Origin: a plasmid
Length of the DNA stretch: 64,000 bases
Reading direction: 5' to 3' (one strand)
Assembly (NCBI RefSeq): GCF_054482525.1
Contig: NZ_JBTHVG010000003.1
Shown here: in pieces, positions 1 to 64,000 of the stretch
Position numbering within the stretch: position 1 is the first letter of the stretch
Layout of the letters: every line of letters starts with the position of its first letter
Notes under the pieces: model-generated
The model's input: the letters and a program-made list of their open reading frames with translations, nothing else
Databases searched by the model: none
Told to the model about the DNA's origin: nothing
Made by a program: the position numbers and the translations under genes

Positions 1-127
1 CTCTATAAGGAAAAAGATGCCAGCTTTATGTCTTCAGGTACAAAGATATCTTGCTAAGAATACTCCTTATCTTCCTTGTGCAGACTGTTTCGTGCTTTCG
101 ATGTTGTTCATGAGTCTTAAAATCTGC

Positions 128-412
128 TCACTGTTTAGGGTACTCATGCTGTAAATCAGCAAGAAGGAAGCGCAGAACAACATAAGCAATCGGAAAAGGA
201 AACCATGCCAGTGACAGGCCATATATAGCGGAGATAAACATAGGGTAATTTAACTCACTTACAAAATTCGCTTCATTGTATTGTTGAATCGAAATGGCAG
301 AAGCAAAAATTATAATTAAAGTAAGAAAAATCCACTCTAGCCATCTCTTTTTATAACAAGCATAAGCGAAAGCTGTAGGGTAAAAAATAAAGCAAAAAAA
401 TTCCAGCTGCAA
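128..412 (-). CDS. hypothetical small membrane protein
   Basis: 94-aa ORF in track with hydrophobic stretches; no recognisable family. Confidence 0.3.
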   Translation of the reverse strand: MQLEFFCFIFYPTAFAYACYKKRWLEWIFLTLIIIFASAISIQQYNEANFVSELNYPMFISAIYGLSLAWFPFPIAYVVLRFLLADLQHEYPKQ

Positions 413-725
413 TTACGTTCATAAAAGTAACTTTCCTGATAGCGCCGTTATTTTTCGAATGCAGTATCATGAACAACTGCCATAACATTGATGATTGGCT
501 TTCTTTTTCTGAAGAACCTTCCGCGCGGCAAAGTTTCTCCCGCTTTGAGACGATAAAGCCAGAAAACATAAGCCGGAGGAACATTGCTGTCAAAAATATC
601 TGAACAAGTTTGAACTGTGATGCCTACTGTATTGTCTTTCCTCATCTCTTTAAAAGTGCCTTGCAATGCAGCGGATAACGTCATTTTTAAGAAACCTTTT
701 TTCTGTTTGAACGGATAGACTTGAC

Positions 726-1181
726 TTAGCTGGCTTGACTGTAATGTTTGCCACTAAAGATCCCTCGTTCTGAGGATGCAGGCACTACAAAGTTACCGTC
801 AGGTCTAATCATACGAGTTTGGATGAAATTTTTGCCGGATTTGGTTTTTTCAACCTGGTGCTCGATCTTCCATTCTTCTTTGACGGGACCGGATGACAAA
901 TGAACTAGAACCGGTACTTTTTTACGTGTTCTATCCAGAACAATACAATTTGATTTATCCGTATCAAAGCTTCCCTGAAGAGTATTCAAAGAGCAATTAT
1001 CATATCCCTCAACCGGAACTGCATTACCTTGGATATCAATTTTGAATCCTCCAGCTATTACAATTTCGGGTGCGTTATCATTTAAAGTCTCGTCATAGGC
1101 AGCATCAACTACATCGCAAGCAGTAAGAGTAAGTGACGATGCCACAGCAAGACACAATAAAGAAAATCTGTTTTTGAACAT
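726..1181 (-). CDS. putative lipoprotein
   Basis: 151-aa ORF; N-terminal signal peptide with lipobox-like LTAC; no family recognised. Confidence 0.5.
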   Translation of the reverse strand: MFKNRFSLLCLAVASSLTLTACDVVDAAYDETLNDNAPEIVIAGGFKIDIQGNAVPVEGYDNCSLNTLQGSFDTDKSNCIVLDRTRKKVPVLVHLSSGPVKEEWKIEHQVEKTKSGKNFIQTRMIRPDGNFVVPASSERGIFSGKHYSQAS

Positions 1182-1240
1182 ATTTGAGACCTTTTATAAA
1201 AATAAAATAACAGGAGAATTGTATCATTAACAGTCTAGTT

Positions 1241-1828
1241 CTAACGACTACCACTTTTAAGTATGTATTGAGCCAGTTTTATATTCAGGCACACCATATT
1301 GCACTCTAGCTCTTTCATCATTCTTGAAGAACTCTTAATTAAGTATTCTTCAAGTGGGCCAGCATATGCCCCTGATGTCACGATCGTTAGTTGCGTAAGA
1401 GGATGAGTCAAACTCTCAATGCCCTTCAGGATGTCATTCTGGACAGCAGCAATATAAACAGGCGAAGCCGCAATCAAATATTCATCATTCGGGCTGGACT
1501 GCATTAACTGGCTTATAGTTGCGCAACGGTTATGCTTACCTAGTGATTTTGTGATGGCTTTCCACCAGAGATCATGCCTGAATGGTACTTGATGAAATGT
1601 CGCCTCGTAAGAGGGCACCCGATCTCGACTATTTAAAAACCCCATCCCGGCAGAGATTATCCACAACTCCAGATTTCTGGTTGAGTTTAAAATTTCCTTT
1701 GCCGTAGACCAGTGATTACCTGAATACAAGGACAATGCCGGTACCGCCTGATTACTTCTGGCGTCGTCTACAATGTTACTCCAGGCATATGCTGCGTCGT
1801 CCGGGGTTTGTTTTGGATCTATGTCCAA
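1241..1828 (-). CDS. hypothetical protein
   Basis: 195-aa ORF directly left of the transposon insertion point; no family recognised. Confidence 0.5.
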   Translation of the reverse strand: MDIDPKQTPDDAAYAWSNIVDDARSNQAVPALSLYSGNHWSTAKEILNSTRNLELWIISAGMGFLNSRDRVPSYEATFHQVPFRHDLWWKAITKSLGKHNRCATISQLMQSSPNDEYLIAASPVYIAAVQNDILKGIESLTHPLTQLTIVTSGAYAGPLEEYLIKSSSRMMKELECNMVCLNIKLAQYILKSGSR

Positions 1829-1912
1829 TGTCGGCCAGACGTGGCCCTGATGATTCTTGCCCTTTGTACAGGAAGTGATTAAGTGTACTGGGGTCAGTTT
1901 GGATATCGAAAA

Positions 1913-4900
1913 TTATTGTACGTTAAGGTTATTTTTTGACCTGCCTAATTTAGCTGGCCTCAGCCGACGAAACTTACCGGCTGACGGTATCCGGTTGCTT
2001 TTCCATATATAATCGCCTGTCAGATTGATGTGTTCCCAGCCTAGCGGGGACAAATGCGACAGTAGTTGCTCGTTGATCTTCACTCCCTTACGCTTCAGAG
2101 CATCGACAGCTCTTTCCATATAGACGGTATTCCACAGGGATATGGCAGCTGTCAGGAGCGTCAGTCCACTGGCGCGATAGCTCTGATTTTCCGGTTTTCG
2201 GTCCCTGATTTCTCCCAGCCGGTGCATAAATACCGCTCGCGCCAGCGCGTTACGGGCTTCACCTTTATTCAGCCCCGCCTGTACCCGCCGACGCAGTGCA
2301 GGATCGCGGAACCAGTCGAGCATAAACAGAGTTCGTTCAATACGGCCAATTTCTCTCAGTGCTTTGGCCAGCCCGTTTTGCTTGGGGTAGCTGGCAAGCT
2401 TTTTCAGCATCAGGGATGCCGTCACGGTTCCCTGCTTTATCGAGGTTGCCAGACGCAGCACTTCACGCCAGTGAATTTCGATCTCTTTCAGATTCAGGCT
2501 GGTTGTTGATATCAGTGACTGAAGCGCCGGGTACTGGCCTGCTTTCCCTTTGATAAATAGCTTCTTGTCGTGGAGATTCCTGATTCGCGGACAGAACGCA
2601 AATCCCAGCAGATGCATCAGGGCAAAGACATGATCGGTGAAACCCGCTGTATCGGTGTAATGCTCCCTGATTTCCAGGTCGCTTTCGTGGTACAGCAAGC
2701 CATCGAGCACATGGGTTGAATCTCTGACCCGACTGATTATGCAGGTGTAAAACGGGCTGTATTGATCCGAAATATGGGTATAAAACTGACGTCCGGGCTC
2801 CTGCCCGTATTTCGGGTTAACCTGCCCTGCGTAGCGGCCTGATCTGCCTGTTCTGAAATTCTGTCCATCTGATGATGATGTTGTCCCGTCTCCCCAGAAT
2901 GCCGCCAGCGGCCTTTTCCCCTGCGCGTTTACCAGCTCTGCAAGGGCTGCTGAATAGGTTTCGTCGCGGATGTACCATGCCTGAATATCTTCGAGTGATG
3001 ATTTGGTGCTACCGGGGCAGGCTTCCGCCATTTTGGTCAGGCCAAGATTGATGCCATCCGCAAGAATGGTGGTGAGAAGCAGGCGGATATCGGGACGGGT
3101 AATGTCAGTTTTTATATGCGAAAAATGTCGGGTAAACGTCGTCCAGCTGTTTACCTCATCGAGAATTTCCGTGATTTTAGGGCGCGGTAGCATGCTGTAA
3201 ACCAGCTCTGCCAGCGGTGAAACCTGCACCGGAACGCTGTTATCCAGCGGAGAGACTTTTACGCCCCTGTAAGATATTTCCACATCGGGCAGTTCACCAA
3301 GGGCAGCCATGGCATTGACCTCTTCAAGCCTGGACTGAAGCAGGGTCATACGGCTGGTAATGTACTCATGATAATCAGCAGATACGGGAAGTGGCAGCGC
3401 CGGTGTGAGTTTGTCAAAGTCCTTTTCGGGAATGAGGTAATCATCAAAATTTTTGTAGCGGCGTGAACCTTTGACCCAGATGTCCCCGGAACGCAACGCC
3501 CCCTTAAGCTCGCTGAGCGCACAAAATTCATAGTACTGCCGGTCAATACCCGCAGGTGTAATTACCACCTTGCGCCAACTTTCTGGGACAAACTCAAGCG
3601 GCGCGGTGGCCGGAACTTTACGTGACTGCTTCCGGTACATATCCTTGATCACAACCAGCGCATCAGCCAGAGGTTGCGCTGCCGGAGTTGCGATTAACTG
3701 TAAAGCTGACAACATGCGCGGGGCATATTTCCGTAATGTGCTGTATTTCTCGGTAATAATATGCAGCGGGTCAAAATTATTTTTTCTGGCGAGATGGCGT
3801 GTTTCCTCCAGACTGGCGACAAATTCAGGCCATGGGAGTATGTTTTCTATTGCGAGCCATGGATCTCCCCCGGAATCACGGGCATCAGACAGCGCCTGAC
3901 CGACATTGATGTACTGCCTCAGTTTTGACTGGATCAGCTTTCCGGTCTGCTGAAGGCGCTCAGCCTGTGTTCTTTTGGCTTTGCTGAAAAGGCTGTTCAG
4001 CATTCGCTCATGCAACTCAATCACTTCGTCTGTCAGTGTGGCTCTGGCTTCTTCCAGCACGCACACCAGGATCGCATGACGCCGGGCTGCTGAAAATCGG
4101 GTCAAATCCCGGCTGCTCATCTTTCGGCCTTCCCGCGCCAGTTTCAGCAACCGGTTCTGGTGAATGGTACGATCTATACCTTCCGGTAATGCCAGCGATT
4201 CAATGCTACTGAGCCGATCAAGGTGTTGCAGCACGTTCTTACCATTGATTTTACCCGGAGGTTGCAGAAGCCATGTCAGCCTGGAAGACTGATTATCCGA
4301 TGACTCAAGTAAACAATCCAGAGCATCCCTGTGAGCCGGAGTTAACGGGGCATTCAGGGTCTGAAACACGATTTTATCGCCGCCTGCCATGGCCTCAGCA
4401 CAGGAACGCTCCACGACATCAATCGAGGGGATTATCACGTTGTTCTGCCGGAGCCAGACCAGTAGTTCTTCGGCCAGGAGAATACCTTTATCGGTGCGCG
4501 TCGCCATCGGCAGCAGGTGTGTAATACAGTCCTGCTGTATTTTGCCGGTGAACGCTTTTAAGCCAAGATAGCGGTACAGTTCGGTTAAATGTTCGCGTCG
4601 CGTAGTTTCCCTGCCGGAAAGGTAAGCTGGCCAGAGATCCCCGGTAAGTTTTAGCCTGCTGGCGATATGCTTCAGCAGCGCATCAGAGGGAGGGATTTTT
4701 TTATCCGGGGTAAAGCCGACATTTTTCAGATAGCAAAGAAGGACGGCAAAACCAAAACGGCTGGCAGGTTTACGGTGGGCACTGATAAGTGCCAGATCAT
4801 GTTCACTGAAATACGCCATCCGGGTCAGCGTTAACTCTTCGTCCGGTAATGCCAGTAATGATTCTCTTTCCGACAGAGAAAGAATCTGCCTCCTTGCCAT
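1913..4900 (-). CDS. tnpA: Tn3-family transposase TnpA
   Basis: 995-aa ORF, typical Tn3-family transposase length and N-terminus; stop codon lies inside the terminal IR. Confidence 0.9.
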   Translation of the reverse strand: MARRQILSLSERESLLALPDEELTLTRMAYFSEHDLALISAHRKPASRFGFAVLLCYLKNVGFTPDKKIPPSDALLKHIASRLKLTGDLWPAYLSGRETTRREHLTELYRYLGLKAFTGKIQQDCITHLLPMATRTDKGILLAEELLVWLRQNNVIIPSIDVVERSCAEAMAGGDKIVFQTLNAPLTPAHRDALDCLLESSDNQSSRLTWLLQPPGKINGKNVLQHLDRLSSIESLALPEGIDRTIHQNRLLKLAREGRKMSSRDLTRFSAARRHAILVCVLEEARATLTDEVIELHERMLNSLFSKAKRTQAERLQQTGKLIQSKLRQYINVGQALSDARDSGGDPWLAIENILPWPEFVASLEETRHLARKNNFDPLHIITEKYSTLRKYAPRMLSALQLIATPAAQPLADALVVIKDMYRKQSRKVPATAPLEFVPESWRKVVITPAGIDRQYYEFCALSELKGALRSGDIWVKGSRRYKNFDDYLIPEKDFDKLTPALPLPVSADYHEYITSRMTLLQSRLEEVNAMAALGELPDVEISYRGVKVSPLDNSVPVQVSPLAELVYSMLPRPKITEILDEVNSWTTFTRHFSHIKTDITRPDIRLLLTTILADGINLGLTKMAEACPGSTKSSLEDIQAWYIRDETYSAALAELVNAQGKRPLAAFWGDGTTSSSDGQNFRTGRSGRYAGQVNPKYGQEPGRQFYTHISDQYSPFYTCIISRVRDSTHVLDGLLYHESDLEIREHYTDTAGFTDHVFALMHLLGFAFCPRIRNLHDKKLFIKGKAGQYPALQSLISTTSLNLKEIEIHWREVLRLATSIKQGTVTASLMLKKLASYPKQNGLAKALREIGRIERTLFMLDWFRDPALRRRVQAGLNKGEARNALARAVFMHRLGEIRDRKPENQSYRASGLTLLTAAISLWNTVYMERAVDALKRKGVKINEQLLSHLSPLGWEHINLTGDYIWKSNRIPSAGKFRRLRPAKLGRSKNNLNVQ

Positions 4901-5067
4901 ATAGTTTCCCTCGTAAATTATCCGATGCGGTATTTTTAACAGAAATGCTTATCGCATAAGGGTACACCCTGACGCCATATTCAAAACGTGACGGCACACG
5001 ATGAATGACATAACCTATATGCGATAGATTAAATGCAATAACTTAAATGCGATAACGTGGTGGAAAA
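4901..5067. promoter_or_regulatory. res site and divergent tnpA/tnpR promoter region
   Basis: AT-rich 167-bp spacer between divergent tnpA and tnpR with repeated ATGCGATA-like motifs; position-based inference. Confidence 0.45.
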
Positions 5068-5703
5068 ATGTTCATCAGAGCTTATTTAAGGGCATCGACG
5101 GAAGATCAGTTCGCAGATCGGGCAAAAGAGATGCTGGAGCAGTTTGTTCAGGAGCGGGGACATAAAATAGCCAGTTACTACCGGGAGAACATCAGCGGTA
5201 CAAAACTTGACCGCCCGGAACTGGGGCGCTTACTGATGGACAGTCACCGCAATGATATTTTACTGGTCGAGCAGATAGACCGTCTGACCCGTCTGAGCAA
5301 CAGCGACTGGATGACTCTGAAAAAGCAAATCGAGCAACACGAGCTGCGGATTGTCAGCCTCGATGTACCCACCTCATGGCAGGCGCTGTCAGATAAAGAT
5401 CCTTCGCAGGCTGACCCAATCACCCGCGCCGTGATAACCGCCATCAATAATATGCTTATCGACCTGATGGCCGCGATGTCGCATAAGGACTGGCTGAGCC
5501 GCCGCCATCGGCAGAAGCAGGGAATTGAACGGGCACATACGCTGGGAAAATACCGGGGCAAACAGGCCGATCAGGAACGACATAAGAAAGTTCTGTATTA
5601 CCGACAGGTCAAGAAACTGAGCATAAGAGAAACTGCTGAAGCCACCGGTTACAGCACATCTCAGGTCTGCAGGATTCAGGCCCTGTTCAGGCCTGAAAAT
5701 TAA
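5068..5703 (+). CDS. tnpR: serine recombinase resolvase TnpR
   Basis: 211-aa ORF; resolvase-like N-terminus (RASTEDQ serine motif region) and C-terminal HTH. Confidence 0.85.
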   Translation: MFIRAYLRASTEDQFADRAKEMLEQFVQERGHKIASYYRENISGTKLDRPELGRLLMDSHRNDILLVEQIDRLTRLSNSDWMTLKKQIEQHELRIVSLDVPTSWQALSDKDPSQADPITRAVITAINNMLIDLMAAMSHKDWLSRRHRQKQGIERAHTLGKYRGKQADQERHKKVLYYRQVKKLSIRETAEATGYSTSQVCRIQALFRPEN

Positions 5704-5730
5704 GCACATTTTCTGAGGCTGGAAATCAAC

Positions 5731-6567
5731 TCATGCTGACAGCCTGAGCCTGTTGGCATGGTAAGCAATGTGCTCACCAATAAAGCTGGAAATGAAATAA
5801 TAGCTGTGGTCGTAACCAGTATGATATCGGAATGATGTGTTGATGTTCATCTCGTTGCACACTCTTTCAAGACTTTTAGTGCGTAACTGATCTTCATAAA
5901 AGGCGTCACTTAATCCCTGGTCAATAAAAATTTCTGGTAATTTCGCACCCTGTAAAATGAGACTGACGGGATCGTAGTGCTCCCACGTTTTTTTATTTTC
6001 ACCCAGGTACGCGGTGAATGCCTGTTGTCCCCATGGCACCTGAGAAGGTGACACTATTGGTGAAAATGCCGATACACTCACATATTCATCAGGATTTCGC
6101 AGCGACAGAACCAGCGCTCCCAGCCCCCCCATGGAGTGACCGGATATTGATTTCCTTGATGTTACAGGTAAATGCTCCATGACAACATCCGGAAGCTCAT
6201 GGAGAATATAGTCATACATCCTGTAATGCGTGTTCCACGGATGTTCCGTCGCGTTCAGATAAAATCCGGCACCCTGGCCCAGATCGTAGCTGTCAGCATC
6301 TGCGACATGCTCTCCACGGGGACTGGTATCAGGAACAACGACGATGATGTTGTTCCTGGCGGCATAATGCTGCATACCCGATTTGGTGATGAAATTCTGC
6401 TCCGTACAGGTCAGACCCGAGAGCCAGTACAGGACCGGCAGTTTTTCTGTTGCTGCTTTGGGGGGAAGATAAACACCGAAATTCATCTCACAATTAAGTG
6501 TTTGTGAATTATGGCGGTATACGTTTTGCCAGCCGCCAGCGCTGGCATGCTGCTCGATGAGTTCCAT
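5731..6567 (-). CDS. frmB: S-formylglutathione hydrolase (esterase D family)
   Basis: 278-aa ORF with esterase D/FrmB-like sequence including GHSMGG serine hydrolase motif. Confidence 0.85.
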   Translation of the reverse strand: MELIEQHASAGGWQNVYRHNSQTLNCEMNFGVYLPPKAATEKLPVLYWLSGLTCTEQNFITKSGMQHYAARNNIIVVVPDTSPRGEHVADADSYDLGQGAGFYLNATEHPWNTHYRMYDYILHELPDVVMEHLPVTSRKSISGHSMGGLGALVLSLRNPDEYVSVSAFSPIVSPSQVPWGQQAFTAYLGENKKTWEHYDPVSLILQGAKLPEIFIDQGLSDAFYEDQLRTKSLERVCNEMNINTSFRYHTGYDHSYYFISSFIGEHIAYHANRLRLSA

Positions 6568-6630
6568 TAGCCTCTCTCATGGTTATTTCCCCTGACAGGG
6601 AGTCAGGGGAAGTCTCTTTATAGCCGGACG

Positions 6631-7029
6631 TCAGATGAACGTATAAGCCGTGATTTTGTTACCCGCAGGGTCTCGCAGGTAGGCTGCATAGGCTCCAGGG
6701 AGATGGCTGCGCGGGCCAGGCTGACCTTCATCTTTCCCTCCGGCGGCAAGGCCCGCGGCGTGGAAAGCATCAACTTCTTCCGGACTTGCAGCTGCAAAGC
6801 CGACAGTAACGCCGTTGGCCGATGGCGCTTCACCGTTGCCCGGACGTGCAATAATAAAGGCTGGCTTTTCACGACCATAAAGTACCCAGCCATTGCCAAA
6901 CGGGCCGAGGTTATTGATGCCAAGCGTACCGAGGACAGCATCGTAAAAATCAGCGGATTTTTCAACATCGGATGCACCGATGAAGACGTGGGAAAAAACG
7001 TCATTACCAGAAATTACAGGTGTTGCCAT
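6631..7029 (-). CDS. VOC/glyoxalase-family protein
   Basis: 132-aa ORF with glyoxalase-like fold signature; sits between frmB and frmA. Confidence 0.65.
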   Translation of the reverse strand: MATPVISGNDVFSHVFIGASDVEKSADFYDAVLGTLGINNLGPFGNGWVLYGREKPAFIIARPGNGEAPSANGVTVGFAAASPEEVDAFHAAGLAAGGKDEGQPGPRSHLPGAYAAYLRDPAGNKITAYTFI

Positions 7030-7070
7030 GATCCATTTCCTTCAGTTGGTTTGACTCAGTTAAGACGCTA

Positions 7071-8210
<1,140 letters not shown>

Positions 8211-8486
8211 CTATTTAAGATAGGCGCGAACCAGTTCAATCGTATCGTCAACGGATTTACTGATTTCATGGCTGTAGCTGTCATTCTGGTCAAAGGTTTC
8301 CCGTATGTGGCTCTCGAGCACCTCTGCCATAAGACCGTTAGCTGCTCCGCGAACGGCAGCTATCTGCTGAAGAATGGAACGGCATTCAGCACCATTTTCC
8401 AGCGCTCTTTCCAGAGCATCAATCTGACCCCGAATACGGCGAACACGGGTAAGGACCTTTTTTTTCTCTTCAGGAGTACTGGGCAT
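8211..8486 (-). CDS. frmR: formaldehyde-responsive repressor FrmR (CsoR/RcnR family)
   Basis: 91-aa ORF with CsoR/RcnR-like helical sequence, first gene of the frm operon. Confidence 0.85.
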
Positions 8487-8510
8487 TATTTACCTCACCA
8501 TTTTTGATTT

Positions 8511-8575
8511 TATATACTATAGTGGAGTATATAATTATTATCAATGCATACTCCACTACAGTATAACTAAGAATA
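8511..8575. promoter_or_regulatory. frmR promoter/operator palindrome
   Basis: Inverted repeat CTATAGTGGAGTAT ... ATACTCCACTACAG immediately upstream of frmR. Confidence 0.5.
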
Positions 8576-8867
8576 AACATAACTACCTTTATTTGCGATA
8601 TAAATCATATATTTATATTATTTTTGGCTGTGATACTGTCGGAAGGAAAGTTACTACAAAAATGATATCTACCGATACGGGATTTGCGGCATAGGCGGTT
8701 CTGTTAAATTTCGCCAGATATTGGCTCATCATTGATGGTCAAAAAATGAGCCTAACGTACAATAATTTTCGATATCCAAACTGACCCCGTACTGAGCGTT
8801 CAGAGAACATTATCTTCCTTACATACCCATAGAACAGCTTTCTAAGAACGGTGGGCTCGCCTGAAAA

Positions 8868-9248
8868 TTACAAATCAGCCCCTTTCACGGCATCATTTTG
8901 ATTCTTCGCGTCTGCCCCCAGTAAGATGACCGGTTTTCTGCATGACAGTGTTATTCCTAACAAACGCAACACAAAACCACGCCAGCCAGAGCAAATTTTT
9001 TCATTTGCTGCGTAAAGCCTATTGTTTTCTCTTTTAAGCTTCGCCCACTCGTTACAGAGGGTAACATCATCAAGCGCTGTTATATGCTTCGCCTCACCTT
9101 CGACGATAACGGTATGGATACCGTATGCTGTAAATCTCATACTATTTTCCAGAACCCAGTTGCGGTATTCGTCGAGTCCACCTTCGGAACCGGTAGCTCT
9201 GCGCCACATTTCAATTTGCTTGTGTGATGGGTCAAGTGTACTTGTCAT
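8868..9248 (-). CDS. hypothetical protein
   Basis: 126-aa ORF immediately right of the transposon insertion; no family recognised. Confidence 0.45.
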   Translation of the reverse strand: MTSTLDPSHKQIEMWRRATGSEGGLDEYRNWVLENSMRFTAYGIHTVIVEGEAKHITALDDVTLCNEWAKLKRENNRLYAANEKICSGWRGFVLRLLGITLSCRKPVILLGADAKNQNDAVKGADL

Positions 9249-9507
9249 TGAAGCCTCGTCTCAGCGATAACGCTTGAAATAGCCCGCTTTGGTCATCATG
9301 AAATTAGCCATCTGACTGGCGATTTGATTGTATCTTACTCATAGTGCCCTACCTATAGGTTAAAAAGGGGCATTTTCGCTTTATAGCGTGTTCAGCAGCA
9401 TCAATCCTCCCAAGAAAGGCTGGCTTATTAAGCCGGTCCATCATTTTCTGTATATCTCTCATCAATTTTTATATCCGCCCTGGAGTGCACCGTTCAAGCA
9501 CACCGAT

Positions 9508-9536
9508 TAGGCAGATAGTCACTAGTTAACTCTTTA
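9508..9536. promoter_or_regulatory. perfect 10-bp-arm inverted repeat (candidate operator)
   Basis: AGTCACTAGT-N9-ACTAGTGACT in the AT-rich region upstream of the 9879 operon. Confidence 0.35.
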
Positions 9537-9784
9537 CTAGTGACTAAATTCCATTGATATACGTGACAACGTCACGTCATGAAAGCTTATAAATGCCTAT
9601 TTTTCATACAATGGGATTTAATTAGGAGTAAATCCCATAGGCTTACATAAGGATGACAATTAAAAGCGTTAAATATCAACCAGATAGAATGATTACCCCC
9701 AATTAATGGGCTCATCACATTATTTCACTGGCTGGGGTTATTGCTGGCATATCTGAAAGTGCTAATATGTTAGTCATTAGTAAT

Positions 9785-9803
9785 TAGTAAAGCCTTTACT
9801 AAA
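9785..9803. promoter_or_regulatory. perfect palindrome TTAGTAAAG-C-CTTTACTAA (candidate operator)
   Basis: 19-bp palindrome about 75 bp upstream of the 9879 start codon. Confidence 0.35.
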
Positions 9804-9878
9804 CGCGTTTCTACGTAAATTCTATAGGTTTTATAGTGTCCTACCTTTGCTCAAATCAAAATGTTCTGACATACCAAA

Positions 9879-10709
9879 ATGGAGTGTAAAATGACTCAAA
9901 ACCAGGGTTCTGAGCCAGTACCGGCGAGCCGGACAGGGCAGCTCATCAGCGCCCGGGATATGGCCATGCAGAAATTCGAAGAAGGGATGCGGTTAATCTC
10001 GGAAGCGTCGGAACTGTGCGGTCTCTCTCTCTTCACCAGCAGAATTATGCAGCCCAACGCATTTGGTCTTCCGTCGTCACTGGATCGCACCATCGAGGAG
10101 GGGCGTAAGGAAATTGACCGTAAAACGTGGAAAAGGCTCTTTGAAGAAACAGGTATGGACCGGTACTGGAACCATAAGCAAAAAGAAGCCTTTAACGAAT
10201 CCCTTCGTACGGATCCGCCCGTCGCTTCCCTGGAGATTGTTAAGGGAACATTACAGCATGCACTGGCTAACAGACGAGACACCCTTGCAGAAGGTTTCGT
10301 TGATGTTCTCAACAAGCTTGACCGAAGTTTCAAAAGCAATGCCAGGCAATATACAATGCCAAAAAAGCTTGTTCTTCGGGGGATTTTTCCTGGTGTGAAC
10401 GTGCTGAGGTACAACGGTTTCTCGCAGGACAATCACTTTTGTTTACGCGACTTTGAGAATATTGTATGCATCTGTTCTGATACTCCAACACCTGCAACCG
10501 GCGGTGGGCTGAGTATGGTCGACAGGCTGACGGCCATGAGAAATACAGAATTCACAGGCGAGGTCAGTGATGAGAATGGCTGGCGGTGTCGCCTGTTTGA
10601 GAATGGAAACGTTCATATTTGCATCGACAGTATCTCGCTTCTGAATGCTCTGAACGATCTTATCAGCATATATTTTGCAAACCAGCTTCCGGCCGCAGGA
10701 AAAAAATGA
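9879..10709 (+). CDS. hypothetical protein (plasmid backbone)
   Basis: 276-aa ORF; its stop overlaps the downstream start by 4 nt (ATGA), implying translational coupling. Confidence 0.5.
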   Translation: MECKMTQNQGSEPVPASRTGQLISARDMAMQKFEEGMRLISEASELCGLSLFTSRIMQPNAFGLPSSLDRTIEEGRKEIDRKTWKRLFEETGMDRYWNHKQKEAFNESLRTDPPVASLEIVKGTLQHALANRRDTLAEGFVDVLNKLDRSFKSNARQYTMPKKLVLRGIFPGVNVLRYNGFSQDNHFCLRDFENIVCICSDTPTPATGGGLSMVDRLTAMRNTEFTGEVSDENGWRCRLFENGNVHICIDSISLLNALNDLISIYFANQLPAAGKK

Positions 10710-11911
10710 TGATTGAAAATGATAAAGAAAAAAGCCTGAACGATGCTACCCCGCCAGAGGTGCAGAATGACATCCGCAGCGAATCCACTGAAAAATCAAA
10801 GGAAATGGGTCGTTCAAGGTACTCATCTATCGCGATGATCGATTACTTCAATGCAATCGAACGTCTGTGCAAAGAGAAAGAAATTAACCCGGAAAATATC
10901 GATCTGAGCTTCAAAGTTCACTGGCTCAGAAACGCTGTTGGCGGCTCGTTTGCAAGGTCACAGGAGATGTTCGCGGAGTACCAGAAGTATGTTAAAGAGG
11001 TTCCTGAAGAGGCCCGTTACCTGGATATACCCGATGAGGTAAAGGTTGCACTCGGCGATATTATCTCGTACATCACCTGGCACTACCGTAGAAGCTATAC
11101 CGCAATACAGAATGATAGTGTTAAAAAAGCTGAAGCACGTAGCATGCAGCTGGAGGAGGAGGTAACGCAGCTGTTACAGCGGCTTGAGCAAAGCGCTACC
11201 GATATGGATGAGCTGAAACTTGAGAATCAGGCACTACAGGGTCGATTAGAGATCCGGGACAGTACCGTCAAGGAGTTAGAAACAAGGCTGAATGTTGCCG
11301 AAGCAGAACTCGAAACCTGCCATCACCAGTTAGATAGCACACGGCATGAATTGAGCCTCGCACAGCAGTCAAATGACTCACTCTCCCAGCAACTGGCTGA
11401 ACGTAAAACAGAGATCGCTGGTCACCTTGAATATCAAAAAAAGCTGAACGAAGAGATCAACACGCAGCGTTCTGATAACGCCGGTCTTTCCAGACAATGC
11501 GACCAGTTAAGTCAGACTGTGTCAGATACAAAGGCAGAGAGGGACAGGTTTGAACAGGAATTGATTGCTGCACAGAACCTTTGTACTGAGCTGAAAAGTG
11601 CACTGTCCGGGAAAGAGGGTGACCTGGTGGCGGTGAATGCCGAGCTTACTGAACTCCATAAACTAAACGAGTCGCTGAGCGCCGACCTGAATAAAGTAAC
11701 TTTGGTCAGCCAGGGCTATGAAGCGGAAGTGGCTGAACAAAGCAATGAACTCAAAACGCTCCAGGCCAAAGTAATGAAGCTGGAAGCTACCCTGGAGGCG
11801 GAGAAAACAATCTCAGAATCCCTAAAAGGCACCATTGATACATTAACTGGTGCAATGGCAGGGGGAGGTACTGGAAAGTCAAAACAGCCGCGTAGCAGAA
11901 AAACATCATGA
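10706..11911 (+). CDS. kfrA: KfrA-like coiled-coil DNA-binding protein
   Basis: Start moved from the track to ATG at 10706; N-terminal KfrA-like domain followed by a long heptad-rich acidic coiled-coil and basic tail. Confidence 0.6.
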   Translation: MMIENDKEKSLNDATPPEVQNDIRSESTEKSKEMGRSRYSSIAMIDYFNAIERLCKEKEINPENIDLSFKVHWLRNAVGGSFARSQEMFAEYQKYVKEVPEEARYLDIPDEVKVALGDIISYITWHYRRSYTAIQNDSVKKAEARSMQLEEEVTQLLQRLEQSATDMDELKLENQALQGRLEIRDSTVKELETRLNVAEAELETCHHQLDSTRHELSLAQQSNDSLSQQLAERKTEIAGHLEYQKKLNEEINTQRSDNAGLSRQCDQLSQTVSDTKAERDRFEQELIAAQNLCTELKSALSGKEGDLVAVNAELTELHKLNESLSADLNKVTLVSQGYEAEVAEQSNELKTLQAKVMKLEATLEAEKTISESLKGTIDTLTGAMAGGGTGKSKQPRSRKTS

Positions 11912-11974
11912 TAAATGAAGCCAGGTTGATACACTTCTCTGCATCCCCTGGCACATAAGAACTTCTGCGGACAT

Positions 11975-12178
11975 TCAGCCCGTCCGCAGGAGTTTTCGTC
12001 CTTCAGTCAACAAATGCACTACCTTTTTTGAGTCTCCACTTTCCAGAGCAGAAAACACGTTACCGATTCTACCAACAGCTTGTATCTGAGTGATAACCCC
12101 AGTCTTGTAATCATCTAGGATCCCTGACAGGAAAGCGTTCAGTTTTGTCTGTTCGCTTAGCGAAAGCATGTAGGACAT
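11975..12178 (-). CDS. hypothetical protein
   Basis: 67-aa ORF, last gene of the minus-strand methyltransferase operon. Confidence 0.35.
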   Translation of the reverse strand: MSYMLSLSEQTKLNAFLSGILDDYKTGVITQIQAVGRIGNVFSALESGDSKKVVHLLTEGRKLLRTG

Positions 12179-12190
12179 TTTTTCTCCATT

Positions 12191-13510
12191 TTAAGCAGGT
12201 GTGTCAGTTGAAAGAGGTTTGCGTGATTCTGGAAAATGAGGCAGCACCATAGTTTCAGATGCTGTGGTCGCATCCCAGTGCCACCATCCATAAGGCCCAT
12301 ATTCACGGTTGTAATAATCTTTTTTGAGTTGCTTTCGGGCCAGATAAGCAGGAGTGGCCATACCAAATACTTCCATCGGGAACGGCTTATCGCTTTTTGT
12401 GTCGAGCAGGTAGAAGTCAGGGAACACCTCACTAATACTCGCATCATAACGCATGGGCTTAACGTACTGCCGGTGCTCTGCATCCAGCTTTTCTGCAACA
12501 ACCGCCTCATAGGAGGAGTCCAGAGGTATCCAGTTCTCGCTAACGTGCATCAGCACAATTTGATGAGCTCTTACAGAAGGGCCTCTGCCGGTTACCGCAG
12601 CTGGTGACGTCAACGCAAAGACAACTATTTTCGCCCCGGATTTCCATGCTGCGTACTCCGATGAAAATCGTTTCTTTACGCTATCCCAATGGACTTCTGA
12701 ATTGAAAAAAATCAGCGGTAGCCCCCCAAAATTCCGCAGGGGTAAAAATTTAAGTGGCTTCTCATGCTTTTCAGCATCGTAGCGAGGTAAAACTGACAGG
12801 AGCATGAGACGTTTATCACTCATCGCCTGTGATGAAAGACGCTGAATTTGCGACTGAGCGACAGGTTGTTTCGGGTCAGGTACACCAATGAATAAATGGT
12901 CACCTATGCAGGCTCTGCCGGTACGAATTTGTTTAGCGGTTTCAAGCAGACGATACCGTACCAGTGAATCGTTACGTTTCCCTGCCATTTTCGGGTACCA
13001 GACATTCAGACCAGACTCTGTCCACAAAAGACTAAGCAAGCCCAGGAGGGTCATTGAGGCCTGACCTCCTTCTGGTCGCTGAACATGGGGCAGGGGAGGC
13101 ACTTCTGATTTTTCAGGAGGATCTTTCTCTGTCATACCGATACCGAGCCTTACAGCCATATCACCTTCGGTTGTAATCCGGACCACACCACTCGCATATC
13201 CTTTCAGGCCGGTATGCCGGGCATCAAGGGAGAAGAATACACAGGAAGGATCATGCTCAATGCCCGTGTTAGCGGCTTTGACGAGAATAAAGGCATCACC
13301 GTTCGGTAAAGCACGAACATAAAGTCGCTTTTCTCCTTTTCCACGACATCCGCAGGTGATGACTGATTTTTGACCTGAGGTGTGGTGTGCCTTTTTAAGA
13401 GCCGACTGCCACCCTTTAGCAAACTCATCCTGCGTTTGAAAGTCAGGTGAATACCTTTTGACGTTTGGATCGTCGTCGTAAGCAATCATCACTGCGAATT
13501 TTTGGCTCAT
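12191..13510 (-). CDS. hypothetical protein, 439 aa (methyltransferase-linked)
   Basis: Large ORF co-directional with and downstream of the cytosine methyltransferase; no catalytic motif confidently recognised. Confidence 0.55.
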   Translation of the reverse strand: MSQKFAVMIAYDDDPNVKRYSPDFQTQDEFAKGWQSALKKAHHTSGQKSVITCGCRGKGEKRLYVRALPNGDAFILVKAANTGIEHDPSCVFFSLDARHTGLKGYASGVVRITTEGDMAVRLGIGMTEKDPPEKSEVPPLPHVQRPEGGQASMTLLGLLSLLWTESGLNVWYPKMAGKRNDSLVRYRLLETAKQIRTGRACIGDHLFIGVPDPKQPVAQSQIQRLSSQAMSDKRLMLLSVLPRYDAEKHEKPLKFLPLRNFGGLPLIFFNSEVHWDSVKKRFSSEYAAWKSGAKIVVFALTSPAAVTGRGPSVRAHQIVLMHVSENWIPLDSSYEAVVAEKLDAEHRQYVKPMRYDASISEVFPDFYLLDTKSDKPFPMEVFGMATPAYLARKQLKKDYYNREYGPYGWWHWDATTASETMVLPHFPESRKPLSTDTPA

Positions 13511-13532
13511 AGTAGTCTCCTAAACAGGAAGT

Positions 13533-13700
13533 TTAATATCCCAACCAGAGCAACACTTCCTGAGCGTCATACTGTTCCTTTACGCCCATGTCGCTAAAGA
13601 ATTCTTCGAAATCTGTTTCGGGAACGCAATGCCTGGACAGTTCTTGTAATGCTCGTTCTTTAGATACCGTCTCACCTTCAGCTGATTCGAAATACGTCAT
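13533..13700 (-). CDS. small hypothetical protein (55 aa)
   Basis: ORF below the track's size cut-off, translated by hand as MTYFESAEGETVSKERALQELSRH...; sits between the methyltransferase and the 439-aa gene. Confidence 0.3.
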   Translation of the reverse strand: MTYFESAEGETVSKERALQELSRHCVPETDFEEFFSDMGVKEQYDAQEVLLWLGY

Positions 13701-13760
13701 GGTTGACCTCTGACATTATTACAACAATCTTAAGCATTTAAATTGATGAAGGAGCTCAGG

Positions 13761-15230
13761 TCAGCTGACTTCGTCGTAAAACTGCCGCAAGCGCTGGGAG
13801 GCTGCAAATTCAATTCGTGACTTCAGCAGTTTGGCGACGGCCGCAAAGACATCAACGACCACGGAGTTCCCAAACTGTCTGTAAGCCTGTGTATTGGACA
13901 CAGGGATACGGAAAACACTTTCCCCGGGTTTATCGAAGCCCATTAGCCTGCTGCATTCACGTGGCGTTAGCATGCGTGGCCGACGGTCCATGTTGTATGT
14001 GTTATGGAAATCAGTTTCTCCCAGTTCATGAGACCAGCCCCGATCAATAAGAATTTCAGATCCGTCTTTCATATAGCGGCTTGAGAGGGTTCTGGTGACA
14101 CTATTAACATTGGAAGGATCTACTAGTCCAAAACCAAAACCATTGCCTTTTGCCGCATGTTTCTTTGCATAGTTGTATAAGTACTCCCAGAGTTTAGGGG
14201 AGAGGATGTATTTACTATCTACGCTCGGATCCAGTAAATCTGAGAGAGAAGGGCGCTTGTCCGGATAAAAGTCTTTAATGTCTCTCAGAGTAAAACCGTC
14301 TTTCAGACGTAGGTCGCGGCGAAAACCAATAAGGACGATACGTTCACGGTGCTGGGGTCGGAAATGACGGCCATCGATGACTTTAGGATCATCCGCGCCC
14401 GTGCTTTCGCTGTTTGCGACGTCGTAGCCAAGCTCATCGAGCGTTTTCATGATGATGTTAAAGGTATTACCCTTATCGTGACTCTTCAGATTTTTTACGT
14501 TTTCCAGAACAAAAATTGCAGGTTGTTTTGCCCGGATGATCCTGGCCACATCAAAGAAGAGCGTACCCTGAGTGTCGCACTCGAAACCGTGTTTGCGACC
14601 CATAGAGTTCTTTTTACTGACACCGGCGATGCTGAATGGCTGGCATGGAAATCCCGCAAGAAGAACATCATGATCCGGGATAGAGGCATCGATAAATTTG
14701 TATGCCTCGTCATCAGTAACCTCGGGCCGGTTGCTAAGAGTGATGTCACGGATGTCTGAATTGAAGCGGTGCTCGTTCTCATCGCAATACCAGTTCGCCC
14801 GGTAAGTACGGCTGGAATAAGTATTCCATTCGCTCGTGAAAAGACATTTACCACCGATGGCATCAAATCCGCTTCGCAGTCCACCTATCCCTGCAAACAG
14901 ATCGATAAAGCTAAAGTGCCTGTCCTCATAATCAGCAGGTCGTGAAGGTATTAAAGTCTGTAGATAGCGTCCATCTGCGATACTCAGCTCACAATGCTCA
15001 GGTATGCATGTAACCTGACGTTTAAGGGATGCACGGGACCAATTACTGCCATTTTCATCATTTAATACCTGAGCCAGATATTTCAGGTCATAAATGGTCG
15101 AAGCTGTTAACAAAGTTTTGTGGATCAGAGATGGTGTTTTATCCACATCATTCAGGTCTGTCTCAAGATCATGAGTGTAACGTTTCATCCAAACTCTCTC
15201 AGGAATAATATCTTTGAGATAGATTAACAC
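13761..15230 (-). CDS. DNA cytosine-5 methyltransferase, Dcm/M.EcoRII-like
   Basis: Motif I FAGIGG, motif IV PCQPFS, motif [12 protein letters not shown]; N-terminal extension as in Dcm; true start may be an internal Met. Confidence 0.85.
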
Positions 15231-15399
15231 GCTTAATTTGGATTATTTTTTGGTTCAGGTTCTAAATTTATTGTGATTATTCTGCCTTTAAGTTGCAAAA
15301 AGATTGGTTTTAAGCCCGCCCATGAAATAATGACTTGTTAAAATACTGCCTGTAAATAGGCTTGTGGATACATGTCTGTACTCAACAAATCAAGGTGAA

Positions 15400-15918
15400 A
15401 TGATGTTTTTTTTAACAAAGTTACTTTTGCCCATCATGATTGTTGTATTCCCAGTGGCGTCCTGGGGGAACTCAACAACTTTTGAGGCAAAGGTGGTTAA
15501 GATTGTTGACGGTGACACCATAACTGCGTTGGATGCTCAAAACACAACCATCAAAATACGGATGTATGGTATAGACGCTCCTGAATCTAAACAGGCTTTT
15601 GGCCAAAAAGCAAAACAGGCCTTAACCACAGCTATAGCAACTAAAATCGTTACCGTGATAGACCATGGTACGGATATCTATGGCCGTATGTTAGGTACCA
15701 TCTGGTTAGATGGATATGATATCAATGCCTCTATGGTGGACAGTGGATATGCGTGGGTTTATCGGTTCGAAGATAACGCCATTGTCCCTGGCTATATCAA
15801 ATATGAATCCGCAGCACAAAAGGAGGCAAAAGGGTTATGGGCAGACACCAACCCTGTCCCACCATGGCAGTGGAGACAGGCAAACGAAAAGCCCAGAAAG
15901 GTGAAAGAGAAGAAATAA
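15400..15918 (+). CDS. nuc: secreted thermonuclease (staphylococcal-nuclease fold)
   Basis: Start moved to ATG at 15400 after an AAGGTGA ribosome-binding site; signal peptide then SNase-like core (DGDT, GIDAPE motifs). Confidence 0.75.
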   Translation: MMFFLTKLLLPIMIVVFPVASWGNSTTFEAKVVKIVDGDTITALDAQNTTIKIRMYGIDAPESKQAFGQKAKQALTTAIATKIVTVIDHGTDIYGRMLGTIWLDGYDINASMVDSGYAWVYRFEDNAIVPGYIKYESAAQKEAKGLWADTNPVPPWQWRQANEKPRKVKEKK

Positions 15919-15920
15919 CC

Positions 15921-16817
15921 ATGATGAAAGAGCCTCATCCGTTACTTCAGTTGGTACTAAACGATTCCGGTCGTCTAACCATGCCTGTTTATTATAGAGA
16001 TCAACAGTATTGCCCGACTTGCCTTACAAAGGTGTTGAAGAGTGAGGATGGAAGTTTGGCGCACCTCGGGGAAATAAATCAAAATACATGTAGACCTTCT
16101 ATTTCAGTAGTTGTGACAAAAGCAATTATTGAAATGTTATGTGACGGGGAAAAAATATATGTAAATCCAATACGACACCGAGGCCGGGTGCTGGCACCCT
16201 CAGTAATTTTTTCTCCCGACACTCACACTTTCAAACCGTTTATAAATACAGACTATCAGCCTGTGGGAGCAAACTGGAAAAGTGAAAAGGGATATAAACT
16301 CGGTCTGTTTTATCTCAAAGATCGAGCCAACTCTATCAATAAAGAGGAATTTGATTTCATTGCCGTTATAGACCCTGAGGCAATGCAGAAAGAATTTATT
16401 TCGGCCTGGTCTGAGGTTGATGAAAAAAATCCATTGGAAACGCTGAAGCAGATCTTACGATCTAAAAACAACTCTTCTTTATGGGTAAAATGGCCTGGCA
16501 AAATTGAGCATGCGCAAAAAGGAAATTACAACGAAAATTACTGGTTCGATTATCAATCTGATAATCAGGAAGTGAACTGTACGGTCTCTGTTGTAGGTAT
16601 CGAAGGTAACAGTTCCGGTGAGACAATTTATAGATTGCAAACTTTGCTAAAGCGTAAGCTCAATGAATATCAACTGGTTCGGTCTTTAGGTACTATTATG
16701 CTTCTTGATAATACCGGGAATATGATTCCATCAAACCATCCTTATTTTGAAGTCATCTCAAAAGCATGTATAAATGGAGTGCGTGACTTTGTTCGTCAAA
16801 ACCCGTGGGTAGTCTGA
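15921..16817 (+). CDS. hypothetical protein, 298 aa, coupled to nuc
   Basis: Start at ATG 15921, 3 nt after the nuc stop; contains a CPTC motif; no family recognised. Confidence 0.5.
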   Translation: MMKEPHPLLQLVLNDSGRLTMPVYYRDQQYCPTCLTKVLKSEDGSLAHLGEINQNTCRPSISVVVTKAIIEMLCDGEKIYVNPIRHRGRVLAPSVIFSPDTHTFKPFINTDYQPVGANWKSEKGYKLGLFYLKDRANSINKEEFDFIAVIDPEAMQKEFISAWSEVDEKNPLETLKQILRSKNNSSLWVKWPGKIEHAQKGNYNENYWFDYQSDNQEVNCTVSVVGIEGNSSGETIYRLQTLLKRKLNEYQLVRSLGTIMLLDNTGNMIPSNHPYFEVISKACINGVRDFVRQNPWVV

Positions 16818-16864
16818 CGGTCAACTATAAAGCATAATATAATTAGTAATAACAAGGAACAGAC

Positions 16865-17272
16865 ATGAATGAAAACTCAGTAATCTTAATAAGTTTATTT
16901 TGGTTTTTTTTGGGATCGAGTGTTGTAGCTGGTTTTATGGATGCATCATTATATTGCTGGATTTTTGCAGCCATAAGCGCATTGTTTCTTCTTTCGGTGA
17001 TACAAACACCAAAGGAGTTAACGGTATCTATTAGTCATATGACAAGCAAAACGCTGATCTCAAAGACAGATGATGGATACACATTTAGCATTTCACCTTA
17101 CGGAGACGGGTACCGCTTATCAGTCTCGCCTGAAAATCGTCACAATGGTACCCAAAGCTTTGACGGCTGGTTCCCACGTTTTTTTTCCGAACCACAGTAT
17201 GCCAAATCATCTTTAACTAAATTTCTCGGTGAGTCCTTAGTATGGGAAGAAGATTCAAGTAATGCTCTATGA
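16865..17272 (+). CDS. small membrane protein
   Basis: 135-aa ORF with two N-terminal hydrophobic helices. Confidence 0.4.
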   Translation: MNENSVILISLFWFFLGSSVVAGFMDASLYCWIFAAISALFLLSVIQTPKELTVSISHMTSKTLISKTDDGYTFSISPYGDGYRLSVSPENRHNGTQSFDGWFPRFFSEPQYAKSSLTKFLGESLVWEEDSSNAL

Positions 17273-17317
17273 GATTACTTATTATAAATTTTTCTATTAA
17301 TCTCCATGGAGTGATAT

Positions 17318-17572
17318 ATGAATTTGGCCTATTTTTTATTTTTGTCTATAACTGTTATGCTTACGAGCTTTATTATTAAATCACTTGTCGTATTGGTAAA
17401 GTTCAAATTACTTCGTGATGAACGTCTCGAATATACCAGCAATAAAAATATTGATGAGATGTACGATTTAATGAATGCGAAGGAAGAAATCCTCATAAGG
17501 CATCATAAGCAGATGTTGGCATTGCATCTTTCACTATTAATATTCGTTCTATTTATTGCTTACATTTACTAA
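17318..17572 (+). CDS. small membrane protein
   Basis: 84-aa ORF with hydrophobic helices at both ends. Confidence 0.4.
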   Translation: MNLAYFLFLSITVMLTSFIIKSLVVLVKFKLLRDERLEYTSNKNIDEMYDLMNAKEEILIRHHKQMLALHLSLLIFVLFIAYIY

Positions 17573-17609
17573 AAATAATTTTATTCAACATTTCAACAAA
17601 GGGTTTTCA

Positions 17610-17897
17610 ATGGAAAGCTTCGAAACTGAACAAATGATTCAATATGCTTTCTACATAAATATCGTAATAACGACTGGTTTGGCATGGTTTTGCTTGCGGT
17701 CAGGATTGCATTACAATTTTTTCAGAAAAGCAGAGAGTGCCAGAACAAAAGGGCTGAGTAGTACCTCTACTGAACACGGTCCAGCAATAGTGAGACTAAA
17801 GAAGCTACAAGCATTAGTAGATTTTATTAGTAACTGTGCTTTTCTAATCCTTTCAATTGGCACAGCTTATATTTTGTATGTTTGGAGCCACAGTTAA
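17610..17897 (+). CDS. small membrane protein
   Basis: Start moved to internal ATG at 17610 after an AAAGGG ribosome-binding site; two hydrophobic helices. Confidence 0.35.
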   Translation: MESFETEQMIQYAFYINIVITTGLAWFCLRSGLHYNFFRKAESARTKGLSSTSTEHGPAIVRLKKLQALVDFISNCAFLILSIGTAYILYVWSHS

Positions 17898-17966
17898 CTC
17901 ATACGAGGTAACTTCGGCAGGTAACAACTTCTAATGCAGGACTTTAATAACTCTAAGGGATTCTAC

Positions 17967-18164
17967 ATGAAAAAAGACGATCTAATTACGCGTTGTAAAT
18001 TACTTAAAGGCGAACGCGATGAGTCTATCTTTACCATATTAATTGGGATAGTAGTAAAGCTGGGGCTGGTAGGCCTGGCATTCTATCTGTTGCTTGGTTC
18101 CACGATTGATTGGTCAAGCTGGAAAACTTATGCCGCCATGTTGATCTTGGGAGCATTTCTCTAA
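17967..18164 (+). CDS. small membrane protein
   Basis: Start moved to internal ATG at 17967 after an AAGGGA ribosome-binding site; hydrophobic C-terminal half. Confidence 0.35.
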   Translation: MKKDDLITRCKLLKGERDESIFTILIGIVVKLGLVGLAFYLLLGSTIDWSSWKTYAAMLILGAFL

Positions 18165-18500
18165 AATCTTGAACCTTTTTTCACTCATTACAAGCCATGA
18201 CCTAGTGCGTAGATCATACGATCTTTAAACCTTATGTCATTGATTTATAAGTACATATAACAAAGATTATGTTAAATACTGTATGTATGTACAGCATCAA
18301 CAGTTGCCCCCCTCATATTGAGGTAATTGCTACATTCATACCACTATTCTTCTTATAGTATCGACATCCTGAATTATTGCACCCTACTGCTTTGTCTTTA
18401 GCTGTTCCGAATTAAAATTCATTGCTCAATTTGGATCACATGACGATCAGCGTATTCCTTTGCTTTATCAAAGTTAAGTTTTTAAAACATAAGATATGTA

Positions 18501-18962
18501 ATGACAAATTCTCAATCTGATTTTCCTTTGAACGATCAAAATTTTCAGGCAGATTTGCTGAAAATCAAAAAGGTTTTCGCCGACCTTATAACGCAGGCAT
18601 CAGATGGTAAGATACCCATAAGGTCTTCTCATGTACACGGCTTACACCATTTCGAGGAGCTCTACATCCGGGCAAGAGCAGGCATGTGTTCGGTCCTGGG
18701 ATATCCGGTCATGGTTGTTTCAACTATCTCAGTTAAAGAGCCCGGCACAGGCATTTTTAGAGCGCTTCTTGCAGAATTGAAATGTATTGCAGATGAACAA
18801 AATTACATTTTGAAAATTGAAAATGTACTGCCTCCCCTATTCCGCAAATACCTTATTCAAGAAGGTTTTGTTTTCCCAGGTGAACCTTGGATGTGTGGTT
18901 CCGGCTATTGGTTTAAGAACCCACAAGTACTTCATGAAAATATTGAGTTATTATCTGTTTAA
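18501..18962 (+). CDS. hypothetical protein
   Basis: 153-aa ORF; no family recognised. Confidence 0.45.
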   Translation: MTNSQSDFPLNDQNFQADLLKIKKVFADLITQASDGKIPIRSSHVHGLHHFEELYIRARAGMCSVLGYPVMVVSTISVKEPGTGIFRALLAELKCIADEQNYILKIENVLPPLFRKYLIQEGFVFPGEPWMCGSGYWFKNPQVLHENIELLSV

Positions 18963-18991
18963 GTCGATCTAACAATTTCACTGGAGCTAAC

Positions 18992-19399
18992 ATGTCCCCG
19001 GAATTGGTATCAGACATTGCAAGAGTGGCGCATGAAAAGCTACTTTCAATTTTAACGGAGTGCGGCATAGAGAAGACGGCAGGCACTTGCCTTTTTGCAA
19101 GCTATCTTGTGTGTTATTTAGCAAAAACTAAAGGTCTAGATGCTGTTGTCCGTGGGGGTAACGGTGCAGATGATGGCGGTATATTTATAGAGTGTGGTGG
19201 CTTTGGCCATTATTGGTGTGAGTTGAATTTCGAAGAAGTGCAATATTATATTGACATCACTTCCGAACAGTTTGGGTTTCATCCATACATAGTGAAACTC
19301 GCCAACGATATAACAGGATGGCCTCGATATATTCCTGGTGATCAGGAAACGGTCGATAGTCATTTAGAACAATTATTACGCGACGGCTATACAGAATAG
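18992..19399 (+). CDS. hypothetical protein
   Basis: 135-aa ORF, contains a conserved-looking Cys/His patch (CGGFGHYWC); no family assigned. Confidence 0.45.
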   Translation: MSPELVSDIARVAHEKLLSILTECGIEKTAGTCLFASYLVCYLAKTKGLDAVVRGGNGADDGGIFIECGGFGHYWCELNFEEVQYYIDITSEQFGFHPYIVKLANDITGWPRYIPGDQETVDSHLEQLLRDGYTE

Positions 19400-19449
19400 G
19401 CTGCGTATACCCTATCGCAGCCTTTCAGGCTCTTAACCCTTGTGACCTG

Positions 19450-19977
19450 TTAACGGAACCACTCAGGATGACGCTGCCGATCAACTTTGATAACCTGCGA
19501 ATTAAATTCAACGACATCCGCTGGAGTAAGCATTAATTCATCAGGATTTACAATAAATGGTCTTAAAACCACTTCGCCACCGTCTTCTTTTGCACCGTAG
19601 ATATTAATAAGAAAGTGCAGTCGTTGATTTCCTTCAGCATTGCGTTGCCATTCTCTAAAAGTCAAAGTTTGTTTAATATAGTTTGTTAAAAGAAATGCGA
19701 ATTCAGATTCTTCCGTTTGTGAGATACCGATTTTGTTAGACATTTTTTTTAGTATCTTTCCGAGCATGGACACACAGGCATCTAGACTTAACGATGTTGA
19801 AATTTTGGTCGTATTAAAATCCTCCTGCGAAAGTGAAATCATCCATGTATTATCTTTATGATAGTCGGTAATATAAATAAAATGAGATGTAAAAGGCGTT
19901 GAGTGATTGAACTCTCCTAAGTTCCATCCATACTGACTCACTGTATTTGAGCTAAGTTCTTTGTCGGTAATGTTCAT
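19450..19977 (-). CDS. hypothetical protein
   Basis: 175-aa ORF convergent with the preceding gene. Confidence 0.45.
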   Translation of the reverse strand: MNITDKELSSNTVSQYGWNLGEFNHSTPFTSHFIYITDYHKDNTWMISLSQEDFNTTKISTSLSLDACVSMLGKILKKMSNKIGISQTEESEFAFLLTNYIKQTLTFREWQRNAEGNQRLHFLINIYGAKEDGGEVVLRPFIVNPDELMLTPADVVEFNSQVIKVDRQRHPEWFR

Positions 19978-20143
19978 AATTCATACCTTTCGATAAAGTC
20001 TGTAATGATAATTAGCTATCTCAAAGGACCAGAACAACTCTTGAAATAACCACACTCGAAGAATTTATCATATTGAACACCCCTACCTAATAACCTTGCC
20101 GACTTAATAAATCACAATAGCCCTCCCCTGACATTTTAAAATG

Positions 20144-20530
20144 CTACTTGAATTTTTGATAGCTTATGGTTGTTTTATGTTCTTTGTGATACGCATATGT
20201 CATCTTCTCTTTCCAGTACCAATCTTGTAGATCCTGCAAGTCTAGCCCATTTTTCTCACGTATGCTTTCGTGTAATTCGCTAAGCGCGAGTTTATCATTA
20301 GGTTTATAAATGGCTAATTTTTCTTCAAATAAATCCAGCCAACGTTTCCCCATCTTACGACGCAAAACAAACACCATCGTGATAAATGTAATGAAATGCA
20401 CAGCAATTAGTTCCAACTTATGCGATTGCTGACCAGATAAAATTACTATTGTAACAACAGGGATGGCCGTATATAAAGCAATCAAAGCGACCATAAGTTG
20501 GTATGGTTTTTCCCGTATTACCATGTTCAT
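20144..20530 (-). CDS. hypothetical membrane protein
   Basis: 128-aa ORF with two hydrophobic helices; last backbone gene before the resistance region. Confidence 0.4.
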   Translation of the reverse strand: MNMVIREKPYQLMVALIALYTAIPVVTIVILSGQQSHKLELIAVHFITFITMVFVLRRKMGKRWLDLFEEKLAIYKPNDKLALSELHESIREKNGLDLQDLQDWYWKEKMTYAYHKEHKTTISYQKFK

Positions 20531-20570
20531 GGGTAAACCAGAGGACGCTACTGCTTGCCAAAATCTTAAA

Positions 20571-20608
20571 GGGGAGCCCGCAGAATTCGGAAAAAATCGT
20601 ACGCTAAG
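20571..20608. repeat. 38-bp terminal inverted repeat of a Tn1721/Tn21-subgroup transposon
   Basis: GGGGAGCCCGCAGAATTCGGAAAAAATCGTACGCTAAG, matching the Tn1721 IR as I recall it; the tnpA stop lies within it. Confidence 0.7.
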
Positions 20609-22120
20609 GTTTTCCGGGCATCCGTAAGGGCCGAAACTTCCCGTCTTCCAGTCTGCGGCTCTGCCGCCAGACGTAATCGCCGGTTAGGTTGATGTGCTCC
20701 CAGCCCAGCGGCGACAGGAATTGCAGCAGCTCGCCGTCCACCGGCTTGCCGGCCTCGACCAACCCCTGGGTGGCGCGTTCCAGGTACACCGTGTTCCACA
20801 GCACGATAGCCGCCGTCACCAGGTTGAGGCCGCTGGCCCGGTAGCGCTGCTGCTCGAAGCTCCGATCCCTGATTTCCCCAAGGCGGTTGAAGAACACCGC
20901 CCTGGCCAGCGAGTTGCGCGCCTCACCTTTGTTCAGGCCGGCATGCACGCGGCGGCGCAGTTCAACACTTTGCAGCCAGTCCAGGATGAACAGCGTGCGC
21001 TCGATCCGGCCCAGCTCGCGCAGGGCCACGGCCAGTCCGTTCTGGCGCGGGTAGCTGCCGAGCTTGCGCAGCATCAGCGAGGCGGTGACGGTGCCCTGCT
21101 TGATCGAGCTGGCCAGGCGCAGGATGTCGTCCCAGTGGGCACGCACGTGCTTGATGTTCAGGGTGCCGCCGATCAGCGGGCGCAACGTCGGGTAGGCTTG
21201 CACGCCCTGCGGCACGTACAGCTTGGTTTCGCCGAGGTCGCGGATGCGCGGCGCGAAGCGGAAGCCTAGCAGGTGCATCAGGGCAAAGACGTGATCGGTG
21301 AAGCCGGCCGTGTCGGTGTAGTGCTCCTCGATCCGCAGGTCGGACTCGTGGTACAGCAGGCCGTCGAGCACATAGGTGGAATCGCGGACGCCGACATTCA
21401 CCACGCGGGTGCTGAACGGCGCGTACTGGTCGGAGATATGGGTATAGAACAGCCGTCCCGGCTCGCTACCGTACTTCGGGTTGACGTGCCCGGTGCTCTC
21501 GCCCCGGCCACCCGCGCGGAAGCGCTGGCCATCGGAGGATGAGGTCGTGCCGTCGCCCCAGTGGGCGGCAAAGGCGTGGCGATACTGGTGGTTGACCAGC
21601 TCGGCCAAGGCCGCCGAATAGGTTTCGTCGCGGATGTGCCAGGCTTGCAGCCAGGACAGCTTGGCGTAGGTCAGGCCGGGGCTCGACTCGGCCATCTTGG
21701 TCAGCCCGAGGTTGATCGCATCACCGAGGATTGCGGACAGCAGCAACGTCCTGTCTTTGGCCTCGGCCCCGTCCTTCAAGTGGGTGAAGTGGCGGCTGAA
21801 GCCCGTCCAGTCGTCCACGTCCATCAGCAGTTCGGTGATCTTGATGCGCGGCAGTAACTGGCTGGTTTGGTCGATCAGCGCCTGCGCCCGATCCGGCACC
21901 GCCGCATCCAGCGGGGTGATTTTCAGCCCTGACTCGGTGAGGATGGCATCGGGCAGCTCGTTGTCCTTGGCCAGGCGGGTGACGGTGGCCAACTGCTCGT
22001 CCAGCAGCTGCAAACGCTCTTCCAGGTACTGGTCGCTGTTCGGGTTGATCGCCAGGGGCAGGGCCTGCTCGCGCTTGAGTGCGGCGAACTTCTCGGCCGG
22101 CAGCAGGTAGTCGTCGAAGT
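20604..22120 (-). pseudogene. tnpA: Tn1721/Tn21-family transposase, 3' fragment truncated by IS26
   Basis: High-GC ORF encoding the C-terminal ~505 aa of a Tn3-family TnpA; reading frame runs into IS26 at 22121. Confidence 0.85.
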
Positions 22121-22940
22121 GGCACTGTTGCAAATAGTCGGTGGTGATAAACTTATCATCCCCTTTTGCTGATGGAGCTGCACATGAACCCATTCAAAGG
22201 CCGGCATTTTCAGCGTGACATCATTCTGTGGGCCGTACGCTGGTACTGCAAATACGGCATCAGTTACCGTGAGCTGCAGGAGATGCTGGCTGAACGCGGA
22301 GTGAATGTCGATCACTCCACGATTTACCGCTGGGTTCAGCGTTATGCGCCTGAAATGGAAAAACGGCTGCGCTGGTACTGGCGTAACCCTTCCGATCTTT
22401 GCCCGTGGCACATGGATGAAACCTACGTGAAGGTCAATGGCCGCTGGGCGTATCTGTACCGGGCCGTCGACAGCCGGGGCCGCACTGTCGATTTTTATCT
22501 CTCCTCCCGTCGTAACAGCAAAGCTGCATACCGGTTTCTGGGTAAAATCCTCAACAACGTGAAGAAGTGGCAGATCCCGCGATTCATCAACACGGATAAA
22601 GCGCCCGCCTATGGTCGCGCGCTTGCTCTGCTCAAACGCGAAGGCCGGTGCCCGTCTGACGTTGAACACCGACAGATTAAGTACCGGAACAACGTGATTG
22701 AATGCGATCATGGCAAACTGAAACGGATAATCGGCGCCACGCTGGGATTTAAATCCATGAAGACGGCTTACGCCACCATCAAAGGTATTGAGGTGATGCG
22801 TGCACTACGCAAAGGCCAGGCCTCAGCATTTTATTATGGTGATCCCCTGGGCGAAATGCGCCTGGTAAGCAGAGTTTTTGAAATGTAAGGCCTTTGAATA
22901 AGACAAAAGGCTGCCTCATCGCTAACTTTGCAACAGTGCC
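22121..22940 (+). mobile_element. tnp26: IS26 copy 1 (canonical Tnp26)
   Basis: 820 bp bounded by GGCACTGTTGCAAA terminal repeats; Tnp26 coding 22184-22888; residue 184 is Gly. Confidence 0.95.
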
Positions 22941-23529
22941 CGCTGTACCAAATGCGGGACAACGTAAGCACTACATTTCGCTCATCGCCGGCCCAGTCGG
23001 GCTGCGAGTTCCATAGCTTCAAGGTTTCCCTCAGCGCCTCGAATAGATCCTGTTCAGGAACCGGGTCAAAGAATTCCTCCGCTGCCGGACCTACCAAGGC
23101 AACGCTATGTTCTCTTGCTTTTGTAAGCAGGATAGCTAGATCAATGTCGATCATGGCTGGCTCGAAGATACCCGCAAGAATGTCATTGCGCTGCCATTCT
23201 CCAAATTGCAGCTCGCGCTTAGCCGGATAACGCCACGGGATGATGTCGTCATGCACGACAAGGGTGACTTCTATAGCGCGGAGCGTCTCGCTCTCGCCAG
23301 GGAAAGCCGAAGCCTCCATAAGATCATTGAGCAATGCTCGCCGCGTCGTTTCATCAAGCTTTACGGCCACAGTAACCAACAAATCAATATCGCTGTATGG
23401 CTTCAGGCCGCCATCCACTGCGGAGCCGTACAAATGCACGGCCAGCAACGTTGATTCCAGATGGCGCTCAATGACGCTTAGCACCTCTGATAGTTGGTTC
23501 GAAATTTCGATGGTCACCGCTTCCCTCAT
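22941..23529 (-). pseudogene. aadA2: aadA2 aminoglycoside adenylyltransferase, 3'-truncated by IS26
   Basis: N-terminal ~196 aa match the AadA2 sequence as recalled (MREAVTIEISNQLSEVLSVIERHLEST...); sequence diverges after RIWYS at the IS26 junction. Confidence 0.85.
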
Positions 23530-23534
23530 GATGT

Positions 23535-23825
23535 CTAACGGGCGAGGTAAGCCGACCGCAGAATGCGGGTCGGCTTGACCGAAATGTTAGAACCAGAAGC
23601 CAAAACGGATAACTTGAATTTGGCGACGGGCGCTAACCGTGAAAAAACGCTGCGCCACCGAGGCGGCACAGCACTGCAAAAACGATAGCTGCTTGCGCTT
23701 GCTACGCAAGGGCTAGAGGCCAAAAAGACTGAAAACCTGCGCAGCCCATGCAGGCGAAGCCCGGAAAAAAGGCAAAACAGGCACTGAATAACGCCTGAAA
23801 AGCTAAATGCCGTTTGAATAAACAT
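23535..23825 (-). CDS. gcuF: gene cassette of unknown function (gcuF/orfF)
   Basis: 96-aa ORF lying between dfrA12 and aadA2 in the classic dfrA12-orfF-aadA2 array; assigned by position. Confidence 0.5.
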   Translation of the reverse strand: MFIQTAFSFSGVIQCLFCLFSGLRLHGLRRFSVFLASSPCVASASSYRFCSAVPPRWRSVFSRLAPVAKFKLSVLASGSNISVKPTRILRSAYLAR

Positions 23826-23936
23826 GAGCTAAATAAAGCTGGGTTTCAGTGGTGCTAACGTTGGACGTAACGAGAGCCGGAGCGCAGCGGAGGGAACCAA
23901 AATGCGCAGCATTTTGGCGTCCCGTTGACGGAATGG

Positions 23937-24434
23937 TTAGCCGTTTCGACGCGCATAAACGGAGTGGGTGTACGGAATTACAGCTTGAATGGTTTCGGTT
24001 GAGACAAGCTCGAATTCTGTTTCGTTGAGCATTGGGAAGAAGGCGTCACCCTCGAAGGTTTGATGTACCTCAGATAGAAACACGCCGTGGGCGTGAGGTA
24101 GTGCCAGAGTGTATATCTCAGCTCCGCCCGCGACGTAGAGTTCATTGCCGAGTTCGGATGCCAAAGCGATAGCGTGCGACAGCGTTGAAACAACTACGCA
24201 GCCAGTGGCGCGGTAGTTAGCTTGGCGTGAGATTACCAATGTGTGACGGTTCGGTAGAGGCTTGCCGATAGACTCAAAGGTCTTTCGCCCCATGACAACG
24301 ACTTTTCCCTCAGTGAGTCTGCGAAAAATCTTCTGCTCACCCGGAATTTTCCAGGGGATATTAGGACCATTGCCAATAACCCGATTGGCTCCCATCGCAG
24401 CAACGAGATAAATGCGTACTGATTCCGAGTTCAT
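23937..24434 (-). CDS. dfrA12: trimethoprim-resistant dihydrofolate reductase DfrA12
   Basis: 165-aa ORF matching the DfrA12 sequence as recalled; first cassette next to attI1. Confidence 0.9.
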   Translation of the reverse strand: MNSESVRIYLVAAMGANRVIGNGPNIPWKIPGEQKIFRRLTEGKVVVMGRKTFESIGKPLPNRHTLVISRQANYRATGCVVVSTLSHAIALASELGNELYVAGGAEIYTLALPHAHGVFLSEVHQTFEGDAFFPMLNETEFELVSTETIQAVIPYTHSVYARRNG

Positions 24435-24578
24435 ATGGCTAACTTTGTTTTAGGGCGACTGCCCTGCTGCGTAACATCGTTGCTGCTCCATAACATCAAA
24501 CATCGACCCACGGCGTAACGCGCTTGCTGCTTGGATGCCCGAGGCATAGACTGTACAAAAAAACAGTCATAACAAGCC
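24435..24578. promoter_or_regulatory. attI1 and cassette promoter region of a class 1 integron
   Basis: Position between the intI1 start and the first cassette; inferred, not motif-checked. Confidence 0.45.
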
Positions 24579-24775
24579 ATGAAAACCGCCACTGCGCCGT
24601 TACCACCGCTGCGTTCGGTCAAGGTTCTGGACCAGTTGCGTGAGCGCATACGCTACTTGCATTACAGTTTACGAACCGAACAGGCTTATGTCAACTGGGT
24701 TCGTGCCTTCATCCGTTTCCACGGTGTGCGTCACCCGGCAACCTTGGGCAGCAGCGAAGTCGAGGCATTTCTGTC
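24579..24775 (+). pseudogene. intI1: class 1 integrase IntI1, N-terminal ~65 codons, truncated by IS26
   Basis: [66 protein letters not shown] then IS26 at 24776. Confidence 0.85.
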
Positions 24776-25595
24776 GGCACTGTTGCAAATAGTCGGTGGT
24801 GATAAACTTATCATCCCCTTTTGCTGATGGAGCTGCACATGAACCCATTCAAAGGCCGGCATTTTCAGCGTGACATCATTCTGTGGGCCGTACGCTGGTA
24901 CTGCAAATACGGCATCAGTTACCGTGAGCTGCAGGAGATGCTGGCTGAACGCGGAGTGAATGTCGATCACTCCACGATTTACCGCTGGGTTCAGCGTTAT
25001 GCGCCTGAAATGGAAAAACGGCTGCGCTGGTACTGGCGTAACCCTTCCGATCTTTGCCCGTGGCACATGGATGAAACCTACGTGAAGGTCAATGGCCGCT
25101 GGGCGTATCTGTACCGGGCCGTCGACAGCCGGGGCCGCACTGTCGATTTTTATCTCTCCTCCCGTCGTAACAGCAAAGCTGCATACCGGTTTCTGGGTAA
25201 AATCCTCAACAACGTGAAGAAGTGGCAGATCCCGCGATTCATCAACACGGATAAAGCGCCCGCCTATGGTCGCGCGCTTGCTCTGCTCAAACGCGAAGGC
25301 CGGTGCCCGTCTGACGTTGAACACCGACAGATTAAGTACCGGAACAACGTGATTGAATGCGATCATGGCAAACTGAAACGGATAATCGGCGCCACGCTGG
25401 GATTTAAATCCATGAAGACGGCTTACGCCACCATCAAAGGTATTGAGGTGATGCGTGCACTACGCAAAGGCCAGGCCTCAGCATTTTATTATGGTGATCC
25501 CCTGGGCGAAATGCGCCTGGTAAGCAGAGTTTTTGAAATGTAAGGCCTTTGAATAAGACAAAAGGCTGCCTCATCGCTAACTTTGCAACAGTGCC
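24776..25595 (+). mobile_element. tnp26: IS26 copy 2 (canonical), left arm of a Tn4352-like unit
   Basis: 820 bp with 14-bp terminal repeats; Tnp26 coding 24839-25543; Gly184. Confidence 0.95.
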
Positions 25596-25732
25596 AATTT
25601 ATGAGTAAAGGATTATGTCCACGATAAGCACCTGGGTCGATTCCTGGGAGGCGGCCATGAGGGTAGGGAAGCGCCGTCCCGTCAAGTCAGCGTAATGCTC
25701 TGCCAGTGTTACAACCAATTAACCAATTCTGA

Positions 25733-26548
25733 TTAGAAAAACTCATCGAGCATCAAATGAAACTGCAATTTATTCATATCAGGATTATCAATACCATATT
25801 TTTGAAAAAGCCGTTTCTGTAATGAAGGAGAAAACTCACCGAGGCAGTTCCATAGGATGGCAAGATCCTGGTATCGGTCTGCGATTCCGACTCGTCCAAC
25901 ATCAATACAACCTATTAATTTCCCCTCGTCAAAAATAAGGTTATCAAGTGAGAAATCACCATGAGTGACGACTGAATCCGGTGAGAATGGCAAAAGCTTA
26001 TGCATTTCTTTCCAGACTTGTTCAACAGGCCAGCCATTACGCTCGTCATCAAAATCACTCGCATCAACCAAACCGTTATTCATTCGTGATTGCGCCTGAG
26101 CGAGACGAAATACGCGATCGCTGTTAAAAGGACAATTACAAACAGGAATCGAATGCAACCGGCGCAGGAACACTGCCAGCGCATCAACAATATTTTCACC
26201 TGAATCAGGATATTCTTCTAATACCTGGAATGCTGTTTTCCCGGGGATCGCAGTGGTGAGTAACCATGCATCATCAGGAGTACGGATAAAATGCTTGATG
26301 GTCGGAAGAGGCATAAATTCCGTCAGCCAGTTTAGTCTGACCATCTCATCTGTAACATCATTGGCAACGCTACCTTTGCCATGTTTCAGAAACAACTCTG
26401 GCGCATCGGGCTTCCCATACAATCGATAGATTGTCGCACCTGATTGCCCGACATTATCGCGAGCCCATTTATACCCATATAAATCAGCATCCATGTTGGA
26501 ATTTAATCGCGGCCTCGAGCAAGACGTTTCCCGTTGAATATGGCTCAT
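25733..26548 (-). CDS. aph(3')-Ia: aminoglycoside 3'-phosphotransferase APH(3')-Ia
   Basis: 271-aa ORF matching the Tn903 kanamycin phosphotransferase sequence as recalled. Confidence 0.95.
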   Translation of the reverse strand: MSHIQRETSCSRPRLNSNMDADLYGYKWARDNVGQSGATIYRLYGKPDAPELFLKHGKGSVANDVTDEMVRLNWLTEFMPLPTIKHFIRTPDDAWLLTTAIPGKTAFQVLEEYPDSGENIVDALAVFLRRLHSIPVCNCPFNSDRVFRLAQAQSRMNNGLVDASDFDDERNGWPVEQVWKEMHKLLPFSPDSVVTHGDFSLDNLIFDEGKLIGCIDVGRVGIADRYQDLAILWNCLGEFSPSLQKRLFQKYGIDNPDMNKLQFHLMLDEFF

Positions 26549-26635
26549 AACACCCCTTGTATTACTGTTTATGTAAGCAGACAGTTTTATTGTTCATGAT
26601 GATATATTTTTATCTTGTGCAATGTAACATCAGAG

Positions 26636-27455
26636 GGCACTGTTGCAAATAGTCGGTGGTGATAAACTTATCATCCCCTTTTGCTGATGGAGCTGCACAT
26701 GAACCCATTCAAAGGCCGGCATTTTCAGCGTGACATCATTCTGTGGGCCGTACGCTGGTACTGCAAATACGGCATCAGTTACCGTGAGCTGCAGGAGATG
26801 CTGGCTGAACGCGGAGTGAATGTCGATCACTCCACGATTTACCGCTGGGTTCAGCGTTATGCGCCTGAAATGGAAAAACGGCTGCGCTGGTACTGGCGTA
26901 ACCCTTCCGATCTTTGCCCGTGGCACATGGATGAAACCTACGTGAAGGTCAATGGCCGCTGGGCGTATCTGTACCGGGCCGTCGACAGCCGGGGCCGCAC
27001 TGTCGATTTTTATCTCTCCTCCCGTCGTAACAGCAAAGCTGCATACCGGTTTCTGGGTAAAATCCTCAACAACGTGAAGAAGTGGCAGATCCCGCGATTC
27101 ATCAACACGGATAAAGCGCCCGCCTATGGTCGCGCGCTTGCTCTGCTCAAACGCGAAGGCCGGTGCCCGTCTGACGTTGAACACCGACAGATTAAGTACC
27201 GGAACAACGTGATTGAATGCGATCATGGCAAACTGAAACGGATAATCGGCGCCACGCTGGGATTTAAATCCATGAAGACGGCTTACGCCACCATCAAAGG
27301 TATTGAGGTGATGCGTGCACTACGCAAAGGCCAGGCCTCAGCATTTTATTATGGTGATCCCCTGGGCGAAATGCGCCTGGTAAGCAGAGTTTTTGAAATG
27401 TAAGGCCTTTGAATAAGACAAAAGGCTGCCTCATCGCTAACTTTGCAACAGTGCC
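26636..27455 (+). mobile_element. tnp26: IS26 copy 3 (canonical), right arm of a Tn4352-like unit
   Basis: 820 bp; Tnp26 coding 26699-27403; Gly184; direct orientation with copy 2, total span 2680 bp. Confidence 0.95.
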
Positions 27456-27664
27456 ATAAGAATATCATCAATAAAATTGAGTGTTGCTCTGTGGATAACT
27501 TGCAGAGTTTATTAAGTATCATTGCAGCAAAGATGAAATCAATGATTTATCAAAAATGATTGAAAGGTGGTTGTAAATAATGTTACAATGTGTGAGAAGC
27601 AGTCTAAATTCTTCGTGAAATAGTGATTTTTGAAGCTAATAAAAAACACACGTGGAATTTAGGG
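27456..27664 (+). mobile_element. ISEcp1 3'-end remnant with right IR, truncated by IS26
   Basis: Ends in ACGTGGAATTTAGGG followed by a ~41-bp spacer before blaCTX-M, the usual ISEcp1 promoter-providing arrangement. Confidence 0.8.
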
Positions 27665-27687
27665 AATACTGATGTAACACGGATTGA

Positions 27688-28581
<894 letters not shown>

Positions 28582-28583
28582 CT

Positions 28584-28932
28584 GGTTTTGTTGAATAAAT
28601 CGAACTTTTGCTGAGTTGAAGGATCAGATCACGTATCTTCCCGACAACGCAGACCGTTCCGTGGCAAAGCAAAAGTTCAAAATCACCAACTGGCCCACCT
28701 ACAATAAAGCCCTCATCAACCGTGGCTCCATAACTTTCTGGCTGGATGATGAAGCTATTCAGGCCTGGTATGAGTCAGCAACACCTTCTTCACGAGGCAG
28801 ACCTCAGCGCTATTCTGACCTTGCCATCACGACTGTGCTGGTCATTAAACGCGTATTCAGGCTGACCCTGCGCGCTGCGCAGGGCTTTATTGATTCCATT
28901 TTTTCTCTGATGAACGTTCCGCTACGCTGCCC
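28584..28932 (+). mobile_element. IS903-like fragment (left IR plus transposase N-terminus)
   Basis: Begins GGTTTTGTTGAATAAATCG; encodes MKDQITYLPDNADRSVAKQKF..., the IS903 transposase N-terminus; breaks off near 28932. Confidence 0.8.
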
Positions 28933-29192
28933 GGTGTAATGTCGGTGCTGATTTGGTCTTCAATAAGGCGATTTTTAGCCCGCTTTTTCCGGGGGGATGA
29001 AATGTTATTGGATTGCTAAATGATTTCAAAAAAGGGGTAACATAGAGCGGGGATTAGTGTGGCGAGGCGCAGGTTTCCGATGGCAGGCTAAACGCAAAAA
29101 ATGCGCTTTTTAGCCGGTGATGAGGTGAGGCCGGGAGGGGATGCGTCGCCGATCACAGTTTACAACAGGGTTTGATAACGGGAGGAAAAGTC

Positions 29193-29609
29193 ATGCTGCA
29201 GGGATTGAATCATCTGACGCTGGCGGTCAGCGATCTGGCGTCAAGCCTGGCATTTTATCAGCAGTTACCTGGAATGCGCCTGCACGCCAGCTGGGATAGC
29301 GGAGCCTATCTCTCCTGTGGGGCGCTGTGGCTGTGCTTGTCGCTGGATGAGCAGCGGCGTAAAACGCCCCCTCAGGAAAGCGACTATACCCACTACGCCT
29401 TCAGCGTGGCGGAAGAAGAGTTTGCCGGGGTGGTGGCTCTGCTGGCGCAGGCGGGGGCTGAGGTATGGAAAGATAACCACAGTGAAGGGGCGTCTTACTA
29501 TTTTCTCGACCCTGACGGCCATAAGCTGGAGCTGCATGTGGGGAATCTGGCGCAGCGGCTGGCCGCCTGTCGCGAACGCCCCTACAAGGGGATGGTCTTT
29601 TTTGATTGA
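29193..29609 (+). CDS. fosA3: fosfomycin-resistance glutathione transferase FosA3
   Basis: Start at internal Met ([15 protein letters not shown]...); 138-aa product matching FosA3 as recalled. Confidence 0.85.
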
Positions 29610-29613
29610 CGGG

Positions 29614-30132
29614 TTAGTTCAGCTTACTGCCGGATTTCAACGTGCAGATCCACAGCGGTGAATTGATAGAGCTGAGCAAGATAGCCTTTTCGTTGAGCTT
29701 CTGAGCGTTGAGAAACAGCCCGTCGTGGCTGTCGGACATCTCGCGCATAAAGTAGTCGAAAATCACGTTCGGCGATTCATCAATCGAGGAGGCGCTCGAT
29801 TCCCACTGATTGATGCGGTAATGACGCTCGGTGGCCGAGATGCGTTTGCTGCTGTAGGTAAACTTCACGTAGCGTTGCAGGTAGAGCCAGCCGGCGGCGG
29901 AGTCGGTGTAACCTTCGACCACCATCGAGCCTTTACCCTGCGCGCCAAAATTGAAGTGAATATTGCCGTTAACGTTCTCTTTGTCCATGTTCTCAAAGCG
30001 CATGATGCCCTTAGTGGAACAGCTCATGACACCCGCGTTGTCGGCAGGCAGCAGCCGCCAGGCGCTAAACGCGGCGGCGGCAATAAATACCAGAACGCAG
30101 AGGGCAAAGAACGGACGCGGCGCGAGTCTCAT
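29614..30132 (-). CDS. hypothetical exported protein linked to fosA3
   Basis: 172-aa ORF with N-terminal signal/TM segment, in the position of orf1 of the fosA3 module. Confidence 0.5.
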   Translation of the reverse strand: MRLAPRPFFALCVLVFIAAAAFSAWRLLPADNAGVMSCSTKGIMRFENMDKENVNGNIHFNFGAQGKGSMVVEGYTDSAAGWLYLQRYVKFTYSSKRISATERHYRINQWESSASSIDESPNVIFDYFMREMSDSHDGLFLNAQKLNEKAILLSSINSPLWICTLKSGSKLN

Positions 30133-30831
30133 TACGGCTTCCAGGAGTAGTAAAAGTAGTTATCGCAATAGCTGAACGGGTTATCTTCATGCATGGCGCA
30201 GTGGGCAAGGAACACGCGCCCCAGCCCGTTGGTTTCGAGCCGATCGCCGTAGAAGAAAAGAAAACGTTCACCGGGTTTACAGGCAATATTCAGCCGCTGG
30301 CGTACCTCATCGAAGTTTTTGCCGTAGGACTCTTCACTGACCGAACGTCGCATTTCATCGCTGGCCAGCAGTTCGCACTGGCTATGGCTGAGGCGGGTCA
30401 GCGCGATAGGCTGGGATTCACTGATGCCGACCAGACTGAAGGCAACCAGAAGCAGGGCAATGGTGAGCAAGCAGGCTCCGGCCATGTACCAGCACATCCC
30501 GCGAGCATGTGCGGAGCGCGGTGCGTCTGGCGTTGTCGTAACGGGCGGCGGTTCGGCAGGCGTCTGTTGTGGTGAAACCGGCGGCGCGTCGTCCAGCGCT
30601 TCGATAATGACCTCGGGATTAAGCTGCAAATAGCCGCGCGAGACGGTGACGATGATGTTATCGACGCCGTAATGGCGAAAGGTCTTCCGCAGCATGCTGA
30701 GATACTGATTCAGATTGCTGTTGGATGAGGTTAATCCATTGTCATCCCAGACTTTTTTCAGAACATCTTCCCGGCTGACAATCTCGGTATGGCGCAGAAA
30801 ATAGTTAAACAGGGCGCTGGCGGTGAGGGAT
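30132..30831 (-). pseudogene. winged-helix regulator gene, 5'-truncated by IS26
   Basis: ORF N-terminus MNKTKGCLIANFATVP is encoded inside IS26 copy 4; the native part has a transmembrane segment and a C-terminal DNA-binding-like region. Confidence 0.5.
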
Positions 30832-31651
30832 GGCACTGTTGCAAAGTTAGCGATGAGGCAGCCTTTTGTCTTATTCAAAGGCCTTACATTTCAAAAACTC
30901 TGCTTACCAGGCGCATTTCGCCCAGGGGATCACCATAATAAAATGCTGAGGCCTGGCCTTTGCGTAGTGCACGCATCACCTCAATACCTTTGATGGTGGC
31001 GTAAGCCGTCTTCATGGATTTAAATCCCAGCGTGGCGCCGATTATCCGTTTCAGTTTGCCATGATCGCATTCAATCACGTTGTTCCGGTACTTAATCTGT
31101 CGGTGTTCAACGTCAGACGGGCACCGGCCTTCGCGTTTGAGCAGAGCAAGCGCGCGACCATAGGCGGGCGCTTTATCCGTGTTGATGAATCGCGGGATCT
31201 GCCACTTCTTCACGTTGTTGAGGATTTTACCCAGAAACCGGTATGCAGCTTTGCTGTTACGACGGGAGGAGAGATAAAAATCGACAGTGCGGCCCCGGCT
31301 GTCGACGGCCCGGTACAGATACGCCCAGCGGCCATTGACCTTCACGTAGGTTTCATCCATGTGCCACGGGCAAAGATCGGAAGGGTTACGCCAGTACCAG
31401 CGCAGCCGTTTTTCCATTTCAGGCGCATAACGCTGAACCCAGCGGTAAATCGTGGAGTGATCGACATTCACTCCGCGTTCAGCCAGCATCTCCTGCAGCT
31501 CACGGTAACTGATGCCGTATTTGCAGTACCAGCGTACGGCCCACAGAATGATGTCACGCTGAAAATGCCGGCCTTTGAATGGGTTCATGTGCAGCTCCAT
31601 CAGCAAAAGGGGATGATAAGTTTATCACCACCGACTATTTGCAACAGTGCC
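30832..31651 (-). mobile_element. tnp26: IS26 copy 4 (canonical)
   Basis: 820 bp; Tnp26 coding 30884-31588 on minus strand; Gly184. Confidence 0.95.
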
Positions 31652-31801
31652 CGTCATACTTTCGCCTTCATGATCTGCAACGAGTTGATCAATAATAAGC
31701 GAAATTCGATAACGAAATTCGATATAAATCTAGAAAAAAATACCTCTATGTGTACTACGCAGTTTTAGCTGTGGCTTTCACAGGAGCACGCTTACTTACG
31801 G

Positions 31802-31839
31802 CTTAGCGTGCTTTATTTTCCGTTTTCTGAGGCGATCCC
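31802..31839. repeat. Tn21-subgroup-like 38-bp terminal inverted repeat
   Basis: Reverse complement reads GGGATCGCCTCAGAAAACGGAAAATAAAGCACGCTAAG, close to the Tn21 IR as recalled; abuts the orf5 break point. Confidence 0.5.
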
Positions 31840-32016
31840 TAGGAGCTCGGATCTCAGGACGAAGGTCTCCGCGAATGTCCGGTCGATCCGCGCGACGTCC
31901 CAGGCGGGCGTTCCCTTGGCGGACATCCACGCCGCAGCGTCGTGCATCAGCCGCACAACCTCGTCGATATCACCCGAGCAGGCGACCCGAACGTTCGGAG
32001 GCTCCTCGCTGTCCAT
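31840..32016 (-). pseudogene. orf5 (GNAT family) of the class 1 integron 3' conserved segment, truncated
   Basis: MDSEEPPNVRVACSGDIDEVVRLMHDAAAWMSAKGTPAWDVARIDRTFAETFVLRSELL then divergence. Confidence 0.7.
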
Positions 32017-32143
32017 TCGCTCCCCTGGCGCGGTATGAACCGCCGCCTCATAGTGCAGTTTGATCCTGACGAGCCCAGCATGTCTGCGCCCACCTTCGCG
32101 GAACCTGACCAGGGTCCGCTAGCGGGCGGCCGGAAGGTGAATG

Positions 32144-32983
32144 CTAGGCATGATCTAACCCTCGGTCTCTGGCGTCGCGACTGCGAAATTTCGCGAGGGT
32201 TTCCGAGAAGGTGATTGCGCTTCGCAGATCTCCAGGCGCGTGGGTGCGGACGTAGTCAGCGCCATTGCCGATCGCGTGAAGTTCCGCCGCAAGGCTCGCT
32301 GGACCCAGATCCTTTACAGGAAGGCCAACGGTGGCGCCCAAGAAGGATTTCCGCGACACCGAGACCAATAGCGGAAGCCCCAACGCCGACTTCAGCTTTT
32401 GAAGGTTCGACAGCACGTGCAGCGATGTTTCCGGTGCGGGGCTCAAGAAAAATCCCATCCCCGGATCGAGGATGAGCCGGTCGGCAGCGACCCCGCTCCG
32501 TCGCAAGGCGGAAACCCGCGCCTCGAAGAACCGCACAATCTCGTCGAGCGCGTCTTCGGGTCGAAGGTGACCGGTGCGGGTGGCGATGCCATCCCGCTGC
32601 GCTGAGTGCATAACCACCAGCCTGCAGTCCGCCTCAGCAATATCGGGATAGAGCGCAGGGTCAGGAAATCCTTGGATATCGTTCAGGTAGCCCACGCCGC
32701 GCTTGAGCGCATAGCGCTGGGTTTCCGGTTGGAAGCTGTCGATTGAAACACGGTGCATCTGATCGGACAGGGCGTCTAAGAGCGGCGCAATACGTCTGAT
32801 CTCATCGGCCGGCGATACAGGCCTCGCGTCCGGATGGCTGGCGGCCGGTCCGACATCCACGACGTCTGATCCGACTCGCAGCATTTCGATCGCCGCGGTG
32901 ACAGCGCCGGCGGGGTCTAGCCGCCGGCTCTCATCGAAGAAGGAGTCCTCGGTGAGATTCAGAATGCCGAACACCGTCACCAT
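32144..32983 (-). CDS. sul1: sulfonamide-resistant dihydropteroate synthase Sul1
   Basis: 279-aa product from internal Met [26 protein letters not shown]..., matching Sul1 as recalled. Confidence 0.95.
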
Positions 32984-33185
32984 GGCGTCGGCCTCCGCAG
33001 CGACTTCCACGATGGGGATCGGGCGAGCAAAAAGGCAGCAATTATGAGCCCCATACCTACAAAGCCCCACGCATCAAGCTTTTGCCCATGAAGCAACCAG
33101 GCAATGGCTGTAATTATGACGACGCCGAGTCCCGACCAGACTGCATAAGCAACACCGACAGGGATGGATTTCAGAACCAGAGAAC
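32977..33185 (-). pseudogene. qacEdelta1: qacEdelta1 efflux gene, additionally 5'-truncated
   Basis: C-terminal ~68 aa match QacEdelta1 ([22 protein letters not shown]...); stop overlaps the sul1 start as usual; N-terminal part replaced. Confidence 0.75.
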
Positions 33186-33189
33186 ATGT

Positions 33190-33327
33190 CATTGTACTGG
33201 AAGGCGCATTACAACTGCGGCTGGGGGATGAGTGGCACACCGTTTCTGCCGGGGAATCCCTGCGCTTCCATGCGGATATCCCGCACGCTTACGCCAATCC
33301 CGGTAAGGCCATTGTGACAGGGGTCTG
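33190..33327 (+). pseudogene. C-terminal fragment of a cupin-domain protein gene
   Basis: Hand translation ...[43 protein letters not shown], with the stop supplied inside the Tn2/Tn3 IR. Confidence 0.4.
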
Positions 33328-33357
33328 ACGCTCAGTGGAACGAAAACTCACGTTAAG
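33320..33357. repeat. Tn2/Tn3 38-bp terminal inverted repeat
   Basis: GGGGTCTGACGCTCAGTGGAACGAAAACTCACGTTAAG. Confidence 0.85.
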
Positions 33358-34655
33358 CAACGTTTTCTGCCTCTGACGCCTCTTTTAATGGTCTCAGATG
33401 TCCTTTGGTCACCAGTTCTGCCAGCGTGAAGGAATAATGGCCGAGCATATTGATATGTCCGTGGCAAAGCGGGGAGAGGCGTGCGATATCTTCATCATTC
33501 AGTGTTTCACCCTGCGCCCGGAGATGATCCAGGGCTGCCTGCATATAAATAGTGTTCCATAACACGACGGCGTTAGTGACCAGCCCCAGTGTGCCCAGTT
33601 GATCTTCCTGACCGTCGGTATATCGTTTTCTTATCTCACCTTTTTGACCGTGACAGATGGCTCTGGCAACGGCATGGCGACTTTCTCCCCGATTAAGCTG
33701 GGTCAGAATGCGCCGGCGGTAATCTTCATCATCAATATAATTAAGCAGATACAGCGTTTTGTTGATGCGCCCCACTTCAATGATTGCCTGAGTCAGTCCG
33801 GAAGGACGTTCACTTTTCAGCAATGAACGGACCAGCACTGAAACCTGTACTTTGCCCAGCTTCAGGGAGCCAGCGGTCCGGATCATTTCGTCCCACTGAA
33901 GGACTATTTTTCGGGGATCTGATTGCCCTCTGGCAATATCATTCAGCACGCCATAGTCGGCATCATGGTCCATTCGCCAGAAAACCGAAGCACCGGCATC
34001 AGCCAGGCGTGGAGAAAACTGGTATCCCAGCAGCCAGAAAAGGCCAAAGACAAGTTCGCTGGCACCTGCTGTATCGGTCATAATTTCGGTTGGATTCAGC
34101 CCGGTCTCCTGTTCCAGAAGACCTTCCAGCACAAAGATAGAGTCCCTCAGCGTCCCCGGTATAACGATGCCATGAAAGCCGGAATACTGATCGGACACAA
34201 AGTTGTACCAGGTGATCCCTCTGTTATTACCAAAGTATTTGCGGTTCGGTCCGGCATTGATTGTTCTGACTGGCGTAACAAAGCGCATTCCATCTGCAGA
34301 TGCCACTTCTCCTCCACCCCATATCTGTGCCAGTGGCAGCGTTGCCTGAAAATCAACCAGTCTGGCATTAGCGCTGGTGATAGTTTCAGCCCGCAGATAG
34401 TTCGCTTTTGTCCAGTTCAGCCGGTGTCGGGTCAGTGCAGGAACATTTGATCTGATCAGTGGTTCCAGACCGATATTGCAGGCTTCAGCCATCAGCACGG
34501 CGCTGATGCTGACGGGCAGATCATCAACTCTGGCACTGGCTTCACTAGCATGGAAAAACTCATCAGCAAATCCGGTATGGGCGTTAATTTCGAGCAGCAA
34601 CTCCGTTAAATCCACCGGAGGGAGTAGATCACTGATCATTTTGCTCAGTCGTTTC
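33353..34655 (-). pseudogene. tnpA: Tn2/Tn3 transposase, 3' fragment truncated by IS26
   Basis: 435-aa ORF with Tn3-type TnpA C-terminal sequence ending at the IR; cut at 34656 by IS26 copy 5. Confidence 0.85.
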
Positions 34656-35475
34656 GGCACTGTTGCAAATAGTCGGTGGTGATAAACTTATCATCCCCTT
34701 TTGCTGATGGAGCTGCACATGAACCCATTCAAAGGCCGGCATTTTCAGCGTGACATCATTCTGTGGGCCGTACGCTGGTACTGCAAATACGGCATCAGTT
34801 ACCGTGAGCTGCAGGAGATGCTGGCTGAACGCGGAGTGAATGTCGATCACTCCACGATTTACCGCTGGGTTCAGCGTTATGCGCCTGAAATGGAAAAACG
34901 GCTGCGCTGGTACTGGCGTAACCCTTCCGATCTTTGCCCGTGGCACATGGATGAAACCTACGTGAAGGTCAATGGCCGCTGGGCGTATCTGTACCGGGCC
35001 GTCGACAGCCGGGGCCGCACTGTCGATTTTTATCTCTCCTCCCGTCGTAACAGCAAAGCTGCATACCGGTTTCTGGGTAAAATCCTCAACAACGTGAAGA
35101 AGTGGCAGATCCCACGATTCATCAACACGGATAAAGCGCCCGCCTATGGTCGCGCGCTTGCTCTGCTCAAACGCGAAGGCCGGTGCCCGTCTGACGTTGA
35201 ACACCGACAGATTAAGTACCGGAACAACGTGATTGAATGCGATCATGGCAAACTGAAACGGATAATCAACGCCACGCTGGGATTTAAATCCATGAAGACG
35301 GCTTACGCCACCATCAAAGGTATTGAGGTGATGCGTGCACTACGCAAAGGCCAGGCCTCAGCATTTTATTATGGTGATCCCCTGGGCGAAATGCGCCTGG
35401 TAAGCAGAGTTTTTGAAATGTAAGGCCTTTGAATAAGACAAAAGGCTGCCTCATCGCTAACTTTGCAACAGTGCC
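34656..35475 (+). mobile_element. tnp26: IS26 copy 5 (Tnp26 G184N variant)
   Basis: 820 bp; Tnp26 coding 34719-35423; RIINATLGF instead of RIIGATLGF, plus one silent change. Confidence 0.95.
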
Positions 35476-35625
35476 GCCCCAGCAGCATCTCCAGCTGTGA
35501 ACGCTGTTCGGCTGACGGTATCAGTGCCAGTTTGTTCCACAGGCGCAACGTCGCCTTTTCCCTTACCTCTGAAATCAACCGGGTCAGCGTAGTGGCTCCG
35601 GGGAGAATAATAGTCTATCCCGGCA

Positions 35626-36003
35626 TTGCCAGTCGGGGATATTAAAAAGAGTATAGGTTTTTATTGCGATAAACTAGGTTTCACTTTGGTTCACCATGAA
35701 GATGGATTCGCAGTTCTAATGTGTAATGAGGTTCGGATTCATCTATGGGAGGCAAGTGATGAAGGCTGGCGCTCTCGTAGTAATGATTCACCGGTTTGTA
35801 CAGGTGCGGAGTCGTTTATTGCTGGTACTGCTAGTTGCCGCATTGAAGTAGAGGGAATTGATGAATTATATCAACATATTAAGCCTTTGGGCATTTTGCA
35901 CCCCAATACATCATTAAAAGATCAGTGGTGGGATGAACGAGACTTTGCAGTAATTGATCCCGACAACAATTTGATTAGCTTTTTTCAACAAATAAAAAGC
36001 TAA
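35626..36003 (+). CDS. bleO: bleomycin-binding protein, BleO-like
   Basis: Low-GC ORF matching the pUB110-type BleO sequence as recalled (PVGDIKKSIGFYCDKLGFTLVHHEDGFAVLMCNEVRIHLWEA...); the track starts it at a TTG, so the true N-terminus is uncertain. Confidence 0.75.
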   Translation: MPVGDIKKSIGFYCDKLGFTLVHHEDGFAVLMCNEVRIHLWEASDEGWRSRSNDSPVCTGAESFIAGTASCRIEVEGIDELYQHIKPLGILHPNTSLKDQWWDERDFAVIDPDNNLISFFQQIKS

Positions 36004-36020
36004 AATCTATTATTAATCTG

Positions 36021-36085
36021 TTCAGCAATCGGGCGCGATTGCTGAATAAAAGATACGAGAGACCTCTCTTGTATCTTTTTTATTT
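36021..36085 (+). terminator. tandem hairpins with T-run downstream of bleO
   Basis: TTCAGCAATC-GGGCGC-GATTGCTGAA then AGATACGAGAGA-CC-TCTCTTGTATCT followed by TTTTTTATTTT. Confidence 0.55.
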
Positions 36086-36090
36086 TGAGT

Positions 36091-36185
36091 GGTTTTGTCC
36101 GTTACACTAGAAAACCGAAAGACAATAAAAATTTTATTCTTGCTGAGTCTGGCTTTCGGTAAGCTAGACAAAACGGACAAAATAA
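36091..36185. repeat. long imperfect palindrome in the bleO module
   Basis: TTTTGTCCGTT...CCGAAAGAC...GTCTGGCTTTCGG...AACGGACAAAA, nested inverted repeats over ~95 bp. Confidence 0.4.
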
Positions 36186-36322
36186 AAATCTAAATATGCT
36201 TGAACAACTTGTAACTTAAATTCATAACTGTATTTTGCCATAAAAAATGACCTCCCATAAGTTAGATTTTTGGTCTAACTTATGGGGGTCAGTTCATTCT
36301 ACACTTGGGCTGCATGTTTTGA

Positions 36323-36715
36323 TTAATTATCTAATATCTCCGGATCTCCTGTAAAGGAATATAAAACTGCCTGCATGTTTTTCAAATAAAATACGGTGAA
36401 TTTCCCATCATCAGCGCTATACCAATCTCTCAAAAACGGATTTGCTTCAAGCATTGCTTCCCTTGCTTCCACGGTATCATCAATTACGGCTTCGCCGGTG
36501 AGCCGAATCCATTTTCCTTTTGCCATACCTGAGACTTCCACCTTTGAATTTGCCAATAACTGCTGATAAACTTTTTTCTGATTGGTTGTACCAAGATAGA
36601 CCTTGCCATTCCTCTCCATGGCTGCATTAAACGGTCTGACCCTTGGCTGGTCTCCTTCAACGGTTGCAAAATAAAAAGTTTTTGCTTCATTTAAAAAATC
36701 AACAACTTGACTCAT
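36323..36715 (-). CDS. pyridoxamine 5'-phosphate oxidase-like (split-barrel flavin-binding) protein
   Basis: 130-aa low-GC ORF; family assignment from general resemblance, unverified. Confidence 0.5.
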   Translation of the reverse strand: MSQVVDFLNEAKTFYFATVEGDQPRVRPFNAAMERNGKVYLGTTNQKKVYQQLLANSKVEVSGMAKGKWIRLTGEAVIDDTVEAREAMLEANPFLRDWYSADDGKFTVFYLKNMQAVLYSFTGDPEILDN

Positions 36716-36759
36716 CCTTTTTTACCTCCATAAATAAATTTTTCTTTACTTTTCTTTGA

Positions 36760-36997
36760 CCTAAATTCCACGTGCATTTTTTATTAGCTTAAAAGAACAC
36801 TATTTCACGAAGAATTTAAACTGATACTCCCACATTGTAACATTATTTACCACCACCTTTCAATCTTTTTCAATAAATTATTGATTGCAACTTTTGAGTA
36901 AAGATACTTATTAAACCCTGCAAGTTATCCACAGAGCAACACTCGATTTTCAAGATGATATCTTTATTATACCAGACATTTTTCATACACTTCCTTG
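36760..36997 (-). mobile_element. divergent ISEcp1-like (IS1380 family) 3'-end remnant, truncated by IS26
   Basis: Reverse complement aligns at roughly 85% identity with the ISEcp1 remnant at 27456-27664 and ends in ACGTGGAATTTAGG about 45 bp upstream of the 36715 start codon. Confidence 0.6.
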
Positions 36998-37817
36998 GGC
37001 ACTGTTGCAAAGTTAGCGATGAGGCAGCCTTTTGTCTTATTCAAAGGCCTTACATTTCAAAAACTCTGCTTACCAGGCGCATTTCGCCCAGGGGATCACC
37101 ATAATAAAATGCTGAGGCCTGGCCTTTGCGTAGTGCACGCATCACCTCAATACCTTTGATGGTGGCGTAAGCCGTCTTCATGGATTTAAATCCCAGCGTG
37201 GCGTTGATTATCCGTTTCAGTTTGCCATGATCGCATTCAATCACGTTGTTCCGGTACTTAATCTGTCGGTGTTCAACGTCAGACGGGCACCGGCCTTCGC
37301 GTTTGAGCAGAGCAAGCGCGCGACCATAGGCGGGCGCTTTATCCGTGTTGATGAATCGTGGGATCTGCCACTTCTTCACGTTGTTGAGGATTTTACCCAG
37401 AAACCGGTATGCAGCTTTGCTGTTACGACGGGAGGAGAGATAAAAATCGACAGTGCGGCCCCGGCTGTCGACGGCCCGGTACAGATACGCCCAGCGGCCA
37501 TTGACCTTCACGTAGGTTTCATCCATGTGCCACGGGCAAAGATCGGAAGGGTTACGCCAGTACCAGCGCAGCCGTTTTTCCATTTCAGGCGCATAACGCT
37601 GAACCCAGCGGTAAATCGTGGAGTGATCGACATTCACTCCGCGTTCAGCCAGCATCTCCTGCAGCTCACGGTAACTGATGCCGTATTTGCAGTACCAGCG
37701 TACGGCCCACAGAATGATGTCACGCTGAAAATGCCGGCCTTTGAATGGGTTCATGTGCAGCTCCATCAGCAAAAGGGGATGATAAGTTTATCACCACCGA
37801 CTATTTGCAACAGTGCC
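36998..37817 (-). mobile_element. tnp26: IS26 copy 6 (Tnp26 G184N variant)
   Basis: 820 bp; Tnp26 coding 37050-37754 on minus strand; Asn184. Confidence 0.95.
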
Positions 37818-38073
37818 AGTTTTATTGTTACATTTAAATCCACGCCGGGATCGCGGTTTTTTATCCCCCCCCTGGACCGCACATAAAGTGCAACAATTAT
37901 TCTTGCACTTAGTTAAGCGCCTTCCTACAATCGCCGCGATAGTGTATTCGAAATTGTTACAGTTTTGTGGCGATGATCGACACAAATGGCCTTAAGCCAG
38001 CCCGGACAAAGGAAGTGGCGCGGCTTCTCACGCTGCGTCTTGCCCGGCGGCTACATTTACCGGAATAAAAATA

Positions 38074-39249
38074 ATGAGCCTGCAAAAAACCTGGGGAAAC
38101 ATTCACCTGACCGCGCTCGGCGCGATGATGCTCTCCTTTCTGCTCGTCGGCTGCGACGACAGCGTCGCACAGAATGCTGCGCCTCCCGCCCCGACGGTCA
38201 GCGCCGCTAAGGTGCTGGTGAAGTCGATCAGTCAGTGGGATAGTTTTAACGGTCGCATTGAAGCGGTGGAGAGCGTTCAGCTTCGCCCTCGCGTCTCGGG
38301 ATACATTGATAAAGTGAATTACACTGACGGCCAGGAGGTGAAAAAGGGCCAGGTGCTGTTCACGATAGATGACAGAACCTATCGCGCCGCGCTGGAGCAG
38401 GCGCAGGCGGCGTTGGCAAGAGCCAAAACGCAGGCCAGCCTCGCGCAAAGCGAGGCGAACCGCACCGATAAATTAGTCCATACCAACCTCGTCTCCCGTG
38501 AAGAGTGGGAGCAGCGCCGGTCAGCCGCGGTTCAGGCGCAGGCCGACGTTCGCGCCGCGCAGGCGGCGGTGGATGCCGCGCAGCTTAACCTCGACTTCAC
38601 CAAAGTGACCGCCCCTATTGACGGCCGCGCCAGCCGGGCGCTGATCACCAGCGGTAACCTGGTCACCGCGGGCGACACCGCCAGCGTGCTCACCACCCTG
38701 GTCTCGCAAAAGACGGTGTACGTCTACTTTGACGTCGACGAGTCAACCTACCTCCACTATCAAAACCTCGCCCGCCGCGGGCAAGGCGCGTCCAGCGATA
38801 ATCAGGCGCTCCCGGTGGAGATTGGCCTGGTGGGCGAGGAGGGTTACCCCCACCAGGGCAAAGTGGATTTTCTCGATAATCAGTTAACGCCGAGTACCGG
38901 CACCATCCGCATGCGTGCGCTGCTGGATAACTCGCAGCGTCTGTTCACGCCGGGGCTGTTTGCCCGCGTGCGTCTGCCGGGCAGCGCAGAGTTCAAAGCC
39001 ACGCTGATCGACGACAAAGCGGTACTGACCGATCAGGATCGTAAATACGTCTATATCGTTGATAAAGATGGTAAAGCACAGCGCCGCGACATTACCCCAG
39101 GGCGGCTGGCAGACGGTTTACGCATCGTTCAGAAGGGGTTGAATCCTGGGGATAGCGTCATCGTCGACGGCTTACAAAAAGTGTTTATGCCGGGTATGCC
39201 GGTTAACGCCAAAACCGTTGCCATGACCTCCAGCGCCACCCTTAACTGA
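38074..39249 (+). CDS. oqxA: RND efflux periplasmic adaptor OqxA
   Basis: 391-aa ORF with lipoprotein signal (LLVGC) and membrane-fusion-protein sequence matching OqxA as recalled. Confidence 0.95.
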   Translation: MSLQKTWGNIHLTALGAMMLSFLLVGCDDSVAQNAAPPAPTVSAAKVLVKSISQWDSFNGRIEAVESVQLRPRVSGYIDKVNYTDGQEVKKGQVLFTIDDRTYRAALEQAQAALARAKTQASLAQSEANRTDKLVHTNLVSREEWEQRRSAAVQAQADVRAAQAAVDAAQLNLDFTKVTAPIDGRASRALITSGNLVTAGDTASVLTTLVSQKTVYVYFDVDESTYLHYQNLARRGQGASSDNQALPVEIGLVGEEGYPHQGKVDFLDNQLTPSTGTIRMRALLDNSQRLFTPGLFARVRLPGSAEFKATLIDDKAVLTDQDRKYVYIVDKDGKAQRRDITPGRLADGLRIVQKGLNPGDSVIVDGLQKVFMPGMPVNAKTVAMTSSATLN

Positions 39250-39272
39250 TCCCTAATCAGAGAATCCAAGAC

Positions 39273-42200
39273 ATGGACTTTTCCCGCTTTTTTATCGACA
39301 GGCCGATTTTCGCCGCGGTGCTGTCGATTTTAATTTTTATCACCGGGTTAATCGCTATCCCACTGCTGCCGGTGAGCGAATATCCGGATGTCGTCCCGCC
39401 GAGCGTCCAGGTGCGCGCGGAGTATCCCGGCGCCAACCCGAAAGTGATTGCCGAGACCGTGGCGACGCCGCTGGAGGAAGCGATCAACGGCGTTGAAAAC
39501 ATGATGTACATGAAATCGGTCGCCGGCTCCGACGGCGTGCTGGTCACCACCGTCACCTTCCGCCCGGGTACCGACCCGGATCAGGCGCAGGTTCAGGTGC
39601 AGAACCGCGTCGCGCAGGCCGAAGCGCGTCTGCCGGAGGATGTACGCCGTCTGGGGATCACCACCCAGAAGCAGTCTCCGACGCTGACCCTGGTGGTGCA
39701 TCTGTTCTCCCCCGGCGGGAAGTACGACTCGCTGTATATGCGCAACTACGCCACGCTGAAAGTGAAGGATGAGCTGGCGCGCCTGCCCGGCGTCGGCCAG
39801 ATCCAGATTTTTGGCTCCGGTGAATATGCGATGCGCGTCTGGCTGGATCCCAATAAGGTCGCTGCCCGCGGTCTGACGGCCTCGGATGTGGTGACGGCGA
39901 TGCAGGAGCAAAACGTCCAGGTGTCTGCCGGACAGCTTGGCGCCGAGCCGCTGCCGCAGGAGAGCGATTTCCTGATCTCCATTAACGCCCAGGGCCGTCT
40001 GCATACCGAAGAAGAGTTTGGCAATATCATTCTGAAAACGGCGCAGGATGGCTCGCTGGTCCGCCTGCGCGACGTGGCGCGCATCGAGATGGGTTCCGGT
40101 AGCTATGCGCTGCGCTCCCAGCTCAACAATAAGGATGCGGTCGGGATCGGTATCTTCCAGTCACCCGGCGCTAACGCCATCGATCTGTCGAACGCGGTAC
40201 GCGCCAAAATGGCCGAGCTGGCCACCCGCTTCCCGGAAGATATGCAATGGGCGGCGCCGTACGACCCGACGGTTTTCGTCCGCGACTCCATCCGCGCGGT
40301 GGTGCAGACGCTGCTGGAGGCGGTAGTGCTGGTGGTGCTGGTAGTGATCCTGTTCCTGCAGACCTGGCGCGCGTCGATTATCCCGTTGATCGCTGTGCCG
40401 GTATCGGTGGTGGGTACCTTCAGCATTCTCTATCTGCTGGGCTTCTCGCTGAATACCCTGAGCCTGTTCGGGCTGGTACTGGCTATCGGTATCGTGGTGG
40501 ACGACGCCATCGTGGTGGTGGAGAACGTCGAGCGTAATATCGAAGAGGGGCTTGCGCCGCTTGCCGCGGCGTATCAGGCGATGCGTGAGGTCTCCGGGCC
40601 GATTATCGCCATTGCGCTGGTGCTGTGTGCGGTGTTCGTGCCGATGGCGTTTCTCTCCGGGGTCACCGGCCAGTTCTACAAACAGTTCGCGGTGACCATC
40701 GCCATCTCGACGGTGATCTCGGCCATCAACTCGCTGACGCTCTCCCCGGCGCTGGCGGCCCTGCTGTTAAAGCCGCACGGCGCGAAGAAAGACCTCCCTA
40801 CCCGGCTGATCGATCGCCTGTTTGGCTGGATTTTCCGTCCGTTTAACCGCTTTTTCCTGCGCAGCTCGAACGGCTATCAGGGACTGGTAGGCAAAACGCT
40901 TGGACGCCGTGGCGCAGTGTTTGCGGTGTACCTGCTGCTGCTCTGCGCCGCTGGGGTGATGTTTAAAGTCGTCCCCGGCGGGTTTATTCCCACCCAGGAT
41001 AAGCTGTATCTCATTGGCGGCGTGAAGATGCCGGAAGGGTCGTCGCTGGCGCGCACCGACGCGGTGATCCGCAAAATGAGCGAGATCGGGATGAATACCG
41101 AAGGGGTCGACTATGCGGTCGCTTTCCCGGGGCTTAACGCGCTGCAGTTCACCAACACGCCGAATACCGGGACGATCTTTTTTGGCCTGAAACCGTTCGA
41201 CCAGCGCAAACACACGGCGGCGGAAATTAACGCGGAGATCAACGCCAAAATCGCGCAAATCCAGCAGGGCTTTGGCTTTTCCATCCTGCCGCCGCCGATT
41301 TTAGGTCTGGGTCAGGGTTCCGGCTACTCCCTGTACATCCAGGATCGCGGAGGGCTGGGCTATGGCGCGCTGCAAAGCGCGGTGAATGCGATGTCCGGGG
41401 CGATTATGCAGACGCCGGGGATGCACTTCCCGATCTCGACTTACCAGGCTAACGTGCCGCAGCTGGACGTGCAGGTCGATCGCGATAAGGCGAAAGCGCA
41501 GGGGGTATCGCTAACCGATCTGTTCGGTACGCTGCAGACCTATCTCGGCTCGTCTTATGTCAATGACTTTAACCAGTTCGGGCGTACCTGGCGCGTGATG
41601 GCCCAGGCTGACGGACCATACCGCGAGAGCGTGGAAGATATCGCCAATCTGCGCACCCGCAATAATCAGGGCGAAATGGTACCGATCGGCAGTATGGTGA
41701 ATATCAGTACCACCTACGGGCCGGATCCGGTGATCCGCTACAACGGTTATCCGGCGGCGGACCTGATTGGCGATGCCGATCCGCGGGTCCTCTCTTCTTC
41801 GCAGGCGATGACGCATCTGGAAGAGCTGTCGAAGCAGATCCTGCCGAATGGGATGAATATTGAGTGGACGGATCTCAGCTTCCAGCAGGCCACCCAGGGC
41901 AACACGGCGCTGATCGTCTTCCCGGTGGCGGTGCTGCTGGCATTCCTCGTACTGGCCGCGCTGTATGAAAGCTGGACCCTGCCGCTGGCGGTGATCCTTA
42001 TCGTACCGATGACGATGCTCTCCGCGCTGTTTGGCGTCTGGCTGACCGGGGGCGATAACAACGTCTTCGTGCAGGTGGGTCTGGTGGTCCTGATGGGCCT
42101 GGCCTGTAAAAACGCCATTCTGATCGTCGAGTTTGCCCGCGAGCTGGAGATCCAGGGGAAAGGCATCATGGAAGCGGCGCTGGAGGCATGCCGCCTGCGT

Positions 42201-42425
42201 CTGCGCCCGATCGTGATGACCTCCATCGCCTTTATCGCCGGGACCATTCCGCTGATCCTCGGCCACGGCGCGGGGGCGGAAGTCCGCGGCGTCACCGGGA
42301 TCACGGTGTTCTCCGGGATGCTGGGCGTGACGCTCTTCGGTCTGTTCCTGACGCCGGTGTTTTACGTGACGCTACGGAAACTGGTGACCCGCAGGAAGCC
42401 GGTCCAGGAGGATCTGCCCGCCTAG
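39273..42425 (+). CDS. oqxB: RND efflux transporter OqxB
   Basis: 1050-aa ORF, 12-TM RND permease, 23 bp downstream of oqxA. Confidence 0.95.
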   Translation: MDFSRFFIDRPIFAAVLSILIFITGLIAIPLLPVSEYPDVVPPSVQVRAEYPGANPKVIAETVATPLEEAINGVENMMYMKSVAGSDGVLVTTVTFRPGTDPDQAQVQVQNRVAQAEARLPEDVRRLGITTQKQSPTLTLVVHLFSPGGKYDSLYMRNYATLKVKDELARLPGVGQIQIFGSGEYAMRVWLDPNKVAARGLTASDVVTAMQEQNVQVSAGQLGAEPLPQESDFLISINAQGRLHTEEEFGNIILKTAQDGSLVRLRDVARIEMGSGSYALRSQLNNKDAVGIGIFQSPGANAIDLSNAVRAKMAELATRFPEDMQWAAPYDPTVFVRDSIRAVVQTLLEAVVLVVLVVILFLQTWRASIIPLIAVPVSVVGTFSILYLLGFSLNTLSLFGLVLAIGIVVDDAIVVVENVERNIEEGLAPLAAAYQAMREVSGPIIAIALVLCAVFVPMAFLSGVTGQFYKQFAVTIAISTVISAINSLTLSPALAALLLKPHGAKKDLPTRLIDRLFGWIFRPFNRFFLRSSNGYQGLVGKTLGRRGAVFAVYLLLLCAAGVMFKVVPGGFIPTQDKLYLIGGVKMPEGSSLARTDAVIRKMSEIGMNTEGVDYAVAFPGLNALQFTNTPNTGTIFFGLKPFDQRKHTAAEINAEINAKIAQIQQGFGFSILPPPILGLGQGSGYSLYIQDRGGLGYGALQSAVNAMSGAIMQTPGMHFPISTYQANVPQLDVQVDRDKAKAQGVSLTDLFGTLQTYLGSSYVNDFNQFGRTWRVMAQADGPYRESVEDIANLRTRNNQGEMVPIGSMVNISTTYGPDPVIRYNGYPAADLIGDADPRVLSSSQAMTHLEELSKQILPNGMNIEWTDLSFQQATQGNTALIVFPVAVLLAFLVLAALYESWTLPLAVILIVPMTMLSALFGVWLTGGDNNVFVQVGLVVLMGLACKNAILIVEFARELEIQGKGIMEAALEACRLRLRPIVMTSIAFIAGTIPLILGHGAGAEVRGVTGITVFSGMLGVTLFGLFLTPVFYVTLRKLVTRRKPVQEDLPA

Positions 42426-42440
42426 CCTGCAGCAGATAAC

Positions 42441-42478
42441 AAAAAAACCGCCTTCACAATTTGAAGGCGGTTTTTTTT
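42441..42478. terminator. bidirectional rho-independent terminator
   Basis: A-run, AACCGCCTTCA-CAATT-TGAAGGCGGTT hairpin, T-run; lies between convergent oqxB and oqxR. Confidence 0.7.
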
Positions 42479-42494
42479 CGTCACCAGAAAATGA

Positions 42495-43023
42495 TTAATG
42501 CGCTTTTTTAAAGCGGGCGATCATTTCCGGCACCGGGTCGCAGCCGCTGGTATCGGCGTTTTTGACCGCCTCCAGCGCGCTGGCCACGGTATGGCGAGCG
42601 AGGACGTTTAACGAAGCCTGCTCTGCTTCATCGGCAACCGATTTGAAGTACCAGCAGGCGTTGGCGCTGACCACGCAGCGGGCCGGGACGTCAGGACGCG
42701 ACGCCCACAGTTTTTTATCTTCGATAACCGAAAGATAGATATCACGCAGGGTGATCTTGTCCGCCGGACGGCCAAGATGAATTGAGCCGTTGCGACCAAG
42801 CGTGGAGACGATAATGCCGTCACGAGTTAGCGGAACCATTAGTTTACGGATAAAGCTCGGGTTCGCTTCCAGGCCGTAGGCCAGAATCGCACTCGTCGAA
42901 CGTTCACCCATCTGCTCCGCCATTGCTACGCTGAGAACCATCTGCAAAGCTGTCGGGAAGCGGTAATCTAACATGGCAGTGTCCTGGGTTGCGGTGAATC
43001 TTGTTCTTTTTAGCACCGCAGAG
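42495..43023 (-). CDS. oqxR: Rrf2-family repressor OqxR, N-terminus replaced at the IS26 junction
   Basis: Rrf2-like sequence from LDYRFPTALQMVLSVA onward; the in-frame N-terminus MNKTKGCLIANFATVP is encoded inside IS26 copy 7. Confidence 0.65.
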
Positions 43024-43843
43024 GGCACTGTTGCAAAGTTAGCGATGAGGCAGCCTTTTGTCTTATTCAAAGGCCTTACATTTCAAAAACTCTGCTTACC
43101 AGGCGCATTTCGCCCAGGGGATCACCATAATAAAATGCTGAGGCCTGGCCTTTGCGTAGTGCACGCATCACCTCAATACCTTTGATGGTGGCGTAAGCCG
43201 TCTTCATGGATTTAAATCCCAGCGTGGCGTTGATTATCCGTTTCAGTTTGCCATGATCGCATTCAATCACGTTGTTCCGGTACTTAATCTGTCGGTGTTC
43301 AACGTCAGACGGGCACCGGCCTTCGCGTTTGAGCAGAGCAAGCGCGCGACCATAGGCGGGCGCTTTATCCGTGTTGATGAATCGTGGGATCTGCCACTTC
43401 TTCACGTTGTTGAGGATTTTACCCAGAAACCGGTATGCAGCTTTGCTGTTACGACGGGAGGAGAGATAAAAATCGACAGTGCGGCCCCGGCTGTCGACGG
43501 CCCGGTACAGATACGCCCAGCGGCCATTGACCTTCACGTAGGTTTCATCCATGTGCCACGGGCAAAGATCGGAAGGGTTACGCCAGTACCAGCGCAGCCG
43601 TTTTTCCATTTCAGGCGCATAACGCTGAACCCAGCGGTAAATCGTGGAGTGATCGACATTCACTCCGCGTTCAGCCAGCATCTCCTGCAGCTCACGGTAA
43701 CTGATGCCGTATTTGCAGTACCAGCGTACGGCCCACAGAATGATGTCACGCTGAAAATGCCGGCCTTTGAATGGGTTCATGTGCAGCTCCATCAGCAAAA
43801 GGGGATGATAAGTTTATCACCACCGACTATTTGCAACAGTGCC
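43024..43843 (-). mobile_element. tnp26: IS26 copy 7 (Tnp26 G184N variant)
   Basis: 820 bp; Tnp26 coding 43076-43780 on minus strand; Asn184; direct orientation with copy 6 around oqxAB. Confidence 0.95.
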
Positions 43844-43990
43844 ACGCAAAGACGTAATGAGCAGTGTATCCCCTGCCACAATACCCTCTTCAGGGATGCT
43901 GTCAGTGGACGTCCAGTACTGACCCGCCAGCAAAGAATGAAATCGCTCTAAACGGTCAATGCTATTTTTGCTGACCAGGTCACCCATATA
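43844..43990 (-). pseudogene. backbone gene 5' fragment truncated by IS26
   Basis: Hand translation from ATG near 43990: MGDLVSKNSIDRLERFHSLLAGQYWTSTDSIPEEGIVAGDTLLITSLR, running into IS26 copy 7. Confidence 0.3.
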
Positions 43991-44237
43991 CTTTTCCTTC
44001 CAGATTCGTGTGTTAGGTGAATCATACCAGATTGCCCTTGCCGTCTAATAACGCAGAAAACTGTGAATCCAAAATTCCTTAAATTCAAACCTGTCCAATA
44101 TAAAAGATGGCTCTTTTTCTTATCCAGTGTTAAGCGATAATGCTCAATTTTATTTCATTATTGTCAGAATCAAAATAATCTGAAAATAAAAAAGGCTTCA
44201 GAATTGAAGCCTCTATATTATACAACGTGAATGTATT

Positions 44238-44594
44238 TTATTTATCTTTCACCGGGTTCATTTCCCAGTATCTTTCACGTACGTTTTCTTGGCAATGGTC
44301 CGCTCGCTCCGGCGTGTCCCTTTTACGAGTAGCAAATGCTTCAATTACGGCATTCAAGTCTTTTTCTTTGATTTTAGATCCAACAGGCAAGTTTTCTTCA
44401 AACTCAGTCCTTACCAGTTCTTTCGTTTTTTTATAATCGGTTTCACTTTGGATTTCAGGTTTTAAACAAATATCGGCAACCATCACATCTGATTTGCCCG
44501 GGATCGGTTTTTTCCCGTTTTCAGATGCAAGGACCGCAGAGGAGGTAAAGGCGACAGACAGAGTTGCACATAACAGAAGGTATTTTAATTTCAT
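44238..44594 (-). CDS. secreted hypothetical protein
   Basis: 118-aa ORF with signal peptide (MKLKYLLLCATLSVAFTSSAVLA). Confidence 0.45.
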   Translation of the reverse strand: MKLKYLLLCATLSVAFTSSAVLASENGKKPIPGKSDVMVADICLKPEIQSETDYKKTKELVRTEFEENLPVGSKIKEKDLNAVIEAFATRKRDTPERADHCQENVRERYWEMNPVKDK

Positions 44595-44743
44595 GACTCA
44601 CTCCATGATTATCAATGATGGTTGCTCAGACACATCATTTATACCATGCCTGTCACCGAATACGAGATCCCCATATTTTGGCTTTAAATATTATCCAATA
44701 GGGTTTCATACACCTGGCTTCTGAAAGCAAGGTTCAAGGAGCT

Positions 44744-45361
44744 TCAGGGGGAAATCAGATTGTTGTCGACCCAGTACTTGTGCAAACCTACCACCCAATT
44801 CCTGGAAATGGACGAAAGTTCATGCGCCAGTTCACGACAGCATTCAGGCGTAAAAATACGTATGGGTCCTGAAGTACCGATATCAACAGACATGATAAAC
44901 TCCAGAATGTTGCCATGGCATAGGTTGTTTCTCAGCCTGACAATTTCTGCTTCAGGTGTTCTCCCGGCTGCTACCTTAACCAACATATCCTGCTCGGCTG
45001 GAAATGAAAGTAATTCTACCGGCACCCCTTCCTGCTTGGCCTTTCTCAGTAAGGCATTACTCATTACGGAGATACCCTCCAAGTCCACCAGCTCAGGAGC
45101 TGCATGCTGATCGTTAACTGTTGGTTTCAGCATCAGCGACTTCAACGTAACCATGAGTGATGTTTCAATCCCGTTCAGGAAGCTCGTACAGGCCGGTATC
45201 CATAGTTCGTGATGCAACGCCTCGGTTGCTTGTTTAAAGAACCAGTCAATCACGGGGACAGTGTGATAATCATAATAGTGATTTATCTCGCTGAATCTTG
45301 ACATATAAGCATCGTACTCAGCCTGGTCTTCAGGAGATAAAAAATTTGGTGGGAGGGGCAT
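44744..45361 (-). CDS. hypothetical protein
   Basis: 205-aa ORF; no family recognised. Confidence 0.45.
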   Translation of the reverse strand: MPLPPNFLSPEDQAEYDAYMSRFSEINHYYDYHTVPVIDWFFKQATEALHHELWIPACTSFLNGIETSLMVTLKSLMLKPTVNDQHAAPELVDLEGISVMSNALLRKAKQEGVPVELLSFPAEQDMLVKVAAGRTPEAEIVRLRNNLCHGNILEFIMSVDIGTSGPIRIFTPECCRELAHELSSISRNWVVGLHKYWVDNNLISP

Positions 45362-45515
45362 CAGAATCCTTTCATCCTAGCTTGTATACCTTCTTCGTAG
45401 GCCAGCTCGCCATTATCGGTAAAAGATGGTTTTTGGTGTTTGTGACAAAGCTTAATTTTTCGTCAGGCTCGATAGCGTTACCGGAGAGATTTGATCTTTT
45501 CTCTGTAACTCGCAA

Positions 45516-45535
45516 TACTGTTTATACATACAGTA
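45516..45535. promoter_or_regulatory. LexA (SOS) box
   Basis: TACTGTTTATACATACAGTA, a close match to the TACTG-N10-CAGTA consensus, 20 bp upstream of the umuD-like start. Confidence 0.65.
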
Positions 45536-45554
45536 TGAGAATTCGAGTGTAGCT

Positions 45555-45989
45555 ATGTCTGTTATCCTTGAGCACATTAGCAACAAGCCTTACGAAATGG
45601 CACCTTTTTTCAGTGATTTACTGAGCTGTGGAGTGATGAGTCCGTGCGCCGGGCATGAAGATAATGAATTAAATTTGCATGAATATGTAGTCCGTAACCG
45701 CCCCTCAACCTTCTTTGTCAGGGCGGCGGGCCTCAGTATGATCAATGCCGGTATCAATGATGGCGCTATTCTGGTTGTGGATCGGTCTTTAACGGCACGA
45801 CACGGCTCTATCGTCGTTGCGCTGGTGGATGGAGAGTTCACGGTAAAGATCTTACACACGTATCCTGAGCTGCTTTTGATGCCTTCTAATCCAGCCTATA
45901 AGCCGATACGTGTAAATCCCGAATCCCTTGAGATATGGGGCGTCGTCACCTTTGCACTGAATCAGTTTAGCCATGTACATGCACGTTGA
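45555..45989 (+). CDS. umuD: UmuD/MucA-like self-cleaving accessory subunit of error-prone polymerase
   Basis: 144-aa ORF with LexA-like S24 peptidase features (cleavage-site-like CG, Ser/Lys dyad region). Confidence 0.8.
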   Translation: MSVILEHISNKPYEMAPFFSDLLSCGVMSPCAGHEDNELNLHEYVVRNRPSTFFVRAAGLSMINAGINDGAILVVDRSLTARHGSIVVALVDGEFTVKILHTYPELLLMPSNPAYKPIRVNPESLEIWGVVTFALNQFSHVHAR

Positions 45990-47232
45990 TATTAACGGGG
46001 CCTATGCGGCATTTGAGTGTGCGATGGATCCCAAGCTGGCAAAAAAGCCGCTCATCATAGCCAGCAATAACGATTCGTCCGTCATTGCAATGAATAAACT
46101 GGCTAAAAGCGTTGGTATTAAGCGTGGGACCCCAATTTTTAAGTGCAGGGATTTGATTCAGCAACACCAGATCGAAGTCCGGAGCTCTAACTTTACTTTG
46201 TATGAAGACTACTCAAATCGCTTCCATGAAACGCTGGAAAGCTTCGCGCCTCAATCGAGTCGATATAGCATAGATGAAAATTTCATGTTATTGAAAAACA
46301 TGAACAAGATAATAGATTATGAAGATTACGGCCGGTTGATCAGAAGTACACTTCTTCATAATCTGTCCCTTACCTGTGGTGTGGGGTGTTCAAGCACCAA
46401 AACCCTGGCTAAATTATGCACCTATGCGAGCAAACGATGGGCAGCTACAGGCGGGGTTGTAGTTTTGACTGATCAGGCCAGGATCAGGAAGCTCCTGGGC
46501 CTTATCAGTACCAGAGAAATATGGGGTATTGGTCAAAAGATCAGTGAACGCCTGTCGGCTTTCGGGATCATCACTGCCGGTGATTTTTATAATAGCGACG
46601 TTCGCTTTTTACGTAAAAGCTTTGGCGTTGAAATCGAGCGTACCTGGCGGGAACTGCATGGCGAACCATGTTTCCGGCTGCATGAATCCCCTCCTGTCCG
46701 GCAACAGATTATCGTTTCCAGAAGTTTTGGTCAGCGCCTTAATGAGATAGGCAAGCTACATGAGGCAGTTTCATTTTTTACCGCCCGGGCGGCAGAGCAG
46801 CTGCGCAAGGATGGCTCGTGGACCCGTCAAATCACAGTCTTCATTCAGAGCAGCAATTATGCGCAAGGTGAAAACCGCTACAGCAATTGTGGTATCGAGC
46901 CGCTTACCGCTACACAGGACACCCGCGATCTGGTTGATGCAGCCATGACCATCCTGAACCGCATTTACAAACCCGGGATAGCGTATGCGAAAGCTGGGGT
47001 AATGCTCTCCGCTATGACTGACGGCACAGAGCAACTCAGCCTGTTTGATGAGCGCCCGGCCAGGCCTGGCAGTCAGGCACTGATGAAAGTTATGGACCGG
47101 TTCAATAAAGAAAAGCGCGGAGCTCTGTTTTTGCTGGGGGAAGGCATTCAACAGGATTTTCGTATGAAACAGGCCATGCTATCACCGAGATATACGACCC
47201 GCTGGGATGAATTACTCGTTGTAAAAGCGTAG
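45973..47232 (+). CDS. umuC: UmuC/MucB-like Y-family DNA polymerase
   Basis: 419-aa ORF overlapping the umuD stop; N-terminus VDINGAYAAFE resembles the UmuC palm start; true start may be ATG at 45979. Confidence 0.85.
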   Translation: MYMHVDINGAYAAFECAMDPKLAKKPLIIASNNDSSVIAMNKLAKSVGIKRGTPIFKCRDLIQQHQIEVRSSNFTLYEDYSNRFHETLESFAPQSSRYSIDENFMLLKNMNKIIDYEDYGRLIRSTLLHNLSLTCGVGCSSTKTLAKLCTYASKRWAATGGVVVLTDQARIRKLLGLISTREIWGIGQKISERLSAFGIITAGDFYNSDVRFLRKSFGVEIERTWRELHGEPCFRLHESPPVRQQIIVSRSFGQRLNEIGKLHEAVSFFTARAAEQLRKDGSWTRQITVFIQSSNYAQGENRYSNCGIEPLTATQDTRDLVDAAMTILNRIYKPGIAYAKAGVMLSAMTDGTEQLSLFDERPARPGSQALMKVMDRFNKEKRGALFLLGEGIQQDFRMKQAMLSPRYTTRWDELLVVKA

Positions 47233-47277
47233 CGGCCATGACCGGCATGGCCGTACTCATCAAAAGTGAAAGTAACT

Positions 47278-48087
47278 TTAGGCCCCGCGAGCTTTTTCGA
47301 TTGCGCCCTGCAAAGTTGCTGCGTCCATAGCCCCGGGGATAAATGTGGTAGTCGCCGCATTCGGCTTTTTCATATTCATAATGATGAAGCCGGGTGTGCC
47401 GGTGATCCCAAGCGCTTCGCCCAGCTGCATGTTGCCGGAGATCACGTTTTCATATCGGTTTTTTTCCCTGTCAGAAAACGTGCTGTTAAACCCTGACTTA
47501 TCCACCACAGTATTAAAGTCGCTGAGTTCGAATTTGCGTTGAGAGGTCATGAAGGTATGAGCCACAGCCATCAGGTTGTTGTGGTATTTACGATAGGCTT
47601 CAGCACCGAAATTCTGATAGACGTGCAGACCCGTAGCGGCCCCCATGGCAGATACAGGTTTTGAACCGGCAAAAATCGGGAATTCTTTAAAGAAGAATTT
47701 TACATCTTTGCTCTGATTCATTACCGATTCAACAACAGGTGTAACCCGCATGCAGTAAATACACTGATAGTCGAAGAACTCGATTACCGCGACGTCGGCG
47801 TCATCCGGGCCGATGTTTGGCGTCTCCTTGGTATCCAGCAGAGCTGGCGCATATGGAATTATTCGTTCCACTGAGGCACTTACGTTCTGATTTTCCAGCG
47901 CCTTACCTGCTTCCACTAAATAATGGGGATTTTTTACCAGGTAAGTAGCGGCAATTTTGCCAATTTCTTCCTCACTGAGCACCTTCGGTTTAAAATAAGT
48001 TGCCGCGATTAACGCCGAGGCAGCGGTAGCAATTACCGCAGAAATTAAAATCGTGGCCATCGGTTTTAAATAAAATTCTTTAGACAT
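47278..48087 (-). CDS. DsbA-like thiol:disulfide oxidoreductase
   Basis: 269-aa ORF with N-terminal membrane anchor and thioredoxin-fold CIYC active site. Confidence 0.7.
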   Translation of the reverse strand: MSKEFYLKPMATILISAVIATAASALIAATYFKPKVLSEEEIGKIAATYLVKNPHYLVEAGKALENQNVSASVERIIPYAPALLDTKETPNIGPDDADVAVIEFFDYQCIYCMRVTPVVESVMNQSKDVKFFFKEFPIFAGSKPVSAMGAATGLHVYQNFGAEAYRKYHNNLMAVAHTFMTSQRKFELSDFNTVVDKSGFNSTFSDREKNRYENVISGNMQLGEALGITGTPGFIIMNMKKPNAATTTFIPGAMDAATLQGAIEKARGA

Positions 48088-48193
48088 AGCTACCTTTATG
48101 CTTTTCAGCCTGTTAGTTATTAACCTGCGATGGATTATACTGGCCCGGTAAATCGGAATTATTCGTGAAACAATGCTTTTTGGAGATTAAAGG

Positions 48194-48805
48194 ATGATTA
48201 GGCAGGGCTTTATACTCACAACCGCAATGCTTTTGAGTGGTTGTGGATATCATTTCGCAAACCAGGTAGATGCGTACGATCTAATGCCTCGTCCTGTTAC
48301 AAATAAAAGGTTTCAGATAGTCCCTCCGGACGAAAGTATTCAGTCCAGAATGTTTTCAGGCCGTTTTGCTGATGGATTAGCAAAAAAAGGAGTCATTATT
48401 TCCACTCACCAGCCAGATTATGTGCTCAGGTTCCGAATGAGCAGCTCACAGGAGAACATGCAGTATAGCGAGCAGCTTCTTACTGGGGTGACAGGCTACG
48501 TTGTAGATAAAAAGACAACGAGAACTGACAAGCATGGCGAATCGCATACTGACTATGACTACAGGCCGGTCGATGGGGTAATAGGCACTGAGACGATGTC
48601 GCAGATGCACTATATGCGACAGCTGGATGTCGAGGTATACCCGTCAGCGAAAGGAGCAAAGCAGGTTCTGAAAGTGAGTATGCAAAGCAATGCACCTGTG
48701 CCGTCAGACAGCATTGCTTATTCAGCAATGATCGACGCCTTTACTGATAAATTTGATGCGCCGCTGCGTTCCGGAAATTATGTTGCAGTGATCCCCTGGA
48801 ACTGA
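48194..48805 (+). CDS. putative lipoprotein
   Basis: 203-aa ORF with lipobox LLSGC. Confidence 0.45.
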   Translation: MIRQGFILTTAMLLSGCGYHFANQVDAYDLMPRPVTNKRFQIVPPDESIQSRMFSGRFADGLAKKGVIISTHQPDYVLRFRMSSSQENMQYSEQLLTGVTGYVVDKKTTRTDKHGESHTDYDYRPVDGVIGTETMSQMHYMRQLDVEVYPSAKGAKQVLKVSMQSNAPVPSDSIAYSAMIDAFTDKFDAPLRSGNYVAVIPWN

Positions 48806-48864
48806 AAGCAGACGGCGGGAAGAGAATGTTCAAAAGTGACTTTTGGACACGCACATAAACGTGG

Positions 48865-49287
48865 CTATCGCCCTCCCCCATTAAAATCATAAAGTCGGTA
48901 AAGATCGCCCATCGTGATGGAATTGGGCTTATTAATGATTAGATACTGTAACTGTTCTTTATGTTGAGTACTGGCGGCTGCATTCATAAGCACTTCCAGG
49001 TAGAACTTGTAGCCTATGCTTCGCTCTGAATACATATACTGGAACTGCATCAGTAAAATGCCTGACATAACATACAACAGCAGCAGACTGAGTAACACAG
49101 TGCTATCAGGCTGTTCCAGTGCCATACTGACATACCCTGAACCCAGAATGCACAGAAGCCAACCCGTCATTAGAGCAGGCACCCTACGACTCAGACGTTC
49201 ATAACAACGTTTTATTACGGGATCCCGGAGATACTTTTTGTCAGGTATCCCCGTTGCCCTGATGACGAAGTTACTGAGTATCGACAT
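48865..49287 (-). CDS. hypothetical membrane protein
   Basis: 140-aa ORF with two central hydrophobic helices. Confidence 0.4.
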   Translation of the reverse strand: MSILSNFVIRATGIPDKKYLRDPVIKRCYERLSRRVPALMTGWLLCILGSGYVSMALEQPDSTVLLSLLLLYVMSGILLMQFQYMYSERSIGYKFYLEVLMNAAASTQHKEQLQYLIINKPNSITMGDLYRLYDFNGGGR

Positions 49288-49320
49288 CTTTTTTCCTTCT
49301 GGACGCTCTCAGTCAATAAA

Positions 49321-49719
49321 TCAGGCCAGGCGCTCATTGAAAGCTACCACGAGCTGCGAATCGGGATTTTTTACCAGTTCGGGCCGGATAACTTTTAGTT
49401 GCCTCGTTGGGGCGAGCTCATCTGTAGGCCTGATGGTGGTATTACCCGGCCCCTTGCGGGTACTGTCGGTGTTTACCTTGAGCTTTTTATTTCCCAGGTA
49501 GCTTTCCATCTTTTTAGAGATGGTGTCACCTGTGGTCGCAACACCAGAGAGTTCCTTTAGTTGTTCACCTTGATCCATTTGTACCGATGACATCAGAAAT
49601 ACGATTCCTGGATCGTTTTCCGTTCCACAGGCTCCGTACTGACATTGTGCAGCGAAAACGGGCTGTACACCTACAGCAACCAGCATTAACGTACTCAGTA
49701 AAGTAGATTTCATACACAC
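49321..49719 (-). CDS. secreted hypothetical protein
   Basis: 132-aa ORF with signal peptide; start may be the internal Met at 49713. Confidence 0.4.
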   Translation of the reverse strand: MCMKSTLLSTLMLVAVGVQPVFAAQCQYGACGTENDPGIVFLMSSVQMDQGEQLKELSGVATTGDTISKKMESYLGNKKLKVNTDSTRKGPGNTTIRPTDELAPTRQLKVIRPELVKNPDSQLVVAFNERLA

Positions 49720-49737
49720 CTCTTACAGTCGGAAAAG

Positions 49738-50487
49738 TTACTTTTGCGCAGCGCCCATTTGGGTCACCAGGTTTTCCGGGCTCAGCCACCCCGTAAATAA
49801 CTGCGGTTTGCCGCTTAGTGTCACCATGGTAGGAGTACCTTGCAGCGGGATTGTTGAGGCCACCTGGAAATGCGATTTGATAATGTTTAAGCAAGCCTCA
49901 TCAGGACGTCCTTCCGGGATAGTTGAAACCGGATTCATCGCTGCATCCAGAGCTTCGTTTGGCTTTGCTGAACACCAGATTTTGGCCATGTTCCCGGCTA
50001 CTACCGAGTTCAGTCCTGCACGTGGGAATGCAAGAAACTTAATCGAAATACCGGCATCAAGATAAGACTTCAGATCATGATGCAGTTTTTGGCAGTATCC
50101 ACAGGTTATATCGGTAAAGATAGCAAGCCGGTATTTTTCGTTTGGTGATTTGTAGTCGATGGATTTTGTTTTGGATGCGAATTCCCGGACGCCCATTAAA
50201 ATGGCCTGCTCAGTGGTGTTTACCACATCTTTACCTTTCACGTGGAATAAGCTTCCGGTAAAAATGTAATCTCCGTCTTTGCTCACGTAACTTACCCCCT
50301 CCCTGGAAATCACCGTAAAAATATCTTTTACTGGCGAGGGTTCGACGTGCTCGATTGAAAGCCCAATGGCTTTGAGCTTATCCCGGGCTGCATCTGGCAG
50401 TACCATTGTATTAACCGGCTCGGCATTCATCGTGAAGGCGGTACTTAATGAAAGAAGTAATACCGATGCCTTAATAATTTTTTTCAT
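49738..50487 (-). CDS. DsbC-like periplasmic disulfide isomerase
   Basis: 249-aa ORF with signal peptide and CGYC active site in a thioredoxin-like C-terminal domain. Confidence 0.75.
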   Translation of the reverse strand: MKKIIKASVLLLSLSTAFTMNAEPVNTMVLPDAARDKLKAIGLSIEHVEPSPVKDIFTVISREGVSYVSKDGDYIFTGSLFHVKGKDVVNTTEQAILMGVREFASKTKSIDYKSPNEKYRLAIFTDITCGYCQKLHHDLKSYLDAGISIKFLAFPRAGLNSVVAGNMAKIWCSAKPNEALDAAMNPVSTIPEGRPDEACLNIIKSHFQVASTIPLQGTPTMVTLSGKPQLFTGWLSPENLVTQMGAAQK

Positions 50488-50634
50488 TTATGCTCCTTGA
50501 ATCGAGCACTAATATTATCACGCCCAAAAATTCCAGAATTTTGCTTAAACGCTTAAATCAACGGGTAAAGCCGAAAGAAAGTCGATAGATATATGGGAGA
50601 ATAGATAAAACGTAGATTCAGTGGAGAAATCGTT

Positions 50635-51174
50635 GTGTTTACACCACCAGCAGATGATGTGAAACCTATTCCCGTTCCTGATGAGATTTACACTCAGTGC
50701 ATTACGGATGCCGCCCGCTTCTTCGGAATTGATGCCGAACTGGTTTTTACGTTGTTTGACAATGAAGGCGGTAAGGTTGGTACTTTCAGCAGGAATACTA
50801 ACGGCACTTATGATATTGGCCCGATGCAGATCAACTCATCCAATCTGCCTGAAATAAAAAAGCATTTCCCGACTGTAACGTGGCGGGTTCTGGCTTACGA
50901 TGCTTGCGCTAGTTTCTGGGTTGGAACATGGTGGCTCTACAGAAAAATTGTTGATCGCAAGGGCAATGTGTTTGAAGGGATTGCAGATTACAACAGCAAA
51001 ACCCCAAAGGTACGTGCAAAGTACATATTTAACTTCATGGTAAAGTACAATCGCCGGATCCAGCAGCGTAACGGGATGGGTGAGCTTTATCAATGGACCC
51101 AACAACCTCCTCGATACAATGGCCATATAGCTAAAAATGTCCCGGAGCAAAACCCGACTCCTGTTGTTAAATAA
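50635..51174 (+). CDS. lytic transglycosylase (conjugation-associated)
   Basis: 179-aa ORF with SLT-domain-like sequence; assignment from general resemblance. Confidence 0.6.
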   Translation: MFTPPADDVKPIPVPDEIYTQCITDAARFFGIDAELVFTLFDNEGGKVGTFSRNTNGTYDIGPMQINSSNLPEIKKHFPTVTWRVLAYDACASFWVGTWWLYRKIVDRKGNVFEGIADYNSKTPKVRAKYIFNFMVKYNRRIQQRNGMGELYQWTQQPPRYNGHIAKNVPEQNPTPVVK

Positions 51175-51256
51175 ATTCAACCTGATATTACAGAAGATCA
51201 TCGAGTAGCTTGGGTACCCCCCCGCAAAAAATTCGCATAGACTCAGGGGTAATAAA

Positions 51257-51823
51257 TTGTCTTTTTCTGCAAGAAATATATTTAAGATTCTCTCTTCTTT
51301 CTTGATGCAGAAAAGCCCTCTTCATGAAGAAGTATGTGTTCCTGAAGAAACAACAGCTGGTTTATGGGGCCCTCTCCCTGATTCGCATGTCGTGCTTTTC
51401 TTAGATTTCGATGGGGTTTGTCACAGGTGCAAAAATGAAACCTTTGAGCGAATGCCATTGGTGGAAAAATTACTGGATAAATGCCCTTCCATGGTGATTG
51501 TCATCTCCAGTTCGTGGCGTGAATGTGCCAGTATAACTTACCTGAAATCTCTTTTCCGGCTACCTTATAGAGACAAAGTCATAGGTGCTACCGATTCGGT
51601 ATATTTAAAACCTAATCAGTCAGGTGTGCGGGCTGCTGAGTGTGAGGACTTTGTATTTTCACATCGAGTTAAAGCATTTATCTGCCTTGATGACGACGAA
51701 TCATTATTCCCGGTCGGTTATCCACATTTGCAAAAAACCAATTATTACACCGGCCTCACCGAATCTGATCTTGCAGCTCTTAACACCAGGTATCATCTGC
51801 TTATGAAACGTTGGGCTTCCTGA
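51257..51823 (+). CDS. hypothetical protein, possibly HAD-like hydrolase
   Basis: 188-aa ORF with FLDFDGV motif resembling HAD motif I (DxDG[TV]); weak. Confidence 0.4.
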   Translation: MSFSARNIFKILSSFLMQKSPLHEEVCVPEETTAGLWGPLPDSHVVLFLDFDGVCHRCKNETFERMPLVEKLLDKCPSMVIVISSSWRECASITYLKSLFRLPYRDKVIGATDSVYLKPNQSGVRAAECEDFVFSHRVKAFICLDDDESLFPVGYPHLQKTNYYTGLTESDLAALNTRYHLLMKRWAS

Positions 51824-51930
51824 ATTAAAGTAACTTTTACGGAGAGCATGCCCGCATTATCAGTTCTATGCTTCTCCATTTCTGCCCCGGGTCAAAGCAT
51901 TGCACAGTTGGAAGAAAACATGCCGGTCTC

Positions 51931-53220
51931 TTAAGCTTGCTGCTCAGTTTGGTTCCGGTGCTGAAAAACCTGCCAACGGTGCTTTAGGAATTCAGTATTG
52001 ATGGGTTTACGCAGCGGCTTAATAAACTCTCCTTGATATGCCGCTAAATCATGATCTACCGCCAAAGCTTCAGCGAGAATGTTAACCTCCAACGTCACCG
52101 GATGAATGGCAATCATGTTTGCGTCGAAAAGATCGTGTATATCATGGCGTAAGAGCAACCCATTTGTATAATGGTCTACTCCTCCGTTACGATGCTCCAT
52201 CAGATGAGCAGCCTCAGTGCGCTGGCGCAGTCTAGAGCCTGTAATCACACATTGGTCATAACAGTTGTTGCGGACGGCTTCTGCAAATGAGGCCTGATCT
52301 GGTCGTGTCTCGACAGTTGTCTTACTACCCTTACGCTTACCCGGTACAGTAGTTTCATCAGGAATATTCGGCTGAAGCTCCTTTTCTTCTATACCATCAG
52401 TCTTCATAGCGACCATAATCGCGGCCGGTGGAGATTTAGGCTGATCTTCCTGCGATCTTTCGCGGCCACCAACTGGATACCCTAGAAAACCCTCAATGAT
52501 CTCTAGTGGAGGTAATGTAGCGTTTGAACGTGCATAAATAGCGAACTCTGCGGCACGTCCGCCGGGAATATATCTACGTACCAGTATTGGAAGAGAGGCT
52601 TCTTCATCTGGTTCCTCTTTTTCCGACAGGATTATTCGTTCGGTGAGACGGGCTGAATTTTTTTTCATTTCACTCAACAGTCTATTGCGTTCTTTTACCT
52701 TTCGGTCATTATCCTCCAACATCTTACGATGACTAACCTTAGCCAGATGGTCTTCCAGTTCCTGTATATATTCGGGATCGATAGTGTCAATTAGACCGAA
52801 CGCCATCAACCGCTCCCCCCTTGTTTTACAAGATTCTAGCCGAACGCGAATGTACTCCTTACGCTTGGCCATCAAATGTTCTTTTTGTTTTTTTTCTCGA
52901 ATTACACGGAGCTGAGTATTGTAATTAGAATAAACGGTTTCGCTATTCTGCTCTGTCTCTAGAGCAAATTTTTGTAGGTGTTCACGTAGTTTTTTACGGG
53001 TATTTTTGGGGGCATGCATTACGGTACGCTCAATGTATGAGCCTGTGCAGCGTAAAGAAAGTACAGTTTCAGCATGGGAATAACCAGCATTGAGACGATA
53101 GCGGGCAATTTTAAGCAAATTATTAAAGTGTGCACCATTACATATACCTAGTTCTTCCAAGACACGACGTTCTCTATCATTAATAGATGGATGGTTAATA
53201 TCTTTTACTTTGTTTGCCAT
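51931..53220 (-). CDS. HNH endonuclease-domain protein with long N-terminal coiled region
   Basis: 429-aa ORF; C-terminal CYDQC ... HLMEHRNGGVDHYTNGLLLRHDIHDLFD resembles an HNH motif. Confidence 0.6.
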   Translation of the reverse strand: MANKVKDINHPSINDRERRVLEELGICNGAHFNNLLKIARYRLNAGYSHAETVLSLRCTGSYIERTVMHAPKNTRKKLREHLQKFALETEQNSETVYSNYNTQLRVIREKKQKEHLMAKRKEYIRVRLESCKTRGERLMAFGLIDTIDPEYIQELEDHLAKVSHRKMLEDNDRKVKERNRLLSEMKKNSARLTERIILSEKEEPDEEASLPILVRRYIPGGRAAEFAIYARSNATLPPLEIIEGFLGYPVGGRERSQEDQPKSPPAAIMVAMKTDGIEEKELQPNIPDETTVPGKRKGSKTTVETRPDQASFAEAVRNNCYDQCVITGSRLRQRTEAAHLMEHRNGGVDHYTNGLLLRHDIHDLFDANMIAIHPVTLEVNILAEALAVDHDLAAYQGEFIKPLRKPINTEFLKHRWQVFQHRNQTEQQA

Positions 53221-53308
53221 GTCCTGTGTCTCAGTGCCTATTCAGCCGGAACATCTACTACATAAAGAACGAGATTGTACAGAAATCAGCTAAGTTTATG
53301 AATAAAAA

Positions 53309-53345
53309 AGGCCGCAAATTTATACTTTGCGGCCTTCACTGTTTA
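53309..53345 (-). terminator. hairpin terminator downstream of trhG
   Basis: AAGGCCGCAAA-loop-TTTGCGGCCTT with flanking A/T runs. Confidence 0.45.
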
Positions 53346-53400
53346 ACACCATATTTTAGTAAATACGTTTAATTTTCATTAGGTTATATTTGAAACTCAC

Positions 53401-56400
53401 CTACCTTTTATTTTCATTAAGCCACTGATCCGCTTTATCGACACGTGACTGGTAAGGCTCATTTGTGTTGCTCAGCTCTGACTTCATGTACTGAATGAAT
53501 TCATCTGCTTTCTGAGGCCCAAAGCGTGGGTCATCCGTCAATTGCTGCCGGATAGCCCTTTCAGAGTTCTGCGCTGCATTCGCATAAGTCGAAACGCCGT
53601 CGCTGCTAATACTCTGATACCGGTCACTTACAGCTGCGACGCCATCAGACATCTGCATGTGATTAAGGACTTTACCCTGGAGAGAATCAGGCATATTTGC
53701 AGGGTTAGAGGCATCATTTGCTATCGATGTCTGGGTTTGAAGGATGCCCGCTCCCGTAAGCATCTCATTTACCGGTTTCGCCCCAACGCTGGTTAGCGTA
53801 TCCGAAACAAATTGCTGGCCCCCGAGTAGCGCACCAGAAATCGCGCCCCGCTCAGTGTTGGCCTCTATCTTTTCCCCAACCAAGCGATCTGTGACGGTCT
53901 GAGTGCGGTTACCAACGAGACCACCGCCCGACCCACCCTCTCCTAGGTTTGCCCGTACGACTGACTCAAGTGAACCATCAGCTCTGTTATGAGTGTTGAA
54001 ACTGCTATGGATGCTCTGAACGTCATTCATACTCCAGTTAACGTTATAGTTACCCAGTTCATTAAGGATCTTCTGGGTATCCGCTTTGAGCTGCTCTCTT
54101 TCGGCACCGGTAGCCATGGTGCTGGCACCATAGGTAAAGACAGCTTGCTGTGCCAATTCAGCTCGCTTATCGTCCCGGCTTAAGTTCGGGTTGTTGGCAA
54201 CACGACTAAAGTAGTTATCAGTGTTATTAGATAAGCCACGAACTTGACCGCTCTGATACATACTGTTCAAAGCAGTGGCTCGTTGATCCATTCCATCACC
54301 AACCACCCGACCTCCGGTAGCCTTTTCCAGATCGTTAAATGTGCCTTCTGCATTTCTGACATCCTGACCTGAATTGACGACTTTCTCTACACCCTGATTA
54401 TTCAGTACAGGGCCATTCGTTTTGAGAGAATTGAGCACATTCCTTTCTTCATCAGAATAAGTGCGGCCCACGTTGTTGTTATGTATTCCCTGAATATCGC
54501 CTTTGCCCGCGTTATCAAGGTTATACGGAGTAAAGCCAGCTTCACTTTTTCCAGGGACACGCTGAGTCGCGTCCTGAGCGTTGGAGGAAAGACCGAGTTT
54601 AGCCTGCGAATCAACACTTCCACCCAGTTCCCCTACGCGTGACGCACTCATCACGCCAGACGTATTTACGCTGTCAGGAGTTCTATCCTGTGCCTGAGTG
54701 ATAGTATTAATTCCTGACCCTTCGCCTGAAATTCTGTCGAGCTGATTGGTGATAGGTAGCAGCTGCTGTGCATTACCACCGAAGTCGGAAACCAGACTTT
54801 TAAGCAGGCTGGAGGTTTCACGGAGATCCTGTTTATTACTTTCGGCCGTCTCTCCCCGGGCGGTATCAATCGCAATTTTTTGCTCACTGAAATCTCGTGT
54901 TGCAGCCACAAGCGCGTCAGTACGTTGAAGCTGCGAACCAAGCTGATTACTGGCCTTGAAGGTATCGTTATAGGAGTTGAATTTCTCCATAAACGCATTC
55001 TCATCCAGCCCATTCTTACGAGCAAAATTCCTTACATCATCATCACTGAAGTTTTTGTTGCGAATAGAATCGGAGAACCTGTCCAGGTTAATGCTTTGTT
55101 TAGAATCAAGGCTCATTCCACTATTGGAGCTGGCGTTAGTCGATACCGATGTAGAAATGTTTTGCGCCATCGTCTGTGTCGCCTGGTTCATTTTCGACGA
55201 TGCTTCTTTAAACGCATTAGTATTGGATATCTGATCGCTGCTTACCTGAGACGCCGCTTTACTGAACTGGTCAGTCAAAGCAGAATCCTGGCTAAGCTGA
55301 TTCGTGATTGCTTTTGAAAGGTCATTTGAAAGCGAGTCACTGCCTGTATTGGTCTTAGATGCGCCGCTACTCAATTGCCCTGCTACAGCTGCTTTCAGCC
55401 CGGCTCCGTTGCCAGTTCCAGCACCTCCATTAAGCCCAGCGTTTAGAATAACATTTGAAGCAATGCTGGCCATCTGAGACGCACTCACCCCATGTTTCGT
55501 TGCAATACCTTCTGCTACAGAGGCACCAATCTTATCCGAGATCTGCTTCATTGTTTGCAGGTTGGTTGAGAACTGCTGGCTCGACTGTCCTGACCTTCCA
55601 ATTTCACTCATCTGACTGTAACCAGCCTGGAATGAATTACTTGCCGCACTCATAACTGATGAGGTTACAGCTGATCCTTGCCCCTGGCTGTTAGCGATAC
55701 TTGAACCAGCATTCCACATTCCAAGACGGAAATTACTTGAATCAACTGCGCCGCCATCGCTGTATCCCTGACCGGTACTGGTCAAGGCGGTTCGTGTCAC
55801 GTCACCAAATGAAGATTTACCGCTGTTAGGGCCATCCCATACTTTGGGCGTTACATGACCAGTATCCACCGGCGCATCGGGGGTCACTCCCTTAACCGCA
55901 TTCATCATCGGGTGAATCGACTGTGTCATCAGGAATAATGTGAGTACCGGAATCAGAGCATAAAGCGCGGAAGCAACAGACAGGTATGAACTGTATGTTT
56001 CCGCAAGCCCTGGGAGCCCCATCCACGTGACGGCATTATTCTGGCTGTTGAGGGTGCTCCAGGTATCCAGATCGGCCGTCGCGACTTTCTTCACATACGC
56101 GTTGACCATTACTGCCGTAAGCGGCCACATATTCACGAAGAGAATAAGTTGCAAATATTTCGCCGCAGCGGCAACACCATTACCACCTAACGCCAGCAGC
56201 ATAAGCAAAGCAAATGGAGCAACCATGTAAGCAAACATCTCAAGGAATGCGATTGCTGCTCCAGACAGTTGTAACCACAACTGGCCCTGTGAAGCCATTG
56301 TGTTGGTTCGCTTCAGAGAAGCCTCAAACAACTGCATATCGGAAGCCAGACTGAGTGGGGTCTTATATTTGCTTGCGCCATTTCTGAGCTCATTCATTAT

Positions 56401-57354
56401 GAACAGGTTCAGGGTGGCGTCATACGAACCAATAGCCTTACCGTACATACCATTTGCTGACGCCATAACATCAGTAAAACTTGCGCCGGTAGGTGCACCA
56501 TTTGCTTCGTCTGGAGTAAGGATGCCGTTTGTCTGTCCTATAAGGGAAATAGTCTGGCGAGCTTCAGCTGTACTGGTAACCTGTTTCACAGTTGACCAGA
56601 CCTCATCACACGTACCAGATTTTGAACCGTTAGCGCCAACAATACTGGCAGAGGCATTCTTCAGTGCGCCTTTCATCGCCTGATTAATCCGGTCCATGCT
56701 ATCTGCCAGATTAGCTGAGAAAATATCGTTAAAAATAGTTTCTTTACCGGCAATATTTGCGCTTGAGTTTTGGGTAGCCTTCAGGCAGTTGTATGCAAGA
56801 GACTGAACGGTAGCACATACGTTCATTGGCCCTAGCCCGCTGGCCGGTTCAGGAAATGCAGAACAGTAGCCCTGGCTATCGCCGCCCCATTGCAAAAACT
56901 TCACGAATCGGATCATCGGACCGAGGGTGATGTCATCGTCCAGAGTTGTTGCAGACAGGTCCACCGGAGAAAGCGGATCAAACGCAGTTTTATAATCCTT
57001 CAGCAAACCCTGGCTTAAGTTAGTGGTGACGGTGGCCATCGCAGCAATAAAAATTGGAATTCCGTCGACGTTTCTGACCTCTCCCGACTTTACAGATTCA
57101 ATAGTTACATCCACTCGAACCATTGCCATCATGAAAAGGATCAACCCCAAAAACCAGGAGAAAAACGGTAATTCATTTTTGGTCGGAGCCTGAAGCCATA
57201 GCCACGTTTTATAGAATAGGCTCACACCTGCTACAACGGCGGCCGTGGTCAGGAACTCTTTTACACCAGTATATTGAGAAAAGATTAGGGCAATACCGGT
57301 AAAAGCCGACCAGACAAAATCAATATCACCCAGGGTATATATGTTGTAATCCAT
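53401..57354 (-). CDS. trhG: conjugative mating-pair stabilisation protein TraG/TrhG
   Basis: 1317-aa ORF; polytopic N-terminal membrane domain and long Ser/Gly/Asn/Gln-rich C-terminal region typical of F-type TraG. Confidence 0.85.
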   Translation of the reverse strand: MDYNIYTLGDIDFVWSAFTGIALIFSQYTGVKEFLTTAAVVAGVSLFYKTWLWLQAPTKNELPFFSWFLGLILFMMAMVRVDVTIESVKSGEVRNVDGIPIFIAAMATVTTNLSQGLLKDYKTAFDPLSPVDLSATTLDDDITLGPMIRFVKFLQWGGDSQGYCSAFPEPASGLGPMNVCATVQSLAYNCLKATQNSSANIAGKETIFNDIFSANLADSMDRINQAMKGALKNASASIVGANGSKSGTCDEVWSTVKQVTSTAEARQTISLIGQTNGILTPDEANGAPTGASFTDVMASANGMYGKAIGSYDATLNLFIMNELRNGASKYKTPLSLASDMQLFEASLKRTNTMASQGQLWLQLSGAAIAFLEMFAYMVAPFALLMLLALGGNGVAAAAKYLQLILFVNMWPLTAVMVNAYVKKVATADLDTWSTLNSQNNAVTWMGLPGLAETYSSYLSVASALYALIPVLTLFLMTQSIHPMMNAVKGVTPDAPVDTGHVTPKVWDGPNSGKSSFGDVTRTALTSTGQGYSDGGAVDSSNFRLGMWNAGSSIANSQGQGSAVTSSVMSAASNSFQAGYSQMSEIGRSGQSSQQFSTNLQTMKQISDKIGASVAEGIATKHGVSASQMASIASNVILNAGLNGGAGTGNGAGLKAAVAGQLSSGASKTNTGSDSLSNDLSKAITNQLSQDSALTDQFSKAASQVSSDQISNTNAFKEASSKMNQATQTMAQNISTSVSTNASSNSGMSLDSKQSINLDRFSDSIRNKNFSDDDVRNFARKNGLDENAFMEKFNSYNDTFKASNQLGSQLQRTDALVAATRDFSEQKIAIDTARGETAESNKQDLRETSSLLKSLVSDFGGNAQQLLPITNQLDRISGEGSGINTITQAQDRTPDSVNTSGVMSASRVGELGGSVDSQAKLGLSSNAQDATQRVPGKSEAGFTPYNLDNAGKGDIQGIHNNNVGRTYSDEERNVLNSLKTNGPVLNNQGVEKVVNSGQDVRNAEGTFNDLEKATGGRVVGDGMDQRATALNSMYQSGQVRGLSNNTDNYFSRVANNPNLSRDDKRAELAQQAVFTYGASTMATGAEREQLKADTQKILNELGNYNVNWSMNDVQSIHSSFNTHNRADGSLESVVRANLGEGGSGGGLVGNRTQTVTDRLVGEKIEANTERGAISGALLGGQQFVSDTLTSVGAKPVNEMLTGAGILQTQTSIANDASNPANMPDSLQGKVLNHMQMSDGVAAVSDRYQSISSDGVSTYANAAQNSERAIRQQLTDDPRFGPQKADEFIQYMKSELSNTNEPYQSRVDKADQWLNENKR

Positions 57355-57362
57355 GTCAGACC

Positions 57363-58841
57363 TCAGTTACGTGTGCCACGAATACTTTCAGTGAAAGCCT
57401 TCCGTTGCAGGCGACGGTTATCCCAGGTTGAAATGACGTCCGAGCTGGTACCGACCTGGCTGTGCGATAGCTCATAGGCGGCTTTAACCTGTTTTGAGAG
57501 ATTGTCTGTTAATCGGTTGAGATCATCCCTTTTACCCGACAGCGACTCACTCGGTATGCTCATGGTTGAAATTTTGGCCTCAACCTGGCGCAACATGTTG
57601 ATTACGAGGCTCGTCGCAGCAATAGTGCTTATGTCCTGAATGTATGCGTACCCTTCCGGTGCTTCGAATGTTTGCAAAGAGTCGATAATGGTCGGGATGC
57701 CGATATAGGAGATAATGCGTAATTCATCATCTGAAACACGAACGTCGTTGATGATTTTTTTCTGTACGTTTAAAAGAAGATCAGAAATGGTATCCTTCAA
57801 TCCCTTAAAACCACCGTCATTAACTTCTGACATGACAAGGCACTGAGCCTTTCGTGGGGATGATGGATCTGGTGCCGGAGAACACTTGAGCATTTTAATT
57901 GATCCGCCAGCTGGTGGCCCCATGATGTAATCCGTGACAGTCATGGTAGACGGGCGGACTTCCATTCCCGCTTTTTCGCCTTTGCTATCCCAGTTGATAA
58001 TGACAGTACCCACGAGAGACATAAGTTGTTCTGCCAATTTATAACCGGATAACTCCGTTACCCCTCCGATGTTCATTGTTCCCTTATCAATATCCATGAA
58101 CGACATATAGAAGAGGTTACCACTGAATTTTTCAGCGAACTCTTCGGGATCCTTTGCTTTAACCTGAGAAGTGACAGCTTCAGGTGACTTTGTCATCGAT
58201 GAGCCAAAATCAGGAATGAGACCATTAATCGATCCCAGAATTGAGGCTGGTCCAGAGCTAACTGAGTTAGCAAACTGGCTTGGCGTACCCACGTTTTCAG
58301 AAAGGAAAGAGTAAGTTGCATTGCATGAATCTTTCGCAAATTTATTTAGCGCTTGCAGTTTGTTTTGGATGTCATTAATCGTTGCAGCACAGTCAGCACA
58401 AATAGCTGAAACAGCAACGTTAAAAGCATAGATAGCCGCACCCTGGGCAATACCACGGGCCACCTGCACAAGCTGGTCCCCGTTGATCATGCTGAAGGAC
58501 CCAAGAAAAACGTCAATACCATTACAACCGACAGAAGCTTTTGGAAACGACATGGAAACAAGGTTGGTATTAACGTTTGTTGTTCGGTAAGACATTGACC
58601 CGCCAACTATGCCTGTACGGGTTGCTGTGGAAAAGGTGGCCGGGCTGGTAGACGTCATCATGCCATTGAAAATGTTACGCATTGCGTTGTCTGCATTTGC
58701 AGTCGGGGCTAAAATTGCAGCACAAACAGAAAGAGACAAAAGTAACTTTTTGAAGTTGAAAACGGCATTACTGCGCATAAGTGCCTCCAAAACTGCCGCC
58801 AGCATTGAGATAATTGACCGGATCGGCCGTAGGCATGTCAT
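57363..58841 (-). CDS. trhH: conjugative pilus assembly protein TraH/TrhH
   Basis: 492-aa ORF, periplasmic with signal peptide; true start probably an internal Met (for example near 58778), since the track ORF overlaps the trhF 3' end. Confidence 0.8.
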   Translation of the reverse strand: MTCLRPIRSIISMLAAVLEALMRSNAVFNFKKLLLSLSVCAAILAPTANADNAMRNIFNGMMTSTSPATFSTATRTGIVGGSMSYRTTNVNTNLVSMSFPKASVGCNGIDVFLGSFSMINGDQLVQVARGIAQGAAIYAFNVAVSAICADCAATINDIQNKLQALNKFAKDSCNATYSFLSENVGTPSQFANSVSSGPASILGSINGLIPDFGSSMTKSPEAVTSQVKAKDPEEFAEKFSGNLFYMSFMDIDKGTMNIGGVTELSGYKLAEQLMSLVGTVIINWDSKGEKAGMEVRPSTMTVTDYIMGPPAGGSIKMLKCSPAPDPSSPRKAQCLVMSEVNDGGFKGLKDTISDLLLNVQKKIINDVRVSDDELRIISYIGIPTIIDSLQTFEAPEGYAYIQDISTIAATSLVINMLRQVEAKISTMSIPSESLSGKRDDLNRLTDNLSKQVKAAYELSHSQVGTSSDVISTWDNRRLQRKAFTESIRGTRN

Positions 58842-59814
58842 AGCCTTCGAGTTTTTGGTCCATTATTTTTTGAAGTAAGAATGGGTCTGATTCCATTTCG
58901 GATTTATTAACGGTAATAACGCCATCATCACCGATGGTATATTGCCTTTTAATATCTAGAGTTGACTGAAACGAAGCGTCATCGATCAGATTCATGCCCT
59001 TCGCGGCAAGTATAATAGTGTTCTTTAATTCATCAGCGGAGATCATGCCTTCACTAATGCGCTGAGCTGATGTCCCATCCTTTGAAACCAGGAAAATTGT
59101 AGGTACCTCTCGAATTTTAAATTGATCAATAATTTGTGCATTGGGGATGTTAAAATCCTGAAAAAGGCCATTATGCAATGGCCTTCCATCCATACTGATT
59201 GGAAGAATATCTACCGAATAATAGTTCTGCATAAATTGAAGTATTTGGCTCTCTTCGTGGCAAAACTGGCAAGTACTCTGGAAAAAGAAAAATAAACCTG
59301 ACTTAGTAAAGATATCTTTCATTACCGTTTGCTGATTTTTTTCAACAACAGTGCGGTGAGCATCCAGTGCCACCTTTTCCACTGGTTGCCTGCGTTTTTC
59401 AGACATCATCGGGTTTTTAAGAAAATAATCTTTTGATTTGTCAGAAAAACGCGTACTGATATCCAGCATTAACCTTTGCGCCGTGTAATAACGTGATAGA
59501 TTTTCTGCGGTAGGGTTATCCATTGCCTGCGTTAACAGTCGAGGCATATTCTCTTTTAGCCATTTTGAATTTAAATCTACCTTTTCCTCTTTTGAAGGCG
59601 AGCTAGCAGCACCGGTTGGTGGCAAAACCTTTTCTTCTTCAGCTTCGCTTTTTTTAGCAGGATCGTCATACCAGAAGAAACCCTTCTTATAAGCCTGGCC
59701 TGATACAAAGGGCGTATCTTTTATTAGGGGTTGCTCAGGGCTGGCGTGGGCACCAGTAATTACCAAAGACATAAGCAAAACCATCTTTGAAGGCGCTAAT
59801 GCAATACGAGTCAT
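58768..59814 (-). CDS. trhF: conjugative pilus assembly protein TraF/TrhF (thioredoxin-like)
   Basis: 348-aa ORF with signal peptide and thioredoxin-like CQFC motif. Confidence 0.8.
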   Translation of the reverse strand: MTRIALAPSKMVLLMSLVITGAHASPEQPLIKDTPFVSGQAYKKGFFWYDDPAKKSEAEEEKVLPPTGAASSPSKEEKVDLNSKWLKENMPRLLTQAMDNPTAENLSRYYTAQRLMLDISTRFSDKSKDYFLKNPMMSEKRRQPVEKVALDAHRTVVEKNQQTVMKDIFTKSGLFFFFQSTCQFCHEESQILQFMQNYYSVDILPISMDGRPLHNGLFQDFNIPNAQIIDQFKIREVPTIFLVSKDGTSAQRISEGMISADELKNTIILAAKGMNLIDDASFQSTLDIKRQYTIGDDGVITVNKSEMESDPFLLQKIMDQKLEGYDMPTADPVNYLNAGGSFGGTYAQ

Positions 59815-60407
59815 AGACCGTTCTCCTTTTCTGATGCGGTTATGATGGCATACAAAAAAAAGGTTAGAGCTCGTATAGCATGGTCGTTTTTATGTTGAAA
59901 AGGACGGAAAAGGAGTGCTGACTAAGAAGATAGTCTCGGTGATGGAAAGATCATCCATCTTGCACATTGTGAAAAATCCGGTGTAACAAAAACATGGTTT
60001 TATCGAATATCTAAAAGCAAATATTGCTTTGAAAACAGGTGTATTAAGAGCTGAAAAAAATCATCACCAGTAACGCTGTTTCTATATTTCAAAGAAGGAA
60101 TAGCTAAGGATCAAAGAAGCGAACTTAGGCAAGAATATAAAATATATTAATTGAAAGCGATTAAGAAGTCGTCATGCATAGAAGGTTTTAGAGAACCTAA
60201 GTAGTTTTACGTTTTCAACAGAAAAAAAGGTGAACATTTTTTGGAACGAAGAAAGACTGTATAAAGAAAAATCAAATTATATCTTTACTTGTCAAGAGTT
60301 AATATTTAAGTTGTAACTAATATTTGATTGTAAAGCAAACAACAGAATTTGACTTAAGTCAATATTTAGATTCAGACAAGGCAAGTTTCGCGATATCTTT
60401 TTTAAAT

Positions 60408-60920
60408 TTAATCTAATTCTTCTTGAGAATACCTCTCTATGGCTGAAGCAGTTGAAGATAATCTGCAACGTGGACAATAAGCATCATTTGTCACTGGCAC
60501 AATGTATGGGCGTTTACATTTTTCGCAGGCACCTAGTTCTTCAATTTCTTTCATAGAAGTAAGGATTTCTATTATTTTATTAACTTCCGGTGCGCATACA
60601 AAGTATCCCAGATTATGAAGGACACTCATTATTCGGTTGAAGTCAATTTGCCGAAAACTCGCTTCCGGATTTATTGGATCAAAACCAAAATAGTTAACTG
60701 CGACATCAATAACAGCAGAAAAAGCTCGGCGGTTATCTGTGCGTTTGCTCCAGCCCCGGATACCTTTTTTGAGTTTTGTTTTTGCACCAGGCTCAAAATC
60801 GATATTTTCAGCAACATGATTACCGTACAAAATTCGTATTGTATTTTTATTTGCCCCAAGCGACATAGTCCTTGCTGCTCGCAATAGAGCATTAGCTTTT
60901 GTTTGATCGACCTTTGCCAT
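60408..60920 (-). CDS. zinc-ribbon protein, candidate transfer activator (TrhY-like by position)
   Basis: 170-aa ORF with C-terminal CEKC...CPRC; placement upstream of trhF-H-G matches my recollection of the IncHI trhR-trhY-trhX-trhF-trhH-trhG operon. Confidence 0.4.
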   Translation of the reverse strand: MAKVDQTKANALLRAARTMSLGANKNTIRILYGNHVAENIDFEPGAKTKLKKGIRGWSKRTDNRRAFSAVIDVAVNYFGFDPINPEASFRQIDFNRIMSVLHNLGYFVCAPEVNKIIEILTSMKEIEELGACEKCKRPYIVPVTNDAYCPRCRLSSTASAIERYSQEELD

Positions 60921-60921
60921 A

Positions 60922-61722
60922 TTAATAATCCTTTAACATAACTTTATTTGTTAAAGTGTTGAACACATCCTGACGGTGACTGGTGAACATAGTGTCATAA
61001 CGTAATAGTTCCATCAAATCATCACTAACTTTTCCTAACCGGATGTCAGCAGACAATTCATAAGCCCAGGCAAAAACTTTCGTTTTAAGTGAAACACTCT
61101 CTTCAATATGCCCTTGTGAGAAAGCAATTGTACGTGGGAAAAGAACGACATCGTTAATTGTTTTTAACGATGAATAACCAATGTCTTTAATAGCATCAGC
61201 TGTAGTTGGTTTTAAACCAAAGAAAACACTTACAAACTCTGGTGCGAGCATTGAGATAAAGAACACCTGCATAAAGTAGTCATTCTGTATATCAACACAT
61301 TTAGAACGCAACTCATGAATCTTCTTGGGATTATAGATATCCACTGTACCATTCAGAAAAGTCACTTTTTCACCGGCATCGTAAATACCATAGTCAATAT
61401 CATTTGTATCATATTCACGAATTACATTGGAATCACCGTCCAAGACCGCAGAAAAAAACCTCTCCCATGTAATTTCCTTTCCGAGTGTACGCGGAACCAA
61501 AAAACTACCTGGACGTGTTTCCACTTCAAAAGCTAAATCAGCGGCTGTACTAAATCCTTTCCCAAATAGGCGACGCTGGAGAAGAGGAGTCCCAGTTTGA
61601 TATGCAGAAGATCCATGCACAGGCAATAACATTAAAAATGCACGGTAACTACGAATAAGCGAAATCTCAGTGCGGAAAAGTTTACCGAGTAAGCTACGAG
61701 TTAAATTATCAGATTCTGACAT
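60922..61722 (-). CDS. candidate transfer activator (TrhR-like by position)
   Basis: 266-aa ORF, first gene of the minus-strand operon, 1 nt before the downstream gene. Confidence 0.4.
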   Translation of the reverse strand: MSESDNLTRSLLGKLFRTEISLIRSYRAFLMLLPVHGSSAYQTGTPLLQRRLFGKGFSTAADLAFEVETRPGSFLVPRTLGKEITWERFFSAVLDGDSNVIREYDTNDIDYGIYDAGEKVTFLNGTVDIYNPKKIHELRSKCVDIQNDYFMQVFFISMLAPEFVSVFFGLKPTTADAIKDIGYSSLKTINDVVLFPRTIAFSQGHIEESVSLKTKVFAWAYELSADIRLGKVSDDLMELLRYDTMFTSHRQDVFNTLTNKVMLKDY

Positions 61723-62071
61723 GTGCTGATTGTCCTTGCGCCATTACAATTGTTCAAATCTTCAACATGGATTTTTTGTTAGGTGTTCGGTAGGGTGAAA
61801 AGTAACTTTTAGTATTTTCTTAAGGCTTGAATAAGCCTTAAATCTATCCCTTCAACCACACCGCTTACTTGTAACACTTTTTAACCAAACTGACCAGAAT
61901 TTTATCAAAATTTCTTCGCATGCTAACGAAATGTGAAGCGATTAAAAAAAAACCTAAATCCAGCCCCTCCCAACGTTGGATTAGAATAACGACGTCTTTC
62001 ACTGACCGTCATAAACTGACATTTTTACTTTTCATCAACCTCATGCTTACATAGGATCACTAAACAAAGAA

Positions 62072-62191
62072 AAGTGACCCTATGAATACCTCACATAGGG
62101 TCACTTATGTTTGAAAAGTGACCCTATGTAATGTCGTCATAGGGTCACTTTTTATAAAAGTGTCACTATGGACAAAGTTCCATAGGGTCAT
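62072..62191. promoter_or_regulatory. array of three palindromic operator-like sites
   Basis: AGTGACCCTATG-N9-CATAGGGTCACT at 62072-62105 and 62117-62150, plus a degenerate third copy at 62159-62191, in the divergent intergenic region. Confidence 0.55.
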
Positions 62192-62480
62192 TTTTTTTGG
62201 AAAAGTGGCACTAGATATATGTATAACTTTAATAGAGCAATGCACATTATCAAAAGCAATAATCCACAATGGTCATTCCCTCAAAAGTAACTTTAGAGGG
62301 TAGCGATGGAAGTGAGGCTAAACTCGCTGTTACTGTTTCTGAAGGCCCCTCCCGAATGGGGGAAACAGCGAGTGCATTACATCTGTTCAATTCCCTCATC
62401 AAAGAGCATTCAAAAATCTTCTGTTCGTGAAAAAAAACGGAAATTTCCTCCGGTATAGTAATTTCACATCAGGAGGCGTC

Positions 62481-62966
62481 ATGAGTAATTCGAATCTTAT
62501 AAGTTCTATAGAGCTAACACGTAAAAATTTACGTGCTCAGATTGAAGGTTTGCGTGTTGAGGCTGAAGATCTCATTACAAAATACTGGATCAAGTGGAAG
62601 GAACGAAACCACCAAGAGATTAACCTTACCCGACATAGCAAAGTTCCAAAGAGGGAGTATCTGGGTTCTTACGCACCAAAAGTTGAGCTAATTGGTAATG
62701 CCAGAAAAGTAACGATCACTTGGCATCAGTTCAGCCCTTATAAAACAAGAGCGCCTAGTCACATGTCAAAACGGGTGCAACCAATGAAAAGTGGAAAATA
62801 TTCTAAGAACTGTTTTGTAAACCATGCCAGCTGGGAATACGAAATGATTTCTGAAACGGAAGCATTGCTGGAGCCTTACAGAGAAATGCTTGAGCTCTAT
62901 CATTCAGCATATATCGAACTTGGACGAAAAATCCGTCAATACTCAAAAACTAAGGTGGCACAATGA
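62481..62966 (+). CDS. hypothetical protein, first gene of the divergent plus-strand operon
   Basis: Start taken at internal Met (MSNSNLISS); by position this could be an HtdA-like regulator, but that is a guess. Confidence 0.35.
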   Translation: MSNSNLISSIELTRKNLRAQIEGLRVEAEDLITKYWIKWKERNHQEINLTRHSKVPKREYLGSYAPKVELIGNARKVTITWHQFSPYKTRAPSHMSKRVQPMKSGKYSKNCFVNHASWEYEMISETEALLEPYREMLELYHSAYIELGRKIRQYSKTKVAQ

Positions 62967-63700
62967 CCGACGCAATTATCACGGACAATGAGCGTATTAA
63001 CATTGAACCAAAAGATGTAATGGTAAAAGGTTCAAATAAAAAGCAAGGCGTAAACGCTCAAACTTCTACTCAACGTAGACCAGAGCACCAGGGTATGGCC
63101 AAAGTTATTATTAACCCCGGCACCCCAGATTTTAACCGGTTTTTAACTGCCAGAAATGGAGCAGTCATCAGAGGTTTTGATGATGTGAGTATCGCTATTT
63201 CCTCTCTCTTTAAAACGGTTGATGCAGTTAAACATCCTGACCTTGTTCAGGCTATTCAGGATTGGTTCAACGAGCTGCATGAAGAAAACAATAAGATGAA
63301 AGAAAATCTTGTTGCTTATATTAAGTCAATTGAGTTCGACAAGAATGACTCATTCATGTCATCAACTCAGTTTGTACCTTTCAGTTTTGAACCAGTACAA
63401 CTCAACTTCAATAACCACAACACCATGAGGTTTTACAAGTACATCTTCGAGATGAACCAGCTCATGAACACAATGTATGAGTACAACTCATTGGGTTTAC
63501 TGGCTGTAAGCGACTATCCGGTTATGTCTCACAACATTATAAAGAGTATTAATTTATATGTTGAGAATGTGAAAAAGACTCTGAATGTTTCTCGCCGTAA
63601 GGATGGGCCATACAGTCCAGCAGAGTTCATCACCAAAGTAATGCAATATAAAAGTGTGCAGGCATACATTGCAGCCGAACTGTCAGGCAAACGTCGATAA
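62963..63700 (+). CDS. hypothetical protein
   Basis: 245-aa ORF overlapping the upstream stop by 4 nt. Confidence 0.4.
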   Translation: MTDAIITDNERINIEPKDVMVKGSNKKQGVNAQTSTQRRPEHQGMAKVIINPGTPDFNRFLTARNGAVIRGFDDVSIAISSLFKTVDAVKHPDLVQAIQDWFNELHEENNKMKENLVAYIKSIEFDKNDSFMSSTQFVPFSFEPVQLNFNNHNTMRFYKYIFEMNQLMNTMYEYNSLGLLAVSDYPVMSHNIIKSINLYVENVKKTLNVSRRKDGPYSPAEFITKVMQYKSVQAYIAAELSGKRR

Positions 63701-63703
63701 GGT

Positions 63704-64000
63704 ATGATGATGAATTTCAGGGCGCTGTATTTATGTATTAAACGGATTTTGGGGATATTCTCATCTCAGGAGAATGATGCAACCTCTGTAATGATTGAGG
63801 ATATATCAAGCCTCTCTCCTTTTGCGCAGATTCTAGGAGATCAGAAGTACACTGTTCCTGATCATCCAAATCCAGAAGTCCTGAAATTCATCGAGTATCC
63901 AACTCGTCCGACGGGCATACAGACATTTAATGAACAGTCAATCCTGTCTCTGTATCGGGAAAAGCTGCACTCAATTTCAATGATGTTAGCTATCAGCGAT
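63704..64000 (+). CDS. hypothetical protein, 3'-incomplete at window edge
   Basis: Open frame from ATG at 63704 to the end of the window. Confidence 0.35.
   Translation, partial: MMMNFRALYLCIKRILGIFSSQENDATSVMIEDISSLSPFAQILGDQKYTVPDHPNPEVLKFIEYPTRPTGIQTFNEQSILSLYREKLHSISMMLAISD

Follow-up and report, generated by a model that had tools for sequence, protein, structure and literature searches.

The long imperfect palindrome at positions 36091-36185 of the plasmid segment analysed here (64,000 nt, referred to as the window) is, with a probability of roughly 0.8, the third hairpin (H3) of the spacer that holds the single-strand origin ssoU in pUB110, carried here as an orphaned pUB110 fragment that is most likely inert. 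In pUB110/pMV158-type plasmids this spacer separates the resistance gene from oriT/mobV and holds the RNA-polymerase-dependent ssoU (palU, within 'BA3'). The origin ssoU has been known since 1989, and the module that now surrounds the palindrome is likewise already known. The palindrome alone has little significance; its value is that of a molecular fossil, which marks the bleO module as derived from a Gram-positive plasmid.

The nested inverted repeats that the first-pass annotation had described at 36091-36185 were recovered at that place by a repeat finder. The outer arms (36093-36103, TTTTGTCCGTT; 36172-36182, AACGGACAAAA) are 11 nt long and 100% complementary, and an imperfect 18-nt pair is nested inside them (36107-36124/36150-36167), within which lie the arms of an inner helix of 8 bp (36114-36121, ACCGAAAG; 36153-36160, CTTTCGGT). 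An alternative outermost pair is formed by 36077-36087 and 36178-36188. Folded as single-stranded DNA, the segment 36075-36195 reaches -21.2 kcal/mol on the + strand (dinucleotide shuffles -9.1 +/- 2.3; z -5.2) and -19.1 kcal/mol on the - strand (z -4.1), and shuffles folding as well were found in 0/200 cases on the + strand and 0/200 on the - strand. The folding of the palindrome exceeds chance. A covariance-model scan of 35400-37100 on both strands against Rfam 15 gave no match up to E = 1, a null result that is expected for a DNA element, and a promoter scan called no promoter-like hexamers in the palindrome.

The palindrome is located 3' of the bleO stop codon (36001-36003) and of the bleO terminator (36048-36079), and upstream of position 36323, where the PNPOx-family gene ends ('orf' or 'orf63'; 36323-36715, - strand; identified from its ORF, Pfam PNPOx_N at 1.2e-9 and RefSeq). 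The latter, convergent with bleO, is the oxidase-like neighbour of the first-pass annotation, which had placed the palindrome correctly between the two.

From 35609 to 36189, the window is 100% identical to pUB110 (NC_001384 complement, about 1398-1978), followed by abrupt divergence at 36189|36190. The identity extends from bleO through the palindrome and bears out the Gram-positive plasmid origin proposed earlier for bleO. In pUB110 another 214 bases separate the equivalent of 36189 from the oriT used by the MobV relaxase, after which the mob gene follows, and the spacer from the bleO stop codon to oriT measures 403 nt, with spacer position p corresponding to window position 36003 + p approximately. 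A plasmid search with 35980-36330 as query matched 884 records. The whole query is present in enterobacterial records (Escherichia, Salmonella, Klebsiella and others), while several hundred plasmids of Enterococcus, Staphylococcus, Lactococcus and Ligilactobacillus share only 36031-36189 (159 bp), which in these plasmids has the same orientation and is flanked by mobV on one side and by a resistance gene, either tet(L) or a dfrK cassette, on the other. The first option of the first-pass annotation, a remnant single-strand origin, is supported by the identity with pUB110 together with the position in the spacer to which ssoU is mapped. Of the two outcomes that had been named as evidence against it, weak folding and a lack of similarity to pUB110-type sequences, neither was found.

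The mapping of ssoU to this spacer draws on several published descriptions. The pMV158 map places ssoU upstream of oriT, with the nick at 3595/3596 (PMC5737340); in our comparison an integrated pMV158-like copy (L003) stood in for pMV158 itself (NC_010096). In pLS1 ssoU is lost (PMC6607859), and the EcoRI fragment deleted in pLS1 would start at a GAATTC site found ∼25 bp ahead of the shared block in the integrated pMV158-like copy. Conversely, pMVS, which keeps pMV158 to about coordinate 3545, retains ssoU (PMC5090054). BA3 is the pUB110 region beside the bleomycin gene, and a lagging-strand initiation signal was placed there (PMC7006159). The sso of pUB110 is quoted as 340 nt (PMC4595007), which is approximately the length of the block that pMV158-type plasmids have in common with it as far as oriT (31-403 in coordinates of the 403-nt spacer). 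Homology with the tet(L)-mobV (pMV158-type) plasmids begins at 36031. The 340-nt size, together with the co-conservation of H3 and its constant linkage to H4-H5, suggests that H3 lies inside the functional ssoU and not beside it.

Folded as single-stranded DNA, the 403-nt pUB110 spacer (-87.9 kcal/mol, z -10.8) forms a series of separate hairpins, among which H3 forms alone. H1 (spacer 21-46; window 36021-36046, + strand), detected as an inverted repeat and in the spacer fold, is a small hairpin just after bleO, and the homology with the pMV158-type plasmids begins inside it, so that only its 3' half is common to them. H2 (spacer 48-79; window 36048-36087, + strand, with the stem at 36048-36079 followed by a T-run) was called as an intrinsic terminator by the terminator scan; it sits at the 5' edge of the ssoU block, and its stem is kept in 21 diverged relatives. 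H3, the palindrome (spacer 93-181; window 36092-36183, + strand), was delimited from folds, 28 homologues, pair counts and RNAalifold. H4 (spacer 182-263) follows directly after H3 in the consensus structure, then come H5 (spacer 274-343), which is branched, a small hairpin (spacer 363-378) and oriT. The basal stem of H4 shows abundant compensatory change in the relatives, for example TAAAAATTGGCAAGGG/CCCTTGCTGATTTTTA versus TGGGAATTGGCAAGGG/CCCTTGCCAATTCCCA.

The apical loop of H4 reads TAGCGT, which we take to be the CS-6 consensus, in about a fifth of 30 variants. Either TAGCGT or CAGCGT occupies the loop in L008, L015, L016, L038, L039, L043 and L048. Not all members of this origin family have the CS-6 motif, since the loop of pUB110 reads GAGTGA and that of most other relatives GAGTGA or GAGCGA. 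CS-6 is a conserved 6-nt sequence in the loop of an sso, and terminates primer synthesis (PMC8860593). Two further groups of plasmids share other parts of the spacer: Bacillus cereus-group plasmids have only the H4 region in common (84-92% identity), without H3, and small staphylococcal plasmids only spacer positions 320-375, a block that is absent from the window and is probably the RSB-type conserved block. A comparative map of H2-H5, with the CS-6-like loop of H4, could aid the annotation of origins that genome pipelines leave blank.

Conservation of H3 was assessed with homologues from three sources. These were diverged plasmid matches (pSES22, an E. faecalis plasmid and pUR3912, 81-94% identity), a pattern scan in which each species was represented by a single genome, with 16 loci of which 13 were genuine (from genera that include Virgibacillus, Brevibacillus, Jeotgalibacillus, Savagea and Limosilactobacillus), and a pattern scan in metagenomes, with 26 loci of which 24 were genuine. 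Chance pattern matches were excluded (L021 from Asticcacaulis, L023 from a β-proteobacterial MAG, L019 from Paenibacillus, and L034 and L037 from metagenomes), and after removal of duplicates 28 distinct sequences from plasmids, genomes and metagenomes were aligned. One metagenome contig of 9 kb (L032, Ga0209487_1005943) contains copies of the element at 788, 4721 and 8656, ∼3.93 kb apart, and probably represents the head-to-tail multimeric assembly of a small rolling-circle plasmid.

The outer helix of H3 (36093-36103 paired with 36172-36182, + strand, 11 bp, from pair counts) forms standard pairs at all 11 bp in 28/28 sequences. One of its positions is occupied by T-A in 20, A-T in 3, C-G in 3 and T-G in 2 of the 28, and another by G-C in 27 and G-T in 1. 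This result is unbiased because the outer helix was in neither search pattern. All 8 bp of the inner helix are likewise paired in 100% of the 28 sequences; its 5' arm was assigned from pair counts and its 3' arm was fixed by the search patterns, and the evidence is weaker here because the patterns fixed one or both arms. Unbiased covariation is therefore confined to a single position of the outer helix, where six double changes are seen, and to wobble pairs. The covariation score is above that of all 500 shuffles, and the percentage of paired bases is unremarkable (33/500) because most columns never vary. Conserved intrastrand pairing, one of the features expected of an ssoU-type origin, was found for both helices.

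The 4-bp middle helix (CTAG/CTAG), which contributes to the 'nested' look of the palindrome, was rejected as a conserved feature: it is paired in 36% of the sequences and confined to the pUB110 lineage. An AT-rich mini-hairpin at the apex is paired in 56% when held in a fixed register, and some apical pairing is present in most variants, in differing registers. An unguided RNAalifold prediction from 21 diverged full-length relatives returned H2, H3, H4 and H5, with double changes at 22 of the 79 pairs, mostly in H4.

The wobble pairs occur on the + strand only, in four variant G-T/T-G cases and in the closing pair G36092-T36183 (G-T in 19/21); read on the - strand, the same positions would be mismatches (A-C or C-A). 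The minimal oriT oligonucleotide of pMV158 and its nick are likewise written on the + strand, the one that becomes single-stranded. Wobbles restricted to the nicked strand fit an element that acts as folded single-stranded DNA in one orientation, which is how ssos work (PMC5703833; PMC4595007).

The apical part of H3 carries the motif TTGCTGAGT (36140-36148, + strand), of which GCTGAGT is invariant in 28/28 homologues, an invariance that is partly imposed since GCTGAG(T) belonged to the search patterns. In the intact ssoU region, TTGCTGAG occurs twice, in apical H3 (TTGCTGAGT..GGC) and in H5 (TTGCTGAGGTGGCAGAGG). The H5 copy (pUB110 spacer about 290-300; L004 about 1284-1294, - strand) is nearly invariant in the 21 relatives and was in no search pattern. 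The TTGCTGAG motif may be a recognition sequence.

What remains of this region in the window is H1, H2, all of H3 and the first 6 nt of the 5' arm of H4 (AAAAAT, 36184-36189, + strand, from the pUB110 alignment). Compared with a full-length origin of 340 nt, 159 nt of the shared block are left, and both H5 and the 3' block are absent. TAGCGW, the mark of CS-6, does not occur on either strand within 36031-36189. A search that allowed three mismatches found neither H4 sequence nor an oriT of the pUB110/pMV158 type anywhere in the 64 kb, and mob of this type is absent from the window. By these comparisons, the retained piece is without the ssoA-like core of the origin. In the relatives the element stands upstream of oriT/mobV on the nicked strand; a comparable position on a rolling-circle-displaced or oriT-transferred strand was not found for the window copy.

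Loss of H4 has also occurred independently, at nearly the same place, in other lineages. In pUR3912 (L005, about 3160-3230), IS257 lies 5 bases before the window breakpoint, in Mammaliicoccus sciuri plasmids H4 is interrupted by ISSau9 (IS21 family), and a Bacillus coagulans contig has a different break. Altogether, breaks of ssoU at or inside H4, 3' of H3, are present in several unrelated lineages (L005, L002/L006 at about 5200/3200, L013, L017 and L047), with differing causes that include IS257 and ISSau9. It looks as though H4 or its AT-rich base is a recurrent point of insertion or deletion, or as though its loss is tolerated once mob is gone.

These observations can be combined into the following history. 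In the parent plasmids, the displaced or oriT-transferred strand, equivalent to the + strand of the window, would fold into the H2 terminator, H3, H4 and H5; host RNA polymerase would bind the folded DNA, make a short primer and start synthesis of the complementary strand. H2, H3 and 6 nt of H4 would then have travelled as the 3' flank of bleO, the remainder having been removed when the IS3-family fragment, the PNPOx gene and ISEnca1 were joined to it at 36189|36190, and the piece would later have been enclosed by IS26 on a large enterobacterial plasmid. The hairpin is most likely inactive here because H4-H5, oriT and mob are missing, and probably a rolling-circle Rep as well, and we infer that it is inert in the enterobacterial host.

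A different view, to which we give a small share of the probability, is that H3 is separate from the lagging-strand origin and is a conserved element of the mobilisation cassette in its own right. As such it might act after transfer, either as a promoter on the single strand or as a hairpin that binds a protein, or it might be a structural insulator that separates the resistance-gene terminator from the H4-H5 core. Such a role would suit the autonomous folding of H3, which abuts H4 and has no pairs in common with it, as well as the placement of the ssoA-like hallmarks (the CS-6-like loop and the small-staphylococcal block) in H4 and further 3' instead of in H3; the Bacillus cereus-group plasmids show that the H4 region can be carried without H3, and the recurrence of the H3 motif in H5 could mean that it is a recognition sequence. 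Nevertheless, in all full-length relatives H3 is found with H4-H5 in the same order and orientation, and without H3 the 403-nt spacer could hardly accommodate the 340-nt sso of pUB110. In addition, ssoU is described as larger than ssoA (∼160 nt) (PMC5703833), and the literature examined reports no distinct function for the H3 hairpin.

It is very improbable that the palindrome terminates transcription, or acts as a barrier in both directions, between bleO and the convergent PNPOx gene, the simplest explanation offered in the first-pass annotation. As a GC-containing hairpin between convergent genes it does resemble rho-independent terminators, and its stability as RNA could slow polymerase or protect 3' ends. 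However, the stem lacks the T-run of such terminators on either strand, the sequence after it being A-rich on both, and the terminator scan does not call the palindrome. Both genes have canonical terminators of their own, at 36048-36079 (+) for bleO and at 36286-36254 (-) for the PNPOx gene, and transcripts should rarely reach the palindrome. Its sequence is moreover conserved in relatives that have oriT/mobV downstream in the same orientation, which is not something that a terminator needs.

We consider it just as improbable that H3 is an autonomous unit of ssoU (for instance the part to which ssoU owes its broad host range, or a promoter or primer site on the single strand) that possibly still acts on the transferred strand; if true, Gram-negative conjugative plasmids would have co-opted a piece of a Gram-positive origin. 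The least credible proposal is that the hairpin is kept in enterobacterial plasmids for its use, such as priming or promoting on the conjugatively transferred strand: the intact module is present in no fewer than 453 plasmid records and 146 complete E. coli genomes, and conjugative plasmids do carry single-strand promoters and priming hairpins (PMC4595007), but the core of the origin is missing, some copies of the module lack parts of the region with no apparent consequence (rows H21 and H40), and the enterobacterial copies are all 99-100% identical with one common junction, so that their abundance reflects recent spread with oqxAB and IS26 and not selection for the hairpin.

The window element can be compared with several known systems. 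The ssoU/palU of pUB110 and pMV158 has the identical sequence, on the same strand as the oriT nick, and the same hairpin architecture; the window differs in keeping H2 and H3 only (159 of the about 350 nt of the shared block) and in its host replicon, a large enterobacterial plasmid, while pUB110 and pMV158 are rolling-circle plasmids. The ssoA (palA) of pT181, pE194 and pLS1 is an element of the same kind, a single-strand origin that folds, works in one orientation and is recognised by RNA polymerase. RSB and CS-6 are the conserved marks of ssoA, and ssoU is reported to share RSB (PMC5703833; PMC8860593). Unlike ssoA, which is a single hairpin of ∼160 nt, the window fragment has neither TAGCGW nor the 3' small-staphylococcal block, and H3 has no sequence similarity to the small staphylococcal plasmids. 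The ssoT of pBAA1 and the sso1 of ICEBs1 are multi-hairpin origins that need several stem-loops (PMC4595007), comparable with the row H3-H4-H5, but belong to a sequence family different from that of the window element.

The palindrome is part of an IS26-bounded module. The left boundary is an IS26 (34656-35475, + strand; transposase ORF 34701-35423), whose ends were computed from the 820-bp IS26 layout and which identical records annotate as IS26. To the left of the module (32144-34660) are sul- and Tn3-family fragments. Following the left IS26 is a higher-GC stretch of 133 bp (35476-35608, - strand; GC about 0.5), which is probably a tnpA fragment of Tn2/Tn3 (deltaTn2), judging from its GC content, the neighbouring Tn3-family transposase fragment on the other side of the left IS26, and published maps in which deltaTn2 is interrupted by IS26 (PMC5645526). 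Next comes a 5'-truncated bleO (35609-36003, + strand; pUB110 identity from AGTCTATCCCGG, with a Glyoxalase/Ble Pfam match), for which RefSeq sets the start at 35617. It has lost the promoter, the ribosome-binding site and the 7 nt (ATGTTAC) with which the pUB110 reading frame begins, and expression of bleO, if there is any, must be driven from outside.

On the far side of the palindrome lie the first 108 bp of an IS3-family element (36190-36297, - strand), with its 5' end TGAACTGACCCCC at 36297 and a cut at 36190. It includes the start of orfA (MAKYSYEFKLQVVQAYL, 36241 to 36190, - strand) and shows 76-81% identity to ISEfa10-like elements of Enterococcus plasmids, the OrfA of which starts MAKYTFELKLKIVHDYL and has HTH_28 and HTH_Tnp_1 domains. 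A 13-bp hairpin in this end (36254-36286, - strand; from the repeat finder and the terminator scan), also present in the Enterococcus elements, is usable as the terminator of the PNPOx gene. An IS200/IS605 end had been considered for 36190-36297 (a Y1 transposase gene is nearby in E. faecium) and was ruled out by alignment and translation.

The PNPOx gene is followed, 46 bases upstream of it, by the IRR of ISEnca1 (ACGTGGAATTTAGG, 36775-36762), which opens a 3' end of this IS1380-family element (36762-36997, - strand) that is 87% identical to ISEcp1 and truncated by IS26. The IRR matches the published ISEnca1 sequence (PMC9535334), and the remnant was named deltaISEnca1 in previous descriptions of the module (PMC5645526, PMC7823714). 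The right boundary is a second IS26 (36998-37817, - strand; ORF 37050-37772; IS26 end GGCACTGTTGCAAA), which coincides with the left arm of Tn6010. After it (37818-42425) come the Tn6010 genes oqxA at 38074-39249 and oqxB at 39273-42425.

The segment 34656-37817 corresponds to the published arrangement deltaTn2-IS26-ble(blmS)-orf(orf63)-deltaISEnca1-IS26, next to Tn6010 (oqxAB) (PMC5645526; PMC7823714). The module was first seen in pOLA52 and later in many IncHI2, IncX1, IncP and IncF plasmids (PMC5645526; PMC7823714), and pOLA52 (NC_010378) is among the 100% matches. The published maps show only ble/blmS, orf and deltaISEnca1 between the IS26 copies (PMC5645526, PMC7823714). Neither of these papers mentions pUB110 or nimC, and they describe neither the ssoU remnant nor the 108-bp fragment of an IS3-family element. 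Both are annotation details and no new biology; what they add is a record, at the level of single bases, that the bleO module adjacent to oqxAB was cut from a pUB110-type rolling-circle plasmid six bases into the fourth hairpin.

Elements of the IS1380 family mobilise adjacent DNA by means of a surrogate right end. At the junction, the end of the foreign DNA (36185-36203, - strand), ...ATATTTAG, resembles the true end of ISEnca1, ...AATTTAGG (36775-36762). This resemblance suggests that 36190-36761 may be the passenger of a one-ended ISEnca1 transposition unit that landed in H4. Besides ISEnca1, the unit would have carried the PNPOx gene together with the first part of an adjoining IS3-family element; its insertion into H4 of a pUB110-type plasmid would probably have taken place in a Gram-positive host, with IS26 capturing the segment later. 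The reciprocal junction would be expected to have the ISEnca1 IRL beside ...AAAAT TGGCAAGGGTTTAAAGG, with a 5-bp duplication of AAAAT; this junction has been lost from the module, and the history is plausible but unproven. The IS3-family end and ISEnca1 also point to a Gram-positive site of assembly.

Follow-up and report, generated by a model that had tools for sequence, protein, structure and literature searches.

An IS26-bounded oqxA-oqxB-oqxR unit matching Tn6010 in the resistance region of an IncHI2-type plasmid

Identity of the Unit

We analysed a 64,000-nucleotide stretch of plasmid DNA (contig NZ_JBTHVG010000003.1 of assembly GCF_054482525.1; the window hereafter). Its positions 36998-43843 almost certainly correspond to Tn6010, i.e., a pseudo-compound transposon bounded by two IS26-v1 copies, whose oqxA, oqxB, and oqxR genes were taken by IS26 from the Klebsiella pneumoniae chromosome. 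The unit is ordered IS26, oqxA, oqxB, a hairpin, oqxR, and IS26; its outer IS26 ends lie 6,846 bp apart and enclose a centre of 5,206 bp (37818-43023). In the literature, Tn6010 is defined by exactly the succession IS26, oqxA, oqxB, oqxR, IS26 (PMC9045139; PMC6387526). One review gives it a length of 6,731 bp, with which neither the window copy nor the equally long copy of plasmid pOLA52 agrees. Nothing in the sequence contradicts the Tn6010 reading. The features described here have all been published before and, since every element of the picture is in the literature, nothing in it is scientifically new; the value of this copy is that of a correctly annotated example. The clinical and veterinary relevance of the unit lies in a transferable efflux determinant for quinolones, olaquindox, and phenicols that is linked to other resistance genes.

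An earlier, sequence-only reading had placed at this position two G184N-class IS26 copies in the same orientation, around oqxA, oqxB, a bidirectional terminator, and the regulator gene, and had recognized in them a composite-transposon arrangement. The limits that it gave are the exact outer ends of both IS26 copies, and these copies are indeed 820 bp each and 100% identical, with AAC at codon 184. The scores against family models and RNA folding agree with the content that it listed. It had also called for an alignment with Tn6010. Run against pOLA52, this alignment shows the two units to agree in the type and orientation of their IS, in the order of their genes, and in the bases at the junctions. 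The arrangement thus holds as that of Tn6010 in pOLA52; as a classical composite transposon it does not, the 8-bp target duplication being absent.

Chromosomal Origin and Expression of the oqxAB Genes

The centre aligns over all its 5,206 nt with the chromosome of K. pneumoniae ATCC 13883 (NZ_KN046818), with 98.9% identity, while the best other species among 20+ other Enterobacterales reaches 88% at most. As in the rarA-oqxAB-oqxR locus of K. pneumoniae, the window carries an identical OqxR, the same terminator, and the oqxA promoter region; unlike in this locus, the genes lie on a plasmid, between two IS26 copies, and are accompanied neither by rarA nor by the native oqxR promoter.

On the left side, sequence inspection and alignment with ATCC 13883 show that 256 bp of the native oqxA upstream region are kept (37818-38073, plus strand). 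In this alignment, the IS26 breakpoint falls 75 bp short of the start codon of the divergent rarA gene, which is absent. The published oqxA transcription start is located 135 bp 5' of the ATG, at a promoter bound by OqxR (PMC9045139), and maps here to about 37939. The motif TTGCAC-N17-TACAAT, at 37903-37931, is correctly spaced for this start and we read it as the probable oqxA promoter; a simple promoter scan called no oqxA promoter.

Downstream, oqxA (38074-39249, plus strand) encodes a 391-aa protein of the OqxA2 allele, and oqxB (39273-42425, plus strand) a 1050-aa protein of the OqxB2 allele. Both exceed the cut-offs of the curated models specific to OqxA (NCBIfam NF000272, 873 bits for a cut-off of 835) and OqxB (NF000037, 2490 bits for a cut-off of 2200), and identical plasmids annotate the adaptor gene product as OqxA2. 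OqxA is the periplasmic adaptor subunit of the pump and OqxB its RND permease subunit. Together with an outer-membrane channel of the host, they would export olaquindox, quinolones, chloramphenicol, and other compounds, a phenotype known from the literature.

Between the convergent oqxB and oqxR genes, positions 42441-42478 contain a predicted two-way intrinsic terminator, made of A7, a 9-bp stem (CCGCCTTCA), a 5-nt loop (CAATT), the return stem (TGAAGGCGG), and T8. On the plus strand, its folding energy reaches -24 kcal/mol (z of -5.3), and on the minus strand -27.8 kcal/mol (z of -5.6); all of 200 shuffled sequences are less stable. Among Enterobacterales, 20 chromosomal oqxB/oqxR loci keep the hairpin, and two of them, L049 and L056, show paired changes. 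It was missed by a simple terminator scan; this structure suggests that it functions as a terminator.

The oqxR coding sequence (42495-42974, minus strand) is intact, and its 159-aa product is 100% identical over its whole length to the K. pneumoniae ATCC 13883 protein and to the OqxR of pOLA52. It matches the Rrf2 family of Pfam (PF02082, 68.2 bits for a cut-off of 30) and scores 46.7 bits against the NCBIfam Rrf2 superfamily model, below the cut-off of 73.3. OqxR is the repressor of oqxAB (PMC9045139); the GntR-type label given to it in the same paper is unsupported by our domain search, which returns Rrf2.

Upstream of oqxR, 49 bp of native sequence remain (42975-43023, minus strand), the rest lying beyond the IS26 breakpoint. 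The chromosomal oqxR promoter region, to which TTATAT and the published start at -62 belong, is located outside the right breakpoint and is lost. This is in line with the published Tn6010 form, in which only about 50 bp adjoining oqxR match the chromosome, the native start at -62 is lost, oqxR expression is lower, and oqxAB is expressed constitutively, versus a tight repression in the chromosome (PMC9045139).

The expression of plasmid-borne oqxAB would thus be set by the two capture breakpoints. The left junction spares the native oqxA promoter while excluding the activator gene rarA; the right one removes the native oqxR promoter, so that too little repressor would be made (the under-expression of oqxR being taken from the literature) and oqxAB would become constitutive. 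We also considered the outward hybrid promoter that the TTGCAA of the IS26 end can form with flanking DNA. Both junctions offer only weak -10 candidates, TACATT on the oqxA side and TAAAAA on the oqxR side, each with a spacing of 18. We rejected this promoter as the main driver because the published starts (-135 for oqxA, +33 for oqxR) do not fit these candidates.

The Flanking IS26 Copies and the G184N Variant

The left IS26-v1 (36998-37817, minus strand, 820 bp) adjoins the oqxA upstream region by its IRL end. Its transposase gene, tnp26 (37050-37754, minus strand), encodes a Tnp26 G184N that reaches 278 bits against the NCBIfam IS6 transposase model and is annotated as WP_001067858.1 in matching plasmids. 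The right IS26-v1 (43024-43843, minus strand, 820 bp; tnp26 at 43076-43780, minus strand, also G184N) meets, by its outer end, the IncHI2 backbone leading to umuDC. The two copies are in direct orientation, and the terminal repeats GGCACTGTTGCAAA are intact in both. Such a pair of identical 820-bp repeats cannot be attributed to chance.

Seven IS26 copies are present in the window. Four are standard and three carry G184N, all of the latter being found within a 10.5-kb block of pOLA52 type. Compared to the four standard copies, the flanking ones differ by a silent G459A and by GG613-614AA, which converts codon 184 from GGC to AAC, so that their 234-aa transposase differs from the standard product only by G184N. 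This substitution raises Tnp26 activity, according to Pong et al. 2019 (cited in PMC9019673). Both the IS26-v1 variant and its enhanced activity are thus already in print.

The restriction of G184N to the oqxAB block, the other four copies being standard, raises the possibility of a causal link between IS26-v1 and the spread of oqxAB. IS26-v1 might have accompanied oqxAB since its first capture, and its hyperactivity might have driven the wide spread of the module, a scenario that we consider rather doubtful. If true, typing the variant of the flanking IS26 copies could serve to track the spread of the module; this would be a modest epidemiological hypothesis and would define no new kind of element.

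Comparison with pOLA52

The reference Tn6010 is carried by pOLA52 (NC_010378 / EU370913), an IncX1 plasmid of E. coli from swine manure. The window unit shares with it the direct IS26-v1 ends, the junction bases, the gene order, terminator included, and the length of 6,846 bp. The two copies differ by three substitutions and no gap: these lead to I159V in OqxA and to H434Y and V635I in OqxB, and give the OqxA2 and OqxB2 alleles.

The similarity extends beyond the unit. Positions 33319-43843 of the window align without gaps to pOLA52 (41897..51602..819), with five mismatches over 10,525 nt. Three of them are those found inside the unit and the two others are adjacent substitutions in a PNPOx-family gene. 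The upstream part of this block (33320-36997), delimited by the ungapped alignment and described by NCBIfam and Pfam matches and by annotation, starts with the 38-bp inverted repeat of Tn2 (33320-33357) and a truncated tnpA. It continues with an inverted IS26-v1 (34656-35475), bleO (35617-36003, plus strand), and the PNPOx-family gene (36323-36715, minus strand). All these 3.7 kb are the same in pOLA52, and the left junction of the unit was therefore not made in the plasmid studied here. On the right side, the two plasmids diverge: pOLA52 runs on into what remains of Tn2, blaTEM-1 included, and the window into the IncHI2 backbone. Of the interrupted Tn2, pOLA52 has both inverted repeats as well as a TTATA duplication, whereas the window has one inverted repeat only. 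Tn6010 thus did not enter this plasmid by an insertion of its own, but makes up the right-hand portion of a pOLA52-type block of 10,525 bp. This block (Tn2 end, IS26-v1, bleO, PNPOx gene, IS26-v1, oqxABR, IS26-v1) would have been inherited within an IncHI2 plasmid lineage. The 10-kb fragment of pOLA52 had already been noted in IncHI2 plasmids of Salmonella (PMC6387526).

Plasmid Setting and Distribution

A large plasmid of IncHI2 type carries the unit in its resistance region, and the window also contains blaCTX-M, fosA3, sul1, dfrA12, and aph(3')-Ia. In 320 plasmid records, 80% or more of the unit is present, and the centre occurs in 142 of the 5,426 complete genomes of E. coli, nearly always on plasmids. 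Among the IncHI2 oqxAB plasmids compared (pEC6563-MCR, NZ_CP095857; pHS13-1-IncHI2, NZ_CP026492; pHK0653, KT334335), pEC6563-MCR is collinear with the window from 30832 to 56575, with a single mismatch over 25.7 kb that span the whole unit and both flanks. Window positions 22121-27455 are inverted relative to it, and the blaCTX-M / fosA3 module at 27456-30831 is lacking there at that position. In the plasmid and E. coli collections, the resistance region is covered to 75-84% at best, and in full by no single record.

Mobility of the Unit and Alternative Explanations

Structures bounded by IS26 are now seen as pseudo-compound transposons, and the term "composite transposon" is a historical label. 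The 8-bp sequences flanking the unit do not form a target duplication, either in the window (CTTCCTTG on the left, ACGCAAAG on the right) or in pOLA52 (CTTCCTTG on the left, CTTCATCA on the right), and no matching 8-bp flanks, direct or reverse-complement, were found among all seven IS26 copies of the window. Hence, Tn6010 fits the description of an IS26 pseudo-compound transposon better than that of a classical composite one. Indeed, its segment lies between direct IS26 copies with intact ends and transposase genes. Its movement would proceed through IS26 reactions rather than through classical two-ended transposition, i.e., by copy-in or targeted conservative cointegrate formation. One IS26 and the 5.2-kb centre could be excised or re-inserted together, or the two IS26 copies could undergo homologous recombination.

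Two intact and direct IS26 copies do resemble a composite transposon, as the original name Tn6010 implies (PMC6387526), and the unit could have moved whole to this exact site through the outer ends of both copies. The unequal 8-bp flanks and the further 3.7 kb shared with pOLA52 on the left make this very improbable, as does the absence of a related plasmid that has an empty site here paired with 8-bp duplications around the 6,846-bp unit; moreover, cointegrates and units with one IS, and not two-ended transposition, are the reported modes of action of IS26 (e.g., PMC10433875 and PMC7885326). That the window could instead carry the native chromosomal locus of Klebsiella or a relative, with IS26 inserted by chance on both sides, is suggested by the identity of the centre to the K. 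pneumoniae chromosome, yet this has next to no chance of being correct. The similarity ends exactly at both IS26 copies, the unit lacks rarA and the region upstream of oqxR, the flanks consist of other resistance modules and of IncHI2 backbone (umuDC, tra genes), and identical junctions occur in the 320 plasmids, which come from E. coli, Salmonella, and other genera. This flank comparison already refutes it.

The unit could also be a mere passenger, vertically inherited with the IncHI2 resistance region, that neither moves nor adds resistance. Of the 142 complete E. coli genomes bearing the centre, 58 share with the window a 12.7-kb stretch that takes in the junction to the backbone on the right, and oqxABR alone raises the ciprofloxacin MIC only 4-fold, aac(6')-Ib-cr being needed to reach intermediate resistance (PMC9045139). 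On the other hand, neither flanking IS26-v1 copy is damaged in its transposase gene or its ends, more than half of the 142 genomes carry the centre in other contexts, and it is found on IncX1, IncF, and IncN as well as IncHI2 plasmids. Circular IS26-oqxAB intermediates were, moreover, reported to be common, in 93.4% of positive strains (PMC6387526). We therefore consider the passenger explanation unlikely and favor that of a mobile pseudo-compound transposon.

The window contains another pseudo-compound unit, IS26-aphA1-IS26 (24776-27455), in which direct IS26 copies also surround a resistance segment and for which target duplications are not needed. In both units, the movement would be expected to involve one IS together with the segment. 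The aphA1 unit differs from the oqxAB unit by its cargo and by its standard IS26 ends, in place of the G184N ends.

Identity of the Unit with Tn6010

The unit at 36998-43843 is Tn6010 by its published definition, IS26-oqxA-oqxB-oqxR-IS26 (PMC9045139; PMC6387526), and it is already known in every testable respect. The sequence-only reading had called it Tn6010-like, and this was borne out by direct alignment with the reference plasmid pOLA52 (NC_010378, IncX1, E. coli), whose sequence we joined across its origin beforehand. Positions 33319-43843 align with pOLA52 41897..51602..819 without gaps and with 5 mismatches over 10,525 nt, and the unit itself carries three substitutions. The two copies of the unit agree in IS type and orientation, in their junction bases, in the order of their genes, and in length (6,846 bp); the sequence-only reading had named another flanking IS or another gene order in the reference as grounds for dropping it, and neither was found in pOLA52. 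We thus regard the observation as confirmed and its interpretation as supported, with the refinements described below. The protein changes relative to pOLA52 are I159V in OqxA and H434Y and V635I in OqxB, alleles annotated in databases as OqxA2 and OqxB2. Outside oqxAB, the aligned sequences differ only at 36435-36436 (AA in the window, GG in pOLA52), two adjacent positions of the PNPOx-family gene that lies between bleO and the left flanking IS. One review gives the length of Tn6010 as 6,731 bp, against 6,846 bp between the outer IS26 ends in both the window and pOLA52.

A search for repeats and a BLAST self-comparison of the window identified seven IS26 copies of 820 bp. The two that flank the unit (36998-37817 and 43024-43843) are 100% identical to each other, retain intact 14-bp terminal repeats, and both encode the transposase on the minus strand, so the same-orientation pair described from sequence was correctly recognized. 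Together with a third, inverted copy (34656-35475), they differ by three bases from the other four, which are standard IS26 (22121-22940, 24776-25595, 26636-27455, and 30832-31651). G459A is silent, and GG613-614AA converts codon 184 of the 234-aa Tnp26 from GGC (Gly) to AAC (Asn), as the label "G184N-class" had implied. In PMC9019673 (citing Pong et al. 2019), this type is designated IS26-v1 and reported to have raised activity in both IS26 reactions. All three G184N copies lie within the block common to pOLA52.

Plasmid Context and Mobility

Tn6010 forms the right-hand part of this larger block of 10,525 bp (33319-43843). The 38-bp inverted repeat of Tn2 (33320-33357) marks its exact start, followed by a truncated tnpA, the inverted IS26-v1, bleO (35617-36003), the PNPOx-family gene (36323-36715), and the left IS26-v1 of Tn6010. 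The interrupted Tn2 of pOLA52 retains the inverted repeats of its two ends together with a TTATA duplication, whereas in the window a single repeat is left, the one at the tnpA end, and the right IS26-v1 adjoins IncHI2 backbone leading to umuDC. This 10-kb fragment has been mentioned in a review and was previously noted in Salmonella IncHI2 plasmids (PMC6387526). At least 80% of the unit is held by 320 plasmid records, and its centre (37818-43023, between the flanking IS copies) occurs in 142 of 5,426 complete E. coli genomes, nearly always on plasmids; 58 of these 142 share the right-hand junction of the window.

Other IS26-bounded modules upstream carry dfrA12, aph(3')-Ia, blaCTX-M with fosA3, and sul1. 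The CTX-M/fosA3 module (27456-30831) contains a CTX-M family beta-lactamase gene (27706-28581), an IS5-family element fragment, and fosA3 (29172-29609); it is annotated blaCTX-M-14 in a related plasmid. The IncHI2 plasmid pEC6563-MCR (NZ_CP095857) is collinear with 30832-56575, with one mismatch. The segment 22121-27455 (IS26, partial dfrA12 cassette array, IS26, aph(3')-Ia, IS26) runs in the opposite direction to its counterpart in this otherwise near-identical plasmid, which is consistent with an inversion mediated by IS26.

No 8-bp target duplication was found at the ends of the unit: its flanks read CTTCCTTG and ACGCAAAG in the window, and CTTCCTTG and CTTCATCA in pOLA52. Nor were matching flanks found among the seven IS26 copies of the window. 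In the literature, IS26 moves by copy-in and targeted conservative cointegrate formation, and its translocatable unit consists of one IS and an adjacent segment (PMC10433875, PMC7885326, PMC7986276, PMC8722046). Because of the missing duplication and this published behaviour, we assign the unit to the IS26 pseudo-compound transposons: the composite-transposon arrangement proposed from sequence holds for the layout, which is that of Tn6010, and not for the classical composite label. By analogy with other copies in the literature, the unit would move through IS26 reactions; among E. coli positive for oqxAB, 93.4% were reported to have circular IS26-oqxAB forms (PMC6387526).

Cargo, Chromosomal Origin, and Expression

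The cargo comprises oqxA (38074-39249, plus strand, 391 aa; 873 bits with the OqxA-specific NCBIfam model, cut-off 835), oqxB (39273-42425, plus strand, 1050 aa; 2490 bits, cut-off 2200), and oqxR (42495-42974, minus strand, 159 aa; full-length Pfam Rrf2 domain, 68 bits, cut-off 30). This domain search places OqxR in the Rrf2 class, versus GntR-type in PMC9045139. Between the convergent oqxB and oqxR stop codons lies a hairpin (42441-42478; A7, CCGCCTTCA, CAATT, TGAAGGCGG, T8) with folding energies of -24 and -27.8 kcal/mol, one per strand, and z-scores near -5.5. It is a genuine native feature, because 20 chromosomal Enterobacterales oqxB/oqxR loci conserve it in this position, and two of these show paired changes in the stem. 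The "strong bidirectional terminator" of the sequence-only reading therefore stands as a conserved structure folding on both strands; its terminator function we infer.

One DNA-pattern scan of representative genomes yielded 54 chromosomal oqxA-like loci (L005-L058). Many Enterobacterales chromosomes among them, including Enterobacter, Kosakonia, Raoultella, Rahnella, Phytobacter, and Trabulsiella, carry oqxA/oqxB/oqxR-like loci in which this convergent terminator recurs, at 75-88% DNA identity to the window. The 5,206-bp centre matches K. pneumoniae ATCC 13883 over its full length at 98.9% identity (next-best species, 88%), the OqxR proteins of the two are 100% identical, and chromosomal similarity stops exactly at the IS26 ends on both sides. 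Beyond the left breakpoint, the K. pneumoniae chromosome leads to rarA, a divergent gene for an activator, with its ATG 75 bp outside; rarA is therefore absent from the unit. The 256 bp of native sequence kept upstream of oqxA include TTGCAC-N17-TACAAT (37903-37931), at a position fitting the transcription start published for oqxA, 135 bp ahead of its ATG (PMC9045139). A consensus promoter/terminator scan called neither this promoter nor the oqxB/oqxR hairpin, and such misses, of a very stable hairpin and of a promoter fitting a published start, caution against leaning on these scans.

At the right breakpoint, 49 bp are left upstream of the oqxR ATG, and IS26 stands in place of the chromosomal stretch that holds the oqxR promoter and its published start site (-62). 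Binding of OqxR to the oqxA promoter has been shown, and upstream truncation of oqxR was demonstrated experimentally to lower oqxR expression and to render oqxAB constitutive (PMC9045139). Truncation of the oqxR promoter is thus the best-supported account of plasmid-borne pump expression. For oqxR on plasmids, the start published in PMC9045139 lies 33 bp inside the ORF, directly ahead of an in-frame Met codon, Met12 (nt 34-36); from this position, the transcript would be leaderless and the repressor would lack its 11 N-terminal residues.

Follow-up and report, generated by a model that had tools for sequence, protein, structure and literature searches.

A predicted SOS-controlled umuDC-type operon in the conserved backbone of IncHI plasmids

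We analysed a 64,000-nucleotide stretch of plasmid DNA (contig NZ_JBTHVG010000003.1 of assembly GCF_054482525.1), referred to here as the window. Two genes on its plus strand, a umuD-like gene (45555–45989) followed by a umuC-like gene (45973–47232), form an operon in which the umuD-like gene comes first and the two reading frames overlap by 17 nt (45973–45989). An earlier note on this DNA, made by a model from the letters alone, had described overlapping umuD-like and umuC-like genes between positions 45516 and 47232. The overlap is as described and the limits are exact: a putative LexA box begins at 45516, and the stop codon of the umuC-like gene ends at 47232. At sequence level the earlier reading holds throughout, for the LexA box, for the umuD-like and umuC-like genes and for their place on a plasmid.

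The first gene encodes a protein of 144 aa with the characters of the self-cleaving S24 peptidase subunit of DNA polymerase V (pol V). It matches the Pfam family Peptidase_S24 (PF00717, E = 2e-24) and the NCBIfam model NF007621, ‘pol V autoproteolytic subunit’, with 129.8 bits (cutoff 110), and its best match among solved structures is E. coli UmuD (8gmt_B, E = 1.3e-31). In alignments, Cys25-Gly26 coincides with the Cys24-Gly25 cleavage site of UmuD, and the ‘SCG’ found at this site is kept in all seven UmuD-like proteins of the IncHI lineage. The Ser/Lys dyad, loss of which the earlier note had singled out as evidence against its own reading, is present as Ser61 and Lys98, the counterparts by alignment of UmuD Ser60 and Lys97. 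Both residues are invariant in nine orthologues, and together with Gly26 they are invariant in an alignment with UmuD, MucA, an ImpAB-like pair and an IncL/M pair.

The second gene encodes a protein of 419 aa that has the profile matches and conserved residues of the catalytic subunit of a Y-family polymerase. Its Pfam domains are IMS, IMS_C and DUF4113, the last of which (PF13438, E = 1.8e-17) is a UmuC-specific C-terminal domain. The protein scores 464.7 bits with the NCBIfam UmuC subfamily model NF002955 (cutoff 431), and all Pol IV models fall far under their cutoffs. The PDB copy searched contained no solved UmuC structure, and the catalytic residues were checked against alignments of Pol IV, Dpo4 and pol iota as well as the UmuC and MucB sequences. 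In the alignment with 7yll, a Pol IV of solved structure, ‘SIDE’ coincides with the catalytic motif. Asp6, Asp101 and Glu102, the acidic residues whose loss would likewise have spoken against the earlier reading, are all retained; with Asn8, Tyr11 and Glu15 they are invariant in an alignment with UmuC, MucB, and the ImpAB-like and IncL/M orthologues. The Tyr11 steric gate is preserved. A beta-clamp-binding motif, QLSLF, occupies residues 354–358, with Q354, L355, L357 and F358 invariant in the alignments. The first ATG of the gene (45973) aligns with Met1 of both UmuC and MucB; for the R478-type allele, PGAP starts umuC at the second ATG (45979). We considered Ala at position 10 of the polymerase as a possible oddity and dismissed it, as the residue is Met in MucB and in the IncL/M orthologue and the position varies across the family; in UmuC it is Phe10, a fidelity-relevant residue (PMC3401427).

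Purifying selection on both genes is strong, as comparison with the IncHI1B orthologues shows: pN is near 0.10 and pS 0.70–0.77. For the umuD-like gene pN was 0.105 and pS 0.70 (dN/dS ~0.06); for the umuC-like gene pN was 0.096 and pS 0.765, with synonymous sites saturated. These values bear on the suggestion that the two reading frames are decaying umuDC pseudogenes, for which the truncated copies on some plasmids (H35 and H75) might be cited. For the window that suggestion is refuted by full-length reading frames, scores over curated cutoffs, the retention of every catalytic and processing residue, and a pN far below pS, and we judge it exceedingly improbable.

Upstream of the umuD-like gene lies a putative LexA (SOS) box, TACTGTTTATACATACAGTA (45516–45535), 20 bp long and with two mismatches to the consensus TACTGTATATATATACAGTA. 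The E. coli umuDC box, TACTGTATATAAAAACAGTA, likewise has two mismatches. The box had been reported as near consensus and 20 bp from the umuD-like gene; the first point stands, and the gap between box and ATG is 19 nt. The intergenic region is AT-rich, and a palindrome of this kind could be a chance inverted repeat, with expression constitutive or under another regulator. Such an accident seems to us highly improbable. When up to three mismatches to the 20-mer consensus were allowed, the window contained two sites and 100 of 100 shuffles contained none, and the CTGT-N8-ACAG core occurred four times in the window against 0.67 expected. Moreover, CTG-N10-CAG is kept in seven of seven lineages, at a constant distance from an upstream TTGATC and amid variable neighbouring bases, and the sole change in its arms, in the IncHI1B box, is symmetric (CTGT/ACAG to CTGG/CCAG). 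We also rejected an assignment of the box to the divergent upstream gene of 205 aa: four relatives have a different, same-strand gene in that place, and their box is still found 19–24 nt before umuD. As judged from its sequence and conservation, the box is predicted to be a LexA operator that places the umuDC promoter under SOS control.

The comparison of lineages also delimits a probable promoter. Seven lineages, spanning 67–100% UmuC identity, have in common only the block TTTGATCTTT, a 17-nt spacer, the hexamer (A/G)ATACT and the LexA box; the surrounding intergenic DNA is otherwise unalignable. All 10 bases of TTTGATCTTT are invariant across the seven, and the block includes a candidate −35 hexamer, TTGATC (45491–45496, plus strand). 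Exactly 17 nt past it stands a candidate −10 hexamer, AATACT (45514–45519, plus strand), which shares its last four bases with the start of the LexA box and reads GATACT in the other lineages. The spacer between the two hexamers is 17 nt long in every lineage and freely variable in sequence. In E. coli K-12 umuDC, too, a TTGATC hexamer precedes the LexA box by 17 nt. An automatic sigma-70 consensus scan reported no promoter overlapping the LexA box, because the TTGATC/AATACT pair has 8 of 12 matches and the threshold is 9; the promoter call is therefore drawn entirely from the seven-lineage footprint.

We then compared the operon with known systems. The backbone genes named ‘mucAB’ in papers on R478 (IncHI2) and IncHI2 plasmids (PMC5955447, PMC6206278), and in R27 (IncHI1), are the same locus, without material difference from the window (PGAP umuD WP_000111290.1, umuC WP_042634445.1). 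The R478-type allele has 98% nucleotide identity and 98.6% UmuC protein identity to the window, whose own allele is that of ST3-type plasmids such as pS441. The IncHI1B allele, with the same flanking genes, is 81% and 84% identical in its two proteins, and the IncL/M pair is 48% and 44% identical. The likeness to E. coli umuDC extends to gene order, the Cys-Gly site, the Ser/Lys dyad, the Asp/Asp/Glu residues, Tyr11 and the QLxLF motif in the proteins, and to the two-mismatch LexA box, the upstream TTGATC and the 19-nt gap between box and ATG in the DNA. However, E. coli UmuD and UmuC are only 40% and 47% identical to the window proteins, their genes are chromosomal rather than plasmid-borne and overlap by 1 nt instead of 17, and the UmuD-like protein of the window carries a 6-residue C-terminal extension relative to UmuD.

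The earlier description of the operon as ‘mucAB-type’ holds in one respect, in that, like mucAB of pKM101/R46 (IncN; ‘pol RI’), it is a pol V orthologue made up of two overlapping genes, carried on a plasmid and preceded by a LexA box. It fails in another: MucA and MucB, at 48% and 45% identity, are no closer to the window pair than UmuD and UmuC are, the cleavage site is Ala-Gly in MucA but Cys-Gly in the window protein, and the plasmid backbone and neighbouring genes differ. We therefore do not assign the pair to MucAB proper, the IncN lineage, and the name ‘mucAB’ for the R478 and R27 genes appears, from these sequence comparisons, to be a historical label given by analogy. By its description, rumAB of R391/SXT (Rum pol) is likewise a mobile-element pol V orthologue carried with resistance genes, and two reports present it as a model for such polymerases speeding resistance evolution (PMC11602152, PMC9262582). 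Rum pol has been tested experimentally, whereas the IncHI enzyme is known here from sequence.

Gene integrity, the catalytic and processing residues, purifying selection, the operator/promoter footprint and backbone membership are established. The best explanation, in which we have high confidence, reads the locus as a umuDC-type operon, intact and under SOS regulation, whose product is a pol V orthologue; it is part of the conserved IncHI backbone and is carried here by an ST3-type IncHI2 plasmid. On the paradigms of E. coli umuDC and pKM101 mucAB, from which LexA binding, RecA*-dependent cleavage, polymerase activity and the size of any mutator effect are extrapolated, it would work as follows. 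In undamaged cells, host LexA dimers would occupy the operator at 45516–45535, which covers part of the −10 hexamer and the likely transcription start of the TTGATC-17 nt-AATACT promoter, and would so block transcription. DNA damage or replication arrest, as caused by UV or quinolones, would generate RecA-ssDNA filaments, provoke self-cleavage of LexA and derepress the operon. Both genes would be translated from a single mRNA, and their 17-nt overlap suggests translational coupling. On RecA*, the UmuD-like dimer would cleave itself at Cys25-Gly26 by means of Ser61 and Lys98, losing its N-terminal arm to yield a UmuD′-like product. UmuD′2 would bind the UmuC-like polymerase, RecA-ATP and the beta clamp (the latter through QLSLF) would join the complex, and the resulting UmuD′2C complex would bypass lesions at low fidelity, with better survival and a higher mutation frequency as the outcome. 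By homology, the raised mutation rate that the earlier note had proposed may also occur in the native plasmid; orthologues on other mobile elements can be weak, suppressed or nearly silent in their native setting (R391 rumAB, PMC8460599). For the IncHI version, the literature searched yielded no reports on binding by LexA, on induction, on cleavage of the UmuD-like protein or on mutagenesis.

We were interested in how widely the operon is distributed. Matches to the 2.2-kb region occur in 947 plasmid records, 900 of which (about 95%) span 80% or more of the query; the promoter region has matches in 1,129. Many IncHI2 plasmids carry the 2.2-kb region at 100% identity, and in them PGAP annotates umuD/umuC. 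UmuC identities within the IncHI lineage form a series of 100, 84, 78, 72, 71 and 67%, followed by a gap to 51%. By this measure the IncHI umuDC operons form a lineage of their own, with at least 67% UmuC identity inside it and at most 51% to all other orthologues. The operon is ordinary and already known, umuD/umuC being annotated in about a thousand sequenced plasmids; what our analysis adds is an operator and promoter map, a list of conserved residues and a selection analysis for the IncHI umuDC operon.

The operon is also dispensable: in some IncHI2 plasmids it is replaced or truncated, with truncated copies in H35 and H75 and a truncated mucA in p505108-MDR. Such losses in field plasmids, without apparent harm, are what one would see if the genes, although intact and LexA-regulated, produced little or no mutagenesis in the native 250-kb plasmid and were largely a cryptic passenger of the backbone, whether through low expression, tight repression, poor processing of the UmuD-like protein or plasmid-encoded suppression. 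In keeping with this, the literature searched contained no mutator or UV-protection phenotype for IncHI plasmids, and the LexA box is as near consensus as that of E. coli umuDC. A LexA box that near consensus implies tight repression and late induction. There is also a parallel in R391, whose rumAB, according to one report, is a potent mutator when subcloned yet poorly mutable in the native element (PMC8460599). On the other hand, both genes have remained under strong purifying selection across a divergence that saturates synonymous sites, the operator and promoter are conserved in seven lineages, and most of the matching IncHI2 records (900 of 947) extend over 80% or more of the 2.2-kb region; such wide conservation speaks against a useless operon, because decay would be expected. 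We regard a cryptic passenger as a serious possibility, though one we lean against. It concerns phenotype and leaves the identity of the locus untouched.

At the downstream end of the operon, a hairpin of the form GGCCAUG-loop-CAUGGCC (47229–47256, plus strand) begins inside the umuC stop codon and is a weak candidate terminator: folding of 47226–47285 gave an MFE of −18.8 kcal/mol (z = −2.0), but the structure lacks a U-tract and was not called by the terminator scan. The end of umuC is separated by 45 nt from a convergent DsbA-family gene, which, with a gene for a 203-aa lipoprotein, forms a downstream neighbourhood conserved in the IncHI lineage (synteny in six relative loci). On one side of the operon are IS26-flanked oqxAB, sul1, cmlA1 and aadA, the IS26/oqxAB multiresistance region lying ~1.8 kb away. 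This agrees with the earlier remark that the plasmid carries many resistance genes, the window matching ST3-type IncHI2 plasmids such as pS441. A class 1 integron integrase with its own LexA box lies ~21 kb from the operon.

The operon also adjoins the Tra1 transfer region (trhG/trhH, mobI, MobH relaxase and TraD, with mobI ~15 kb away). This proximity would suit a selected function in damage tolerance, helping the host to survive and the large plasmid to replicate following DNA damage, or following the SOS induction that comes with conjugative entry of ssDNA; mutagenesis would then be a by-product only, and no trait of weight for resistance evolution. The company of IncN mucAB, which is found among the anti-restriction genes ardB and ardK, points the same way, as does the label ‘UV protection’ given to mucA/mucB in the R27 literature (PMC7366339). 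In R27, however, the pair does not follow the regulation of the transfer genes: mucA and mucB belong to the small set whose expression depends neither on HtdA, the plasmid regulator, nor on temperature (PMC7366339), an independence that fits separate (LexA) control. Benefits through survival and through mutation are, in addition, not exclusive and are indistinguishable on present evidence. We consider damage tolerance as the selected function possible but rather doubtful.

If the intact SOS-regulated operon is active in its native plasmid, quinolone exposure could start mutagenesis and integron cassette shuffling together on one plasmid, because oqxAB keeps the host alive in the presence of the drug during SOS induction. 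Tentatively, and against our own expectation, this distinct mobile-element polymerase lineage (at most 51% identical to other groups) would then make IncHI2 plasmids self-contained, SOS-responsive ‘evolvability’ platforms. Were this true, IncHI2 would be comparable to the SXT/R391 elements, whose Rum pol, according to a recent report, lets more resistance mutations arise under antibiotic stress (PMC11602152). The operator/promoter map and the list of conserved residues make native activity of the IncHI enzyme directly testable. In Salmonella, E. coli and Enterobacter, IncHI2 plasmids are major vehicles of mcr, oqxAB and genes for ESBLs and carbapenemases, and an error-prone polymerase in the plasmid backbone, if induced by damage, could make more resistance mutations available under antibiotic stress.

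The earlier note described a LexA box ahead of overlapping umuD-like and umuC-like genes, and every element lies where it was placed: the 20-mer TACTGTTTATACATACAGTA (45516-45535), an ATG 19 nt beyond it that opens a umuD-like ORF of 144 codons (45555-45989, + strand), and a umuC-like ORF of 419 codons (45973-47232, +) that starts inside the first, with a 17-nt overlap. The box differs at two positions from the gammaproteobacterial LexA consensus TACTGTATATATATACAGTA, and the E. coli K-12 umuDC box, taken from the genome record (TACTGTATATAAAAACAGTA), likewise has two mismatches. Two sites in the 64-kb window match the consensus 20-mer with at most three mismatches, and the 16-mer core CTGT-N8-ACAG occurs four times against 0.67 expected. 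A chance palindrome was ruled out as an explanation of the box by the absence of such 20-mer matches from 100 dinucleotide-preserving shuffles and by a footprint shared across seven lineages.

This footprint emerged when the 90 nt that precede umuD were aligned for the seven lineages, whose intergenic DNA is otherwise unalignable. The sole conserved elements are, 5' to 3', TTTGATCTTT, which is invariant, a spacer fixed in length at 17 nt and free in sequence, (A/G)ATACT, the LexA box, with its CTG-N10-CAG kept in all seven, and the start codon 19-24 nt past the box. In the IncHI1B allele the box is TACTGGTTAAATATCCAGTA, in which CTGT/ACAG of the window has become CTGG/CCAG; such a mirrored change on both arms is what would be expected of a site read by a dimer. 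We propose TTGATC (45491-45496, +) and AATACT (45514-45519, +) as candidate -35 and -10 hexamers of the operon; if so read, the operator would overlap the 3' part of the -10 element and the likely start site. An automatic promoter scan did not report this pair, which scores 8/12, just under the scan threshold. E. coli umuDC also carries TTGATC upstream of its box, and its box-to-ATG gap is identical (19 nt).

The UmuD-like protein matches Pfam Peptidase_S24 (E = 2e-24), scores 129.8 bits on the NCBIfam pol V autoproteolytic subunit model (curated cutoff 110) and has E. coli UmuD as its closest solved structure (8gmt_B, E = 1.3e-31). Residue alignment pairs Cys25-Gly26 with the UmuD cleavage site Cys24-Gly25, Ser61 with Ser60 and Lys98 with Lys97; Gly26 and the Ser61/Lys98 dyad, whose loss would have spoken against the earlier reading, are invariant across UmuD, MucA, an ImpA-like protein and an IncL/M orthologue. 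The UmuC-like protein contains IMS, IMS_C and DUF4113 domains and exceeds the cutoff of the NCBIfam UmuC subfamily model (464.7 against 431 bits), with all NCBIfam Pol IV models far under their cutoffs. Its Asp6, Asn8, Tyr11 (the steric gate), Glu15, Asp101 and Glu102, together with the clamp-binding motif QLSLF (residues 354-358), are invariant in comparison with UmuC, MucB and two further plasmid orthologues, and its 'SIDE' catalytic motif aligns with that of one solved Pol IV. The catalytic acidic residues Asp6, Asp101 and Glu102 are thus kept, and the interpretation as an SOS-controlled polymerase operon is supported at the sequence level by the box and by two genes with key residues intact.

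When the window is set against the IncHI1B allele (75% nucleotide identity), pS is 0.70 for umuD and 0.765 for umuC, with synonymous sites at or near saturation, and pN is 0.105 and 0.096, respectively; dN/dS for umuD is ~0.06. The two IncHI2 alleles differ in umuD by nine synonymous and no non-synonymous changes. Both genes are kept by purifying selection. A pseudogene reading of the ORFs was ruled out, given scores above curated cutoffs, invariant key residues and pN far below pS.

The annotated start of umuC varies: PGAP uses the first ATG (45973) in plasmids with the window allele and the second, 6 nt downstream (window 45979; 2507 rather than 2501 in comparison locus L004), in the R478-type allele. 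The first is favoured by the alignment to UmuC and MucB. Among relatives L009-L011 (67-72% UmuC identity), the umuD stop lies one base before the umuC ATG (near 2495-2503), whereas the IncHI1/IncHI2 clade lacks this stop and has six extra codons, SHVHAR or PHVHAR (window 45967-45989). Judged from these alignments, the 17-nt overlap is a derived state, produced by stop codon loss and six-codon read-through.

The earlier label 'mucAB-type' names the operon by analogy. The window proteins are 48/45% identical to MucA/MucB, 40/47% to E. coli UmuD/UmuC, 48/44% to an IncL/M pair and 40/45% to an ImpAB-like pair, and for cleavage the UmuD-like protein shares Cys-Gly with UmuD, where MucA has Ala-Gly. 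UmuC-like relatives in a large protein collection stand at 100, 84, 78, 72, 71 and 67% identity, followed by a gap to 51%, and around the 67-84% relatives the gene setting is the same: downstream lie a DsbA-family gene and one for a 203-aa lipoprotein, and TraP is near. By these comparisons, the operon is an IncHI-type backbone lineage of its own and not a MucAB derivative.

The 2.2-kb region has matches in 947 plasmid records (900 with at least 80% coverage, 513 at ≥99% identity), nearly all of them conjugative plasmids and, among the matches listed, plasmids of 210-300 kb from Escherichia, Enterobacter and Salmonella. The window is closest to ST3-type IncHI2 plasmids such as pS441. The locus is already known, because PGAP names the genes umuD and umuC in inspected records (typed IncHI2A, MOBH, MPF_F), IncHI2 papers list them as the 'mucAB' mutagenesis-induction system of the R478 backbone (PMC5955447, PMC6206278) and IncHI1 plasmid R27 has mucA and mucB, 'UV protection' (PMC7366339).

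On the left, at a distance of 1.8 kb, the operon is flanked by an IS26 transposase gene (43076-43798) and an oqxAB region bracketed by IS26; to the right lies the Tra1 transfer region (trhG/trhH, mobI, MobH relaxase, TraD). Two upstream backbone genes, of 205 aa (44744-45361, -) and 118 aa (44238-44594, -; N-terminus resembling a signal peptide), have no Pfam or NCBIfam match and adjoin umuDC in IncHI2 and IncHI1B plasmids, not in more distant relatives. Where the window has the divergent 205-aa hypothetical gene, two relatives with 67% and 78% UmuC identity have the umuDC promoter immediately preceded, in the same orientation, by an SRAP-domain gene (SOS response-associated peptidase, PF02586; L011 1263-1931; L012 1219-1890). 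Downstream, a convergent DsbA-family gene (47278-48087, -) recalls the convergent dsbB that follows E. coli umuDC (L005 2201-2501), probably by coincidence; the neighbours of the IncHI gene are the transfer region and other thioredoxin-fold genes. In the IncHI2 plasmid pMCR9-57185 (NZ_OP950837.1; comparison locus L003, 1-2601), two adjacent tyrosine-recombinase/integrase genes replace umuD and the umuC 5' end, and the leftover umuC is just 88% identical; the replacement recalls integron-like elements inserting site-specifically in rulB of pWW0 (PMC4542609).

We regard the umuDC paradigm as the best-supported model; the sequence prerequisites of each step are present, and the steps themselves we infer. 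Host LexA at the operator would repress the operon until damage yields RecA-ssDNA filaments that promote LexA self-cleavage and derepression. The UmuD-like dimer on RecA* would then self-cleave at Cys25-Gly26 via Ser61 and Lys98. Low-fidelity synthesis across lesions would fall to UmuD'2 and the UmuC-like polymerase, with RecA-ATP as activator and QLSLF as the tether to the beta clamp. An independent hint at separate control comes from R27, whose mucA and mucB are among 39 non-transfer genes whose expression depends neither on temperature nor on HtdA, the plasmid-wide repressor (PMC7366339). In the plasmid that carries it, the operon may nevertheless be almost silent, a rival that concerns phenotype and not identity: rumAB is nearly silent in native R391 (PMC8460599), the operon can be dispensed with, since some field plasmids have it truncated or replaced, and none of the papers searched tests an IncHI plasmid for LexA binding, induction or mutagenesis. 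Both the purifying selection and the conservation of the operator argue against a useless operon. A second and non-exclusive rival takes damage tolerance as what is selected for, with mutagenesis as its by-product.

The window contains two further LexA-like sites. One, the 20-mer TACTGTATGTATGTACAGCA (18277-18296; three mismatches to consensus, none expected by chance), falls in a 336-bp stretch between genes of the IncHI2 backbone; a hypothetical ORF of 153 aa (18501-18962) begins ~200 nt past the site and is followed by a 135-aa ORF. A Pfam search of both proteins gave no match, and the stretch is conserved in >1000 plasmid records, its genes annotated as hypothetical proteins only; the backbone may thus hold here a gene under SOS control that has gone unrecognised. 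The core CTGTACAAAAAAACAG (24551-24566) lies 13 nt before an ORF with its ATG at 24580 (+), which we take to be IntI1, the integrase of class 1 integrons, whose promoter is known to be LexA-controlled; the window therefore holds two predicted SOS-controlled 'variation' functions. It is a tentative and rather doubtful proposition that native plasmids have an active polymerase of the IncHI lineage alongside the LexA-controlled integrase; if true, IncHI2 plasmids would pair an error-prone polymerase with an integron integrase as SOS-responsive evolvability platforms.

Follow-up and report, generated by a model that had tools for sequence, protein, structure and literature searches.

A solitary HNH_2 protein with a previously undescribed helical N-terminal module occupies an exchangeable cargo slot beside the transfer genes of IncHI2 plasmids

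Does a solitary HNH gene beside the conjugation genes of an IncHI2 plasmid belong to the transfer machinery, and what might its product do? The gene lies on the minus strand at 51931..53220 of the window (the whole 64-kb stretch of plasmid DNA analysed here, which also carries oqxAB and, at 13761-15230, a gene for a Dcm-like methylase), where the ORF list gives an ATG-started frame of 429 aa. A preliminary description had called the product a stand-alone HNH nuclease, with defence, anti-defence and DNA processing as candidate roles, and had held that the sequence alone does not say which, a judgement that we uphold. The ORF is real and intact, and its DNA is 100% identical to the annotated gene for WP_001284752.1 on IncHI2 plasmids. 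The RefSeq name of that protein, 'HNH endonuclease signature motif containing protein', is no more specific. Full-length homologues are 393-490 aa long and share its layout, so the protein is whole and is not a piece of a larger one, which had been named as the case that would undermine the description. Searches with tblastn found neither a second copy nor a partner gene in the 64-kb window. We found no functional or experimental study of the gene in the literature; the only trace is an 'HNH endonuclease' adjoining an mcr-1 insertion, which fits this gene in its plasmid context and is possibly another gene.

The gene sits in an intergenic slot made up of the following features.

53401..57354, minus strand: trhG (1317 aa, TraG_N family), flanking the slot upstream
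53307..53337, minus strand: predicted intrinsic terminator of the trhF-trhH-trhG operon (12-pair stem with 6 GC pairs, then a T-run)
53274..53302, minus strand: predicted promoter-like site TTCATA-17-TACAAT, within the cassette (consensus scan)
51814..53303, unstranded: variable cassette without a counterpart in R478-type IncHI2 (in blastn of L013 against the window, homology stops at 51813 and restarts at 53304)
51257..51823, plus strand: HAD-like backbone gene (HAD_SAK_2), convergent with the 429-aa gene (Pfam HAD_SAK_2 on its counterpart in L008, a diverged IncHI2-like contig; PHROG 1818)

Both trhG and the 429-aa gene are on the minus strand, with the latter downstream, so the two are not divergent. 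The earlier phrase 'transcribed away from trhG' is therefore misleading; the gene is co-directional with trhG and lies behind its terminator. A strong terminator and then a promoter-like site, both predicted, separate the two genes and would place the 429-aa gene outside the tra operon. The terminator is part of the backbone common to both IncHI2 lineages, and its stem is kept in L013. The promoter-like site is 54 nt upstream of the ATG, with AGGA 3 nt before the ATG; the consensus scan found 2 sites against 4.7 expected by chance. The terminator stem is the sole inverted repeat near the promoter-like site, where we found no operator-like repeats. Convergence with the HAD-like gene, for which RefSeq gives a start at 51305, was described correctly. 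That gene flanks the slot outside the cassette and is also present beside the empty slot of IncHI1. The mobI/mobH (oriT-proximal, relaxase) region is about 9 kb from the 429-aa gene.

The cassette contains the 429-aa gene and its promoter-like site only. It is a single-ORF unit in which we found no methyltransferase, immunity or partner gene. Slot contents were counted in the 960 IncHI2 plasmids in PLSDB that carry the same trhG. The 429-aa-gene cassette is present in 521 of them (about 54%), mostly from Escherichia and Salmonella, and an unrelated HNH gene paired with a YrhA-family gene takes its place in 433 (about 45%), mostly from Enterobacter and including R478. Together the two cassettes account for 954 of the 960 plasmids. 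Both IncHI1 plasmids examined have nothing in the slot, and the 429-aa gene is absent from R478-type IncHI2, IncHI1 pHCM1, one IncHI1B plasmid and one more distant MOBH plasmid. The trhFHG and HAD genes are otherwise kept in R478 and in pHCM1-type IncHI1 plasmids that lack it. This is an intergenic presence/absence polymorphism at one homologous site, which is occupied, differently occupied or empty depending on the plasmid, and the flanks adjoining the cassette are about ten-fold more diverged. The gene is confined to one IncHI2 lineage and is swapped as a cassette. It is exchangeable accessory cargo, and the spacer that holds it, bounded by the trhFHG terminator on one side and the convergent HAD gene on the other, is a recombination hotspot of the IncHI2 backbone. 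The preliminary description had linked the gene to the transfer region and proposed conservation across IncHI plasmids as a check; because the gene is not so conserved, its neighbourhood is a cargo slot with no functional tie to the transfer genes.

The protein divides into an N-terminal half and a C-terminal catalytic module, with the following parts.

53008..53220, minus strand: residues 1-71, compact four-helix N-terminal domain (AF2 helices 15-23, 32-45, 49-57 and 60-68; pLDDT about 90)
52636..53007, minus strand: residues 72-195, a pair of long helices rich in charged residues (72-130 and 149-193; AF2 secondary structure)
52468..52608, minus strand: residues 205-251, small conserved three-helix domain (pLDDT 80-90; core aa 210-246)
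52339..52467, minus strand: residues 252-294, disordered linker, weakly conserved and variable in length (pLDDT below 50; alignment gaps and length variation)
51931..52338, minus strand: residues 295-429 and the stop codon, nuclease module of the HNH_2 type whose C-terminal extension is family-specific (Pfam, invariant residues, VcaM4I profile match)

The C-terminal HNH-like motif noted earlier, for which a profile search had been suggested, is matched by Pfam HNH_2 (PF13391) on residues 324-373 (52102-52251) at E=3.6e-10 and over model positions 1-66 of 66. The module follows the pattern KR.G...V.TRPDQ..F...V..NC...CVITG...AAHL.EH...NGL.LR.DIH.LFD. Residues C320, C324, H339, N353, H362 and D366 do not vary among 10 full-length homologues (alignment A1), and the matching columns are also invariant in alignments A3 and A6. 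The catalytic-module profile (A6) matches VcaM4I, PDB 6yex, at E=7.6e-8, making it the closest solved relative; this modification-dependent restriction enzyme, of EVE-HNH type, has its sensor N-terminal and its HNH domain C-terminal (PMC7897488). PADLOC gives a weak match to an unnamed HNH model (1.7e-5). The AF2 model of the HNH core, built on a 10-sequence alignment, has pLDDT below 50 over residues 319-359. Judged by its sequence, residues 295-429 are an intact HNH-type DNA-cutting module, and the protein is probably an active nuclease. We considered and rejected identity with the phosphorothioate-dependent restriction endonuclease of NCBIfam NF045808, because its score of 16.5 bits is far under the cutoff of 180; the HNH part alone aligns.

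The N-terminal half had been described as one long, charged and probably coiled region. The charge and the long helices stand (45% of residues 100-210 are charged, and two long helices are modelled), but the single coiled region gives way to a four-helix domain, two long helices, a three-helix domain and a disordered linker. The confident AF2 span of the four-helix domain is aa 15-68 (pLDDT about 90), and residues 1-71 have a helix-turn-helix-like sequence pattern that no search backs. The two long helices, as modelled, could possibly form a coiled-coil or dimerisation arm, and residues 72-195 are the most divergent stretch among homologues. The three-helix domain (consensus LVRRYIPGG..AEF....PL.IIEGFLG) is the best-conserved portion of the N-terminal half, with 45-77% identity among full-length homologues. 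AF2 gives the span of the disordered linker as aa 252-309. Neither residues 1-250 nor the N-terminal 300 aa, for which a domain search had been proposed, have a significant relative in Pfam, NCBIfam, PADLOC, PHROGs, PDB or AFDB; the Pfam search used the protein itself and 12 aligned N-termini, and PDB sequence profiles were also searched. The weak Foldseek matches are MerR/CueR regulators at E of about 1.6, which is not significant. A profile of the N-terminal module run against 1.84 billion representative proteins returned 8 matches only, namely 6 N-termini of full-length relatives (393-490 aa) and 2 short fragments of the 429-aa protein, and no fusion partner other than HNH_2 appeared in that set. 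Residues 1-250 are a previously undescribed all-helical module, seen only fused to HNH_2 domains.

The two halves of the protein have separate histories, as a comparison with L008 illustrates.

52300..53400, unstranded: sub-segment comprising the promoter region and codons 1 to about 305, swapped for an anciently diverged allele in L008

Within this sub-segment L008 and the window share 50-60% nucleotide identity against about 90% outside it, with sharp breakpoints, and dS is saturated as against 0.22 in codons 305-429. L008 thus keeps the HNH module at backbone-level divergence, while its N-terminal half and promoter are anciently diverged. We rejected positive selection in situ on the N-terminal half and favour allele replacement, because dN/dS is 0.1-0.3 and synonymous changes have reached saturation. 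In two homologues (P0049 and P0050) the N-terminal module is fused to other HNH_2 subtypes, and in further relatives the HNH module is fused to many unrelated N-termini; 25 of 25 relatives with other N-termini also match HNH_2 (PF13391). The N-terminal and HNH modules are therefore shuffled independently, behaviour typical of specificity domains.

Full-length homologues are found on other mobile elements, and four of them have known defence genes (Type I restriction, CRISPR, Gabija-like) next to them or nearby. P0007 and P0008 adjoin Type I R-M genes, with a helicase-PLD or NERD-helicase gene nearby; P0004 lies between ccdAB and a KAP NTPase gene, near OLD/UvrD genes; and P0049 adjoins type I-F cas genes in an integrase-bearing element. 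A relative that has the HNH module alone in common is near SIR2 and DUF87 genes. Other relatives have no defence neighbours: one follows a Rep3 gene on a Serratia plasmid, one is among DNA-metabolism genes (thymidylate synthase, DHFR, RNase H, Dam) on a phage-plasmid-like contig, and one lies upstream of terminase, portal and a gene of tail-spike-like type (Peptidase_S74). P0049 and P0050 lie within series of small ORFs that point the same way and include ParE-like, OB-fold and NikA-like genes. Several paralogues of the gene can be present on one plasmid, some of them adjoining a plasmid hns gene. In one subclade of homologues a conserved 91-aa ORF lies immediately upstream; it has no match in the 64-kb window, and the idea that it is a stand-alone copy of the N-terminal domain was rejected (hhalign probability 0.2%).

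We tentatively favour the reading that the 429-aa protein couples a sensor to an HNH nuclease and takes part in conflicts with foreign DNA, in the manner of a solitary or Type IV restriction enzyme, and we hold it with a little less than even confidence. The N-terminal module (aa 1-250) would choose or sense the DNA substrate, its long helices would probably dimerise the protein, and the HNH domain, tethered by the flexible linker, would cut foreign DNA from phages or rival plasmids. The plasmid would gain by the protection of its host or the exclusion of competitors. In favour of this reading are the HNH_2 match with its invariant residues, the kinship with VcaM4I, the weak PADLOC match, the single-ORF cassette that lacks a methyltransferase or immunity gene, the hotspot exchange, the shuffling of the two modules and the homologues close to defence genes. 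Against it stand the relatives that have no defence neighbours, the PADLOC model being an unnamed one, the low score for NF045808, the low AF2 confidence over the HNH core and a promoter scan that gave fewer sites than chance. Both the targeting role of the module and the role of the protein in defence or conflict are ones that we infer. The sensor role in particular is purely deduced, since the module has no relative in Pfam, PDB or AFDB; no DNA-modification reader (PUA/EVE/SRA/YTH, SBD or winged helix) or DNA-binding domain was recognised in the protein. The earlier view of a stand-alone HNH nuclease with defence among its candidate roles appears to be right.

The main rival, which we consider unlikely, is a free-standing homing endonuclease that cuts cassette-less alleles of related plasmids in or close to the trhG-HAD junction and is copied in by recombinational repair, a selfish element from which the plasmid gains nothing. 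It would explain an intergenic insertion with its own promoter-like site between conserved genes, a slot left vacant in both IncHI1 plasmids examined, and the presence at this site of an unrelated HNH gene in the sister lineage. The raised divergence right beside the cassette fits co-conversion, but ordinary hotspot exchange predicts it equally. I-TevI and I-HmuI are modular homing enzymes, and a helical N-terminal half on a long flexible linker resembles them. Relatives amid DNA-metabolism genes and near terminase in phage-plasmid-like contigs occupy classic homing-gene sites, and there are several paralogues per plasmid. Against homing, those members of the group HNH_2 that have been characterised, namely AlwI, BbrI and HphI (PMC5714182) and VcaM4I, are restriction enzymes. 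Several homologues are beside or near defence genes, and L008 exchanged the N-terminal half only rather than the whole gene. With its YrhA-family partner gene, the alternative cassette shows that the slot is open to cargo of other kinds than homing genes. That same pairing of an HNH gene with a small YrhA-family gene resembles, as we read it, a toxin and its immunity protein, and in one homologue subclade a conserved 91-aa ORF directly precedes the gene. IncHI2 is, moreover, split almost fully between two nuclease cassettes that exclude each other (521 and 433 of 960) and that differ in host spectrum. These observations suit a competition or addiction nuclease, directed through exclusion or killing at rival IncHI lineages or plasmid-free segregants and not at phage. 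Such a role is rather improbable, since the cassette at 51814-53303 has no partner or immunity gene, we identified no secretion or delivery signal, and the split may reflect clonal lineage history. About equally speculative is a broader proposal in which the two cassettes are weapons or identity markers between the two IncHI2 lineages, or act against host-specific phages or DNA modifications, and so help to set the host range of each of these clinically important lineages, with the N-terminal module as a new DNA or modification sensor.

The remaining alternatives have less in their favour. An anti-defence or establishment function, in which the nuclease or its DNA-binding part acts early in the recipient and helps the incoming plasmid settle, fits a gene about 9 kb from mobI/mobH and on the same strand as trhFHG, and the surroundings of P0049 and P0050 resemble leading regions. 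Leading regions are rich in anti-defence genes (PMC11541004), but HNH nucleases are not listed in that study, we found no similarity to known anti-defence proteins, and many homologues are chromosomal-island genes adjoining R-M systems; we regard this function as distinctly improbable. There is similarly little chance that the protein is a DNA-binding regulator or structural protein whose HNH fold no longer cleaves DNA. The helix-turn-helix-like N-terminal pattern with its long helices, the weak Foldseek matches to MerR/CueR (E about 1.6) and the paralogues adjoining a plasmid hns gene point that way, but the fold matches are not significant. The catalytic and metal-binding positions are, moreover, all invariant across homologues 30-60% identical, and such conservation speaks for a fold that still cleaves. 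It is very improbable indeed that the protein takes part in conjugative DNA processing, as in nicking or resolution during transfer. Position is what recommends such a part, beside trhG and about 9 kb from the relaxase region. A predicted terminator separates trhG from the gene, homologues occur in non-conjugative contexts, and PLSDB types as conjugative all 433 lineage-B plasmids without the gene, including pEB247 and R478. Since the gene is missing from R478 and from both IncHI1 plasmids examined, and pHCM1-type plasmids otherwise keep trhFHG and the HAD gene, the DNA-processing option of the preliminary description is close to refuted, and the gene is effectively excluded as a requirement for conjugation.

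IncHI2 plasmids rank among the major carriers of multidrug resistance, and placing the 429-aa gene among exchangeable cargo rather than transfer machinery removes a false lead. The clean separation of two IncHI2 lineages with different host spectra makes the trhG-HAD slot a convenient typing marker, and what fills the slot may bear on plasmid competition, phage sensitivity or host range. Should the N-terminal module turn out to sense DNA or its modification, sensor-nuclease enzymes would gain a new reader domain; a gene that is no more than a selfish homing element, or a solitary nuclease of the ordinary sort, would make the finding a routine one.

Among known systems, the free-standing HNH homing endonucleases of phages, such as the T4 Mob proteins and I-HmuI-like enzymes, resemble the 429-aa gene in being intergenic, in having their own promoter (here predicted) and in showing presence/absence polymorphism. 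In them, too, a flexible linker joins the non-catalytic half to the nuclease. The 429-aa protein has the opposite domain order, with a C-terminal HNH, and the phage enzymes are HNH or HNH_3 whereas this protein is Pfam HNH_2. The slot itself may be compared with hotspots HS1-HS5 of the SXT/R391 ICEs, related MOBH/MPF_F elements that carry phage-defence cargo there. Both are intergenic sites between conserved transfer-region genes that hold alternative cargo in near-identical backbones. The trhG-HAD slot differs in being tiny, with one or two genes, and in holding essentially two alternatives among the 960 PLSDB IncHI2 plasmids, both of them HNH nucleases.

Restriction enzymes offer further parallels for the protein. 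AlwI, BbrI and HphI are accompanied by cognate methyltransferases, and the 429-aa-gene cassette has none. These Type IIS HNH_2 enzymes belong to group 6 of the His-Me finger classification (PMC5714182). Like the 429-aa protein, they combine an HNH_2 catalytic domain with a separate recognition domain, whose fold is unknown or varied. VcaM4I-type sensor-HNH Type IV enzymes also join a non-catalytic N-terminus and a C-terminal HNH_2 domain in one polypeptide, and VcaM4I shares the pattern R..Q..F....C..TG...A.H...NGL...H.LFD. ScoMcrA-type enzymes are further sensor-HNH modification-dependent restriction endonucleases. The 429-aa protein departs from the Type IV enzymes in that its N-terminal module is not a PUA, EVE, SRA, YTH, SBD or winged-helix reader, and from the VcaM4I class in that its HNH subfamily has its own 55-aa C-terminal extension. 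A modification dependence like theirs is putative, by analogy. As with the Type IV sensor-HNH enzymes, the 429-aa gene stands without an adjacent methyltransferase, and homologues lie beside Type I R-M genes much as mcrBC and mrr adjoin hsd in E. coli K-12.

The HNH_2 nuclease gene is a single ATG-started open reading frame of 429 amino acids, and its DNA is 100% identical to the gene for WP_001284752.1 on many IncHI2 plasmids. The protein sequence is already in RefSeq under the generic name 'HNH endonuclease signature motif containing protein'. The gene is intact rather than a fragment of a larger protein, and relatives of the same layout span 393-490 aa. The preliminary description was right that it converges with a HAD-like gene, and misleading in having it transcribed away from trhG: the two are co-directional, with trhG upstream and parted from it by a predicted terminator and a promoter-like site. 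The latter is a consensus match from a scan that gave fewer such matches than shuffled sequence.

Features around the slot (window coordinates)
51257..51823, plus: HAD-like gene (HAD_SAK_2), convergent with the HNH_2 gene and flanking the slot
51931..53220, minus: HNH_2 gene
53302..53274, minus: promoter-like site TTCATA-17-TACAAT, consensus match only
53337..53307, minus: strong predicted intrinsic terminator, 12-pair stem and T-run, between trhG and the HNH_2 gene
53401..57354, minus: trhG, same strand as the HNH_2 gene and 5' of it

Our main result is that the HNH_2 gene is cargo in a recombination hotspot. A trhG probe (last 1 kb, at least 95% identity) recovered 960 PLSDB plasmids. Of these, 521 carry the HNH_2 gene (Escherichia 291, Salmonella 191) and 433 an alternative cassette (Enterobacter 254), a combined 954 of the 960. 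The alternative cassette, seen in pEB247 and R478, lies in the same slot on the opposite strand and is unrelated. It encodes a 353-aa protein with a weak C-terminal PF01844 HNH match, then a 168-aa YrhA-family protein (NF038335, 125 bits); by analogy, the pair looks like a candidate toxin with its immunity protein. In IncHI1 pHCM1 and one IncHI1B plasmid the slot is empty: only a spacer of about 250-370 bp separates trhG from the convergent HAD gene. A MOBH plasmid that is more distantly related carries quite other genes at this position. Conservation across IncHI-type plasmids, considered in the preliminary description, is thus not seen: only 521 of 960 IncHI2 plasmids carry the gene, and the two IncHI1 plasmids examined are empty.

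Other alleles of the slot
L013 (pEB247), 4296-5873: alternative cassette
L020 (R478), 13561-15138: alternative cassette
L019 (pHCM1, IncHI1), 14472-14717: empty slot
L021 (IncHI1B), 14472-14842: empty slot

Homology between the two IncHI2 lineages ends at window position 51813, in the last HAD codons, and picks up again at 53304, immediately beyond the terminator that both share. These breaks define a cassette at 51814-53303 that holds only the HNH_2 gene and its predicted promoter. Close to the cassette, within 750 bp on the HAD side and 250 bp on the trhG side, mismatches between the lineages rise to 18-32 in every 250 bp (about 7-13%), where the background is about 1%; this indicates that homologous recombination exchanged the cassette along with diverged flanks. 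A two-cassette slot dividing IncHI2 appears undescribed. The HAD gene itself shows 71 mismatches between the lineages in the 750 bp beside the cassette, versus about 1% elsewhere; its start is a TTG at 51257 in the ORF list (188 aa) and lies at 51305 in RefSeq (172 aa).

A mosaic allele was found on L008, a contig from a metagenome run with an IncHI2-like backbone of about 92% (92.5%) DNA identity, which carries a 57% identical homologue (P0003) at the same site. Identity to the window is 50-60% from the trhG stop codon to about codon 305 and returns to about 90% across the HNH module and beyond. The replaced segment (L008 8735-9900, window 52300-53400) takes in the promoter and the coding sequence up to about codon 305, whereas the HNH module follows the backbone. 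Synonymous divergence (dS) is saturated (at least 1.5) in codons 1-304; codons 305-429 give 0.22, trhG 0.34 and the HAD gene 0.17. The N-terminal half has a dN/dS of 0.1-0.3. These values rule out rapid in-place evolution of that half and show that an old, distant allele was swapped in, with the crossover at the domain boundary. Against the same contig, dN/dS is 0.44 for the HAD gene versus 0.05 for trhG.

The C-terminal HNH-like motif noticed earlier passes profile search: Pfam HNH_2 (PF13391) matches residues 324-373 over the full model (E=3.6e-10). Residues C320, C324, H339, N353, H362 and D366 are invariant among full-length homologues, as are the equivalent columns in the wider set sharing only the HNH module. 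A profile of the catalytic module finds one solved relative, PDB 6yex (E=7.6e-8), which is the EVE-HNH modification-dependent restriction endonuclease VcaM4I (PMC7897488). PADLOC gives a weak match to an unnamed HNH model (1.7e-5), the score with an NCBIfam model for a phosphorothioate-dependent enzyme is 16.5 bits where the cutoff is 180, and matches to PHROGs families are confined to the C-terminal module.

AlphaFold2 models were made of the whole protein (10 sequences) and of residues 1-252 (12 sequences, mean pLDDT 83.5). Both contain a confidently modelled four-helix domain (15-23, 32-45, 49-57 and 60-68; pLDDT about 90), then a pair of long helices (72-130 and 149-193) lying in sequence that is 45% charged, and a small domain of three helices (210-246) that bears the conserved motif LVRRYIPGG..AEF...PL.IIEGFLG. 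Residues 252-309 form a disordered linker, and the HNH core is poorly modelled because the alignment is shallow. The long charged, probably coiled N-terminal region of the preliminary description is thus not a single coiled stretch but is made up of these domains, helices and linker. Pfam has no match to residues 1-300. Residues ~45-68 (GYSHAETVLSLRCTGSYIERTV) resemble a helix-turn-helix by eye, which none of the tools used supports. Among 1.84 billion representative proteins, a profile built on residues 1-256 matched eight: the N-termini of six full-length (393-490 aa) relatives and two short fragments of the 429-aa protein itself. No fusion partner other than HNH_2 occurs in that set. The N-terminal module appears undescribed; the HNH_2 family itself is known.

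Proteins of 251-510 aa (P0010-P0026) carry the HNH module, at 50-65% identity, behind many different and unrelated N-termini, none of which has a Pfam domain, and in a plasmid search the module alone was found on hundreds of other enterobacterial plasmids. Conversely, homologues P0049 and P0050 join the N-terminal module to another and more canonical subtype of HNH_2, reading CA[IV][ST]G...AAH[IV], with a nuclease part only 31-35% identical. Judging by these sequences, the two modules are shuffled independently of each other. Shorter HNH-module paralogues with other N-termini lie within ~1 kb of plasmid hns in IncHI1 and IncHI2, and most IncHI2 records have a second tblastn match outside the window. 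A phage match (H171, Salmonella phage SeKF_80 86623-87009, also in phage 7-11) has an HNH module ~34% identical; the gene is annotated 'ParB-like partition protein' in one record and may represent a further N-terminal partner.

Relatives and paralogues on compared loci
L018, 9001-10473: P0049, with an extra segment of ~110 aa before the nuclease
L017, 9001-10311: P0050
L006 (IncHI2), 6797-7405: hns-side paralogue
L005 (IncHI1B), 5413-6219 and 6791-7501: hns-side paralogues
L003, 7725-7997: ~91-aa ORF upstream of P0005
L009, 8716-8991: ~91-aa ORF upstream of P0004
L018, 8723-8998: ~91-aa ORF upstream of P0049

None of the full-length homologues whose loci were examined is linked to transfer genes. 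Two from Salmonella (P0007 and P0008) lie in genomic islands directly adjoining Type I R-M operons, the first island also holding a helicase-PLD protein, a second HNH_2 gene, Fic and HipA, and the second a NERD-helicase. P0004 has ccdAB on one side and a KAP NTPase on the other, with OLD/UvrD-type genes near. P0049 lies in an integrase-bearing element adjoining type I-F cas genes, P0005 lies in a small island by pth and ychF, and P0027, on a Serratia plasmid, comes after a Rep3 gene. P0009 is in a phage-like contig, with genes for a tail-spike-like Peptidase_S74 protein, terminase and portal downstream of it, and P0026, which shares only the HNH module, is in a phage-plasmid-like contig amid thymidylate synthase, DHFR, RNase H and Dam genes. 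The C-terminal module occurs in only 8 of 50,697 phage records. A conserved 91-aa ORF (41-80% identity between loci) lies immediately 5' of the P0004, P0005 and P0049 genes; it has no Pfam or PADLOC match and no counterpart in the window, and hhalign rejected it as a relative of the N-terminal module.

Several other loci of the plasmid were noted. A Dcm-like DNA cytosine methylase gene (13761-15230, minus; PRK10458, 846 bits) adjoins a 439-aa gene (12191-13510, minus), the positional counterpart of an IncHI1 DUF1173 gene beside a cytosine methyltransferase; this orphan methylase shares the plasmid with a possible modification-sensing nuclease. The resistance region (about 20600-43800) includes oqxA and oqxB (38074-42425, exact NCBIfam matches), several truncated Tn3-family transposase genes and seven TTG-start ORFs of an equal 240 aa, of which the one tested is an IS6/IS26-family transposase. 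Between trhF and the mobI/mobH relaxase region lie genes of 170 aa (60408-61722, minus) and 266 aa (62427-63700, plus) with no family match; the pair is conserved, occurring also in IncHI1 and R478, and by position we take the genes possibly to be trhY and trhR of R27.

Literature searches on the accession, on IncHI2 with HNH and on IncHI2 with defence systems gave nothing relevant and no functional study. The sole mention is an 'HNH endonuclease' beside an mcr-1 insertion (PMC5748712), a candidate match by context, since the surroundings on that plasmid, with DsbC on the other side, are consistent with the HNH_2 gene.

A required role in conjugation, and with it the DNA processing for transfer once suggested, is effectively excluded because R478 and the two IncHI1 plasmids examined do without the gene, a predicted terminator stands between it and trhG, and some homologues are carried by DNA other than conjugative elements. 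Of the earlier suggestions, defence fares best, as a restriction-like conflict nuclease. We tentatively favour a solitary sensor plus HNH nuclease carried as conflict cargo, which probably acts in the manner of a Type IV or orphan restriction enzyme. The N-terminal module would be the sensor part and the tethered HNH the cutting part, as in those enzymes. This is suggested by the kinship of the catalytic module to VcaM4I, the single-gene unit without a methyltransferase, the modular exchange of the non-catalytic half, the hotspot behaviour and the R-M and other defence genes found repeatedly near homologues. The reading is weakest where the sensor is concerned: no DNA-binding or modification-reading fold is demonstrable in the N-terminal module, for which reason we do not class the protein as a Type IV enzyme.

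The main rival, a free-standing homing endonuclease, strikes us as unlikely. It would explain why the gene is intergenic, why the slot has empty and alternative alleles and why the flanks diverge, as well as the phage-plasmid contexts of relatives. The R-M neighbourhoods of homologues suit it less, as does a slot that also takes the HNH and YrhA pair. We rank lower a function in plasmid competition or addiction, in anti-defence or establishment, or in DNA binding without catalysis. Under the restriction-like reading, the closest known system is VcaM4I: the N-terminal module has no relative in Pfam, PDB or AlphaFold-DB, whereas the sensor of VcaM4I is an EVE domain, and the catalytic modules of the two proteins are akin.

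Follow-up and report, generated by a model that had tools for sequence, protein, structure and literature searches.

The trhY-trhF intergenic region of an IncHI2 plasmid: a non-coding spacer with a probable F-operon promoter at its trhF end

The 593 bp between trhY and trhF, in the 64,000-nucleotide stretch of plasmid DNA analysed here (contig NZ_JBTHVG010000003.1; hereafter, the window), contain no detectable gene and probably form a non-coding spacer between the R and F operons of the conjugation region, having as its core a TrhR/TrhY-dependent F promoter in the last ~90 nt before trhF and, upstream of it, a possible insulator. According to this scheme, the spacer would separate two co-directional operons, the R operon (trhR-trhY), coding for activators, and the F operon (trhF-trhH-trhG), coding for pilus assembly functions. 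The predicted core promoter would lack a -35 hexamer and consist of a T-tract and a TG-n-CATCAT element, located 33 nt before the ATG, followed by a strong Shine-Dalgarno sequence, and the resulting leader would be short, about 20 nt. By orthology with plasmid R27, the F promoter would be nearly silent alone, would be switched on by TrhR together with TrhY, and would be counteracted by HtdA; the effect of temperature on F would be indirect, through the silencing of trhR by H-NS/Hha at 37 °C. The upstream ~500 bp would block transcription proceeding from trhRY into trhF, probably by Rho-dependent termination of the untranslated read-through RNA, and H-NS coating of the AT-rich DNA possibly helps this insulation.

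Position, composition and coding content of the spacer

The window derives from an IncHI2 conjugative plasmid of the R478 type; its positions 59600-60700 are found, at 95-100% identity, in 961 PLSDB plasmids, typed as IncHI2A, MOBH and MPF_F and all predicted to be conjugative. The genes on the minus strand follow the order trhR, trhY, gap, trhF, trhH and trhG, while mobI, a traJ-like gene, traI and traD lie beyond trhR, in the divergent direction. Neighbouring tra genes are spaced by -11 to +8 bp, in contrast with the 593 bp of the gap. The coordinates of all the features discussed are reported in Table 1. TrhY is a co-activator of the F operon in R27 (PMC7366339), and the trhF product matches the TraF-like family TIGR02740 (E 2.5e-98) as well as the Pfam TraF family (E 2.6e-51). 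The name TrhF is in use for two different genes: the NCBI "IncHI-type conjugal transfer protein TrhF" is a 170-aa Tra2 gene (L016, 28558-29070; L015, 10873-11385), and the TraF-like gene of Tra1, called trhF in the literature, is annotated by NCBI just as "thioredoxin family protein".

Table 1. Features of the trhR-trhF region, in window coordinates
Feature	Position	Strand	Description
trhR	61722..60922	-	266 aa; first gene of the R operon, co-activator; annotated "trhR"
trhY	60920..60408	-	170 aa; second R-operon gene; 85% identical to R27 TrhY
trhY-trhF intergenic spacer	59815..60407	-	593 bp; AT content 68%; tra sense strand rich in pyrimidines
fast-evolving distal spacer	59911..60407	-	no coding or RNA-structure signal detectable; possible insulator between R and F operons
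IS1 insertion point in NZ_CP039440	60287..60296	.	overlaps TTGACA at 60290-60295
conserved trhF-proximal module	59815..59910	-	likely F-operon core promoter and translation initiation region
A-rich/ACC block	around 59882-59891	-	conserved in the eight-locus alignment
CGAGCTC (palindrome GAGCTC)	59867..59873	-	centre near -34.5 relative to the -10-like element; may be an activator site at the place of a -35
T8 tract	59854..59861	-	directly upstream of the -10-like element; T5-T8 there in every lineage
TGcCATCAT, extended -10-like	59842..59850	-	TG at 59850-59849, hexamer at 59847-59842; 33 nt before ATG
Shine-Dalgarno AAGGAG	59823..59828	-	8 nt before the trhF ATG (59814-59812)
trhF	59814..58768	-	348 aa; TraF-like thioredoxin-fold pilus assembly protein; first F-operon gene

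The GC content of the gap is 32.0%, as compared to 48.0% for the whole window, and corresponds to the 0.38th percentile among all windows of 593 bp; the minimum reached by such windows (30.5%) overlaps the gap, where AT peaks at 73-78% around 60200-60350. On the tra sense strand the C/G ratio is 1.53, the T/A ratio 1.30 and the pyrimidine fraction (Y) 0.578. The longest ORF entirely contained within the gap measures 30 aa. The preliminary description of this DNA, which had reported an AT-rich region of about 600 bp, devoid of ORFs, between the 170-aa gene and trhF, is accurate on both points. It had also suggested that a small gene, similar to a "trhX" and shorter than 60 aa, might be hidden there, and this part was not borne out.

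That the gap hides a gene for a small protein, or a small RNA, is in fact hardly credible. Several ORFs of 10-30 aa are found on both its strands, and in the tables of PMC7366339 the R27 numbering passes directly from R0124 (trhY) to R0126 (trhF); the absence of a locus tag R0125 suggests that an ORF of the R27 gap had been annotated at some time and was then dropped. When the gaps of six lineages were compared by tblastx, however, similarity was limited to the last ~100 nt, where every frame of either strand gave a match, as is typical of conservation at the nucleotide rather than at the coding level. A listing of the ORFs, combined with a search for ribosome binding sites, found no Shine-Dalgarno-like motif upstream of any sense-strand ORF of the IncHI2 gap. 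Relative to the window, two IncHI2 variants carry 12-13 changes in the gap, among them 1-bp indels (60053, 60190 and 60237) that no reading frame would survive. A conserved ORF filling the gap in the place of promoter elements, considered as an alternative content of the region, was not found.

As to RNA genes, Rfam returned nothing with E < 1 in the gap region; a permissive scan of 59300-61000 only produced chance matches to snoRNA and XIST families, the best with E 1.1, far below gathering scores. Terminator-like hairpins or sites were absent from both strands of the gap. No feature is annotated under it in the PLSDB records listed, in a gene table which omits pseudogenes and RNA genes. Among the matches listed in a full-text literature search, all of which dealt with other subjects, "trhX" did not occur as an IncHI gene name.

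Gaps are found at the same place in related plasmids. Between trhY and trhF, the IncHI1 plasmids R27/pHCM1 carry 611 bp free of genes, an IncHI-like lineage of E. coli (TrhY 69% identical) 746-747 bp, and another IncHI-like lineage (TrhY 82% identical) 723 bp; a gene-free gap of similar length, found in the same position in all of them, is a persistent feature, rather than a chance one. The gap of a Photorhabdus tasmaniensis plasmid reaches 2173 bp, only owing to an IS4-like transposase located inside (L008, 4033-5343). In IncHI3-type Klebsiella plasmids, an additional ORF of 180 aa (L004, 3051-3593, with equivalents in L005 and L006), which has no Pfam or NCBIfam family match, lies between trhY and traF, and is followed by a gap of 365 bp.

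The trhF-proximal module and the probable F-operon promoter

When the gaps of different lineages were compared by BLASTN, only the last 45-91 nt before trhF could be aligned. With the Photorhabdus plasmid, 91 nt aligned at 79% identity; two other lineages shared 45-49 nt at 82-84%, and R27 a core that is 95% identical (20/21 nt). Within IncHI2, two variants show no substitution in 59815-59891. The conserved elements reported in Table 1 were read from an alignment of eight loci. The most constant of them, TG-n-[C/G]AT[C/G/A]AT, is found 31-34 nt before the ATG in all seven loci compared, representing about six lineages, and a position-weight scan, performed on the gap of every lineage, revealed no other promoter-like site with a conserved position. 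The GGAG of the Shine-Dalgarno sequence is also kept across lineages, with GGGG in IncHI3. The CGAGCTC box is shared by IncHI1, IncHI2 and the Photorhabdus plasmid alone, remoter lineages having other sequences there, and may act as an activator site in place of the -35.

The -10-like element contains the key A at -11 and T at -7, as well as the TG of extended -10 elements, and CATCAT agrees with the -10 consensus at four positions out of six; by our own count, the -35 hexamer is matched at one position out of six, so that a usable -35 is lacking. An unrecognisable -35, together with a weak -10 (four out of six, plus TG), is what characterizes class II promoters, dependent on an activator, and both traits are present here. 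Strict consensus sigma-70 sites are absent from the gap (0 vs 3.3 expected), and the other lineages have comparably few of them on the sense strand. Taken together, the proximal ~90 nt look like the regulated promoter and the ribosome binding site of trhF-trhH-trhG, the exact -10 and the transcription start being predictions made from the alignment. The F, H, AC, Z, AN and R promoters, compared in R27 and IncHI2, yielded no common motif. TATGCCA was considered as a shared TrhRY-responsive motif, being present in R27 F and AC, and was rejected, as it is lost from IncHI2 AC.

The existence of a separate F promoter, its dependence on TrhR/TrhY and HtdA, and the action of H-NS at trhR are taken, by analogy, from the R27 literature. 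The Tra1 region of R27 is composed of three operons, R, F and H (Gibert et al. 2020, PMC7366339). In R27, TrhR acts jointly with TrhY as an activator of the operons F, H, AC and Z, and both are opposed by HtdA (PMC7366339). In microarrays performed at 25 °C, values of 1669 for trhR, 397 for trhY and 129 for trhF were reported for the wild type, and of 2521, 788 and 3523, respectively, for an htdA mutant, where F genes are increased 8-27-fold, and trhR and trhY 1.5-2-fold (PMC7366339 supplement). The different behaviour of trhF with respect to trhR and trhY indicates that F is served by a separate promoter, under strong regulation, which lies after trhY and hence within the R27 gap orthologous to the one described here. 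This location, and the fact that the only sequence conserved across lineages is a promoter-like and ribosome-binding module, agree with the earlier proposal that the region is a regulated promoter.

The same preliminary description had regarded the whole gap as a long leader. A long transcribed 5' leader, originating from a distal promoter or from trhY read-through and controlling trhF post-transcriptionally, for example by sequestration of the Shine-Dalgarno sequence, appears improbable. A perfect TATAAT (60276-60281) and, about 518 nt before the trhF ATG, a TACAAT are present, but neither the position nor the sequence of these distal promoter-like sites is conserved in any other lineage. The Shine-Dalgarno region GAAAAGGAG has a perfect complement in CUCCUUUUC, at 59915-59907; by our own reading of the alignment, however, this complement is absent from the closest lineage, and runs complementary to a Shine-Dalgarno sequence are expected by chance in a pyrimidine-rich sense strand. 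The proximal 201 nt fold better than their shuffles (z = -3.44), with the U-tract pairing with the Shine-Dalgarno sequence, but a consensus structure is unsupported (RNAalifold -0.6 kcal/mol, covariation term -0.08), and for the entire gap the fold is no more stable than that of shuffled sequences, either in IncHI2 (z -1.33) or in R27 (z -0.26). Searches for tandem and dispersed repeats in the gap only found short matches, at chance level. The proximal block could, on account of its fold, be leader RNA instead of a promoter. Since a conserved -10-like element stands 33 nt from the ATG, transcription probably starts downstream of most of the gap, and this makes the long leader doubtful.

The distal spacer and the proposed role of nucleoid proteins

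The distal ~500 bp, which we place upstream of the F promoter, cannot be aligned between lineages, and evolve rapidly even within IncHI2, where the gap shows 2.0-2.2 differences per 100 bp vs 0.2-0.8 in the adjacent tra genes; all the differences found in the IncHI2 gaps, 1-bp indels included, fall within 59892-60301. What recurs across lineages that are no longer alignable is the length (593-747 bp in four lineages), the AT-richness and a sense strand poor in G and rich in pyrimidines. The sense strand of the trhY-trhF gap shows, in every lineage, Y values of 0.54-0.58, C/G ratios of 1.1-1.5 and T/A ratios of 1.1-1.5. Such pyrimidine excess is absent from the regions upstream of AC, AN, Z and R, with the borderline exception of IncHI2 AN (Y 0.538), and from the flanking coding sequences. 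Among the upstream regions compared, the trhY-trhF gap is alone in following an expressed operon on the same strand. The regions upstream of trhA, in the AC operon, are also long, with 692 bp in R27 (L015, 38039-38730) and 1148 bp in IncHI2 (L016, 877-2024), and do not show the sense-strand pyrimidine bias seen before trhF.

A conserved intrinsic terminator was not found after trhY: IncHI2 and locus L012 contain none, while R27 and L009 have marginal, non-homologous candidates. Since the R and F operons are regulated very differently, and no intrinsic terminator is conserved between them, we infer that the spacer may insulate F from trhRY read-through, most plausibly by the action of Rho on an untranslated, unstructured and G-poor RNA. 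Compared with the traits of Rho terminators, the gap RNA has a C/G ratio of 1.1-1.5 in all lineages and folds weakly, but C amounts to just 19% of the sense strand, which is low for a classical rut site.

A different origin was also considered, in which the distal ~500 bp are functionless filler, produced by the decay of a lost gene or by insertions, only the proximal promoter being of importance. This is the less probable reading, although still a credible one, and it draws on the fact that the distal part is the fastest evolving of the region, accumulates indels and is unalignable between lineages, that it has received both an IS1 and an IS4-like element, and that in IncHI3-type plasmids it hosts the additional ORF and is shortened. 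Against it stands the recurrence of length, AT-richness and strand-specific pyrimidine excess after divergence beyond alignment, since neutral filler should lose its strand asymmetry. Furthermore, tblastn found no remnant of TrhY, of TrhR or of the 180-aa IncHI3 ORF (E >= 0.05 for the latter) in IncHI1 and IncHI2 gaps. Given the insertions in two plasmids, the distal 500 bp may nevertheless be without any function. The two IS insertions are independent, the IS1 being carried by the Salmonella plasmid NZ_CP039440 (L002, 2198-2964), and the IS4-like element by the Photorhabdus tasmaniensis plasmid.

The preliminary description had further proposed that the region is curved and controlled by nucleoid proteins. 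Curvature was predicted by a script of our own, based on the Bolshoy-Trifonov wedge model, and turned out to be ordinary, contrary to that proposal: the mean of the gap falls at the 69th percentile of 593-bp windows, and its maximum is 33 degrees, as compared to a maximum of 63 degrees for the whole window. The second-highest peak of the window, 54 degrees, is located near 61900, upstream of trhR and on the oriT side, in keeping with the published assignment of H-NS silencing to trhR, and not to trhF. About three pairs of inverted copies of GTGACCCTATG / CATAGGGTCAC are found at 62070-62215, within the trhR-mobI intergenic region, which we take to be the position where the R27 oriT was reported (Lawley 2002).

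In its strongest form, nucleoid-protein control would make the gap a curved thermosensing silencer, bound by H-NS/Hha and directly shutting off the F promoter at 37 °C, which we judge unlikely. H-NS prefers AT-rich DNA, and the gap is the most AT-rich stretch of the window, so that binding of H-NS is plausible from AT-richness alone. A near-match to the H-NS site, TCGATAAAAC, is found at 59997-60006, but the motif TCGWTWAATT is not enriched, with 3 matches (up to 2 mismatches) vs 5.2 +/- 2.3 in shuffled sequences. IncHI transfer is known to be repressed by H-NS/Hha, but in R27 the silencing by H-NS is assigned to trhR, and a standard F promoter-lacZ reporter fusion is induced by TrhR/TrhY overexpression even at 37 °C (PMC7366339). 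These two observations make the thermosensitivity of F indirect. The case for a direct action of nucleoid proteins at this site is weakened.

Comparison with R27, IncA/C and SXT/R391

The gap is the IncHI2 ortholog of the trhY-trhF intergenic region of R27, already studied as the F-operon promoter region (Alonso 2005; Gibert 2013, 2014, 2020), with which it shares the position and the flanking genes. TrhY and TrhF are 85% and 84% identical to their R27 counterparts, and the order mobI, trhR trhY, gap, trhF trhH trhG of the Tra1 region is of the R27 type; trhR, trhY and htdA are all present in IncHI2. The comparison with the R27 transfer region, proposed at the outset, thus found a gene-free gap at the same position, 611 bp in R27 vs 593 bp in IncHI2, with homology restricted to the proximal segment: the T-tract, TGcCATCAT, the GGAG module and the CGAGCTC box are common to both, while about 500 bp of the two gaps are unalignable. 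As the expected ortholog of a region already studied, the gap changes little by itself. The conserved module of ~90 nt narrows the search for the cis-element of the TrhR/TrhY-HtdA circuit, and the other 500 bp are not a hidden gene. IncHI2 plasmids, whose transfer is temperature-gated, rank among the main vehicles of mcr-1, ESBL and heavy-metal resistance genes.

With the thermoregulated promoters silenced by H-NS, such as those of virF, hly and R27 trhR, the gap has in common the AT-rich DNA within a plasmid system controlled by H-NS/Hha, and differs in having neither a curvature peak nor an enrichment of H-NS motifs.

TrhR and TrhY have been described as a novel IncHI regulatory pair, without assignment to a family. 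In IncA/C plasmids and SXT/R391 elements, traF-traH-traG form an operon of their own (mpf3), transcribed from a class II promoter whose -10 is poor and which lacks a -35 (PMC4542580, PMC4207636), and the activators of the mpf3 promoter, AcaCD and SetCD, are heteromers of the FlhDC family (PMC4542580, PMC4207636). The promoter proposed here resembles these traF promoters in preceding an orthologous operon, in the lack of a -35 and in the weak -10, as well as in depending, here by analogy with R27, on a two-subunit activator encoded by the plasmid. The gene pair coding for the activator also lies near mobI and traFHG in both systems (acaD-acaC in IncC, trhR-trhY in IncHI). The region upstream of IncC traF differs in being only 110 bp long and in containing a GCCC-N-GGGC AcaCD box, which is absent here.

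Owing to the similar architecture of the traFHG promoters, the kinship of TrhR/TrhY to FlhD/FlhC was checked. Four cysteines of TrhY, arranged as CxxC-N13-CxxC, are invariant and coincide in position with the zinc site of FlhC, and the TrhY profile is collinear, over 133 columns, with a profile of AcaC/SetC/FlhC, the match being weak (Prob 31%, P 5e-4). Residues 112-208 of TrhR align with residues 96-174 of AcaD (BLASTP, E 0.006 in a single comparison), but the comparison of TrhR with an AcaD/FlhD profile was not significant. Structural models of TrhR and TrhY resemble FlhD and FlhC, but the models are poor. Pfam and NCBIfam gave no matches. When 1.84 billion representative proteins were searched exhaustively with a HMMER profile, only 28 relatives of TrhY were identified, none of them linking it to FlhC. 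These 28 matches, mostly fragments, make up an extremely narrow family. Searches by sequence are insensitive within the FlhC family, as E. coli FlhC, used as a tblastn query against plasmids, misses IncC AcaC. In the searchable literature, TrhY is never mentioned together with FlhC, AcaCD or SetCD.

The kinship is accordingly a promising but unproven lead, which could as easily fail as hold. The fuller proposal, in which TrhR/TrhY are diverged proteins of the FlhD/FlhC type, equivalent to AcaDC/SetDC, positions 59815-59910 are their class II target and the upstream 500 bp are an insulator based on Rho and H-NS, is put forward only tentatively, and we would sooner expect some part of it to fail. 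This side lead would matter more than the gap itself: if TrhR and TrhY were FlhD/FlhC-like, the control of conjugation would be unified across the MOBH / MPF-F elements, from IncHI plasmids to IncA/C and SXT/R391.
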